From: Antedon mediterranea
Taxonomy: Eukaryota; Animalia; Echinodermata
Reading direction: 5' to 3'
NCBI RefSeq assembly: GCF_964355755.1
Contig: NC_092670.1
Coordinates: forward strand, 2,842,201 to 2,906,200
DNA: 64,000 nt
This document shows, one piece after another, positions 1 through 64,000 of the stretch (position 1 is the stretch's first letter; each line of letters opens with the position of its first letter). The notes under the pieces are model-generated. The model saw nothing but the letters and a program-made list of their open reading frames with translations. It had not been told where the DNA came from and searched no databases. The position numbers and the translations under genes are program-made.

Positions 1-497
1 ATATTTCGAGAGAACGAAAATAGGTAGGCCCTATGCCTATATGATTTAGTGATATTCATTCTCTAGAAATAATAATACAGTACCGGTAGGCTATATATTT
101 TTTCAAGTTGTCGATTTACTTCAAATTGACAACAGGTTGTTACTCAATCAAAAACAAACAATTTAATTTGATTAGACTATATGTCTCCAGATATAATAAT
201 AGTAATATTTATTTCAATCGACTTGATATTTTGCGATTAAAGTTGGTATTCTAAGGAATTATAATTACCCTAACGGGAGTTGGTGAACGTCCAGTGCCCT
301 AGTTTTTACGGGGTTAATATGATGTCGATGTCGATGGTCCTACTTTTTTATCGATGAAAGCTGCCCGGGTGGTTGCAGCCATTTTCAACAGCTGGTATTA
401 CACTATTCAATGCTGAAAATTATCCAGTGGACACTTTCAAACACCGGACACATTTAAATCTTACACTGGCACGATAGTCCGATGAGAATGGGTATAT

Positions 498-1109
498 TGT
501 AATATAACGATATACTGTTATATTTAAGAAATCGACCTTTGTATCGGAATTTAAATAGGTTCACAAACTTGACCCAGAAAGTCCAGAGGAGAGTTTGTCC
601 AGATGTTTTTAATGACCATTTAGTTTATAATAGAATCCCTAAAGAAAACACTTAGCTTAATTTTGTGACTTTCCCATCGTTAAACCAGGAGTGATTGACA
701 CTATTTAAGTACAGATTTGACAGTGTCATCCATCACAGAAATACCTTATTATACCGTTAATCACTCCCACTTAAACACCCCTGGATCAACTTAGGACCAA
801 TCGTTACCCTCACAGATTATGTAATTGACATATGCTAATGAACTGAGCCAATATACTCCCAAGTTTCAGAAGGGCCCAGACACACCTTACAGCCATTTCA
901 CGGAGTACACACCTCACAGCCACTTCTTCAGAAGCAGACCTACACACTTCACACCTCACTGACAGCATCATTGATCGTCCGTTCCTTATCTATACTTATA
1001 GTTGTATATTGTACTGAAGTATTATACTGAATAAACAATATATGTGTTACGACAGTCAAGCGAGTTAGAGTCTTTCATTAGTACCTCAACAACGCAACAT
1101 TATATTACA
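498..1109 (+). repeat. 5' LTR of element A
   Basis: Matches 14129-14740 with one substitution seen (TTTATAATAG vs TTTATTATAG). AATAAA near 1030. Confidence 0.97.
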
Positions 1110-1127
1110 TGGTGGAAGACCCGGGCA
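1110..1127 (+). promoter_or_regulatory. Primer-binding site, probably tRNA-Ala
   Basis: TGGTGGAAGACCCGGGCA directly after the LTR. Its reverse complement ends TCCACCA, like tRNA-Ala 3' ends. Confidence 0.7.
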
Positions 1128-1645
1128 AAGACAAAGAAGATAATCGAGGAAGACACAAAAGACAAGCTGAAATTATATTTGAATGAAATCGAGACAAGCA
1201 GAAATTTTATCAAATTATAACCATTGGATAAGGACAAAGAAGATAATCGAGGAAGACCCAAGCAGAATCAAAACAGAAGCAAGCGGACAAGAACTGTTTC
1301 GTTTGGACACTTTCAACTTCACGCCGTTTTTTTCGATCGTTTTTTTTAACATTTTTTTTTTTTGAACATTGATGAACACCTTTCGCATTTTTTTAAAATT
1401 CGTTGTTTGAAAAGTTGAACATTGATGAGCACTTTAACATTTTTTTTAATTCGTTGTTTGAACATTTAAACATTTTTGTACACTTTTTGCATTCCTTTAC
1501 TTCATTTTTAATTGGATCCGAAGCATTTGGGGTAAGTCGAAACCATTTTGATCTTTGATTTGTAACCCTGATTGAAAAGTGAGAGTTTACATATATATAC
1601 ACTAAATTGTTTTTGATATTTGATTAATAATTAATATTATGAAGT

Positions 1646-2615
1646 ATGGTCGACATTGTTGATAACGAAGTAATTTTAAATGAGCCCGTCAATCCTCACC
1701 CCGTGCCCCACCTAAGACAAACCGATTTCCTTCCCAAAAGATATGACGGTTCCATAACCGATCACGACCAATGTAGTGCACACTACTTATCGTTTACCGA
1801 CTACCTTGAGGCCCACACGTTAGAAAACCTTGTAAACAATGCCCAATTAATTAATGTAATAAGTATTTTTAAACGTAGCCTTCAGGGCCAAGCTAGACTC
1901 TGGATTGAGGGAAAGCAGTTCGATTCACTAGAATCCTTAAAAACCCAATTCATCAACAGGTTTAGTAAAAACAAATCAATCTATGCGCACATAAGAGAAT
2001 ACGATTCAATTACATACACCACTGGCGACAACGCCGAAAAACACTTAACCAAAATCAAACAAGCCGCAGACAGAATTGGATACGCTGACCAGCAGATAAA
2101 GAATAAATTTATTTCGACCCTTCCACCAAAATGTAGAGCAGCTGTAGCCATGTCCACCCCAATCGATGCCACTATTGAAAATATCGTAAATAGCACACAA
2201 AATTACCTTGACCTTTCCGTAGATGATGCCACACGGGAAGTTTCATTCAATATCAATAAGGAAACAGATAGGCCTAATAGTCTCGAATCGCTCCAACATG
2301 AGATAAATTCTCTCAAGTTAGACATGGCCACAACAAAACGATCCCTTAATGATGATACTCGACGCTCACGTTCCCCCACCCGAAATTATATCCCAAGACG
2401 AAACCGAAGCCCAAGCCCATACAAACCCCGATTCCAGACCCCAAAGACCCCAACCAAGATATAGACAACCTCCCCCAACCTGTTATTACTGCGGGAAACC
2501 AGGCCACATAGCAAGGCACTGCCGACAACAAAACCGCTCTTACAGAAACTATCCCCCGCCATACCCATACCAACAGTCAAACAATTACTACCCTAGCCAC
2601 CAGCAGGATTTTTAA
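1646..2615 (+). pseudogene. gag: gag of element A, with one internal frameshift near 2435-2450 before the CCHC zinc knuckle
   Basis: ORF 1646-2464 (capsid-like, RS-rich end). Overlapping ORF 2349-2615 contains CYYCGKPGHIARHC. Confidence 0.9.
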
Positions 2616-2651
2616 AAAGGGGACTAGATGCCGCCTATAATCTGGCCCCCC
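2606..2651 (+). promoter_or_regulatory. -1 programmed ribosomal frameshift signal (gag-pol)
   Basis: G_GAT_TTT heptamer just before the gag stop. The -1 frame is open into the protease. A hairpin GGGGACTAGAT/ATCTGGCCCCC starts 6 nt downstream. Confidence 0.75.
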
Positions 2652-3558
2652 ATACTAAATACGACAATTTTAAGGCAAAATACTTAGGGAATTCAGATAA
2701 TATTGATTTGTTACTTAACGACAGAAATTACGTTAAAGGAAATTTACCAGATGGTAGAAATGTTTTAACTTTATTTGACAGTGGTTCAACTAGAACTATA
2801 ATCTCACAATCGTACGTTAATTCCTCACTTTATTTATCGCGTTTAAAGCCAGTTAAAGTGAACACAACTAAATTTAGATTAGGTAACGGTGACTTCTTAT
2901 ATGCCAACCACTTAGTGCAATTCGAATTATTTATCCAAGGACACAAATTTAAAATTTCAGCATTAATCGTTAAAAATTTGACAGGTATTGACCTTGTAGC
3001 AGACCTACCACATAGCTTTTAAACAATTCAACATTTACTTTTAATTTGATTATTTATACATCCTCTATATATCTCTTTATTTAACCTCACATTGACAGGT
3101 TACCTTCCTGTTACCTTCACTTTTCTAGCTAATGGATTTTAAGAATGTTAATGACTCTAACAGAAAACCACATTAATTCTCTTAATCCTAATTGGTCAGA
3201 TGAGATGGGCCAAGCCCAATATTACCATGCACTGACCACATTATTAACACACTCTTTTCTCAACCAGCATCTTAGCTACACCGTTTACTGCATTGTCTTA
3301 TCAAATATTGTATATTGTATATTTTATCTATTTATTGAGAATCCTCACTTGATTCACTTGGAATAAATTGCATAGTTTACTGTATACATTTAGTAGTTGT
3401 TTTGTTTTACCGTTGCGCCGACAATTACTAAAGTGGTGACCCCGACTAAGGAAGCATGGAACTAAAGTGGTGACACCCGACTAAAGAAGCATGGAACTGA
3501 GAGTGTCATTCATCCATACTAAAGTGGTGTCCCTCGACTTTCTTATACCGTCGTTTAA

Positions 3559-3935
3559 ATGGAAGGACAACAGCAACAACGACAGCTACCGCAACCTCCA
3601 GCACAACCCCAGCACCAGGAACAACCTGTGGTGCCCGCTTCTGACGCAGCAACCGTCAACAGGCCAATTTCTTCTCTAGCATTGAAACTGCTTCCATACT
3701 GGCCCAATGATACGATATTGTGGTTCACCCAAGTCGAAGCACAGTTCACAATGCGTGGGATCACAGCAGATGCTACTAAATATGCTTACTTAGTAGGATC
3801 ATCGCAACCTGAAATTGCGCAGGGAGTTCGGGATCTATTTCTCACCCCGCCTACTGATAACAGGTATGTGAACTTCAAAGATACTTTAATACGTCGGACA
3901 ACTGCTTCCGACCAACAGCGCCTCCGCCAACTCTT
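3559..3935 (+). pseudogene. gag: N-terminal gag of element B, truncated by internal deletion
   Basis: ORF 3559-3966 is gag-like up to QRLRQL, then the sequence switches to RNase H ([23 protein letters not shown]) in another frame. Confidence 0.85.
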
Positions 3936-5278
3936 CTCACCCATCCGCAGCCAGATGCACCTTTAAGTATCATGGTTTCGGATGTGGCCATAGGGGGTAT
4001 ACTACAACAAACGCATTGACAACAATTGTCAACCTATTTCATTTTTCTCACAGAAGTTGAAACCAGCGCAGACGCGATACAGCACATTTGGTCGTGAACT
4101 TTTGGCGGCATACCTTTCAGTTAAACATTTTCGTCATTCACTTGAAGGACGCTCATTTCATATTTTTACTGACCATAAGCCACTTGTGTATGCTTTACTC
4201 GCCAAACCAAATCGTCACTCGCCACGCGAAATCCGTCATCTCGATTTCATATCTCAATTCACAACGGACATACGCCATGTGAGTGGAAAAGCTAATGCAG
4301 CAGCTGATGCATTGTCGCGAATCGAACTGAATACCTTCAGTCACAACACAACTAACATTGTTGATTTTAGTCTTATTGCTGCTGCACAAAAGAATGACGA
4401 TGAATTGCAAAAGCTACTTGAATCACCGTTTTCACTACAATTTCAAAACTTTCCAATTCCAACTTCTGACTCTACAATTCTTTGTGATATTTCCAAAGGC
4501 AATCCACGTCCATATATCCCACAAGAATTCAGACGCATAATATTTGACACTCTACATTCGCTATCACATCCTGGTATACGAGCAACACAACGTTTAATTA
4601 CTGACCGTTTCGTATGGCCAGCAATCAATCGTGATGTACGACGATGCATTCAATGTCAACGTTCCAAAGTACACCGGCACACCGTTTCGCCACTCTCTAC
4701 TTTTTCTACACCTGACGCCCGTTTTGACCATGTACATATAGATATTGTTGGACCTCTCCCTCCGTCAAATGGTTTTTCTTATTTACTCACTTTTATCGAT
4801 CGTTTTACTCGATGGCCCGAAGCCGTACCTATTCCGGATATCACAGCCGATACTGTCGCACACGCATTTGTCAATCGATGGATCGCTTCATTCGGAATAC
4901 CTTCAACCATTACAACAGATCGAGGAAGACAATTTGAATCTGCATTATTTCATTCACTTGCCAACTTACTAGGAACTAAGCACATTCATACAACTGCCTA
5001 CCATCCTATTGCGAACGGACTTGTAGAACGTTTTCATCGACATTTGAAGGGTTCTCTCAAAGCACAAAATGATCACACTAAATGGACAGAACATTTACCT
5101 ATAGTACTTTTAGGCATTCGTACAGCCCTTAAGGCTGATCTAGGTCACAGTGCAGCTGAACTTGTTTATGGCACTACTTTAAGATTACCTGGACAATTCT
5201 TTAATTCAAACTCTGAACATTGTGATTATTAGGTTATATGCATGATATGCATATAACCTCTTGATTCTGTCAAAATCT

Positions 5279-5333
<55 letters not shown>

Positions 5334-7171
5334 TTCTTTCCTTAGCACTATTTGTCCGTGAATTATCTTGGCATCAGTTTCATCTATCTAAGTCAATTTT
5401 TCAGAGTATATTCCTTATGGCCAGGAATCGATGTGGTTATGTTTTCACGATGCGCAATCCAAAATTACGCGGTCTACGCGCGATTTAACGAAATCACGTT
5501 TGTAATCATATCTTCACAAACATGAATCACTTTTAAACAAAATTTGGTACTCATAAATTTCAGGTCATATTTCATCATATGGCAATACAATTACGTGCGT
5601 AGCGCATATAACGCATGCGTACGCGCGCTTAAAATGTTGAAAATTGTCAGAATTTATTTTCGATGAAATTAGAGTACGTTTCAGGCAATTTTAAGCGTTT
5701 AAAAAATTGCCATGAGTGCGCAGATTTTTGCACGCGCACTGCGCGTCAAACGGTAATGCGCACTGTTTGTGTCCGATTACTGTTGTATAACCTTTCTTTA
5801 ATAATATCATCATATTTTATTCACTTTTCAACGCGAAACAGCGTTATACGAGCACGTCAAAAGTGACGGGCTACGCACGTGTAAGTTAACAAAAGGGTGA
5901 AAATATGCTAAATTTTAAAATTAATATATATCGTTAGAATGCTCGGGAACACCTATTTTTTATTTAATTTTCTTGAAGTGTATGTATCATATGTATGATT
6001 TATTATGAAATTAGAAGAACAAAAGTTGATTAAGTCATCATTAATGCCATATTAAATTTAACAAAATTAATTTCGACAATCAAACAAATTATAACATTTT
6101 CTTAGGCCAAAATAACAAACTTAACGTTAACTTTCTTCCTTAAGAAGTTCATATATTAAAGTTAAAAGTATATAGTTTGACAGTGCATCATCTTTTTAAA
6201 TTTTTAAAGATGTCATCATAGTAAAACATTATAATTCATTGCGGTATGTAATAATCTATCTGCACCAAAGTGGTTACTGCATAGTAAATACACGGAGGAA
6301 CTTTTCTCCAACTTTTAGTCAGTTGTGTATGGCTCGATGGTCTGTGCTCGTGTCAATGGCCTTCAAGGTACCGAGTTCGAGTCTCACCTTGGGAAACGAA
6401 ATAAGATTTTTTTTTTATTATCCGTATTGTTCAAATTTATTTCTTAGTGTATAGATTATACACATGATTTATAATGAAATCTAGATAAAAAGTTACTTTA
6501 TGTCTTTATTATTATGTAACAACAAATGCGGTTTATGACATTATACGCAGAGGGATATTTGATCGGATTGTGATACCGGCTATGGTGTTCGCGTTAGCAA
6601 GGTCCTATCATATATTATAAATAATTAAAGATTCTGAGAAAATCAATCAATCAATATATCTTTTAAAAATCAATTATCTTTATTTAAATCAATGCATATA
6701 ACCTATAATTCGTCATAGTGACGAATTAAATCTAGTTCTAATTATATTGATAGATTGCGTGATAATATGAGTAAACTACGTCCCACACCTACCCGCACCA
6801 ACTCTAACCGTAAATCCTATATCAATCAAGAAATATTTAATTGTACCCATGTTTTTGTGCGAAGGGACTCTGTTCGAAAACCCTTACAACGTCCATATGA
6901 TGGTCCATTTAAGGTATTAAGTCGAACAGACAAACACTTTGTTCTCGATCTAAATGGTCGACAGGACACAGTCAGTATTGATCGCTTAAAGGTAGCTCAT
7001 TTGGATACTGATATATTTAAAAGCCAAGAGCAAACCCTCACTCCCAAGCTACAAGCATCACCCCTAGTCAAACCAACCAACCCGTCACCCATTTTGGCAA
7101 CCCCTCCCCGTACTACTCGTTCTGGTAGACATGTTCATTTCCCTCAACGTTTTGTCTCGTTCTATCATTAA
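3936..7171 (+). pseudogene. pol: RNase H-integrase of element B, split by a HINE
   Basis: [55 protein letters not shown]. Removing 5227-6736 restores the frame (CD|SNYIDRLR). Confidence 0.92.
5227..6736 (+). mobile_element. Non-autonomous Helentron-associated element (HINE/DINE-1-like), copy 1
   Basis: Subterminal inverted repeat AGGTTATATGCAT/ATGCATATAACCT, 5' palindrome, (ATTT)n, 3' hairpin TAATTCGTCA-TAG-TGACGAATTA then CTAGT. Inserted in TT with no TSD. Two more copies in the window. Confidence 0.88.
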
Positions 7172-8890
7172 TTCTTTCACTGGAAGGGGGCTCCTGTAGC
7201 AGACCTACCACATAGCTTTTAAACAATTCAACATTTACTTTTAATTTGATTATTTATACATCCTCTATATATCTCTTTATTTAACCTCACATTGACAGGT
7301 TACCTTCCTGTTACCTTCACTTTTCTAGCTAATGGATTTTAAGAATGTTAATGACTCTAACAGAAAACCACATTAATTCTCTTAATCCTAATTGGTCAGA
7401 TGAGATGGGCCAAGCCCAATATTACCATGCACTGACCACATTATTAACACACTCTTTTCTCAACCAGCATCTTAGCTACACCGTTTACTGCATTGTCTTA
7501 TCAAATATTGTATATTGTATATTTTATCTATTTATTGAGAATCCTCACTTGATTCACTTGGAATAAATTGCATACAGTAGTTTACTGTATACATTTAGTA
7601 GTTGTTTTGTTTTACCGTTGCGCCGACAATTACTAAAACCTGATACTTGGAACCGAAACATTGTCTGAACTCGACGGTACTTTAAATTTTAAGGAAAACA
7701 CATTTCGCATTAGACCAAAGATTTTTAGCTTTCGTCCAGTACACAAGATTTTTCTTAAACCCGGTGATACTAGAACAGTTAAATTAAAAGGAAGGGTTCC
7801 CGCCTTCGTACGCAATTCTGATGTTGTTCTACATGCAACCACCCATATTTCAAAACTTTGTCCATCAGATATGTTAGTAAAATTACACAGAGGAGAAACC
7901 AACATTGATATCACTAACAACACAAACAGAAACGTATCTCTAAATACACATCAACCTATCGCGAGCCTTCACTTAACCAACCTTGTAACAGTTACTAACG
8001 ACCTACCAATAGATAGAATAAAGTTGACCAATGACAACGCAAACAAGTACCCACATTTAGAACGTACAGACCCATTGCTATCTTTAACCGAGGAAGAAAT
8101 AATCAGAAAACAAGTTGATTTAACAGACAGCGTTTTAACACATAGAGAAAAAGAAGATTTGTATAAAACATTACAACAAAACAGAAACGCATTTTCACTA
8201 TACGGTGAACTATCTAGCTGCCCAAACTTCAAAGCTGACATACACCTCTCTAACGATGAACCATTTTTTATTCGCCCATACTTCGCGACAGACAAAGACA
8301 AACATGTTATTGAGGCCGAATTGAACAAATTAGTCAAATTAGGAATCTTAGCAGTAGGACACCAATCGTATACTTCCCCTGTCCTTCTTGTTTCAAAGAA
8401 AAATTCAAAAGATAAAAGAGTTGTCACAGACTTTCGCTATCTAAATTCCAGGATAAAACGTATTAATCACCCATTCCCATTATTAGCCGAAACTCTGAAA
8501 ACAATAGGTAACGCTAATGCACAGATTCTTAGCGTAATTGATTTGAAATCAGCGTTCCACTGTGTACCATTAGCCGAACATGCCCAACAATATACAGGTA
8601 TAGCTTCATATCATGGTGGAAAGCATTATTATTATAAGAGATTAGCACAAGGATTAAACGTTTCACCAGGTATATTTCAAGCAAAGATTGACGAAATTTT
8701 AAATGAAATCCCAAATTCTAGAGAATTCTGTATCGCCCATCATGATGATATTATTTTATTTAGCCAAGACAAATTTGCTCATAAGCAGCACCTTGTTTCC
8801 GTTTTACAAGCCCTACAATTAAATGGTTTTAGAATTTGTCCAAAGAAATGTAAGTTATTCAAGAATAAAGTGCAATATATGGGACACACC

Positions 8891-10215
8891 ATTTCATTTT
8901 CATTTCATTTCATAATAACATTTATTTCCTTCATAATATACAAAATAAATAATATAATACACAAAATTCATGACGAGAAGAAAGATAGTTAAAACAATAC
9001 AATTTTTTTTTCTCATCTTTAACATGAATAAAACAATATTATGAAGGAGGCACAATTTCTAAAAAGCAAAAGCTTGTGTTGAAAGTGCCTGAACAAAACA
9101 AAAAGTAACTAAAATCAAATTAGTAAATAATAGTAAATGGTATATAGGAATAAAGTAATTACCATAACGGAATATGAAAACAATAAAAAACTGATACCTA
9201 GAATATAACTAGTTAATTAATTTACTTTTGTATTAGATATTGTTTAGTGTTAAAGACGAAGCTATGTTTGTTTGCAGAAGTTGTAATTTTGTTAGGAAGT
9301 GAGTTCCATATCTTGGGTCCAGTAAATCTAATATTATGTTGAAAAGAAGTCTTTTTATGTTTAGGAATATGAAGGTTATTGAGGATATTGTGGAATAGCC
9401 GTGAAATTCATAATTGGGAGAAAACATATCGCGTAAATGAGATGGAAGAAGAGCATTTTGGCTTTTGTAAATAAATAAACATTGTTGGAAAATATTAATA
9501 TCTGTCAATTTTAATAATTCGAGAGAACGAAATAAAGGATCTGTACTAGTTCTAGGTGAAACATTCGAAATTATTCGAATGATTTTCTTTTGTAGTATTT
9601 GAAGTTTTTTTAAATTAGATGGGAATGTGTTACACCAAACGATATTGCAATATAAAAGATATGGCAAAACAAGGGAGCAGTAGAGTGTTCGGAGAATATG
9701 ATGTGGAAGAAAAGATGCCAGTCTACAAATTATACCAATATTTTTTGAGATTTTGTTTTCTGTCTCAATAACATGTGGTTTCCATGTCAGACGACTATCA
9801 ATGGATACACCCAAAAATTTTGCATGATTGACCATGGGGAGAACAGAACCATTTAGTTTAATTTGCAATGGACCTAATTTAATCGGCATCGTACTACTTC
9901 TAAACAAAACATAGCTGCACTTTTTTAGATTTACAGAAAGGCTGTTTGCCAGAAACCATTCGGATACATTAATTAAACTTGTATTTACAGTGTTAAATAA
10001 CGACTCTAAGTGTCGATTTTTACAGATTAGTGTTGTGTCATCTGCATATAAAAAGTAAGATAAAGATACTGACGAATTGTAAATATCATTCACATATAAA
10101 AGAAACAGAAGAGGACCTAGTAATGAACCTTGTGGTACTCCACAGGTAATAGGCAAATAGTCAGATTGGGAATCAAAAAACTTGGTACATCCTGATTACA
10201 TCCTGGTACATCCTG
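8891..10215 (-). mobile_element. 5'-truncated CR1/L2-group LINE inserted antisense in the RT of element A
   Basis: ORF 9233-10156: GVPQGSLLGPLLF, YADDT, KFLGV. (TGAAA)n 3' tail at 8891-8913. Host pol frame resumes at 10216. Confidence 0.92.
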
Positions 10216-13200
10216 ATTAATTCTTCAGGACACGCATGTATCACACCATTAGGCGACAGGTGTGCAGCTATCCGAAATTTGCCAGTCCCACGAACCCATA
10301 AAGAAACTAAACGATTTATTGGTGCAGTAAATTATATATCCCATTTTTTCCCTCAAATACAATCAATTTTACGTCCGTTACACACACTCGCAAGCAAACG
10401 CCGAAAATGTTGTTGGTCTACTGAACACCAGAAAGCATTTGACGAAATTAAACAATTAATGGTTAAACCACCAACTCTTCAAATGCCTAGAAAAGAAGGT
10501 AGATTTACGCTATATAGCGACACTTCAAGAACCGCAACAGGTTCATATTTAACACAAACAGTAAACGGTAAAGAACACATAATAGGTTATTATTCCAAAA
10601 TCTTACCAAAAGCCTGTCAACGATATAGCGTCACAGAATTAGAGTTATTTGGACTTTACATTAACGTTTCAGCATTTCGACATTTACAAAAGGGTTGCGA
10701 ATTTGATGCATTCGTAGACCACTCAGCAATTGTACAAATTTGGAATTCAAAAGATCAGCCATGTACACCCCGTTTACAGAAACTAATATTACGATTGTCC
10801 GGATACATTTTCCAAATTGGTTATAAGAAAGGAACTGAATTAGTTTTAGCAGATTTTCTCTCCCGAGCCCCTCGTGATGACGATTCCGAAATTGATCAAG
10901 TTGTACCCATTGCATTTAATATTACAGAGACTGAATCTCTTAACCCGATTACAAACACATTTACTAGCAGACCAGTAACAAGGTCATACGCCAAGAAAAT
11001 GGGAATAAATATACCTGACCTACATAAACCCAAACCCAAACAAACGCCTGTCATTAATCAAAACCCAGTGACAACAAACACGCGACCTACACCTCAACCT
11101 TCCACTACACCACAGATAATCACGAGACAACAAACAAACGCACATCGATCACCGCCTATCATAACGCCACCTATCGTAACACCACCCCCAATACGTAATG
11201 TAAACATTCGACAACCTCCAGAGGAACGACTAGTAGACAAAAACAAGCAAAGCAAAGATACTACACATCGAAACGTACCTGTTGAATTGTATACATCGCC
11301 CAAACCACTAGTACCAAACATAACTGAATTTAAGTCAGCACACATCCCAAAACAACAAGACTTAGATAGATTAATGGATGTTATTCAAAGAAAGATAATT
11401 AGAGATTATAACCTCCCAGTAGATGTTAAACAATTACGCGTTGAACAAGAAACTTCACCATTTTTTAAGCCAGTTTACGATTATTTAGTTCATGATATCC
11501 TTCCAGCTGATAAGAAAGCAGCTCGTGCAGTTCAGAATAAGTCAGAGCAGTACATATTGTGCAACGGTTTACTATTCCGTTTATTTTTCCAAGATAAAGG
11601 TGGAGAATTTGTATTAAAATTAGCTGTTCCTGAAAACTTAGCAGAGACTGTTATTTCTCAGTATCACGACAATTTGTTAAGTAGCCACCAAGGTACGATG
11701 CGTACTAATTACCTTACTATTAGGAAATTATTTTACATGCCTCTTATGTTCGAGAAAGTCAACAATTATACCCAAGCGTGTCTTAGATGTCAACAATTTC
11801 GTCCCAAAACCGATAAATTACGTCCTTTACACGATCGAGTACCAGCAACTTACCGTCCCTTTCATACACTCAGTCTAGATTTTAAGAGTATGCCAACATC
11901 ACCTTCAGGTTTTAAACATATTATGGTAGTATGTGATGAGATAACTAGATTTTTGATTTGTGTACCTTTGAAATCCATTGATGCCGAAACAATTTGTGAA
12001 GCACTAATTCAAAAGGTCATCAGTATTTTCGGACCCCCATCTCGTCTTATTTCAGATGCAGCAACCTCCCTTACAGGAAAATTATTAACACTATTATGTA
12101 ACACCCTTAATATTGATAGGAAAATCATCAGCGTCCACAATCACGGTAGTTTACAAGTTGAACGTCATATCCGCACCGTATCGGACCTGTTAAAGGTCAA
12201 CCTTAACCAATTCGGAACAGATTGGGTTAGATTTGTATCAACAACATGTTATGTTTATAACTCGTTTTCATCCCCACATCTAGGAAACCACTCCCCTTAC
12301 GAATTAGTTTTTGGCCGCCAACCTCCAAGTTTGACCTCATTAGCATTTAACCCTATTTCAGGATTGTCTCATTCCTATGAAGAATACTTTGAACATCTCA
12401 AGAAGAAATTTCAAAACATTTCACAGACAATGCTACAATTACAGCGAACACAACAAAACGTCCAAAACTCAAAGATATCCCAACGCTTACAAAAAGTCCA
12501 ATTTACTCAGTAGGACAACTCGTATATTTATACAAGCCAACATCATCATCACTAACGGCAAATTCAAAGAAAATCGCCGCAGAATGGGTCGGACCATTAG
12601 TGATTCATGAAGTACTAGACAGAACACACTACATCCTAGCGACGATTAAAGGAGAAATACTTCGCGACGTATTCAATTATAACAGACTGAAACCCTGTTT
12701 TATGAGAACACCCAAAGAACGCAAAAATTTTACACATCTACAAAAACTTAAACAATTGTTGAATGAACCAACTGATGATAATAACGATAAAATCCAAAAC
12801 ACCATTAATGTAGTAAATGACGAAATCAATGTTGAATTTGTAGACGAACATGATAGGACACCAGCCCAATTGCAATCAGATACCCTTACACATCCAACTA
12901 AGATAGAACCCCTTAACTTGCAACCTTACATTGACTGTGTAGAGAATAACATGGGATTAGCAGCCCCATTCCAAATGAATGATTCAAATATGACATTAAA
13001 CCGAGGTAGATTTAAAGCAGGACATTTCCAAGTTTTAGTTTCGTATTCTAAACCGACTTCAGCCAAACACAACACTGATAAAGCAAAACAAGAATCTAAT
13101 GATCGCAAATTTTGGTGGAATATTGACAGATATAACGATACAGATAAATTAATTAAAGAGATCATTAATGATAAACAGATACCGATAAGTGGATCGCCAA

Positions 13201-14104
13201 AACGATTCATAAAACGTTTGTATAATGCAACGAATTACTGATTTAATTTTTTTGCAAGATTATTTTTAAATTACGACAATTGCTAAATTATTGATAGCAT
13301 AGTCTACGTATTTGATGAGATTTGTTTAGTAATGATGTGATTTCAGTTAAAAGAGAATTGAATTTATGTTTAAGTATTGATTTGTAACGAGTTTTTTTTA
13401 TAAAGATTAATTTTGAATTTTGATGATCGATATATTGAGATATTGAAAAGAACGACAATCATTTTGTAACAAATATTTTGTTTAACCTTTGAGTCGTTAA
13501 TCTCAAGCATTAATTAATTGATATACAATAACAGGAGATTTTTTTAGTACTTTTAATTGTAATTTTTTTTGACATTGAGTACAAAAGTCGAATTTGTCGA
13601 CCGATTGAAATCGTATTTACCTGTAAATATAAATGCTTAAATCGATAAAGTTGTGATGATAACGATATATTGTGAATAAGTTTGTGTCAACGGGACACAC
13701 ACATTTGTTTCTTTTAAAGTTTTAAGTGATTAAGTTTGATATTTTGATTTTAGGCTGATCAGCCACAGTTTCTTGAGTTTTATGTTTTGATTTGATTTGA
13801 TTTATGTTTGAAGACCATTAGAACGCGATGAGTGTATGTTCAATGTAACATACTATTTTTAAGTTTTGTATTTTATTTTTAACTGATTTATGTTTGATTT
13901 ACGCGAATTTTATACCAAATTCATTTTTAATTTAATTTTTTTAAGAGAGAGAAGAGAGAGAGTGAAAGTGATAAGGTTACACTTCAGAGTCAATGGTTTT
14001 GGCTAACTCAATTTTGCATATATGTATAATAATGTTTTTTTTCTTTTATATAACTTTAATTTTGCATGCCACTATTATAACCATTTTTATATTTTAAATA
14101 GATT

Positions 14105-14128
14105 AAAAAAAAAAGGGAAACAGAGGGA
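14105..14128 (+). promoter_or_regulatory. Polypurine tract of element A
   Basis: AAAAAAAAAAGGGAAACAGAGGGA abutting the 3' LTR. Confidence 0.88.
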
Positions 14129-14740
14129 TGTAATATAACGATATACTGTTATATTTAAGAAATCGACCTTTGTATCGGAATTTAAATAGGTTCACAAACT
14201 TGACCCAGAAAGTCCAGAGGAGAGTTTGTCCAGATGTTTTTAATGACCATTTAGTTTATTATAGAATCCCTAAAGAAAACACTTAGCTTAATTTTGTGAC
14301 TTTCCCATCGTTAAACCAGGAGTGATTGACACTATTTAAGTACAGATTTGACAGTGTCATCCATCACAGAAATACCTTATTATACCGTTAATCACTCCCA
14401 CTTAAACACCCCTGGATCAACTTAGGACCAATCGTTACCCTCACAGATTATGTAATTGACATATGCTAATGAACTGAGCCAATATACTCCCAAGTTTCAG
14501 AAGGGCCCAGACACACCTTACAGCCATTTCACGGAGTACACACCTCACAGCCACTTCTTCAGAAGCAGACCTACACACTTCACACCTCACTGACAGCATC
14601 ATTGATCGTCCGTTCCTTATCTATACTTATAGTTGTATATTGTACTGAAGTATTATACTGAATAAACAATATATGTGTTACGACAGTCAAGCGAGTTAGA
14701 GTCTTTCATTAGTACCTCAACAACGCAACATTATATTACA
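14129..14740 (+). repeat. 3' LTR of element A
   Basis: Direct repeat of 498-1109. Confidence 0.97.
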
Positions 14741-14897
14741 ATATGCCGGTAACGATACCGGTACGACGCCAGCATAATATACCGGTATATTGCAGGCACA
14801 TCTGTGAGAAAGGGGCTAAAGTGAATTTGAAACACAATGTTGACTTACATATTGCAATAACAGAAAATTCACTTGAAAAAAAAATTAAAAAACATAC

Positions 14898-17800
14898 TTT
14901 CTGTATTGCTTGATGGTCCAGCTTCACTTCTTGATTGTTCTAATTTTAGTACAGTATTACAACATCCGTTTTGATGAATATAAAATTATAAAGCCTTTTA
15001 TCAATAATATAATTTGTTTCCCTAAAACCATTCTACTACAGACCTATATCAAGTTATTTTTTGGATTTTTGCTGTATTTATGAATGAGCTTATACTGCTT
15101 TTTTTACCTTTTAATGTTGTCAATGCCTCCACTTCTTTCATCATCTTTCTATCTGTAAGCAGTCTAATGAATTTGTCCATCTTCTCTCCTTTTGCAAGTT
15201 TGCCTTTCATTTCCAGTTTCAAGATTAACCAAAACGGATCTGTGTCTTTGTTGACCCCCTTAATGCCTTTAAGGCGGCCAATAGTTACCATGTTCTCTGT
15301 ATTCAATTGCTGACCAAACGCTATCAATTTTCTTCGATGCTCTGAAAAATGTCTGAATGGAACGGATTTGAAGTTTGGTAATTTCACAATTTTCGTAATC
15401 ACGTCTTGAACTCCCTGAAGTCCGCATATATTAGTAGCTTCAATGAGGATACCGATGTCTGCCGGTTTGAGAAGTCCAGGACCCTCAAGTAGACCAAGCA
15501 GATGATATGGTGTACTTTCACTCTTTATTTTTTTCAAAGTAATGTTTGTATCACGATTCGTGAACTCGCTAAGTAACACTCTCAGCATGTGAATGTTTCC
15601 ACGTTTCTTCCACCAAGTAGATACATCAGTGAGCAGTTCATTGTAATCGTCATCATTCAATTCTAACAATAGTAATAATACAAGTTATTAATAATAATAT
15701 CATTATGTGTTAAAGAGTCAAAACTGTACCATATAAAATGTGGATTTATTGATTTTATATTCTAATATTCTTTTTTGTTATGTATATAGTATGTCTTTTT
15801 TTTTGCTAAGGATTGATATTTGACATTTATTTATTTGTTCTTTCTTTAAACTGAAATATACTTTCAATTCAAATTTACTGATTTACAAAGTGGTTCAGTG
15901 AATACACCATATAGTAAGAAATATAAAAATTAAAAAGAAAAAGGCGGATGAATGTAAGAAAAAGTTAGGTATATATAATATATATTTCCCTAAGTGAAGA
16001 TTTGGAAGTAGTAAAGGACTTATTATGAAGTTCAAATTGTAATCGTTATCATTCGAATCTAATAATTAAAGAATACGATTTATTAATAATAATATCATTA
16101 CGTGTTAAAGAGTCAAAACTGTACCATATAATAATAATTTATTGATTTTATATTTATTCTGACATTCTATTAAGGAATTTGACCTTATTGATTAAAAAGT
16201 ATTTTAACAAAATAGGGAAAAGTGACAACCAACTAAACTACTACCAAAAGTTAAGACTGAAAGAGCAAAGATATTCACCACCAACTTCTGAGTTTTCAAC
16301 CAATGGTAGGAAATCTTTATTTATTTTTTCGGTGCTCACTTTTCCATTTTAATTGTTTTACATATTTGGATGTTTTTTTTTATGTAATAAAATATTCTGA
16401 CTGCCGAGGATTGCAATTTCGGCGTGAATCAGTGGAGCGGGATGTGGAAGCTGAAGGAGAGCAAAATGTGGATGACCGAAAAACATGCGCATCATCCACA
16501 GTTCGTAACTCTTCTAAGAGAGAGAGAGTTTAAAGCCTTAGAATTCTTCAGTTTCATTGACGCTGGTGTTCGAGTGCGGAGCTCAGTGCCATACCTTTGC
16601 TTAACCAACTTAGGAAGGCCTTTGTGGATGAGAGAGAGCCAGGTAAGAACTACCAAATTTTCCAACGAGGGCGAGTTCTTCGTCCTCCTGTGTTTGGGCA
16701 TCATGGTGGGAAATGCCCCCGTCTTGACGTAGTAAATTATCATGGACGAAAGCAACTAAGCGCTGATAGAGATCTTCCGGCCGTTCATTATCTTGTAAAT
16801 GTATATCAGCAAAATCAATAAAATGGGCGCCGGTTGACTGGAATCCATAATGAAGTTGGATAGTTTTGCCAAATTTGTGAAAAAGTGAGGAGGAGCTTTT
16901 AACAATGGTATTCCGGGAAATTATAGGGCAAAAATTAGCGATCTGACCGAGCATGAGTTCAAGGATAGTGAGTTTTTGTTGGGCGGTATGACGACGTGCA
17001 ACAGGTACCTCATCATTGTCGTGAGTTAAGCCGCGAAGGGGAGATGCCCTGGTTTTGGGACGCCAAATTGAACCATCTAGGAGAAATGGGGTTGGTAAGT
17101 ATACACTTTTAGATATGCAAGTTAGGCCGAATACTCAATAAAACTCAATGGACACACTGATCGAGACTGATTCCGTCTCGATATCTATTTATCCCTTTCT
17201 CTCTAGAGGGCAGTATCACATTGCTGCGATATTACATCCCTCTCCACCTTGTTTAGTCTCTATAAATTATTTGATTTAAAAGGTATTTGTTTTGCAAGTA
17301 CTAAAATGCTGAGATAAAAGGATTACTCAAGTACATAAAACGTAATCCTGTTGTGGTGTAGCCAATTTGCCTAAATTAGAAAACGATTAAAAATTGACAA
17401 CTAAAACATTTGTTTCCTTTATCTACAGTAGTAGCTACATTAGATCAACTTTCGTATGCACTTAGAGGTCCAGAGAATTTGACTTCAGAAATTGGTTTAG
17501 AATGGTCAAACAATCATTTTTGGCTTGGTTACACATTTTGAAAATGTGGCAAAAGGTCAGGGTGAAAGGTTTAATACCAAACACCAATAGGTCCTTAAAC
17601 CTCGACAACCACTGGTCACAGCAAGGTAATTTTGGTCTCAAATTGATCAGAAGGTATACAATTATATTTAGTCTAATGGGACATTTTAGTGAAAAATTAC
17701 CGAAAATGCCATTTCTGACCTTTGACCCATTCCCCATGTATGTATCTCCGTAACTAAACTGTTTGTAGACACTTAAATTGCAATATACATATTATTTGTT

Positions 17801-20800
17801 GCACATTTTGAAAAATGTTACAAACGGTCAAAGGGTCAGGTCAAGGGTTATATGAACAAACACAAATAAGGTACTTGTATCTCGGCAACCACTGGTCGCA
17901 GCAAGTCAATTTTAGTCTCAAAATGTTGAGAAGGCATGCATTCATATTCAGTCTAATGGGACATTATAGTAAAAAATGATCAGAAATGCCATTTCTGATC
18001 TTTGACCCACATACCAGGGCATGCAAGTACTGGTCGTAGGAACTTAAATTTGGTATCAATATGTTGGAAATATACATATTTACATTCATTCTAACAGAAA
18101 ATTTGGTGAAAAGATGATCAGAAATACTATTAATTACTAATGTTTCAAACAAAAAACATCCCTCTACACAACTTATTCTTATATAAATGTTATGCAATAA
18201 CTGATGCTTTTTAAAGCATTTAAAAATGGTTTCATCTATATATAAATTTACGTAAGGGCAAAATTCGGTAAATCGCGCCTTACTTCTAGAATTTTTACTC
18301 GATGGTATATAAAGTTGGTTCGTACTTTCGGTACTGATTTTAACCACCTGATGTAACCCTGTTTACTAATTAAATTGAGTTAGATAATTAGTTATTGACG
18401 ATTAAAACGAATTTAGGTTCAACGATTTGCCCCAAATAGGGGTGTTTTCCGATCGTGGTATACACTGTCTAATGGATGTCCATCTTGAAAAATACCCGCC
18501 ACAAAAATGCGAGGAGTTGTCCTAAGGGGGTACTTGTCCGGGGGGTAGTTGTCCGGGGGGTAGTTGTCCGGGGGTTGTTATCCTAAGGGGGTAGTTGTCC
18601 TAAGGGGGTAGTCAACACAAAATTCATTTTGTATTGACAAAATTCATTCTGTGTAAACAAAATTCATTCTGTGTAGACAAAATTAATTCTGTGTTGACAA
18701 AATTAATTCTGTGTAGACAAAATTCATTCTGTATTGACAAAATTAATTATGTGTAGATGGGTGGTAGTTGTTCTAGGGGGTTATTGTCCGGGTGGTAGTT
18801 GTCCGGGTGGTAGTTGTCCGGGTGGTAATTGTCCAGGGGGTAGTTGTCCGGATACGCTTAGTATAACGTATTAATTTGTACATTTAGATTTATAGAGGGC
18901 GACAAACATAATTTTTGATAATCAGAAGATAAAAAAAACTTCAGTTGAAAATATGCTCAACAGAGGACAGCAAAACGAAAACTAAATTTATCACAAATCC
19001 GAAATAGAATGGAAAAATAGAGCCCAGTGGCCGTATTCACCAATCTCTCATTTCATTTAACTCAATAAATATTTCCCTTAAAATTGTATTCACTTTTTTT
19101 TCCACAACTTGGTGAATAACTAGGCAACAATGATAATACATTTGTATATACATTTTTGTTAATTAACAGACACATTTATCATTTACAAAATTAGAAATAC
19201 AATGATAACAAAAAAAATAAATAAAATAAGGTATATTCTCATTGTAAACATTACTTTGCACTTAGGCTAAGTACATTGCAAATAAGGTGTTAAACATTTT
19301 CACTAAAAAGATTTCATTTTTTGAGTAACGCACTTATAAATCAATCAAAGTAAAATTTATTTCTCTTATAAGTTCATAGTAAAAAAATAAAATTAACCGT
19401 ATACGGTAGGCCTTTATGAAAGTATCACTATCATTAAAAAAATTGTCATATCAGACTACATTGAGTGAACTAATATTAAAATATTTCTGACATGCATGAA
19501 TGACTCGGACTCGTTTCTACTGCAACTACTCAACATACGGTATAAAAAAAATACGGTATATTTTTTATGAGCGCTGTTTCTGCATCCAAACATTTACGGT
19601 ATTTAAAAAAATACCGTATTATATACGGTATTTACTTGGCAGCAGAAAAGGCCCTACTTATTCTAAAATTTGAATTACATTTTTGTAGACTAGATTTACA
19701 AGTCAATCGCAGAATCACAGAATTAAAATCTGATAATTTACAAAATGTATCAAAAACATTGAGAAAACACCACCCGGCGTTATGCCAATTTGTAAATCAA
19801 ACTATCGTAATTAAAAAGTAATTTATCAAGAAGACGTTTTTCTAATTTTAGATCAAGCTTTATGTAAATATATCGAAATGTTATTATTTTAAATGGACCA
19901 CTTTGAATGATTAAACATGAATAGCATTATAAGGAATGAAAGGAAGGTTATCGTCATATGCGTACTCTGTCCTTGTTAACTTTTAATTTACTTGTTGTTG
20001 CCTAGGATGTGAAGTGAATTGAGATTTTGTGACGATTAGTTTTTCTTTTTTCTTTTTATTGAACTGCACGATTATGGTTTGAATTTAACAATTGAATTGG
20101 TAAATGGAATTATTTTGGGATTATTAATTAATAATAATTGCATTTCAAATTACTAATTGCATTGCCAATTTCATTTCATTTTAAAATCTATTACTAATTT
20201 CTTTGGTTTGATTTCTCTTCTGCTGAACATTTTTATTTTGCCTCGTAATTCCTAAAAAAAACTTCCGGCGGCTATTATCTCCCTTACTGATTTTCTCTCC
20301 CTAAACTGTCTATGTCCTGTTACATGATATGTATATAAACCAACAAAATCATCATAAAAGTATAAAATTACCTTCCTCTGTTTGCATACTTCTCGGCACT
20401 TTCTCTGTTTGCATACTTCTCGGCCCTTCCTCTGCTAAATAACAAAGAAGAAAATATAAATATAATAATTAATTAATTTGAAACGATAACGATAAGGAAA
20501 TCTGTAAGAATGAGAAAAAATTCGCCCCAACCGATCCACTGGAACTCGGACCGTCCTGCTTGAGCTGTCCTAACCATTAGATCACTGGGGCTTTCATGGT
20601 ATTGTTCAAACTCGATTGGATAGCGACTCTTCAACATTCTCGGCGTGGTACGGAATATATAAATCAATTGTGTTGCGTAGCACTGTGTAAATTATATATA
20701 AATCATACTGTCAAATTATAGAAACAGTGCTCATATTCGAAACATGACCTCATAATCGCGTCGAGCATAGCTCATTGGCAAAAGTTCATACTAGTGGTAT

Positions 20801-22136
20801 ACTCATCTGAAAATGTTATTTGTGTTAAACTGTTCTCGATGCAATACAAAAACGAATTAAGAGACATTTACTATAATTTCTTTACTCATTTTGATCTTGA
20901 GAATGGTTCCATGATGGTTCCGAAACGTCGCTCTTTTTGAAACACTATAAACTAGTATTTTATAGCACGTCAGAACCGTAATTCAGGCTAGAATCCTAGA
21001 TCCCCTAATCACGATATCATCACCACTGTTATGATCGTCCAATGTTAATCGTAAAAAATATCAAAGAATTTAGATTTGAATCGAACATATTCGATGACAA
21101 ATAGAGACGCCCATGCCAAAGGTGAGCTGTGATAGAGTGGAAAAAACGTCTATTTTTATTTATCTACTGTTTGACCTGATAAATAAATAATAAGAATAGA
21201 TTAATATTTTACCTCATGACAAGTCTATCATTCGAATCATAAATTCAGACCATTTATCCATTTCATTGATAAAAATACAATTCCAATGTTTCCATTTCAG
21301 AAATATTCACATTAAACATTAGTAATTATTATAATTAAGAAGATTATAAAACGTTGGAAGCCAGTCAGTCAATGTGAAAACTATACAAACAATTTTTTTA
21401 AGTTGTTTTATTTGTTTGTTACATTATTTAGGTACTTCTATTCGGAAAAAATGTGGATTTCACTATTTTCATAGTTTTCCTCAAATAAACATGGTTTTGC
21501 AAATTTTGTCCTACAACATACCATTAGTCAGGCATTCCACATTTGAGTGTAGTCCAATTTTGTTAAGACTGGTAATAAATTCTTCAATTTTGTCTTCACA
21601 AAGTATTTGTCTGTGTTCAAAATCCAAAATCATACTCCAAGCATCTTGGTATTTCTTTAGCGCAGTACCATTGTACAGTGCATCAATGTTTTCTACATCA
21701 GCCTGTGTAAGTCCATTTCCGAAATCTAAAATCCAGTGTCGATATGGAGTGAACGTTGTAATTTTGATTTCTTGATCTTCGAAGAAAGATTGTGGGAAAA
21801 CTTTCATTACTTCAAATGTTTGAGTTACTTTGATTGTTTCGTAAAGTAACGAAGGCTTGTCTGAACTCAAATACCCTGATGTAATTAAGTGATACAGTAA
21901 GTCTATTGTTTTCTTGGCTTTGTCTATGTTCGCTACTGTAATTAAATCGTGGTATAACACTTTCAGCTGTCGAAAGAGGTTGTGGTCATCATACCATCCT
22001 GAAACGTTCACTAAATTCACACTAAAATCTATAAAATTATTTAAAAGAGAACATTTTAAAGAAATTTAATTTGAAATGTTGGTGGTATGCAAGATGAAAT
22101 CAGTTATTTTCAATCTTTAACATTACCTGTTGCCAT
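14898..22136 (-). CDS. Spliced host gene with two tandem death-effector-domain (DED-DED)-like exons; 3' part not identified in the window. Exons 22136-22127, 22028-21522, 20434-20372, 15662-15108, 14939-14898
   Basis: All introns are GT-AG and phase 1, giving one open frame [16 protein letters not shown].... The two large exons are paralogous helical modules (W..L.VL..DL..L...G.L....L.E..; F..R..L..FG..LT...W..IL..E) that resemble tandem DEDs. Confidence 0.72.
16420..17236 (-). mobile_element. Decayed LTR-retrotransposon fragment (gag-like sequence plus LTR-like end)
   Basis: Frameshifted ORFs [40 protein letters not shown] and [17 protein letters not shown] resemble gag-like ORFs of marine-invertebrate retroelements (recognised from memory). 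TGTAATATCG preceded by a purine tract at 17236-17250. Confidence 0.6.
17520..18010. repeat. Diverged direct repeat (about 290-bp period) rich in GGTCA/TGACC motifs, unclassified
   Basis: 17520-17735 aligns by eye with 17800-18010. Confidence 0.6.
18515..18856 (-). repeat. One arm of the GGACAACTACCCC foldback family with an inserted 20-bp tandem array
   Basis: (GGGGGTAGTTGTCC)n ending CCGGATACG, the reverse complement of the 33401 terminus. About 7 copies of ACAAAATTCATTCTGTGTAG at 18616-18757. Confidence 0.85.
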
Positions 22137-22790
22137 ATTGTCAGTTTTCTGTCTTCATTTCTGAAAAATGTAATTTGTTGTATTTAAAATAAACTGTTTA
22201 TGGATCAATTCATCTTGTTTTGCAAAGTAACATTATCGGAAGTTTATCAAAAAGTAAAGTACTAAATTTAATATTCGCCTATATGTTTAGGCTAAATTTA
22301 CCTATACAAAACTAACTTTAGAGGACCTAACATGAAAGAACCATCCAATTTGCATAATACTGGACAAATATTATCAAATTATGAGAATTCGTCATTGTCA
22401 AAATGTTTTAAATTATTTTTTCATTTTCATTCTCATTGATTAAGACAATTTATCCTTTTGAATGATTGATGATCTTCATTGAACAATATTATATTTACTT
22501 TTTCACAAGGAAAAGAAAGCTGAGAACGGTTGCAGAGGAAAGAACCAACAAACAAATTGAATGTTAACCATTAAGTTAAAATATGAAAGGTACTGTTACT
22601 AGAACTGTCATTTAAAAGTGAAAACAGTAAACAGTAGAATTGTATCTGTTTGTTTATTGTTGCGACAATAAACGATGGCGGTTTCCATCATGATTGTATA
22701 AGTAATATAGGCCTAAGTAAAATTAACGGCAACAAGCCATTTCAACCCCACTCTCTTCCTGTCTGTCATCTAGCGTATCAATTATACAAT

Positions 22791-22930
22791 GCAGTGGAGC
22801 TGTAGTTTGGTGGTTGACGTGCTTTCCTTCCAATCCCAAGGACCGGGGTTCAATCCGGACCTAGTGCAGGGTTTGTAACTCACAACTCTTTCAACTCCAC
22901 TCCCTAAGTCTCAAATAAGACTTAGTTTTA
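22791..22930 (+). mobile_element. tRNA-derived SINE-like head
   Basis: A-box-like TAGTTTGGTGG and B box GGTTCAATCC (22847-22856) at tRNA spacing. No proper cloverleaf. Confidence 0.6.
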
Positions 22931-23233
22931 GGGCACAATAATTTATTAAATAGTTTATCCATTCTGTGATTGGCGAGTTTGTGCTAGCTGTTGGATGTGT
23001 ATGAAATAAGAAAAATAAACTCAGAGTTATACCTATCATATCAATAAATGTTTGGAAAAAAAGTAGGCCTACTGTTACATAAATTGCACAACTTACATTA
23101 ATACTTAAAACTGAACTGTACTAGATGTCTGACTTTCTAAATTGTACCGTACAGAGCCAATCTATGACGATTTTCTAGAAGAATTGCACCACTCCTTTCA
23201 CTATAGTTGAAGTACTCATGTCACAAGTCTATC

Positions 23234-23505
23234 CTACATTACGGTAGACAACCAACTTTATGACCAACAGTAATTTACTGTAGTTTTATAGTAATTTATT
23301 TTCAACAGTACCTGTGATTCTACATTACGGTAGACAACCGACTTTATGACCAACAGTAATTTACTGTAGTTTTACAGTAATTTATTTTCAACAGTACCTG
23401 TGATTCTACATTGCGGTAGACAACCGACTTTATGACCAACAGTAATTTACTGTAGTTTTACAGTATTTTATTTTCAACAGTACCTGTAATTCTACATTAC
23501 GGTAA
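23234..23505. repeat. 86-bp tandem repeat, about 3.2 copies, near a ...TTTTAACAGTG transposon-like end
   Basis: CTACATTACGGTAGACAACC recurs at 23234, 23320 and 23406, with a partial copy near 23492. Confidence 0.9.
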
Positions 23506-24771
23506 ATTACTGGCGTCCAGATTGCAAGTAATTTACCGTTTTTTTACAAGAATTGTTTTAACAGTGCACAAGTGAAGTTTCTTTGAAATGTTCATACAAA
23601 AATATAATTGTTTTGCCTATAGTAAGTCTAGAAGGAAGTTTTCTACTGACTAGGAAACTATTGTGAATGACTCTTTACAATCAGTAATAAATTGTATTAG
23701 TACCATGGTGGTACAAGACACCATTTGTCTATTGATACGAACCTTATACAAAAGTAGTTATCTTAGATATGATCAGTGACATAACAATACAAACAATAAC
23801 TCATAATCCAGTCTAGAAATAGCAAATTTCGATTTAGAATTTGAAAGAAAGCGTACCTCTCACTTCTACATCTATTTGTTTCGATTTAGGTGGTATGTGC
23901 TTTTTTACTTTCATGACAAAAGCCTACGGTACAGAAACACACATACCCTCGTACACATTTATATGTACACCACATGGGCTATTTCACTATTAGTTAATTC
24001 TGAAACGTCTGCCTGATTAGGTCTGTTTTTATTTAACAACAAAGTGAGAGGCGGCATTGTCTGGCATTACTGCCAACCTTGCTGACCCTCATTCCTCTAT
24101 TATATCCGTCACAGAGCTCGTTTACCGAAACTGATTAATACACCTTAGTATCATGCCATGGTCGTCTAACAAAACCCCATTTCAGACACACCTCACAAAT
24201 ATAACCCACTATCAAAGAATACTACAACAGAACATGTTTACAACCATTCACATTAATAACTCATTTATTTATATAGCATAACTTCAAACATGCTCGTACA
24301 TTAGTCAAAATGTTGAATAATTCAGTCATGGTGTACCACGACCACCAGCCAAAATGACAAATTAGTTTAATATATACCATGTTTACACGACAGCATGTGA
24401 TATGTTCCACCCAATAAGTTTGTGTTTAGCAGCCGATAAACCATCCTCCGACCTATGATCAAAACTGACATACATTGTGTATCGTCAGCGTATTATATAT
24501 GTGATAAGCTACATCAAAACGCTTAATAATAATATCAGCGATAGGTTGATCATACACAGTGAAAATAAGAGGTTCAACCATAGACCCCTCAGAGGAACAC
24601 CGTACTGGAAAATATGGTTTCTAGAGTATTCACCAAGTTCACAAACTCTAATATAACGGTCTTGATGGTAGCTAGTTACCCAATGTAAACAGAGCCAGTA
24701 ATACCAAATTCCCTCTACAAATGACTGACAAGGATGTCGTGATCTATCGTGCCAAATTCAGAGGACAAATC

Positions 24772-27700
24772 TGTAACTGCAGCCTACTTACAGGAGGCCC
24801 TCTAGAGTTCAGATAGATAAAAAGTGATAAGAGAGAATAAGACATTTTTTTATGACATAAAGTTTAGAGATAATCATTGTTAAAAGTATCTTTACCATAG
24901 GCTCCAATAAGGCTACAAGTTTTCACGGTGTTTATTCAAGTTGCTAATGATACTGTAATTTGTAGAGATACAAGAGATAGTTCAGAGAATAAATAAAGGA
25001 ACATCAGTATCTACAAAATTTGTAATTTATTTATGATGGACGCCTACGGTAACAGTGAAAACTTAGCTGATGGAAACTCAATGAATCTAAGAGAACAGAG
25101 TGAGAGACGCCCTACAGATAAGGACCTGTCAATAAGCATTGCTACTGAAGTAAAACTGTTGAGTCAAACTCAGAGAAAGGCTCAAGAAGCATCAAGTGAA
25201 CTAGAAGATGTTCCAAGCGACGTATTTGAGATACAAACTGCATTATGCAAAGCTAAAGCTGCATTAAAGGAATATAGTGATGCTTATGGTGCGTATTGAA
25301 TAAATTGTATGCACAAGATAGAGATGGTATTCATCGCAAAGATCACCTGGAGAATGAGAACATATATCTCACCATTGCCAACTCCATCAAAGCTAGTATA
25401 ACAAGTGCTATGGATAAGGCACATGCATTAGCCCTTGAGTGTCAAGCCTCAAAATCTGCAGCATCAAAGAGTTCATGTCGATCTATTGTTAGCATTAAAG
25501 CTCAAGCCGTGGCGAATGCTGCTGCAGCCAACAAAACTGCTCAATTTGCTGAAAAAATGGCTAAACAGAAAGCAGACCTTACAGCAAAAGAAGCTGAAAT
25601 GGAAATTAAGAAAGCAGAAGCAAGGCTTGAAGAAATAAGGCGGGAAGCACAGCAAAGAACAGAACATGCCAAAGCTGAAGCAGAGTTCAAAGTTTTAGAG
25701 GCTAAACAAGCTGCAGCTGTAGAGAATGCACGAGTTGATGCAATTCAACAGGAAATTCAGAACGGATATCGAGAAATTATGACCACACCACACCAAACCT
25801 CAAATGATCATGCACTAAGGTTTCGCAACCTAACCAAACCTCAACCTCTAATGACACAGACACAAGCAACAACAGCCCAACCGACAATGCCTCAAAATCA
25901 ATCTAGCAGTACCACAGACTTAAACGCTTTAGCAGAAGCTTTTTCTTCAGCCTTCAGTATGAACCGCATACCAGCACCAGAGCCACCAATATTCGATGGC
26001 GATCCTCTTAAGTACTATGATTGGAACGCATCCTTTAGATGTTTAATCGAAAATAAAGGAATTTCTAAAGCAGACAGAATTCACTACCTTAAGAGATACA
26101 TAGGAGGCCCAGCAAAGGAAGTTGTCAGTGGATACCTTCTGCTACAAGGTGAACATGCTTATGAAAACGCTAAAGCAGTTTTAGAAAAAAGATATGGAAA
26201 TCCATTTATAGTTTCCGAAGCATTTAGAGACAAATTAGACAGCTGGCCAAGGATTCAAGCAAGAGATTACAATGGCCTTAGGCGACTCTCTGACTTTCTG
26301 AACCAATGCAACATAGCAATGAAGGAAATGAAAGGCTTGGAAGTTCTTAATGACAGCAGAGAAAATCGGAAAATTCTTCAAAAATTACCAGATTGGTTAG
26401 TGAATAGATGGCGAAGAAACGCAGTGAGCGCTATGCAAATCAAGGGTAGTTATCCAACATTCAATGACTTTTCCACATTTTTGACGACCGAAGCTGAAAT
26501 TGTTTGCGATCCTGTTACCTTAATACCAGAAAATGAAACAAAATTCACAGAAAAAAGTTCAAGATATCGAAACCAATCTCAAACGCTAGCCACCAGTATC
26601 AGTGGAATGCCATCATGCTTCATGTGTAAAATGAATAACCATCACCTAAGTGACTGCAGAGCGTTTGCCAGAAAACCTGAAACCAAAAAACAGCAATACA
26701 TCAAGCAAAATGGTCTATGCTTCAGCTGCTTACAACATGGCCATGTGTCAAGGAACTGTAACCAGAAAAGTATTTGTAAAATTTGCCAAAGGAGACATCC
26801 AACAAGTCTACATGTAAACGAGAGAGATTCAGCTCACGAGATGACTGAAGCACAAATGCAGGTTATCAAGTTACAAGAGACTGTCACTAAGAAAGAGACA
26901 CTATTGCAGGATTTAGCCACAAAGTATGCTAAGAAAAATGATGAGTTAGCAGAAATTAAAGAAGAAAGAGATCTGGTTAAAAGGAAATCAGATGACGAAC
27001 TTGCTTATATGAACAAACAACTTCAACAGGCTGTAGCGTCTAATCCACCTAACATTAGTGAACAATTGGCTTTACTACATGCAGAACTTGATGAGACTTA
27101 TGGACGACAAATTGTTATGATTAAGTCATAGCTGCAGGAAAGACACCAGAATGAAATGCAAGAATTGCAAAAGAAATGTGAAGAAGATGCTGAAACTAAT
27201 AACAAAATTAGAGATGCATTAGAACAGAATTTAAAGGAACTCCAAGACCAATTAGATGAGAAAGAGATGGACTTAGAGGCTTGTCAGAACATCCAAAAAG
27301 ACTTCGAAGATCAAGTTGCACTTCTTAATAATCACAACAAGGAACTAACAGAGAAAATGGAAAAAAAGAAGATGTAAATTTGCAACTTCATCGAGAGCTT
27401 GATGAAGCTAACCAAGAAATGCAGAAGAAAACTTCAGAGTTAGATGAAAGAGTTACCCAGTTTATTGATGAAAAAGAAAGATTGGAAAATGAATATCGGA
27501 AAAGGTTTGAAGATGAAAGTGCCCATCAAGAAGATATCCATCGCATTGCATTAAACCAACAGCGTTCTGAAGTTGTTGCTGAAATTGATCGCAAAATGAA
27601 ACCCAAAGTAGAAGAAGTTGAAGACCATTTCAAGGTTCAATTCTGTACTGAAAAATCGGACAAAGAGAACGAATTTGTTCAAGAATTCCAGAACATTCGA

Positions 27701-28373
27701 CAGCAGTTAGCAGAATCTCATGCAGAAGAGATTGAAGCTGTTACAAAGAAAATCACAGATGAATTAACTGAAAAGCATGAGATTATGCTAGAGGAGGAAA
27801 CGAAAAAGCTCTTCAAAGGAATAAATGATATATCTGAAGAGAAGGTATCGACGGAGCAGAATCGGAATAAAGATTGGATTGAAAATCAAGGAAAAGAATT
27901 AAAGGAACAAATTGTAAATATAAAAGTCGAGCTTCAACAAGTGAACGAAAAGAATTCAAAAATACAAACTGTTAACTTATTCTTTATAGTTTTGGTAAAT
28001 ATTGTTAATATACTTCCAGTTTTGCATTACTTGTGTTTATTCTGGCAAGGGTGGGAGTTAAGGTTAAATCATAGATGATTTGGGTGGGAGTGTAACTGCA
28101 GCCTACTTACAGGAGGCCCTCTAGAGTTCAGATAGATAAAAAGTGATAAGAGAGAATAAGACATTTTGTTATGACATAAAGTTTAGAGATAATCATTGTT
28201 AAAAGTATCTTTACCATAGGCTCCAATAAGGCTACAAGTTTTCACGGTGTTTATTCAAGTTGCTAATGATACTGTAATCTGTAGAGATACAAGAGATAGT
28301 TCAGAGAATAAATAAAGGAACATCAGTATCTACAAAATTTGTAATTTATTTATGATGGACGCCTACGGTAACA
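24772..28373 (+). mobile_element. Non-autonomous BEL/Pao LTR retrotransposon carrying captured coiled-coil sequence
   Basis: 283-bp LTRs 24772-25054 and 28091-28373 (TGTAAC...GTAACA, 2 mismatches seen). 5-bp TSD AAATC. PPT GGGTGGGAG. BEL-type gag; no pol. Confidence 0.95.
25081..28078 (+). pseudogene. BEL gag fused in frame to an AKAP9/pericentrin-like coiled-coil fragment
   Basis: Gag: PEPPIFDGDPLKYYDW, LEKRYGNP, three Cys/His knuckles ending CQRRHPTSLH (about 26813). Then about 380 aa of E/K/Q heptads including LHAELDETYGRQIVMIKS*LQERH. Lesions: frameshift near 25290, TAG at 27129-27131, frameshift in an A-run near 27365. Confidence 0.85.
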
Positions 28374-28607
28374 AAATCTACCAAAACTAGTATTGTTGGT
28401 ATTATCTATTAGGCCTCCCAATAGCTCTTTTAACCATTTCATAAACAACATAAACGTGCACCCAGTAAGCCTAAACAAGATGGAAAACCGAGAGTAATCC
28501 ATGCAAGATTACTTCGTTATCAAGACAAGGTAAACATCCTAAGAAAAGTGAGGAGTTGAAAAAGTCGTAGTTCGAGTAGTTACTTCAAATTCGATTAAAA
28601 AACGAAG

Positions 28608-30230
28608 CAGGGGTGGCGCCAGGATCTTCCCGACGCGGGGGCTACATTCCCCGACGAGGGGGCTATGCGAGCGAAGCGAGCATCACTAGGCTGGGGGCCT
28701 GGGGGCCGCCAAGGACCCCCGGTGGGGGTCCAGGGGGCGAAGCCCCCGGAAGCAACGCGTTCTAGCGTCATTTGAGGTCATTTTAATCAGATTTAGGGTA
28801 GCCATTTTTTCCATTTTTTATAATGCATAAATAAAATACTGCGTGCAAAAAAACGATGCGCGATGACTGTTTCAATCCATATTTTACAATTTAAAAAATA
28901 AAAGTTCAAAGAAAATTTAGAAAAATAGAGTTGGAGGTCCCGGAAATTGAACTTATTATACTTCAAAACATGAAACAAAATATATAAGTCCCTATCATGG
29001 TTGTGACTGAGCTAAGAAATGTTTGAAAAATAGAGATGTTAGGTCCCGGAAAATGCACTTCTTGTACTTCGAAATATGACCAGCTTTATTGTTGGGGCTG
29101 AGCTAAGAAACTGTTTAAAACTAGAGCTGCAGGTCTTCAAAAAATAGCATTTTATACTTTGGAAACATCAGGCCTAGAGGCTTAAAAAACGCAAGCGTAG
29201 ACCTTTTTCAGTCAGGGAAATAAGTTTATTCCTCCCAAGTGTATACGTGCGTACCATCTGGACTTCCGAGTGGTGAGAAATTCATGACATACAGGACATT
29301 GAAAATGTAATAACTTAGCTATAATAAGATGTTGGCTAAGCGAAAATGGCATGTTTTTTTGTTTAGTAATGGATGAAAAATTTATTTTAGGTGTCCCACG
29401 GTAAAGAAGGTTACTTGTAAATTAAAAAATTGGTGAACATACGAACAATTAACATAATTCGTTTTTGCTGCTGTAGTGTAGCGTACGTCGACGCAGTACA
29501 CGACGTAACCGTCAGTAAACTTCGCCTGGAAAATAACTACAGTACACATTTTGGTCCCTGGATGGAACATGATATCACGCGTCTCGACCCAACGTTGAAC
29601 GATTCGTACAAAGGGATACCAACAGACAAGTGCAAACCTAGCTATTGTTTAGGAGTAAGTTAGATCGCTGGCAATAATGAATGCATATAAAGTGCATAAT
29701 ATCACTCTGACGTACTCTCACGGTCAATGAAACATCGCGGTTTTCTAGGCGCTGAAGCTAGCTACGAAGTGAACGTGAACGCTTTTTACTGTATATTATA
29801 ATTTATTCCCCGACAAAAAGTACCCGTGTTCCCTTCGGTAACCGTCGGTAAACTTCGCCTGGAAAATAACTACATTACACATTTTGGTCCCTGGATGGAA
29901 CTTGATATCACGCGTGTTGACCCAACGTTGAACGATTCGTACAAAGGGATACCGCCAGACAAGTGCGTACCTAGCTAATGTTTAGTAGTAGGTTAGATCG
30001 CTGGCAATAAATGAATGCATAAAAGTGCATAATAGCCCTCTGACGTACTCTCACGGTCAATGGAACGTGGTTTTCTAGGCGCTGAAGCTATATGAAGTGA
30101 ACGCGAACATTTTTTACTGTATATTATATTCCCCGACAAAAAGTACCCGTGTTCCCCGACGGGGGGGGGGGCTAGGCTCCCCGACGAGGGGGCTAGAGCC
30201 CCCGTAGCCCCCCCGCTGGCGCCACCACTG
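28608..30230. mobile_element. hAT-type non-autonomous element with an internal tandem duplication of about 333 bp
   Basis: TIRs CAGGGGTGGCGCCAG / CTGGCGCCACCACTG. 8-bp TSD AAACGAAG. 29506-29833 repeated at 29839-30155. Confidence 0.9.
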
Positions 30231-31094
30231 AAACGAAGTAGTCGAAGTTTGCAGTTCGACTTAATGAAGTCGAGCTTTTAGTCGCGTTACACACGTCTGG
30301 GTAACAAAGGCTATACATTGGCCAATGACAAGAGAGCAGACGAAATTTTCCATTTTCGTACAAAACTTTTTACGCATCAGGACTATATAAAATGAAAAAT
30401 AATTGTAATCGTTAATTATTAGAACAAGATCAGTATAATTTAACAGTGAAGTACTTTCGATTAACAACAAACAAAATCTTCAAAATATATTTAAGAATCA
30501 TGGTGGTACAGTAACTTTCATATTTTCTAGGCCTCCAACAAAGTATGTTTGCGACGAACCACACACTTCATAGCGTGACAAGAAAGCGCTAGGCCCCCTA
30601 AACATTCCATCGCGTGGTGAATTTCCGCATCTCCCATTGTCGCTATGGCGTGACGTAGTTCAAGTCGGACTTGCTCGAAGAAAATAATGTAATTTGTATA
30701 CGGTTGTAAATAAAGATGTTTTTCATTATTATAACTTATACCAATGTATGTTTAATAAATCTAATATAAAAATAGATATTTCATTCTTCAATATCTGGCC
30801 AATATAACAACTCAATGACTGTTACGTTTTTCATAAACATCGGTTAAAAACCATTTAGTCGACCATTTAGCCTGCCCACTCCAGGACTACAAAAATCGAT
30901 CAAAATCCGTCTCGATTTAGTCGAGGTTGGCCTGATTTAGTCGGCGATTTGTTGAATTTCGGTTTATGAATTAAAATGACGTCATTTTTAAAGTTTTAGC
31001 TCGAACTACGACTAAAGTTCGGTTTAAGAATACGGGCGTAAAAATCCGAGTAAGAAAATTTGAAAAATAGAAAATAACTGATATGTTAAATTAA

Positions 31095-31438
31095 AGATGT
31101 ATTGTCCCCCAAAATCATGAAAAATAAAGATTTTTAAAATCGGACTTTGAATAGGCCATTTTGCAGTTTTAATGAAGCTGTTTACTTCCATAAGAAAAAA
31201 AACGGGGAAAAAAATTATTTCACCTATAAAAAGACAAAATAAACAGTTAAATTACCCAAAAACTTATTGTCTTCCAGACAATTTGACCATTTTTTGCTTT
31301 AAATTACATTTTTCTCAGGTAAGTACATTTTTTTCAGACCCAATTTTTTATGAGAGTGAATAATTATTATGTGACATTAAAATAACATATTGAACAAAAA
31401 AATTTAAAAAAATATTTTTTTAGGGGGACAATATATCT
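31095..31438. mobile_element. Kolobok-type MITE
   Basis: TTAA on both sides. TIR AGATGTATTGTCCCCC / GGGGGACAATATATCT (RR...YY termini). Confidence 0.82.
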
Positions 31439-31459
31439 TTAAGCAAAACATAAAATATA

Positions 31460-31945
31460 TATAAATAAACCTACTATTTTACAATTTAAAATCTGGAAAA
31501 GGATTACATAGTTTTGAGAAAAGTCATAAGTCTAGTTTTGAAAGAGGAAAAGCATAAGGAATTGCGGATAGATAGAGGAAGATCATTGTAGAAATGAGGG
31601 GCCTGAAGGAGAGTTTGAAAATTTCAAGAGAGGGTTTAGGAATGTGAAGATTTCCTTTTGAGATTTGACGAGTAGTCATCCTCCCATTGGCAGTAATGTT
31701 AGTGAGGAGATGGTATAAGCATTGAGGAGCAAGAAGATTTAGGGTTTTGAAAGTAAGACAACCAAGTTGGTAGTTGAGTCTTTTCTGAAGAGGAATGGTA
31801 TGGGCTAGTCTAAAGTGATCATCAGAGAGGTGTGACATAGGATTAAGTTTGAGAATAAAGCGTAAAGCTCTGTTTTGGATTTTTTGTAGTTTACTATACA
31901 GAGGTTAGTATTAGAGTTAGAACCCAAGACTGAGCAGCATGAGTG
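31460..31945 (-). mobile_element. 3' fragment of a CR1/L2-group LINE
   Basis: ORF 31524-31838 (TFKTLNLLAPQCL..TRQ..LHIPKP..FK.SF) is typical of an ORF2 C-terminus; similar to 44480-44930. Confidence 0.65.
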
Positions 31946-32029
31946 CGAGAGAATCTCAGAAAATGACTTTAAAAAAATGTAATTCGGAACTTCTAGATAT
32001 AGAATATTCAGCAGCCATAACATCTATGA

Positions 32030-34930
32030 AAAATAATAAGTCTCCTTATGGTACTGATATTCTGCCTATAGAATTTTATAAAATGTTTTGGAATGTTGTT
32101 AGGTATGTTTAATGCAATCAATTTCATATTCCCAACATACAGGTATGTTATCTCAACGAAGAGGAGTTATATCTTTATTACCAAAAGGAGAAAAAAATCC
32201 AACAGAGTTAAAAAATTGGCGTCCAATAATATCGCTACTAAACGTAGACTACAAAAATATAGCAAAACTAATTGCTACACGAATGAAAGAAACGTTGGGG
32301 CAAATATAATAAACCTGGACCAAACGTTTTTTTTTTAAATCGCTACATAGAGAAAATATTCGTCTTGTATTAGATGAAAAAAAAAACGCTATAGAAAAAC
32401 ATTTTTAAATGTTTTTCTTTAGCGTTTTTTTTTAAATAATTTGTTATTATTTGTTGATTTCAAAAAGGCCTTCGATAAGATTAAGTTTGTTAAAGAATTC
32501 CTCGACAAATTTGGTTTGGAGAAATGATAAAAAAAACTGGTTTAAATTAATGTTGTATACTGATATTTCAAGCTGTGTAGTTAATAATGGCTTTACCTCG
32601 AATTATTTAACCATCGAGGGGACTACGACAGTGTTGCCCTTATTTCCATATTTATTTATTTATTGCGGCAGAATTGCTTGAGATATCAGTGAAACAAAAT
32701 AAACACTTTAAAGGTATTACCATTACAAATACTGATAAGAATAAATCAACTAGCAGATGATACTGTGTGTTCTTCTTGCAGGATGAATATTTACTGAATA
32801 CAGCAATAGAAATTCTTGATAACTGCTACATTTTCTGGTCTAAATGACAACTTTGATAGAAGTAATATTTTAAGACTAGGCACTTTTACCAATACCAATT
32901 TTAAAATTGTACCAAGAATTTGTTTTGGACAGATGGGCCAATCAAATACCTCGGAGTATATGTTTCGGGGAACGCTAATCAACTTGTTACACTTAACTTT
33001 GAAAATAAATTGGATCGAATAAAAAGCGTTCTCAACATGTGAAAACTAAGAGGTTTATCTTTGATTAGAAAAGTATTAATAATCAAGTCTTTGGCATTAC
33101 CAATTTTATCATATAATTCAATTTCAAATTTACCAACACCTGATGTAGAATATATTAACAAACTACAAAATGTGTTCTTTGATTTTCTTTGGGATGGAAA
33201 ACAAAACAAGGGCGGTTTAAAAATGTCACATATTTCGAGTTACATCCATTCTCTTAAATTGTGTTGGATAAAACGGTACCTGGATGATGGGGATGCAAAA
33301 TGGAAAGTTTTTTTAACCATAGAGTTTGAGGCCATTTGTGAGAAAAACATATTCTCCTCTGCTTACAAAATTATCCACATTTTATAGAGATGTACTGCTA
33401 CGTATCCGGATATTCACTCCCTGGACATTTACCCCCCGGAAAACTACCCCCGGACAACCACCATCTGGACAACTACCCCCTTAGGACAACTACCCCTTTA
33501 GGACAACTACCCCCCGGACAAATAACCCCCGGACAATTACCCCCCCCCCGGACAATTATCCCCCGGACAATTACTCCCCCCCAGGTAATTACCCCCCGGA
33601 CAAATACCCCCCGGACAACTACCCCCTTAGGACAACAACCCCCTTAGGACAACTACCCCCTGGACAACTACCCCCCGGACAATTACCCCCTAGGAACAAT
33701 TACCCCCCGGACAATTACCACCCGGACAATTACCCCCCCCCCCGGGTAATTACCCCGCGGACAACTACCTCTGACACAATACTCCCCGTAGGACAACTAC
33801 CTCCTGAACCTGGACAATACTCCGAGGGCAAATAATCATTTAGGACAACTACCTCCGTAGGACAACTCCCCTGGACAACTACCTCCCGAACAATTACCCC
33901 CTAGGAACAATTACCCCCTGACAATTACCCCCGGACAATTTCCCCCCCCCCCGGGTAATTACCCCGCGGACAACTACCTCTGACACAATACTCCCCGTAG
34001 GACAACTACCTCCTGGACCTGGACAATACTCCGAGGGCAAATAATCTTTTAGGACAACTACCTCCGTAGGACAACTAACCCCTGGACAACTACCACCCAG
34101 ACAACTATCCCTTTAGAACAACTACCCCCCGGACGGACAACTACCACCCAGACCATTCAACAACCTGACTCTGCAACAGTGTATAATAGGAATTAATAAC
34201 TATATTTTAATTCGTTACTTTGAGGAATTACTATTCATTATTGTAAACAAAAGTAAAAGATTGAACATAAATATAGTCCTAAGGGAGGGGGTAGATGTCT
34301 GGGGGGGGGGTAGTTGTCCAGGGGGTAGTTGACCGGGGGGTAGTTACCCGGGGGGTAGTTATCCTAAGGGGGTGGTTGTCCTAAGGGGGTTGTTGTCCGG
34401 GGGGTAGTTGTCCGGGGGGTTGTTATCCTAAGGGGGTAGTTGTCCTAAGGGGGTAGTTGTCCGGGGAGTAGTTGTCCGGGGGGTAGTTGTCCTAAGGGGG
34501 TAGTTGTCCGGGTGGTAAACATCCGGGGGTAACTGTCTAGGGGGTAGGTGTCCTAGAACCGTACTGCTAGCCTGGAGTGTATACCATTATTCACTAAATC
34601 CAGATACTGCAAATGAAATATAATTGTCAGGTACTTTACAATTGCTGTTTCGTTAAAAGAACTTTTAATATTCAAAACTTGTGGTGGAATGCAGGTATCC
34701 GTACAATTAAAGATGTAACTAATTCCAAAGGATCTTTCCTCTCGCAGAATGATCTTGAAACAAAGTATGGAATTGAAAGTAATTAAAATTTCGTTTGTAT
34801 GGTGCGATTCTGCATTATCCCAATGAACTGGAAGGTAATTCTCAATGAAAACTAAGAAATACTTAATAAAGCTGATATTTATTGTCATGAAACTGTATTT
34901 AAAATTAAAAGAACATGTAATAATTGTATA
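32030..34930 (+). pseudogene. Decayed L1/Tx1-clade LINE ORF2, interrupted by a foldback element
   Basis: KSPYGTDILPIEFYKMFW; GVISLLPKG..LKNWRPI.SLLNVDYK; RGLSL.RKVLIIKSL; FFDFLWDGK..GGLKM. Many frameshifts. Confidence 0.85.
33401..34561. mobile_element. Foldback-like DNA element with minisatellite arms
   Basis: Left arm (GGACAACTACCCCC)n, right arm (GGGGGTAGTTGTCC)n, AT-rich spacer. Flanking direct repeat (G)TACTGCTA, an 8-9 bp TSD. Confidence 0.88.
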
Positions 34931-35041
34931 GTATATCACACTATTGTAGCAAATATTACAAACGACATCAATGAAGTAAATTTGAAATGGTCAAACATGG
35001 GCAATTTTGATTTACAAGACTCCATAAGCTACACATTGATG

Positions 35042-35250
35042 AACAAGGCCAACAGCCATAAGTCGCGTGCTCTCAGAAAAAAATGAACTTTCAAAAAGTA
35101 ATGTACTTTAAAACTTTTCTGTATATCAAAACAGTTCAAAAAGTACAGAAAAGCGATAAAACGCATTAATGATACCGGACCGACAGACAGACCGACAGAC
35201 CGACCGACCGACATAGTGAACTATTGAGTCGCGTCCACGCGACTAAAAAT
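35042..35250 (+). mobile_element. Short HINE/Helitron-like element (second copy 37975-38167)
   Basis: AACAAG start, (GACC/GACA)n microsatellite, 3' hairpin AGTCGCGT-CC-ACGCGACT followed by an A-run. Confidence 0.65.
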
Positions 35251-36562
35251 TAATCAGTAAATATTGTTGAACTTTTAAAGCTGCCTTATATAAAGCTGTA
35301 AAACAAATAATATTTGGAGCATAAATTTGTTTCATTTTTTCTTTTACAATTACCACACTTCCGATTTACCGGTACTAGAAAGATTTGTTTATTAGATAAA
35401 AAGATCCGTAACAATGAGAGGCCTGTTATTGTACTTTGTACTTCCTTATATTATTCATATTGGAGCAATAATACACTGTGCTATTTAAAACTTAAAGATA
35501 GAAAACAAGCACCACCAGTTTCTGTATCACTGTTTGTTATTCACGATTTCATTATTTTTTCTCAAGGTGTGTAGGCCTAAAGCAGAACAATGAATGCTTG
35601 CTTTATCAAACTTCCAGTTTGCTTGTAAGCCTTACCAGATCGATTTATTTGTTACGAAAAATATCGATAATAATGTTCTTGTACTTTTTATAACTTTATG
35701 TTTATGAATATTGTTACTAGCAAGAATACATTGTGGTTTATATAAGTTTAGAATAGATAAACCAGCACTACAAGTTGTTGTATAATTTGCAGCTGTATAG
35801 CAATTATCAATCACAACTGAATACTAGTTTTAATGTACAAGATTAACTTATTTATAACAAACTGTCGCGACACAACGACATTTCTTGATTTTAAGCTAAA
35901 TAGACAGGCATCATTAATTCTTCCCAACGATTTAAAGTAGCACTAAAGAGCAGAATTATTTTTATTTATTAATTACAACATAACGTACTCCTAGGTAACT
36001 AAAATATAACGAATGTCAATTTCAGAAAGGGATCTGACCCTTCAGCTAATAACAAGCACAGTCTGTAATCGAAGCTTAAATAGGGTTTCAAGCCAATTTT
36101 AACGTAAAACAGACTATTGATACTTACTTTATCCATATACGTCGAGTTTTTGGTAATTTACTGTATGGGATGCAAATCCCACTAATGGGAAATTTGTAAA
36201 CAAACAACTGTTAGAAAACTTCAGTTTTGACGGCTGCACACGAACTTTGGAAAGAAACTGTCACTGACAACAAATCCAACAAATTATTCAGAAAATTAGG
36301 TGACCTGTGACATCTTAAACATATAAGGAACTGATCTTACCATATATGGTTAATTTTACGCCTATTAATGTTTATTAAACAGCTATAAAATGACGTAGCT
36401 TATACTTTATACTAATGTTTTCGCGCGAAACGTTGACGCTTCTGTGCCGAGAGAGGGCTTCTAAAATTTATGACGTCATGCGAAGTCGAAAATTCAGCGA
36501 TAACGGTCATATTTCCCAACGCGGCTCTCCGACTGTTAAATAATCACTAAACTCAGTTACAG

Positions 36563-36604
36563 CAGGGAAGAGTTAAATTACAATTGTAATTTAACTCTTC
36601 CCTG
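36563..36604. repeat. 42-bp perfect palindrome with 7-bp TSD (P-like TIR remnant); copy at 39479-39520
   Basis: GTTACAG|CAGGGAAGAGTTAAATTACAATTGTAATTTAACTCTTCCCTG|GTTACAG. Confidence 0.85.
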
Positions 36605-39600
36605 GTTACAGCATTATTTCAACTTTATTATAATATGACTAAAAACAAACGTGCTGGATAATAATTATCTAACACCTATGCTTATATTTTAAAGTTGTAT
36701 TGTCCCCCAAAACATGAAAAATAAAGATGAGAAAAATCAAATTTTGAATAGACCGTTTTGTAGTTATAATAAAGTTATTCACTTTCGCCGAAAAAAAATC
36801 AGAAAAAAATATTGATTTCGCTTATAAAAAATCAAAATAAGTTTACCATTTTTTCGAACTCATAAGCTCAGAAATTCCTAAATAACGATGGTTAGCTAAC
36901 AACTCATAAATATGCATGATATGTTAATGAGCATCCAAACAGGGGAGATCCGATCTGTTATCTTCACCACATAAACAAGCATGTGCGACGAACCATGGAT
37001 TAAAGAATAGAAGGGTATGCATCGACGGTGACATCAAATGATTTTATAACGCGCTTGCCTATACTAAAGCACTGCTGCCAATCAAACAAACACGCTCATT
37101 GAACTCTGTGTCTCTAACCGCGGCCCTCTGTAGAACGCTGCGAATCAACTGTTACATTTTTTTAGACCACAAAAGTAAAAGATTGAACATAAATATAGTC
37201 CTAAGGGAGGGGTAGATGTCTGGGGTGGGGGTAGTTGTCCAGGGGGTAGTTGACCGGGGGTAGTTACCCGGGGGGTAGTTATCCTAAGGGGGTAGTTGTC
37301 CTAAGGGGGTTGTTGTCCGGGGGGTAGTTGTCCGGGGGGTTGTTATCCTAAGGGGGTAGTTGTCCTAAGGGGGTAGTTGTCCGGGGAGTAGTTGTCCGGG
37401 GGGTAGTTGTCCTAAGGGGGTAGTTGTCCGGGTGGTAAACATCCGGGGGTAACTGTCTAGGGGGTAGGTGTCCTAGAACCGTACTGCTAGCCTGGAGTGT
37501 ATACCATTATTCACTAAATCCAGATACTGCAAATGAAATATAATTGTCAGGTACTTTACAATTGCTGTTTCGTTAAAAGAACTTTTAATATTCAAAACTT
37601 GTGGTGGAATGCAGGTATCCGTACAATTAAAGATGTAACTAATTCCAAAGGATCTTTCCTCTCGCAGAATGATCTTGAAACAAAGTATGGAATTGAAAGT
37701 AATTAAAATTTCGTTTGTATGGTGCGATTCTGCATTATCCCAATGAACTGGAAGGTAATTCTCAATGAAAACTAAGAAATACTTAAAAAAGCTGATATTT
37801 ATTGTCATAAAACTGTATTTAAAATTAAAAGAACATGTAATAATTGTATAGTATATCACACTATTGTAGCAAATGTTACAAACGACATCAATGAAGTAAA
37901 TTTGAAATGGTCAAACATGGGCAATTTTGATTTACAAGACTCCTTTTTGTTACTCCATAAGCTACACATTGATGAACAAGGCCAACAGCCATAAGTCGCG
38001 TGCTCTCAGAAAAAAATGAACTTTCAAAAAGTAATGTACTTTAAAACTTTTCTGTATATCAAAACAGTTCAAAAAGTACAGAAAAGCGATAAAACGCATA
38101 GTGATACCGGACCGACAGACAGACCGACATAGTGAACTATTGAGTCGCGTCCACGCGACTAAAAATTAATCAGTAAATATTGTTGAACTTTTAAAGCTGC
38201 CTTATATAAAGCTGTAAAACAAATAATATTTGGAGCATAAATTTGTTTCATTTTTTCTTTTACAATTACCACACTTCCGATTTACCGGTACTAGAAAGAT
38301 TTGTTTATTAGATAAAAAGATCCGTAACAATGAGAGGCCTGTTATTGTACTTTGTACTTCCTTATATTATTCATATTGGAGCAATAATACACTGTGCTAT
38401 TTAAAACTTAAAGATAGAAAACAAGCACCACCAGTTTCTGTATCACTGTTTGTTATTCACGATTTCATTATTTTTTCTCAAGGTGTGTAGGCCTAAAGCA
38501 GAACAATGAATGCTTGCTTTATCAAACTTCCAGTTTGCTTGTAAGCCTTACCAGATCGATTTATTTGTTACGAAAAATATCGATAATAATGTTCTTGTAC
38601 TTTTTATAACTTTATGTTTATGAATATTGTTACTAGCAAGAATACATTGTGGTTTATATAAGTTTAGAATAGATAAACCAGCACTACAAGTTGTTGTATA
38701 ATTTGCAGCTGTATAGCAATTATCAATCACAACTGAATACTAGTTTTAATGTACAAGATTAACTTATTTATAACAAACTGTCGCGACACAACGACATTTC
38801 TTGATTTTAAGCTAAATAGACAGGCATCATTAATTCTTCCCAACGATTTAAAGTAGCACTAAAGAGCAGAATTATTTTTATTTATTAATTACAACATAAC
38901 GTACTCCTAGGTAACTAAAATATAACGAATGTCAATTCCAGGAAGGGATCTGACCCTTCAGCTAATAACAAGCACAGTCTGTAATCGAAGCTTAAATAGG
39001 GTTTCAAGCCAATTTTAACGTAAAACAGACTATTGATACTTACTTTATCCATATACGTCGAGTTTTTGGTAATTCACTGTATGGGATGCAAATCCCACTA
39101 ATGGGAAATTTGTAAACAAACAACTGTTAGAAAACTTCAGTTTTGACGGCTGCACACGAACTTTGGAAAGAAACTGTCACTGACAACAAATCCAACAAAT
39201 TATTCAGAAAATTAGGTGACCTGTGACATCTTAAACATATAAGGAACTGATCTTACCATATATGGTTAATTTTACGCCTATTAATGTTTATTAAACAGCT
39301 ATAAAATGACGTAGCCTATACTTTATACTAATGTTTTCGCGCGAAACGTTGACGCTTCTGTGCCGAGAGAGGGCTTCTAAAATTTATGACGTCATGCGAA
39401 GTCGAAAATTCAGCGATAACGGTCATATTTCCCAACGCGGCTCTCCGACTGTTAAATAATCACTAAACTCAGTTACAGCAGGGAAGAGTTAAATTACAAT
39501 TGTAATTTAACTCTTCCCTGGTTACAGCATTATTTCAACTTTATTATAATATGACTAAAAACAAACGTGCTGGATAATAATTATCTAACACCTATGCTTA

Positions 39601-39909
39601 TATTTTAAAGTTGTATTGTCCCCCAAAACATGAAAAATAAAGATGAGAAAAATCAAATTTTGAATAGACCGTTTTGTAGTTATAATAAAGTTATTCACTT
39701 TCGCCGAAAAAAAATCCGAAAAAAATATTGATTTCGCTTATAAAAAATCAAAATAAGCTTACCATTTTTTCGAACTCATAAGCTCAGAAATTCCTAAATA
39801 ACGATGGTTAGCTAACAACTCATAAATATGCATGATATGTTAATGAGCATCCAAACAGGGGAGATCCGATCTGTTATCTTCACCACATAAACAAGCATGT
39901 GCGACGAAC

Positions 39910-41543
39910 CATGGATTAAAGAATAGAAGGGTATGCATCGACGGTGACATCAAATGATTTTATAACGCGCTTGCCTATACTAAAGCACTGCTGCCAATCA
40001 AACAAACACGCTCATTGAACTCCGTGTCTCTAACCGCGGCCCTCTGTAGAACGCTGCGAATCAACTGTTACATTTTTTTAGACCAAAACGTAACCATGTA
40101 GAAATCGTATGCGAAGTCTGAATGTTCTATTGACATGTCTGCGTCGATGATTAATTGACAACAAAAATATATTGCTGAACAATTCTGTTTTAGTTTCATC
40201 ACAATCGGACTACGAAAAGTTCACTTTCTTACGACTGGTAATTTTAAGTAGTTGGTAATATTAATAAAATATGCAATTTTTATATTTGAATTATTATTAT
40301 TTGCCTGCCATCTTCTGTCATTAAAATTGCGTTAATCTATAGAATATTAAATTATGCATTTGACCATGTATGATGTTAGCGTGGCCGGTGTTCACACATA
40401 CAACAATCGTGTTTTTAATATATGGCTAAGCAGTGGTTTCTTCATAAATCTCCTTAATTATCGATGTGATTATATTTAAATTGTAGTGCCTGGTGATTGG
40501 CTAATGGTTATGTCATCCACATCACATCCAATCACCGGGCCTAATTGAATGAAAACAGCGATCCCAGATCCGGGATTGGCTGGCTATGTATAGTTGCGAT
40601 ACGTTACCTAGCGGTCGTTTTGAAAAGTAAACGCAGGGCAAACTTAATCACGAACAAACGAAGTACCTATTATTATTCACACAAGAAGTAAGACAACGGT
40701 GAGTATATAGATCATGATTACGCATTGTATCTACTACACTTAAGATTAGCCTAGGCCTACCTAGGCAGTATCAATGTCGGCAAATCATATGGTTTACTAG
40801 TAAGCCTAGAAGGCCTACTATCCTTGCTGATTTTGTAATTTTACATGTAGGCGCGCTGAGACAACAACTAGTTATTGTCTCATAAAATGCTACTTTAATG
40901 TCATAAAAACATTAGCGTAGATCAATCGCGGCAGAAACCTATACTAATTACAATTATAGCATCTACAATTCTAAGCCAATAACAATATAGTATTGTTTTT
41001 ATCTGGTATATTGATGAAGTAGACCTACACTAGGGTCTTCACAATAACATACAATGTAATTTAATAACTGTTTTCAATAAACATTATACTCAGTGGCGTG
41101 AGGCAGAGGCCTGAAGCCACTTGTTTAGGAAACCTAAGTGGCCCTCCAAGTTTCAAAGATCGAGGCCTCGGACGTTTTTAGCATTTTCGACATATTTTAT
41201 GCCTGTTCCTCTGGGCACTGCTCATGGGCCCCAAGCTTCAGGGCCCCTGGGTTTAGCCAGTGAGCGCACATAGCCGTTACGCCACTGATTATACTGTTCA
41301 AATATGTATTGTTGCTAGCGCTAAAAACATCATGCCACCAAAGAACGCGCGAAAGAAGCGTAGCCAACAAGGTTAAATGTCGTTGCACATGTACAGTAAA
41401 CAATATATTGGGCACGCGACCGTTTCGATGTTACCATGCGGTTAATTAAACTGTAACATTGTGGGCGGTTCGCGGTCTGTCGGCGAGAGTCAAGGAACCC
41501 TTGATCTCACGTCGATGCATATCCATCTATTCTTTAATCCATG
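39910..41543. mobile_element. P-superfamily-like non-autonomous element inside the Kolobok
   Basis: TIR of about 40 bp CATGGATTAAAGAATAGA / TCTATTCTTTAATCCATG. 7-bp TSD GACGAAC. Empty site visible in the paralogue near 63938-63944. Confidence 0.85.
41091..41287. mobile_element. hAT MITE nested in the P-like element
   Basis: CAGTGGCGT / ACGCCACTG termini. 8-bp TSD ATTATACT. Confidence 0.9.
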
Positions 41544-44479
41544 GACGAACAGAAGAAAGTGCTGGGGTTTCCCTGATCGTATGATGTAAAAAGCTCTGCC
41601 GTTAATTTGCTGGTAACGTAAGTAGAATTTTATTTTAGATGAATGAGACATCCTCCTATAATAGTTATATATCGCAAACTAGACGTTTTTGCCGTATAGT
41701 TATAGGCTTGGCTATCTAGGCTAGGGCTATAATATAAGCCTACTATCTAGGGCCTAGTTAGTAGTTTACTACTGTGTAGTGTAGCAGCTGTAGGCAGGCA
41801 GATATCGGGTAAGAAAAGTAGACGGGAACCCACTTTGAGGCCTAGCTAGGTCCTATATATCGTACTCACCTAGCTAGGTCATCACTCCACAACTAGCTAC
41901 AGGAAATAGGCCTACTATGTTACTGTACCATTGATATTACATTTGGAGCTCGAATTAATTTTAAAGTCTAAAAAAAGAGTAACTTATGACAAAAAAAAAA
42001 CATTTGGAAAATGATCAGGATACAGTACCAAAGAAGTTGACGGTAGAATAGATTGTTGTTGATAGCAACCAAAACACTAGTAATTAGACTAGGCCTTTTT
42101 GAGGGAGGAGATGCACTTTTCATGAATTCCTTACTGTACATTAGTAGTACCCCAAATTGAAAACTTCAGATTCATGTACAGAAATAATAATTATATGTAT
42201 GCAATAAATTGTGAAATATTTAACTTTTTTTTTTGAATTTTGTATTTATACATCATTGTTTTTAAATTTATAGACTTAAGCTAATGAAGACTGGAACAGA
42301 GGGTACATCAATTCTGCATAAAGGCAACTGGCGGTAGACTCGGTAATAGAACACAAGATAAATATTGGATGACTATCATAAAGCATTCGGCAAATGTGTT
42401 GGTTGTTTTCCAGCTTTTAAAATGTTGTATAGTTTACATAATTAGAGCAATAACATTTGAAATTATTTTGCAAACATAGCATTAAATAAATAAAAATACT
42501 ACTACAGTACATGAGATAAAATCTCCATAATTTTAATGTGTGAAGATTTACAGTACAGTACAGTAAAAAAAATGAGTTAATTACTAGTACAGTATATTTC
42601 ATTGAATTTCTGCATTATTGTTGACAATTTATTAACTATTAATTGATGTGTTGATTGTGGCATTACAGCAATAGCTTGTCTTCTGTGATTGTTCATCCAT
42701 TTTAAAGTGTCATAGTAAGAAACGTTCAAATAAATATTGTGAATGTTGCTACCACATTTTGTGTTGATTTCTTCACCATTTTCCACTACTTGCTCATATT
42801 GTTCATTCAATTAGTGTGTTAATACCTATTAAAAGAAAGACATTTTTTATTAAAATATCTACATAAAAAGAAGAATTTTCAACATAACAGTACTAAGTAC
42901 TGTAAAGTACACATTCCAAAAAATATTGAACTTAGATTATTTGGTCATTTTCTGTAAAAGAAAAAAAAAATTACATTATTGGATGTACAGTATAGGCCTA
43001 GTTACAATTTTCACAAATTTATATTAGCATTAAAATGTAATTAATCATGAAGGAAAAACCAAGCACCATAATCTCTCCTGGCCCTGGTGGTGACCTTATT
43101 TTTTTATTTTTGGCAGCCATTCACAAGTTTTAGCTTTTTGGGTATCGCTGCTCGTAAGTTATGTATAATTTTTTTAAATCACAAACTCTACATAGAAAAG
43201 AAAATTTAATGTTTTAAAATGAATGAAAAGTGATATGAATAATGATGAAGGACTATTATTATAGTATTATACTAAAAATAAGACGAGGTGGTGGTGTCAA
43301 AATTCACACTACTAAAACCTTATTCTTTACTCCATGCTCACAGATAATAACTATTAATAAGGCCTACAAGTTAGATCTATTAGTATTAGCTAGGCCTACT
43401 ACTCACTCAGGCCTACAAGTACAACTAGTACTACTAGCAGACTAGCTACTACTAGGCCTAGGCCTACTCTATGCCAGTACAGCTGTACTGGGCTAACTAG
43501 GCTTCCTATACTAACTAACAAAACTGCACTATAGAAACTACAGTTCTTACTTACCAATCTGCTAGGGCCTAGCCATAGTATTTTTTTCAAGATAGGAGTT
43601 GTTTTTTTGTTGTTAAACTACAGAACTTTCCCACAACGTCGTCTCGCCATATCACGTCGTATTTTTTTGATATGACCTAGAGGTCACATACACGCACAAG
43701 AATCATACAATATGCATAATTCATAAGCTAATTCAGGTCAAGGGTTAAATTAAACCGGAAGCCAGCTGGCTGCCAGCCAACCGACTTCCGGTTGACTATT
43801 TATTACTTTACCTTAAGATTTTCTCAGGTAAATAATTTTTTTTTTCGATCAAATTTTATTTCAAAGTGAATAACTTTATGTATCATTAAAATGGCCTATT
43901 CAACAAAAATATTTTTTAAAATTATTTGTTCAGGGGGACAATACATCTTTAATTAAATAAATTATTAAGCCTAACCATTGTTATATATGCATTTTACAAA
44001 TATTAATACTAATAGTCAATATTTTTCATAAACATGACCATACATATTAACAACTAAAACATGCGGTAACCATGACAACAGAAGTTCAACATAAACAATA
44101 CCATATTGTAAGAATTATATATAAAAATACCGCTCGTGTATTGGGTATAGAGGACGTACTTCATCCATGGTATAATCACGTTACGTTATACATCTAAGTA
44201 GTAGACAACGTGTAGAGCGACAGGGATGTAGTCATACTATTCTAGTTCTATTTTGTCTATTTTCTGACCACTTTTTACCTTGATAAGACTTCTATAGATT
44301 TATACATATATAAAGATTACAAGATTACTACAGCAAGTAATATTTAAATGTGTCAAACAAACATTGAAATATTAAATAAGTTTTTTGCACGTTTTAGTTC
44401 AATAAGGCACAGGACAAGAGAGCTGGATCTGCAAATACACACCCATTGGTAATTGTTGAAGTTTGGATTGGTTATGCAA

Positions 44480-44930
44480 ACTATTCTCCAACTTCCTTAC
44501 ACTACTCCTAATTCCCGTCAACTTTTTTAACACCATTTCTACTCCCTACTGATTCTGACTATCAAACGGACTGTCTTGCCAATCTCGCCCAAACTAACAT
44601 CTACCGTGGGCCAGAATTACTGCCAATGGTAGAATGTCTACCCGGCAACTTTCCAGGTGTGATCTCGTTGTTGCAAGACCTCAATGTGAACTTTTTAAAC
44701 ATTCTTTTAATTATAAAGGACCTAAATATTTTAACTCTTTAGACGTTTCAATTAGAAATTGCAATACTTTTTTAAATTTTAAAAGTAAATTAAAGAATGT
44801 TATGCTTAACAATGACACATTTTAAATTTTAAATCTTCCTAACCTTTTTACATTTTTGCCTTTAAATATATTTTTACTTGTAATGTTTTTATGTCGCTTG
44901 TATTGTTGAGGGCCTCTCAAAATCAGCTTC
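44480..44930 (+). mobile_element. 3' fragment of a CR1/L2-group LINE
   Basis: ORF 44634-44825: STRQ..FKHSFNYKGPKYFNSL..IRNC..FKSKLK. Confidence 0.75.
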
Positions 44931-46819
44931 CGTAATATCGAGTTTTAAAAATTAACGAGCGCCATACCTTTTAAAATTTACATCAACTACACCCATTGGT
45001 ATATGTTGAAGATTGGATTAGTCGTACCACCATTTGCATTTCGTTTATTCGACTGACCCAAAAAGTACTCCCCGTCTCGTTCAAAAAATGTTATATCATA
45101 ACATTCGTGTGATGGTATCGCTCCGTAACTTACGAACATACTCCCTTCTAATTTAAATATTGGTGATGACGTAGTATAGAGTTCAAATCGTCATCAGCAT
45201 CACGTGATTCCGTTCTGCTTGTGGTTATTATCATAAACACTTCTCCGCCAACCTGTAAATAAAGAATAATATACTTAAAGATGCGCTTTAATACAAACAT
45301 GCTAATTGCTAAAACCCCAAAAAAACAACTCGAAAGATTGGTTGATTCGCATACATTTTGATATCAATTTAGGTTTGTTTCATTAGTGTACCTGCAGCAC
45401 TCTTTTTTTTTGCCAGACTTTTCAATTTAAAAAGCAATATCAATCAAAATTGGCCACCTCCCAATTTCTGTTTTGTAAAGACGATACACACTCAAGTGTG
45501 TGTAGCGTACTTGAACTTAACTGGAAAATTATTACTTTTATGAACCAAAAATTGGTATAAATATGTAGGTATGCATGGGTGTATGTATGTATTGTGTATG
45601 TATTTTTTGGTTCAACATAGAAGTAAAAATATTCCAGTTAATTATAATTGGAACCAGATGAATTTATTTAATACTTAATATACTTACTTTGGAAATGGTA
45701 GATTTGTACGAACAATGCTCCACAGGAATAGGTTGATGAATTTTACATTCATTAGTCGAATTGTCCCATATGTACACTATTGTGTTCTGTACACAGTTAT
45801 CCTGATTCACAACTACTAAGTAAGTATCTCCGTTATTTGTAAATGTGTCGATTCCCGTTAAGCCAGCGTCCCATTCGTCTAGTGAGTGTTAAATTTAAAT
45901 TAATTGTTACAAATGTTCATTGAATGAAGATAAATATTTATATAAGATATTATTGTCCCCCTGAAAATTGTTGAATAATCTATTTTAATGTGACATAACA
46001 GTTTAAAAAAAAAAAATATTATATCCACTTATTTTCCTACTAGAAAAACCTGAAATTAAAGGAAAAAAATTAAATGACTTTTTGGTTAAATTTAATAATT
46101 TATTTTGTCTTTTTATAATAATAGTAATACTAATAATTTATGATTTGTTTATTTGTCTATTTTCTGTCCGGTTTAATATGGGTATATAGATTATATATAT
46201 ATGTTTAATTATTTGCTTTTCTGTTTAGTATTTCCTTTATTTTTTATTTTGCTTCAGTTTTCATTTTATTCTCTATTGTACATATGCATAATATTACCCT
46301 TATTGAATAAAAGATATGTTGACTTGAAAAGGCCATATGACGACATTTACTTATTATTGTTATAAAAAAATGCTAACGATAAGACATTGACGGATGATGT
46401 ACACTAATGTTTAGAGATATGACCTATACTTTATGCTAATGTTTTCGAGCGAAACATTAACGCTTTTGTGTATGTATGTATGTATAATATATTATATGTA
46501 TAAAAGTTTAAAGTATGTACAGTATGTATATGTATGTCATGCGAAGTCCACAATTTCTCAATAACGGTCATAATTCCCAACGCGGCTCTCCGATTGAGTT
46601 AACTACTATTTCCAATTCAAATTTATTGAATTTTGAACAAGTCCATATCAAGAGAAACAAACAATAGTACAAATAAAATTACAAATAAACAGTTACATAA
46701 AGAGATTCGACTGCAGAAGGGAGAGTTACAAGTTTGCAACAATCAAGGTATGGAAGCAGAGATTATATGCATATAGTATTAGTAGTTTGGGCCCATTTCC
46801 TGATAATAAGAGGCCTATT

Positions 46820-48445
46820 TTTAGGTTATATGCATGATATGCATATAACCTCTTGATTCTGTCAAAATCTTTATTTATTTATTAGGTTATATGCATGATA
46901 TGCATATAACCTCTTGATTCTGTCAAAATCTTTATTTATTTATTTATTTATTTATTAGGTTATATGCATTATCATGCATATAACCTCTTGATTCTGTCAA
47001 AATCTTCATTTATTTATTTATTCTTTCCTTAGCACTATTTTGTCCGTGAATTATCTTGATATCAGTTTCATCTATCTAAGTCAAGTTTTCAGAGTATATT
47101 CCTCATGGCCAGGAATCGATGTGGTTATATTTTCACGATGCGTAATCAAAAATTACGCGGTCTACGCGCGATTTTACGAAATCACGTTTGTAATCATATC
47201 TTCACAAGCATGAATCACAATTAATAATTAATAAATTTAGTACTCATAAATTTCAGGTCATATTTCATCATATGGCAATAAAATTACGTGCGTAGCGCAT
47301 ATAACGCTTGCGTACGCGCGCTTAAAATGTTCAAAATTGTCAAAATTTATTTTCGATGAAATTAGAATACGTTTCAGGCAATTTTAAGCGTTTAAAAAAT
47401 TGCCATGAGTGCGCAGATTTTTGCACGCGCACTGCGCGTTAAACGTTAATGCGCACTCTTTTTGCCCGATTTCTGTTTTACAATCTTTCTTTAATAATAT
47501 CATCATATTTGATTCAGGTTTCAAATCGAAATTGCGTTATACGAGCACGTCAAAAGTGACTGGCTACGCACGTATAAGTTAACAAAATGGTGAAAATATG
47601 CTAAATTTTAAAATTAATATATATCGTCAGAATGCAGAGGAACACCTATTTTTTATTTCATTTTCTTGAAGTGTATGTATCATATGTATGATTTATTATC
47701 AAATAAAGAGAACAAAAGTTGATTAAGTCATCATTAATTGCATATTCAATTTAAAAAAAAATAATTTCGACAATCAAACAAATTATGACATTTTCTTAGG
47801 CCAAAATACCAAACTTAATTAACATTAACTTTCTTTCTTAAGAAGTTCATATATTAAAGTTAAAAGTATATAGTTTGACAGTGCATCATTTTTTTACATT
47901 TTTAAAGATGTCATCATAGTAAAAAATTATAATTCATTGCGGTATGTAATAATCTATTTGCACCAAAGTGGTTACTGCATAGTAAATACACGGAGGAATT
48001 TTTCTACAATTTTTAGTTAGTTGTGTTTGGCTCGATGGTCTGTGCTCGTGTCTATGGCATTCAAGGTACCGAGATCGAGTCTCACCTTGGGAAACGAAAT
48101 AAGATTTTTTTTTATTATCCGTATTGTTTGTTCAAATTTATTTCTTAGTGTATTATATAGATTATACACATGATTTATAATGAAATCTAGATAAAAAGTA
48201 ACTTATGTCTTTATTATTATGTAACAACAAATGTGGTTTATGACATTATACGCAGAGGGATCTTTGATCGGATTGTGATACCGGCTATTGTATTCGCGTT
48301 AGCAAGGTCCTCTCTATCATATATTATAAATAATTAAAGAATCTGAGAAAATCAATCAATCAAAATATCTTTTACAAATCAATTATCTTTATTTAAATCA
48401 ATGCATATAACCTATAATTCGTCATAGTGACGAATTAAATCTAGT
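46820..48445 (+). mobile_element. HINE copy 2, with a triplicated 5' head
   Basis: Colinear with 5227-6736. The head unit occurs at about 46820, 46880 and 46953. Confidence 0.9.
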
Positions 48446-48997
48446 TAATGTTTTTATCTTATACACAAATTGTTATATCTCGTTTTCATTTCCCAAAGAA
48501 CAGATTATGGTAGTATAGTCTCTGTATTGATTTCAGTAGTATAGTCTGTAATAATTATATAATCTTTATATTAAATAAAAACAAATCTCATTTGAAAGTT
48601 ACAAACCGATAGCATGCGTCCGATATTGAATGTTGTCAATTGCGATGTCACCCCTACGGTAAACTACTTTTCCCAATAGCCTTCAAACACAATGTAATTT
48701 TTTCCATAACCGTTGTGCGCAAATTGTGCTACTACGGCATTTCGCCACCGATCTCCTTGGTTACCACTTTTTTTCCATAACAGTTCGTCCCCCAAATCCG
48801 ATTTTCTGTAAACCGTGAGTGATCCAACTTCATGTCCGTACATGTGATAGTAGAATGATAAAGATACATGTTGCCCTGGTGGTAACAATTGACTTCTCAT
48901 GCGAGCTGACTTCTAGTTACTTGTAGATATTGTTTTAATGTAAACATAATGATCACCTGTACGTGGAAATAAACAAGCAGTTAGTAATTAAATTTAA

Positions 48998-50308
48998 TTA
49001 GGCTATATATTATCATGCATATAACCTTATTGATTCTGTCAAAAATCTTTATTTCTTTATTTTATTCTTTCCTTAGCACTGTTTTGTCCGTCAATATTAT
49101 CTTGAGACCAATTACATCTAGCTACGTCAATTTTTCAGAGTATATTCCTTATATCCAGGAATCGCGTCGATGTGGATATCCTTTCATGGTGCGCAATAAA
49201 AAAGGTATACGCGTGATTTAATGAAATCACGTTTGCAATCATATGTATTATAATTAAACCAAATTTGGTAAATTTCAGATCATATTTCATCATATGAAAA
49301 TGCAAATACGTGCGTAGCGCATATAACGCGTGCGTACGTGCGCTTACAATTTAAAAAAATGAGTGAGTAGTGAGTACATTTCAGGCAATTTTAAGCGTTT
49401 AAAAATTGCCATGAGTGCGCAGAATTTTGCACTGCGCGTTAAACTATACTGCGGTACTCTTTTTGCCTGATTTCTGTTTTACAAACTTTCTTTAGCAATT
49501 TCATCATATTTTATTCACTTTTCAATTTAAAACCACGTTATACAAGCACGTTAAAGTGACCGGCTTCGCACAAAATGGTGAAAATATGCTATATTTTAAA
49601 ATGAATATAGATCGTCAGAATGCTCGGGAAACCCTATTTTTCATTTTTTAAAGGTATATGTATCATATATGCATGGAAGATTTATTATGAAATTAAGAGA
49701 AAAAAAAGTTGATTACGTCATCATTGCATATTAAATTTAAAAAAAATTAATACAATCAAACAAACTATGACATTTTCTTTGGCCGAAATAACAAACTTAA
49801 CATTAACTTCTTTAAAATGTTTATATATTGAAGTTAAAAGCCAAAAGGGTTACTGCATAGTAAACACACGGAGGAATCTTTCTTCAACTTTAGTCAGTTG
49901 TGTATGGCTCGGTGGTCTGTGCTCGCGTCTATAGCAATCAAGGTACCCAGATCGAGTCTCACCTTGGGAAACGATATAAGATTTTTTTTATATCCGTATT
50001 GTTTGTTCAATTTCATTTCTTAGTGTTAGATTAATTTACGAATGATTTATGATGAAAAGGTAAAAAAAATGACTTAGGTCTTTATAATTATGTAACAAGG
50101 GTTGTTTATATTATACGCGGAGAGATCTTTGATCGGATAGTGATACCGGCTATTGTATTTGCGTTAGCAAGATCCTATCTTCATAGGCCTATATTATAAA
50201 TAATTAAAGATTCTGACAAAATCAATATATATATTTAAAAAATGAATTTAATTATTAAAATCAATGCATATAACCTAAAATTCGTCATAGTGACGAATTA
50301 AATCTAGT
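48998..50308 (+). mobile_element. HINE copy 3, more diverged
   Basis: Colinear with copies 1 and 2, with many indels. Same 3' hairpin and CTAG end. Confidence 0.88.
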
Positions 50309-50665
50309 TCAAATTATAATATATGGCTTTTTGAATATTTCCGAAATTTTATTGTATTAAACATTATGTGAAAACAATTTAGAATTTTGGCATAGTGACC
50401 ACTAGAAGTGTTTATTTTACACCACACTTAACCTCTCATGTGCTAGTAGACATTTCTACTAATAACCCTAATAAACGTACAACGATTTCCTGAATGACCT
50501 TTGATGGTCCAGTTTTTCTTTCACCAATTCTTCCATCCCTTCCACCACAAGTCCGCATCCAATCAAAACCATCACCTCTTTCTTGAGTCCAGCCATAACC
50601 AGTACTCTCAAAATCTGTTTTGACTATAAAACATATATGCTATGACGTTATCGAAATTCCTTCAC

Positions 50666-50707
50666 TTGCACTGATGAAGGACTAGTTTTGTCCGAAAGCT
50701 CTGCTAA
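50666..50707 (+). ncRNA. Minimal type I hammerhead ribozyme (Penelope-like/retrozyme type)
   Basis: TTGCA-CTGATGA-A-GGAC(tagtttt)GTCC-GAAA-GC-TC-TGCTAA: conserved core, stem II, palindromic AGCT minimal stem III, stem I GCA/TGC. Confidence 0.75.
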
Positions 50708-50825
50708 TTTTTCTGGCTGTTTTACTTTATCGTTTTGATTTAGCTTTTCGCTTTTTTTTGTATCTCCATTGAGATCCAGCCACTGATACCCACAGCATTG
50801 TCATTTTTCAGTAATTTGCCTTTGG

Positions 50826-50946
<121 letters not shown>

Positions 50947-52029
50947 ACTAAATTAACACTTTGGGAGACATGCTATTTTTTTGTATATTTGGGAGACAAT
51001 GACAAAATGGCTGATTATTATACTTTGACATATATTTTACATACACCCTTTCATTTTATTTCATTAAAGGCATGTTACTACATATTTAAAAACAAAAAAA
51101 ATTATGATAACAATTAAACTGTAAGATATATATGTTTTAAGTTGTTATTTTTGTCTCCCAACTGTTTTTCAAACTCTAAAATGTACATTTGGGAGACTTG
51201 ACAGTGTACATAACATATTACAGTATAAAAATGTCTTATTTACAGATTAAACAGTGCAAAAATAGTGCAAAGTCAACAATACCAGTACAAAGCTCATTAA
51301 AACCATTCCAATTATTACTATTGATAGAAAAAAACATACCAATGTTAAATTGATGAAAAAAAAATTGTTTTTTGTTAATTGTTCAGAAGGGTTTTTAAGA
51401 GGGTGGGGGCATGAAATGCTAACAATAATTAACCCTCGAAATGAAAATCTACAACACGATTAATATCAAGGTGTTAAAATATGGTACAAATTGTTAAAAA
51501 TGCTTTGTAAAGATCATCTTCAGACAACAATTCTACTAAAAATATAAATGTGTTATAATACAGTATTCAAAATAAAAATTCTATTTTTTTGAATAAAAGG
51601 AACATTTTATTTCGCTTTGTAACCTAGCTGAAAGTTAAACCAGCCCGAATGAATTAGATCAAGCAACAAACTTACTCAAAATAAAGAAGTTCAACAAATT
51701 TGCAATTTCTTTAAGATAGATTTATTAAGAGTCCACATGCCAAACCTATTCAATTTAACAGAATATCTAAACTTTGAAACAATTTTAGCTTGTAAGGTGA
51801 AGATTGTACAAACAAAGTAATTGATACTGTTTTCACATTAAATAAATAATGTATACATAGAGTACACAGTAATTATAGTGTAGCAAGTCTCAATAAATTG
51901 CATGCTATAATAATAATATTTTATTGACATATACGATGTACATCGGCGGCAATCAATTTCATAAAAGCTGCGTCAAAAAAAATAAATAAAAATCATTTAT
52001 GCAAGCATTACATATACAATTATGTACAG

Positions 52030-52730
52030 ATAAAAATAAATTGCATATTATTATCAATATTACAGGAAATTGTAATACAGCAAATATATAATTTAATCAG
52101 AATCAAATCTTGTGCCATTAGGCAAATTGTTACCACATTGCAGTCTCAATAAATTGCATACTATTATCAATATTACAGGAAATTGTAATACAGCAATTAT
52201 ATAATTTAATCAGAATCAAATTTTGTGCCATTAGGTAAATTGTTAACACATTGCAGTCTCAATAAATTGCATACTATTATCAATATTACAGGAAATTGTA
52301 ATACAGCAATTATATAATTTAATCAGAATCAAATCTTGTGCGATTAGGCAAATTGTTAACACATTGCAGTCTCAATAAATTGCACACTATTATCAATATT
52401 ACAGGAAATTGTAATACCGCAATTATATAATTTTATCAGAATCAAATTTTGTGCCATTAGGCAAATTGTTAACACATTGCAGTCTCAATAAATTGCATAC
52501 TATTATCAATATTACAGGAAATTGTTTTACAGCAGTTATATAATTTAATCAGAATCAAATCTTGTGCCATTAGGCAAATTGTTACCACATTGCAGTCTCA
52601 ATAAATTGCATACTATTATCAATATTACAGGAAATTGTAATACAGCAATTATATAATTGAATCAGAATCAAATCTCGTGCCATTAGGTAAATTGTTAACA
52701 CATTGCAGTCTCAATAAATTGCCTACTATT
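52030..52730. repeat. 113-bp tandem repeat, about 6 copies
   Basis: CAGTCTCAATAAATTGC recurs at 52141, 52254, 52367 and onward. Confidence 0.93.
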
Positions 52731-52852
52731 AACAACAATACATCTTTAAGAAAATTGTTAATAGAGCTGATATTAGCATGCAATGTATTTGGACTGCTAC
52801 ATCAATATATTAACAATTTGCAAATTGTTAATACATTGATTTTTATGACATC

Positions 52853-55800
52853 TCACATCTCCATTTTCTCCATCCTTTCTTTAATTTGTCTTTGCCTCTT
52901 TACTCGTTCATTCATAACTTTTGATCTTACGGTCTTCCATGGATAGCTCTCATGCAGCATATATTTGTTTAAAAATGTCAAAGCTTCATTCTTAGCTACA
53001 ATACAAACAAAAAAACAATAATAATATCTCTAATTATTAATTGATGGTTTATTATGTGTTATTACATGAAAAAAAACATCCAAACTTTTTGAAAAGAGTA
53101 TGCCCTGTTTTTTTTTTCTTGCATTTTTTTTTCTTCTCGCATAAGGATTATAAAGCGTAGGTCCAGTGTACACACACTGCTGAACCTAGTACATATTTCA
53201 AAGACAAGTAGGGGAGTTACATCTGGTGTACCAGTTCATACAGCCACTGTCGTGGACAGACGAGAAAGCGCCGATCAAGCTGATTGGCAGCATAGACATG
53301 ATGCTACATGTACCTTTCAAACTTTTTCTTCTTTTCTCAATTATCTCCTCTTCCTCTTCCGAATCCATCAACCTGTCATCTGTGAAATATCAAAGAAGTC
53401 ATAGAGAATTGTTTTATATTTATTCATATATTCCTAAGTCATATTAGATGGTGAACAAAACTGTTTGGTAATATCTGAATTGCCTTCAAAAAATTGATTC
53501 TGGGGTACCAAGAGCAAAGATCTGGGTTGGTAATAAAACTTTTGAACCAGACCCTTTATGGGGGAGGAGGGAGTGCAACGTTTCTATGTACTCTATTGTA
53601 GTAGTGGAGTCGCTCATACTCTAGGCAAAGATTTAACTAAAGGTTTGGTTTCTTTTTGCCAAATTGAAAAATATTTAGCCACATTTAAAACACAAACAGC
53701 ACATATTTCTGCATACCTTTCTTTCTTTTTCTTCTTTTCTCAATTATCTCCTCTTCCTCTTCCGAATCCATCAACCTGTCATCTGTGAAATATCAAAGAA
53801 GTCATAGAGAATTGTTTTTTATTTATTCATATATTCCTAAGTCATATTAGATTAGTGAGCAAAACTGTTTGGTAATATCTGAATTGCCTTCAAAAAATTG
53901 ATTCTGGGGTACCAAGAGCAAAGATCTGGGTTGGTAATAAAACTTTTGAACCAGACCCTTTATGGGGGAGGAGGGAGTGCAACGTTTCTATGTACTCTAT
54001 TGTAGTAGTGGAGTCGCTCATACTCTAGACAAAGATTTACCTAAAGGTTTGGTTTTTTTTGCCAAATTAAAAAATATTTAGCCACATTTAAAACACAAAC
54101 AGCACATATTTCTTCATACCTTTCCTTCTTTTTCCTCTTTTACTTTTCTCAATTATCTCCTCTTCCTCCTCCAAATCCATCAACCTGTCATCTGTAAAAT
54201 ATCAAAGAAGTCATAGAGAATTGTTATTCATATATTCGTGGACCAAGACTTCTATGTATGTAGTGATTTGTTTATACATTCTCCTATCCTCCTACGATAA
54301 TTGTTTTTAATAGCTGAAAACCGGTTGAACAGCTAGAGTACAGCATCATAATGTTGAAGACAGGCCGATTTTCTTTAAAAAATACTATTTTGATAGATTT
54401 AATATACGATTATACAAATGTATTGATTTGCGATGAATGGAACATCCCAATCTCTCAGTCTGCCAGAGTTTGGTTTAACACAAGTAGGTAAATTTATGAG
54501 CCCTTGGTTTAACACATACGGTATATTTGTAACCGTTACCCGATGAAAGCCCAGTAAATATTTGTTTTATAAAATTAAAAGTTTCAAAATACAATTTCAA
54601 AAGAAACATAAAATGTAAAACACTTACTTCATCACTAGTTTCAGATATTGAATCGTCTGGCCTATAGGAAGTGTCCACATCAGATGCCTATTCAAAAGGA
54701 AAAATATAAAAATACTATTTGTATACTAATTGGAAAATACATTGAGGGATGTTCCATACAGTTACAATGATATACTGTAAAATATTTTATTTTCAACATT
54801 TTGCCTTTTTATTTTTGTAATGGAGCGTTTTTCGTCCATAAGTTTTTTTAACATACACTCAAATAATTGTAGCAAAACCATAATACTAAGTTTTAACCAA
54901 CATACTTAGTATTAAAATTATTATTTGGCACTGCCGTCAGTTACTATTCTTTTATGCAGGGACTAGCTTAGCAGCCATAGCATGCCTAGTTTTCAAAGCA
55001 TTTTAGAAACATTTTAAACGCACTAGGTCTATGCTGGTATAATATTCATAACAATACAGTATTTTATAAGGTGTTATAATGTAAGCGGATAGGGATAGGG
55101 GGTATTTCATTTCTTACAAATGGTTCGCTAGATAGAGAAGTAGTAGTTTAGGCCTGGCAATACATTACGTTGTATGTTATACAAATATTTACTGGACTGA
55201 GGGGCATGGTTAAAAATATAGACCAAGGTGATCTGGAGACTATATGCTATATCCTGAGACGAAGTCGAGGGCTATATTTGTAACCGTTACCCGATGAAAG
55301 CCCAGTAAATATTTATTTTATAACATTAAAAGTTTCAAAATACGATTTCAAAATTAACATTAAAAGTATAACACCTACTTCATCACTAGTTTCAGATATT
55401 GAATCATCTGGCCTATAGGAAGTGTCCACATACCTATTAAAAAAAAAAGACATAAAAATACTATTTTTATACTAATTAGAAAAGACGTCGAGGGATGTTT
55501 CATACAGTTACAATGATACACACTTTTCATATAAAAATTTGGGCGAGGTTAGCTTTTAAAGCATTTTAGTCTATGCTGGTATAATACTTACAGTTCCTTC
55601 TTCTTCTTCTTCCCCATAGTTTGTACCAATGTCTAAGAAAACACCAAAATTCAATATTTAAAATTATATCTTATTTCCCAATGATGTCAAAATAGTCAAA
55701 CAATACTTACTTTTAATTAACATCATAAAGAAAAAATACACTATTCAAGTTACTATTAAATATCAACATATCAACACAAAAAAAAAACATTTAAAACATT

Positions 55801-57568
55801 TTGGACATGAAAACAAAACTGAACCTAAATTGAAAAATGAAATACAAATTTCAGATTGCATACCATTATTCTTAGTATCTGATCTTGGCTAAAAAAATGA
55901 ATAAATCAGGACATTTATGACAATGGCATCGTTTATGAATTTCTGCTTATGCATATATATAAATACAGTAGTTTTCTGTAATAATTTAATTTTGATAAGA
56001 GTTAATAAATACGTACAATTCTTAGACCACAGAATGTAAGACCATCTAATATGTCATATGCTGTCTTTACTGGTCGCAATCTAAATAAAAAATTAGCAAT
56101 TTATAATATAAAAGTATACATTTTTAAACCCAATGACAGTATACAGTAGGATGGTAGCAACATTTACAAATAACATATAGTGAAATATACTCATAAACTA
56201 TTAGAGATAGTGACATCCAACATTATGTACCACCAATCTGAGTTTACAATTTACAAAAGTATCAGCAGTTTTATTATGGACATTCAATTAAATAAATATT
56301 TACGTTTTTTTGGTGAACAACGTTTTGTTACAGTCAGTAGCACTGAAACAAAAAAATTTATAATTAATACTAGACAATTTTCAATTGCTGACAAAAGTGT
56401 TTAGTCTACTACAATAACTCTTCGTTCTATTGCTTATTAAAAAATATAAATATTCCTAGTCCCTTTTGAAAAATAGACTATTCCAAGATACATGATTAAA
56501 AATTACAAGTGCATCGTGTTAATAGCAATTTAATTTGGCAAATATTTACATTTTTTTTGTTGGTAAGAAAGTAGTTTTGTTTGAATTATCTTCACTGTAT
56601 GAGTTGCCACTCCTTATTGTACCACTGAAATTAACAGAAAATACTTATCAAAATACTACACAATTTTGTACTCAACATTGCTTACAAAGGTGTTTAGTCT
56701 ACTACAATAACTTTTCGTTCTATTGCTTATTTAAAAATATAAATATTTCTAATAACTTTGATAATCATTTTCTGAAAGCGGTTTGGAAGAACAACGATCA
56801 TCATGTCTTCCTAGTGTTTACAATCAAAAATAAAGAAAATTCTTATAATTCAACATTGAAAAAGAGCTTAACTTTTTAGAAAAATGGGCTATACAATGAA
56901 ATTCAAATTAAAAATTACAAACTGAGCAATTCAATTTGGTAAATATTTACATTTCCGTGGTAGTCAAGATAGTAGCCGTTTCTTCATCACTTGATGAGTC
57001 GTCATCCTTTATTCTACCTCTGAAATAAAAAGAATATACAAGTCAGAAAATGGTTGTAAAATTCTCATTCAACTAAATTACTAGATTAATATATTCATAG
57101 GTCAGCCGAATTTAATTGTACAGAAAATATTTGCATTTGTAGATTTGCAACCTTACCATTTTGAATGTCACTTTTAAACATTAACTAACTCTGGAATGTA
57201 TAATAATACAGTAATAATGTTTTTTATCTACCAGTAAGTATACCTACCCCAGAGCAAGTTTCAAATGTAATTTAAAACATCATTTATCAGATTCATACTC
57301 ACCTATATCCTCAGGGTTACTTATTAGTTTGAAGATCGTGCAACCCCTAGTCTTTCAATAAACCCGGACAGACAGACAGACATGGGTTTTATTAATTTGA
57401 GTCAAGTTCAATTAAAGTCAACGATTTGATGATAGTCAAACGTAATCAATAAGCTTAATGGAAATAATTGAATTAGGCCTCGTATCAACCCTATGTGTAT
57501 ATAATTCATATTATGTGTACTTACGATTTCTTTAAATCTCTAAACACATCTTCAAAAGAGAGTGCCAT
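52853..57568 (-). pseudogene. Micro-exon gene inside the (TA)n element: acidic/basic low-complexity exons and a Myb/SANT-like last exon
   Basis: ATG exon 57568-57525 (MALSFEDVFRDLKKS). About a dozen 25-75 nt AG/GT-bounded exons, several duplicated. Last exon 52995-52853 KNEALTFLNKYMLHESYPWKTVRSKVMNERVKRQRQIKERMEKMEM*. Exon phases are not fully consistent. Confidence 0.55.
53300..54240. repeat. Tandem repeat of about 405 bp that triplicates one micro-exon
   Basis: TCAACCTGTCATCTGT at 53368, 53771 and 54180. Each unit encodes DDRLMD(S/L)EEEE(E)IIEK on the minus strand. Confidence 0.9.
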
Positions 57569-58380
57569 CGGTTTCAGGATTGATTACCTTCCTAGAGTTT
57601 AAAAAAAACTAGAATTTGAATAGCTATAAAATCAAAATGCACTTATTTACTGTACACAGTGTATACCACAAGCATTGAGTGAGTACACTTGCTAATAACA
57701 TTACTTCTGTTTTGAGGGAAAATTATTTGAAATTGAAAATAAAATTTGTGATACAGCTGAGAATTGACTGTCATTTTAACGTAAGGTTAAAGTAGATTTA
57801 GGCTTACTTAGTTTATACAGTTTATAATATGCTTGTCTGTGTAGTACTAGTATAGGTTACTAAGCACATCAGTTTTTAGAGGGTATGACTTATGAGATGG
57901 TAAACCTAAAGACTATCTTTAACAGACAAACAAGACCTACAGCACTTCAAAGTGCTGTACTTGCCTATGTACTGCCTTCATAGCCCCCATAATCCCATAT
58001 GAATGAGAATCATAAAAAAAAGTCACAGAAAAACCTGGCTCATCCTACCACTTCTACTAGAGTACTAAGCATAGCTACCTAAAAAATAGGCTAACCCTCT
58101 AAAAGTTAACCTAGACTAGTGCCTACTACTAGGCTACTTTAGGCCTGTAGAAGTAGAAAGTAGCCTAGGCATAGGGTAGGCCTACTCTAGGCTTAATAGT
58201 AGGGGTCTACCTAGGCCTAGCTCTTAGTAGAGTGAGTTGTATTTTATAACTCTAGGCCTAGCCTAGGCCTAGAGCTAGGCATCCTTTTGAATTTGACATT
58301 GTAAATGTCAACATTTTTGTAGGTTTAGGCCTAGAGGGCCTATAATATTATAACCTTTAGTAGGCATAGGAGGCCTTAAC

Positions 58381-58416
58381 CATAGAGATATTATAGTGAA
58401 CTATAATATCTCTATG
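58381..58416. repeat. 36-bp hairpin with 7-bp TSD (P-like TIR remnant)
   Basis: CCTTAAC|CATAGAGATATTATAG-TGAA-CTATAATATCTCTATG|CCTTAAC. Confidence 0.85.
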
Positions 58417-58899
58417 CCTTAACTAACCTTCTAAGCTTATTATTATACAGCCTAGCTAGGCTAGGCCTAGCCTAGAACGTAGTAGTAGGGCTAGGCCTAG
58501 CTAGGCCTTCTTTTAGGCTAGGCTACTCTCTTTTTAGGCTAGACTAGGCCAGGGCAAGGCCTAACTAATAAGGCCCCTCCCGCTAGCTAGTAGGAGCCCT
58601 ATAGGCCTACCTATCTAGTAGCCTAGGCTTAGCCTACCTACCTAGGCCTACTTGGCATAATAGACTAGGCCTAGGCCTACCTAGCCCTCTAGCTAGGCCT
58701 AGGCCTAGGCCTAGTTAGGCTAGACGACGTATCGTATAGAATAAGGGTACTTGTTTGTAGACCCTCTCGCTGGCCCGGGCCTAGCCTCACTAGCCTTAAT
58801 AGACCTGTATATTATTGGTTGTTAGTTGTTTTATTTTATTCAAACTAGCCTACCTAGTAAATATTAGTAGTTAATTTATGCATACCAAGCATCAAAAAA

Positions 58900-59000
58900 G
58901 TTTTTCACTACCACCCCACGGCTCGCTTCCCGCCGATCCTCTTCTCGCTTCGCGCGCCGCCCGATGCATGCACACTGCGCATGCGTGGAGGAGTGGGATC
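58900..59000 (-). promoter_or_regulatory. GC/CpG-rich putative promoter and first non-coding exon of the micro-exon gene
   Basis: Local CpG cluster with GCGCATGCG (NRF1-like). Donor-like TTG|GTATG near 58885, followed by a TAGGCCTA-rich tract. Confidence 0.4.
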
Positions 59001-59466
59001 TTTGAATTCAAAGTTTTAATTCGCCTGATGATGGTGTTGTTTTAATTAAACTTCAATAAATACAATGTTTATTTTAAATTTCAGGTATAGCAAATTTTCC
59101 AGATTTAGAATCATTAAGGAAACATTACTAAACTAATTTGCTAAACATATAATCCGTTTTTTGTTGAAAATTCAAGAAATACTGAATGTCTACCAAATGT
59201 CATATACATACAACACGACATATAACCCCCTTTATTCTTATAGGGTTTAATTTTATTAATAAACACCCCTACGACTAAAATCAACTATTCTAAGTGTTTA
59301 GACATGTACTTGAATAGAAAGACTGCTTCAAATCTTAAGTTACAACTGCAGACGGTGTTTTTTACGGTATGTTAACATTAGGGAGACATCAAAATGTCTC
59401 CCAAAAGTATTTGTCTCCCAAGTATCAGATTGAAACGCCAAATTGTCTCCCAAGTGTATAATTAAT

Positions 59467-59515
<49 letters not shown>

Positions 59516-60681
59516 GGTTTTTTTACAGTGCCTCACAATGTTATTTTATGTCCGTTCATTTTTTTTTATTAAATCGAAAACAAAAGGAAATTAGAATTTT
59601 GAAAGTGTGCAATAAGCAATTATGTCCGATTTTCACTTATATTTTCAAGTATTTTTTATTAGTGGTAGGCCTACTGTTCCACGCGTATATTTATATTATC
59701 AACCCATTGCCAAAAGTAAATAGACCCAGTGTACCAACAGATTTTAAGCCGGTTACAAATACTTCTAATTTAATGTTTAAAACGATTGAATGTATCAAGA
59801 CTCAAGGAAACATTTGTAATGTAGCCTAGATAAGAACCAATTTGCATCTAGAGCTCAACGATTCTGTTAATTCTTTTCTCCATAATATTTACCAACGCCT
59901 TGATCCAAACAAAGTTATGTTAATGGTCTATCTTTATCGATTTCCCCGGTTCATTTAACACTATTTTACATCATATTTTAATTGAGAATGCGTCAATAAA
60001 TGTCAGTACCCATTGTAGTACATTGTAGGAGATTGTTAATAGACAACATTTCCGGTATAGTAATAGGAAAGAAATTTACGCGAAAATATCTTTCAGAACA
60101 ATTATTCATTGTTGCAAATATTTACGCCCCCATTCTATATATTATCCAACGATAATATATACTTTACAATTTAATTCCGAATGTAAATGTTGTTAATGGA
60201 TGGCTATACTTGTCTGTGTTATTATTCATACATCTAGATCCGTGGTTGACTTTTTAATAGGTTTGACAATGCAATACAATTCATTTCATAATTCATCATT
60301 TTCGCCGATTTTAGCTTGTAATTTGTATTAATTAAACAATTCATACATTCACAATTCTTGAAGATGAACAGGCAAAAAATTAGTTAACATACTTAGTATC
60401 TGTTACTGTACAATATTATTTTCAGATGTTTCCTTTATAAACCTCACTTCCTGAACAAGACCATTAAGTTTACAATTATGAACTATTTATAATAAGGAAG
60501 TTCATCTTAAATGTGTTGAATTGGTGCAGGATAGGCATTTGTATCCTGTCTCAAGGTTGTCAGGTCAGGTTTGTTCCATGTAAGTTTACAGTTTTGCTGC
60601 TACCATCGCGTCAAAGAGCGCGTTTATACAACACGCATTACATGCATATTCTACACGCCTACGAGAAGTGTGTTGTATAAC

Positions 60682-61135
60682 CAAAGATTGTATAGCGCCG
60701 CGTAGCGGCGCAAGATAGGTAACTGGGTGAAACCTTTGTAATCCATGGACGCCATTCCGGCGGACAAATTTGAACCGGAATAAAGTCGTTGTCAAGGCAA
60801 TATCCACGATGTTTCGGTTAAAGAACGAAGTTGTCTAACCAAACGTATCAATGTAAACACACAGAATTAATCGGTAAGTGTCCAGATCCCAAAGAAACTT
60901 TTATTTTACTTTGTTTACATAATTTCTTCCCTTTTCCATGAATCATTCATCAAGATGGTTAACCACAGATACTTCGAGGCGGACCGCAAAGTTTAAACCA
61001 TTTACATTTAAATCACAATAATAACCTGTCCGTCCGAATGGCGTCCATGGATTTACTGGGCGCGTAGTGTTATAAGATAGGAGCTTGGCAACAGTTACCT
61101 ATCTTGCGCCGCGTAGCGGCGCTATACAATCTTTG
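60682..61135. mobile_element. P-superfamily-like MITE
   Basis: TIR of about 45 bp CAAAGATTGTATAGCGCC...GATAGGTAACTG. 7-bp TSD GTATAAC. Confidence 0.85.
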
Positions 61136-61494
61136 GTATAACAACAAAGGTTGTGTTTATGAACATTTAAAGTATCTGGATATGCCAGAGGTCTCTCCTG
61201 ACAAGGCTAAATCAAAATTCTCCCTACCGTTTACAGACTTCTAGGTATCCGGCTACTCATGGCCTTATTTTCAGCCTGATTTGCGTGATTATCTCATAAA
61301 ATACATTGTTTAATCCAGCAAGGTCGCCTTCAACTCCCCTGAGGACAAGCCAACCCTCCAAATTTGCCGGGCTGAGGTTGGTCCGGATAACCCAGGTGGT
61401 AGTACTCAAAAAAGTCATTAAGGGTCATTAAGGCATGATTAATGACCCCAAAAGATGAAAAGTTATCCGGATACTTGCTGTTCGTAAACGGGCC

Positions 61495-63380
61495 GCGATT
61501 TTTTTTTCGTACATAAGTTGGGGACCCCCTCATGAAACGTCACAAAATAAACATGAATAATTCATCAGTTAAATTTTCTTGTTCCGTGTGCACCCAAGCG
61601 TATAGCAACAAGAAGTGATTACAGTAGTTTACACAAGTGCGGTACGATTCTAGGCCTATCTCCGCTGTGGTTGCCGCGTGCGATTTCATAATAGAATAGC
61701 GGCGTTTTGTGTGGATTGTCGAAATAATCAGCCTTTAGTTTATGGTGTGTTTAATATAATTTATTACTAAAGAATTACGTGTTAAAATTATAGTTTCTAT
61801 TGATACTATAATTAGGCCTAATTGCTATTCTCTAAACCCATGTCTATTCTAGTGTTCATATACGCGCAGTTCCTTTGATTACATGCATATTGTTTGATAA
61901 TAAAATAGCAGAATTAAAAAAATACAGTACACAAATTATACACATTCTTTATTCTTGTGGGTCTAAGCTTTCTTTGGGGGGTGTCACGAAAGCTCAGACC
62001 ACGAAAGCTCAGACCCCCTAAGACCTAAGATCACGAAAGCTAAGACCCAACACCTAAGATTACAAATACTAAGATATACTACAGCTTAAAAACAATACTT
62101 GTTTATCCATACATAATTTTAAACACAGTAGGTTTCATTTATTACCATAAATATAATTTAATACTACCGCAAAACATAGATAAACTCACATTATTTTCGC
62201 CCGTTGAGTAAATGTATATTTTTTCTTTACAACAAACAAACTTGACGGGTTGTTTGTTGGTATATATTTACTCCATTGTGTTGGTTCAGAGGATGTTTTT
62301 CTTACGCACCTGCCTTTCTTGTATTTTGACTCCAAATTTGTTGACTAACTTTATCTTGAACACCACACTTTAAAATTAGGACTTATAAGTACTTTTAGAA
62401 GGAGAAACACATAATAACAAATAAATAAATCCTTTAAATTGATGATTTTACAGATGTGTTTCTTTGTATACTGTAATGACAATGTAACTCCTCGAGCTCC
62501 CCATGCTCAATGTTTTTGTTTCTATGGAGCGCCAAAAGAGCAACAATAATAGTACAAGTATAAAAACAGAAAGAAAACGAAACAAAAAAACTTATCATGA
62601 TTTTTAAATTAAAATTTATTTGCCAGTATTTATTTCTTCGTACTTGCATGATTATACTATTATCATTACAATTTTAATTTTACATTGTTCCATCCACACT
62701 GTAGATGGACTCCACAGAGTTTTCAGCCCTCTATATAATTTTTGCTCTTTTGACGTTCCATAGAAACAAAAACATTGAAAATGGCCCATGGGGTAGGCCT
62801 CTGTACTGTAGGCTAGTAATTTTGTGTGCGAGAAAAACGTCTGTAAAATCATCAATTTAAAAATGTATTTGTTACTTTTTATGTGATTCTTTTTCATGAA
62901 AGTGCCAATTCTAAGGTGTGGTATTCAGAATAAATGTTGGGAGTTAAAAATACAAGGCAGGTGCGAAAGATAAATATTTGTAATCTTAGGTGTTGGGTCT
63001 TAGCTTTCGTGATCTTAGGTCTTAGGGGGTCTGAGCTTTCGTGGTCTGAGCTTTCGTGACACCCTTTCTTTGGGCTATATCCAATGAATTACTACTTAGT
63101 GTAATGTCTTGCCTAGCTGTCGATTAGCCTCGACTCGACACATTTTACATAGTGGTGTGTGTGTGTGTGTGTGAAGAAGAGTGCGCGAAGGCAATCACGT
63201 GAATTGACTTAGAATCCTAGGCCTACTGTAAAAGTATCGTATCGCAGTTGTGTAATCACTTCTTGTTGCTATACGCTTGGGTGCACACGGAACAAGAAAA
63301 TTTAACTGATGAATTATTCATGTTAATTTTGTAACGTTTCATGAGGGGGTCCCCAACTTATGTACGAAAAAAAAAATCGC
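61495..63380. mobile_element. MULE-like non-autonomous element
   Basis: TIRs of about 130-160 bp starting GCGATTTTTTTTTCGTACATAAG. 9-bp TSD AAACGGGCC. Confidence 0.88.
61979..63064. mobile_element. Nested MULE-like element with internally repetitive TIRs
   Basis: TIR of about 90 bp GGGTGTCACGAAAGCTCAGACC.... 9-10 bp TSD TTTCTTTGG(G). Confidence 0.85.
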
Positions 63381-63649
63381 AAACGGGCCCATAGAGATTC
63401 CGTGTAATGAGATTTTAATTGCAAAAAAGGCTACTTGGCTGAATCCTAACATTTGGTGGATTCCCGGTCGCCGTTACCGTGTTGGAAGTGTCCTCAGGGT
63501 CTATTTTGACCTCTCGTTAAAACAGGTCGTAATATAAATCATGTCATGCGACGTTGCTAACAAGATTGGGCCCATTTATTGCTGCTTCGCTGCCAGCAAT
63601 CATCCTCCTACCACGTCTTATTTTACGCCTAGCCATAAATCAGCATTAA

Positions 63650-64000
63650 AGTTGTATTGTCCCCCAAAACATGAAAAATAAAGATGAAAAAAATCAAATT
63701 TTGAATAGACCATTTTGTAGTTATAATAAAGTTATTCACTTTCGCAGAAAAAAAATCCGAAAAAATATTGATTTCGCTTATAAAAAATCAAAATAAGTTT
63801 ACCATTTTTTCGAACTCATAAGTTCAGAAATTCCAAAATAACGATGGTTAGCTAACAGCTCATAAATATTCATGATATGTTAATGAGTATCCAAACAGGG
63901 GAGATCCGATCTGTTCACCACGTAAACAAACATGTGCGAAGAACAGAAGAAAGTGCTGGGGTTTCCCTGATCATATGATGTAAAAAGCTCTGCCGTTAAT
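63650..64000 (+). mobile_element. Left end of another Kolobok copy, running off the window
   Basis: TTAA|AGTTGTATTGTCCCCC, colinear with 39609 onward but without the P-like insertion. Confidence 0.85.

Follow-up and report, generated by a model that had tools for sequence, protein, structure and literature searches.

A BEL/Pao retrotransposon of the crinoid Antedon mediterranea has lost its pol region and carries in its place an in-frame piece of a host gene of the AKAP9/pericentrin family. The replacement is likely to have taken place by two template switches, the resulting fusion was likely spread in trans, and the host piece is best regarded as a mostly tolerated passenger whose reading frame was kept; the probability of this account is put at about 0.7. 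The anatomy of the element, the host origin of the piece, both of its breakpoints, the frame and several dispersed copies are all observed directly. One copy lies in the window, i.e. the whole stretch of 64,000 nucleotides that was analysed (contig NC_092670.1, positions 2,842,201 to 2,906,200 of the forward strand). Its features are as follows:

24767..24771, + strand: target-site duplication of 5 bp, 5' copy; the duplication flanks the element on both sides
24772..25054, + strand: 5' LTR, 283 bp, with TG...CA ends and AATAAA at 24988 and 24992
24917..24926, + strand: candidate transcript start and self-primer, the perfect reverse complement of the 10 bases behind the LTR
25033..26826, + strand: BEL/Pao gag in full length, about 598 codons where the copy is intact, with its start codon (25033) within the end of the 5' LTR
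25055..25064, + strand: primer-binding position, not tRNA-like, pairing perfectly with 24917-24926
25992..26423, + strand: DUF1759 (PF03564) of Gag, E 7.8e-15, better than the curated cut-off
26616..26813, + strand: triple Cys-His box of Gag
26827..26828, + strand: 5' junction of gag and host sequence, with about 2 nt common to both sides as deduced from contig ends only; in frame both ways
26827..27964, + strand: host AKAP9/pericentrin-like (PACT family) piece, N-terminal coiled coil, 1,138 bp, 379 codons in intact copies
27181..27182, + strand: point (after 27181) at which the element is without 18 nt (6 codons) of the host gene (minor contig of X5; X8)
27891..27899, + strand: 9-nt direct repeat, at which the element is without 387 nt (129 codons) of the host gene (X8 record 17, X1 record 5)
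27959..27964, + strand: 3' junction of host sequence and element, with 6 nt common to both sides; loose ends lie before 27959 and behind 27964 (X1, X5)
27959..28078, + strand: final codons of the parental pol, then 3' untranslated sequence; the fusion frame turns them into a 37-residue C-terminal extension and stops at 28076-28078
28082..28090, + strand: polypurine tract, adjoining the 3' LTR upstream
28091..28373, + strand: 3' LTR, 283 bp, partner of the 5' LTR
28374..28378, + strand: target-site duplication of 5 bp, 3' copy

The element occupies positions 24772-28373, and its two LTRs are identical at 281 of 283 positions. Contigs of organism B, a relative, join 24766 directly to 28374 (two of four runs, both from organism B) and thus represent the empty site. 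A preliminary description of this DNA had listed an LTR pair with two mismatches, a target-site duplication, a polypurine tract and a complete BEL gag, and all of these are present, the gag with its DUF1759 and three Cys-His boxes. The boxes fit the pattern CX2CX3-4HX4C, CX2CX2-4HX4-5C, CX2-4CX3HX4H given for Pao/BEL Gag proteins in the available text of PMC554778. Autonomous BEL/Pao elements, such as Sinbad (PMC554778, available text) and the relative L001, have the same kind of Gag with DUF1759 and a triple Cys-His box, a single open reading frame, LTRs and a purine tract. L001 is the sole long match among seven of 99 metagenome candidates (L002-L007, matching over 36 residues, were dropped). 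Unlike these elements, the Antedon element contains a host coiled coil where the protease, reverse transcriptase, RNase H and integrase stand. None of the five stretches of the element that were scanned matched a protease, reverse transcriptase or integrase family, in agreement with the earlier claim that these are missing. The absence of pol domains indicates a non-autonomous derivative, assigned by its gag and LTR features to BEL/Pao as a whole rather than to one of its clades. The window copy is young, with an LTR difference of 0.7%, and has decayed since: the one stop and two frameshifts noticed previously were located at 27129-27131, near 25281-25299 and near 27360.

No primer site of the tRNA type follows the 5' LTR. 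The ten bases found there can pair with a stretch within the LTR; a complement of 10 nt has a P of 0.0016 in 20,000 LTR shuffles, and the pairing has a z of -2.2, with 2 of 200 shuffles as stable. In this respect the element is like Tf1/Sushi, where a tRNA site is likewise lacking and the sequence behind the 5' LTR can pair with part of that LTR. Self-priming has been described for Tf1/Sushi (Gypsy chromoviruses) and some plant Copia elements (available text of PMC6317226, PMC3601003, PMC5443660 and PMC6934838). Tf1-like self-priming is therefore a candidate mechanism for the Antedon element, postulated from this one element only. A literature search and the available text of PMC6238403 yielded no report of self-priming in BEL/Pao, and no LTR-adjacent complement was seen in L001, the 5' LTR of which is not identifiable. 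If the complement holds across relatives, priming without tRNA would be extended to BEL/Pao.

The fusion is present at several places in the genome. When 1,544 candidates were searched with the host-derived tail of the fusion protein, one matched: P0002 of Antedon mediterranea, a protein of 1,014 residues that contains DUF1759. The cluster of P0002 comprises three RefSeq loci of the same species, on sequences of 31.7, 36.2 and 28.6 Mb; two of the three have uninterrupted frames of 1,014 residues, and the other has one of 889 residues. The RefSeq proteins are 95-98% identical to the three long pieces of the window copy and 92% identical to its short N-terminal piece. The window copy is distinct from the three loci, and the junctions are identical in all of them. 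The placement on different long sequences, together with the target-site duplication and the empty site of the window copy, indicates secondary retrotransposition to several sites. The fusion family differs from the host gene by about 2%.

The origin of the tail was established both from proteins and from the donor DNA. Among 1.84 billion representatives, five proteins matched the tail, namely P0002 and four others. Among the four, a Lytechinus protein has an E-value of 3e-13, and one from Apostichopus, annotated as putative AKAP9, has 1e-12. A profile of the relatives of the tail retrieved one protein from 2,747 candidates, the AKAP9-like protein of Saccoglossus (XP_006825094.1, 4,778 residues). 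In this protein, residues 4554-4635 form a PACT domain, and the tail can be aligned with residues 253-416 (E 9e-15) and 602-684. With phmmer, the tail scores 40.6 bits against it, compared with at most 0.4 bits in 40 shuffles of single residues and 3.5 bits in 40 shuffles of heptad blocks. Vertebrate AKAP9 and pericentrin did not appear among the results of the protein searches, and the PDB sequence searches gave nothing specific to the tail. No donor protein of Antedon was found among candidates of 329-2000, 1776-5000 and 2796-5000 residues or among the 50% representatives, which is weak evidence; this protein may be longer than 5,000 residues or unannotated. To judge from the sequences, the donor is an ambulacrarian gene of the PACT family, AKAP9 and pericentrin being alike possible.

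At the nucleotide level, contigs of the host gene leave the element at 26827 and at 27964 with the same flanking letters in all three runs compared (X1, X5, X8). Donor-gene contigs that break off at both ends were found in organism A (X1, X5) as well as in organism B (X8, X10); X5 is possibly an RNA run. The flanks, read by eye from the contig letters, continue in the coiled-coil frame at both ends, so that the fusion keeps the reading frame of gag as well as that of the donor. The Saccoglossus match with its PACT domain, the shuffle controls and the donor contigs bear out the proposal that the tail is host sequence of the AKAP9/PCNT family. An acidic coiled coil continuing the gag frame behind the knuckles had been described as ending at about 27960; the coil and its frame stand, whereas its extent has to be revised, since the host piece covers 26827-27964 and the frame runs 37 codons further.

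The junctions are not peculiar to the window. All three RefSeq loci have the fusion, and contigs from two studies (X1 record 4, X5 record 16) run across the 3' junction, X1 being possibly the source of the window itself; the junctions on which the preliminary description relied are accordingly real. At the 5' junction, the contigs stop 30 letters inside the host sequence (X1 record 2, X5 record 9), one letter too few to count as bridging, and the evidence for this junction therefore comes from the window and from the proteins of the three RefSeq loci. One X1 contig of 4,339 nt, pol-like at its end, meets the element at 27959, and the pol-like frame stops at 27974-27976. Its 30 loose bases read PIHKL..., presumably the end of a BEL integrase. 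The Gag of L001 has 40.5% identity over residues 310-598; behind its last knuckle come a short linker, then protease and reverse transcriptase, in one frame. No relatives were found in viral contigs (three candidates scanned). The parent-like contig and the layout of L001 together indicate that nearly all of pol has given way to the host piece, which begins about five codons past the last knuckle and ends where about five pol codons are left. They also show the coiled coil to be foreign to the autonomous family, as had been supposed: L001 has protease and reverse transcriptase at this place, and the pol-like contig joins at 27959. The parental sequence past 26828 is seen only by proxy, and its identity as pol is deduced from the 30 loose bases.

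The host DNA is colinear with the element except for the gaps of 18 nt and 387 nt, and the captured piece lies in one long exon-like stretch. Both deletions relative to the donor are multiples of three. An intron at 27891-27899 was considered and rejected, the visible repeat offering no GT-AG ends. Since no exon junction is crossed, an RNA source is deduced and not proven by intron loss. In organism B, the host piece lies within a contig of 6,717 nt and has 60 differences over its first 1,073 bases. The differences from the element number 44 in X5, 62 in X8 and 9 in X1, with 77 rows in total; from these it is estimated that about 31-33 sites are changed in organism B only and no more than about 15 in X5 only. 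By this derived estimate, the capture would have occurred on the lineage of organism A, after the split. The runs of organism B leave parts of gag uncovered, and this gap was not counted as evidence.

Tan et al. 2016 (PMC5131818) have described, in the available text, LTR-mediated retrocopies in animals, BEL/Pao carriers included, with repeated insertion and a median microsimilarity of 6 bp at the junctions. The Antedon element, with its junction overlaps of 6 nt (3') and about 2 nt (5') and the 9-nt repeat at the 387-nt deletion, matches this microsimilarity. According to the model of these authors, host mRNA would have been packaged together with the RNA of the element. The reverse transcriptase would have switched onto the host mRNA past gag and back again shortly before pol ended. 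The product would then have integrated, having retained its two LTRs together with the priming region and purine tract. Later copying would have used the enzymes of the autonomous parent, supplied in trans. Capture by template switching with later spread in trans, as first suggested from the sequence of the window, is well supported by the junction overlaps, the donor breakpoints and the dispersed copies, although indirectly. The frame has probably been kept open by the need of the element for an entire, translated Gag and for an RNA that lacks a long untranslated end. Constraint on the amino acids of the tail would be relaxed, and in particles the coiled coil of the fusion protein would take up the usual position of Pol.

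The most serious alternative accepts the same origin and holds that the tail is used. The coil, possibly together with a hydrophobic anchor, would steer particles to the Golgi-centrosome region or compete with the host scaffold, and would be selected for it. This is possible, though the balance of the evidence makes it doubtful. The frame was kept in three independent events, the 5' junction and the 18-nt and 387-nt deletions, for which the chance is 1 in 27 if random, and Pol was swapped almost exactly. The chance would be raised, however, by the codon periodicity of coiled coils and by RNA surveillance, and in-frame fusion is common in such chimeras: element and host share a frame in six of the eight retrocopies (of 17) that have a 5' element part in the longest frame (PMC5131818, available text).

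Substitutions were assigned to the element lineage where the donor of both organisms agrees against the element. Among the 40 listed of the 77 difference rows, 21 sites are of this kind, with 14 replacement and 7 silent changes; 10 of the 40 rows were left out, being shared by most runs or peculiar to the element contigs of one run. The resulting dN/dS of 0.45-0.72 has point estimates below 1, as a used tail would predict, but is not significantly so (P 0.07-0.31 against neutrality, with transition weights of 1-4). For the host gene between the organisms, there are 3 replacement and 6 silent changes at the nine listed organism B sites, and the dN/dS is 0.11-0.18. Constraint is thus relaxed relative to the host gene, and selection on the tail is unproven, the value being not different from neutral. 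The proteins give a similarly divided picture. P0003 and P0004 differ at none of 379 host-derived residues and at 5 of 473 Gag residues, which speaks for use of the tail, whereas P0002 and P0003 differ at 6 of 379 and 14 of 473, respectively, without a clear contrast.

The end of the fusion protein is ambiguous in the same way. A difference of 2 nt from the parent extends the fusion frame across a hydrophobic stretch (27968-28024, mean hydropathy 2.24), which suits a used protein better than a pure passenger, and such a stretch is reached in 0.5% of 5,000 base shuffles. When the frame is kept open in the shuffles, however, 34% reach a hydropathy of 1.6 and 6% reach 2.24, and T-rich untranslated DNA yields hydrophobic tails unaided. 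Hydrophobic tails derived from untranslated DNA commonly lead to degradation or to membrane targeting (bioRxiv 10.1101/2022.07.20.500724, available text). With regard to function, residues 159-463 of human AKAP450, its first coiled coil, bind GM130, dimerise and displace the full protein from the Golgi of human cells in a dominant-negative manner, as described in the available text of PMC3105543. The captured piece is like this segment in position only, by way of Saccoglossus 253-416 and 602-684; it begins partway into the coil, and the PACT centrosome-targeting domain was not captured. That the family exchanged Pol for a Golgi/centrosome scaffold coil and uses it, along with a recently acquired end resembling a membrane anchor, steering particles in germ cells or disturbing the host scaffold, is accordingly considered unlikely.

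Entry at the DNA level is a further alternative, in which break repair or gene conversion from a chromosomal exon produced the chimera and the product was then retrotransposed. The captured piece crosses no exon junction, which is in favour of this course, and its short junction overlaps are compatible with microhomology-mediated repair, in which such overlaps also arise. Short-repeat deletions are typical of reverse transcriptase, however, and the further deletions of this kind in the host piece point to that enzyme. The sense orientation, the coding-only content, the internal replacement and the overlaps also make up the pattern of template switching as it is given by Tan et al. (PMC5131818, available text), and entry as DNA is judged improbable. 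An artificial join made in assembly, or a coiled-coil accessory region native to this BEL family, might be suspected because generic coiled coils match by chance and the Atlas feature comparison of the tail gave only unspecific generic coiled coils, all below 0.9 (best 0.89), but both are ruled out by the nucleotide identity to a host locus with flanks of its own in two organisms, the three annotated loci, the shuffle controls and the normal gag-protease layout of L001.

Capture by template switching, the preferred reading, is a process already published for animals and hence not a new mechanism (PMC5131818, available text). Examples are CG17604_r, CG10212_r, CG33957_r, CG16728_r, a Pao BATUMI chimera and a mosquito BEL18_AG retrocopy; echinoderms are absent from the examination as the available text presents it. 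Like the LTR-mediated retrocopies, the Antedon element has partial host sequence in place of part of an element reading frame, microsimilarity at the junctions, both LTRs and non-autonomous re-mobilisation, and CG17604_r likewise ends in an out-of-frame 3' tail. In contrast to the published cases, the element part of which amounts to 36-125 residues (429 in one), the Antedon fusion retains a whole Gag of about 598 residues with three knuckles. Also unlike those cases, Pol was removed almost exactly, and the family is older (about 2%), yet two of its three annotated loci are uninterrupted. Maize Bs1 is a non-autonomous LTR element that acquired pieces of three host genes and was later amplified (PMC5131818, available text); it belongs to a plant and involves three genes, whereas the Antedon element is a BEL/Pao element of an animal and involves one. 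The retention of the whole Gag, the near-exact swap of Pol, the frame kept through two later deletions and the hydrophobic end are the unusual features. No prior description of the Antedon element or of a fusion of a whole Gag with host sequence was found in the open-access literature. In acute transforming retroviruses, gag is fused to an oncogene, pol is lost and a helper is needed. The Antedon element is like them in carrying a host coding piece on gag and in having lost pol, and it would likewise depend on a helper. It differs in having no envelope and no known infection or transformation, in being inherited through the germline, and in that the captured piece is from a structural scaffold and not from a signalling oncogene.

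The record of this capture is unusually complete, comprising the donor gene, both junctions, a parent-like contig, the empty site, later deletions and several daughter copies. It thereby becomes testable whether captured host pieces only ride along with a selfish element or are put to use by it. CG33957 may be Drosophila Plp, an identity for which the literature consulted gave no confirmation; if it is, the same gene family would have been captured in frame twice, in a fly and in a crinoid. With Gag retained in full, the fusion protein would expose the host coil in particles, in the manner of gag-onc retroviruses. If the tail is used, the element would be the equivalent of a gag-onc fusion without a virus, carrying a piece similar to one of human AKAP450 that is dominant-negative at the Golgi (PMC3105543, available text).

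No tRNA-type primer site was found just after the 5' LTR of the BEL/Pao element. The first 10 bases past this LTR (25055-25064) are a perfect reverse complement of positions 24917-24926 of the LTR (P 0.0016, from 20,000 shuffles of the LTR), and in this complementarity of its post-LTR bases to a stretch inside its own LTR the element resembles the self-priming elements of the Tf1 type. Neither of the window's two Gypsy elements has a comparable LTR-adjacent complement, the longest being 6 nt. Contigs of organism A break at 24918, and a break at this position is also present in organism B, a related organism, in a relative of the LTR.

When compared with window 24771-25055, runs X8 and X10 of organism B yield a diverged relative of the LTR, both flanks of which are unrelated. 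This relative carries about 190 additional bases at 24918 and is probably a solo LTR.

The last 37 residues of the fusion of gag with the host gene piece are the translation of the untranslated 3' segment of the element (window 27965-28078), and include a transmembrane-like stretch. After 27985, the parent-like contig, which was found in run X1 of organism A, is longer than the element by two bases, as a result of which the tail frame would stop early there. An autonomous-type BEL element, whose Gag, protease and RT share one open frame, is located at 2781-6032 of L001, a contig from a metagenome collection.

The window contains several other features.

Other features of the window
498-14740: young element of the Gypsy type, with 99.8% identity between its LTRs
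2995-7637: second LTR element, nested inside the former, LTRs 98.9% identical
5226-6737: 1.5-kb repeat, inserted in the nested element
9233-10195: antisense RT fragment within the Gypsy-type element
15049-15684, reverse strand: open frame resembling a death-effector-domain gene, no Pfam match
21511-22065, reverse strand: open frame resembling a death-effector-domain gene, Pfam DED match of E 6e-7, which does not reach the curated cut-off
34247-40093: segment of about 2.9 kb duplicated in tandem, with 98.4% identity between the copies

The nested LTR element contains DUF7041, RNase H and integrase; RT was not found in it. The 1.5-kb repeat has a second copy (91%) at 46.9-48.4 kb, accompanied by more partial copies (window 46879-50318). 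The tandem duplication is bordered by GC-rich inverted repeat arrays.

CG33957 may be Drosophila Plp, the fly PACT gene. In the survey of LTR-mediated retrocopies by Tan et al., CG33957_r is listed as an in-frame fusion of 125 aa of element, 248 aa of host and 97 aa of element sequence, carried by BLASTOPIA (PMC5131818, Supplemental Table 12). If CG33957 is Plp, CG33957_r and the crinoid fusion would represent repeated capture from one family, PACT.
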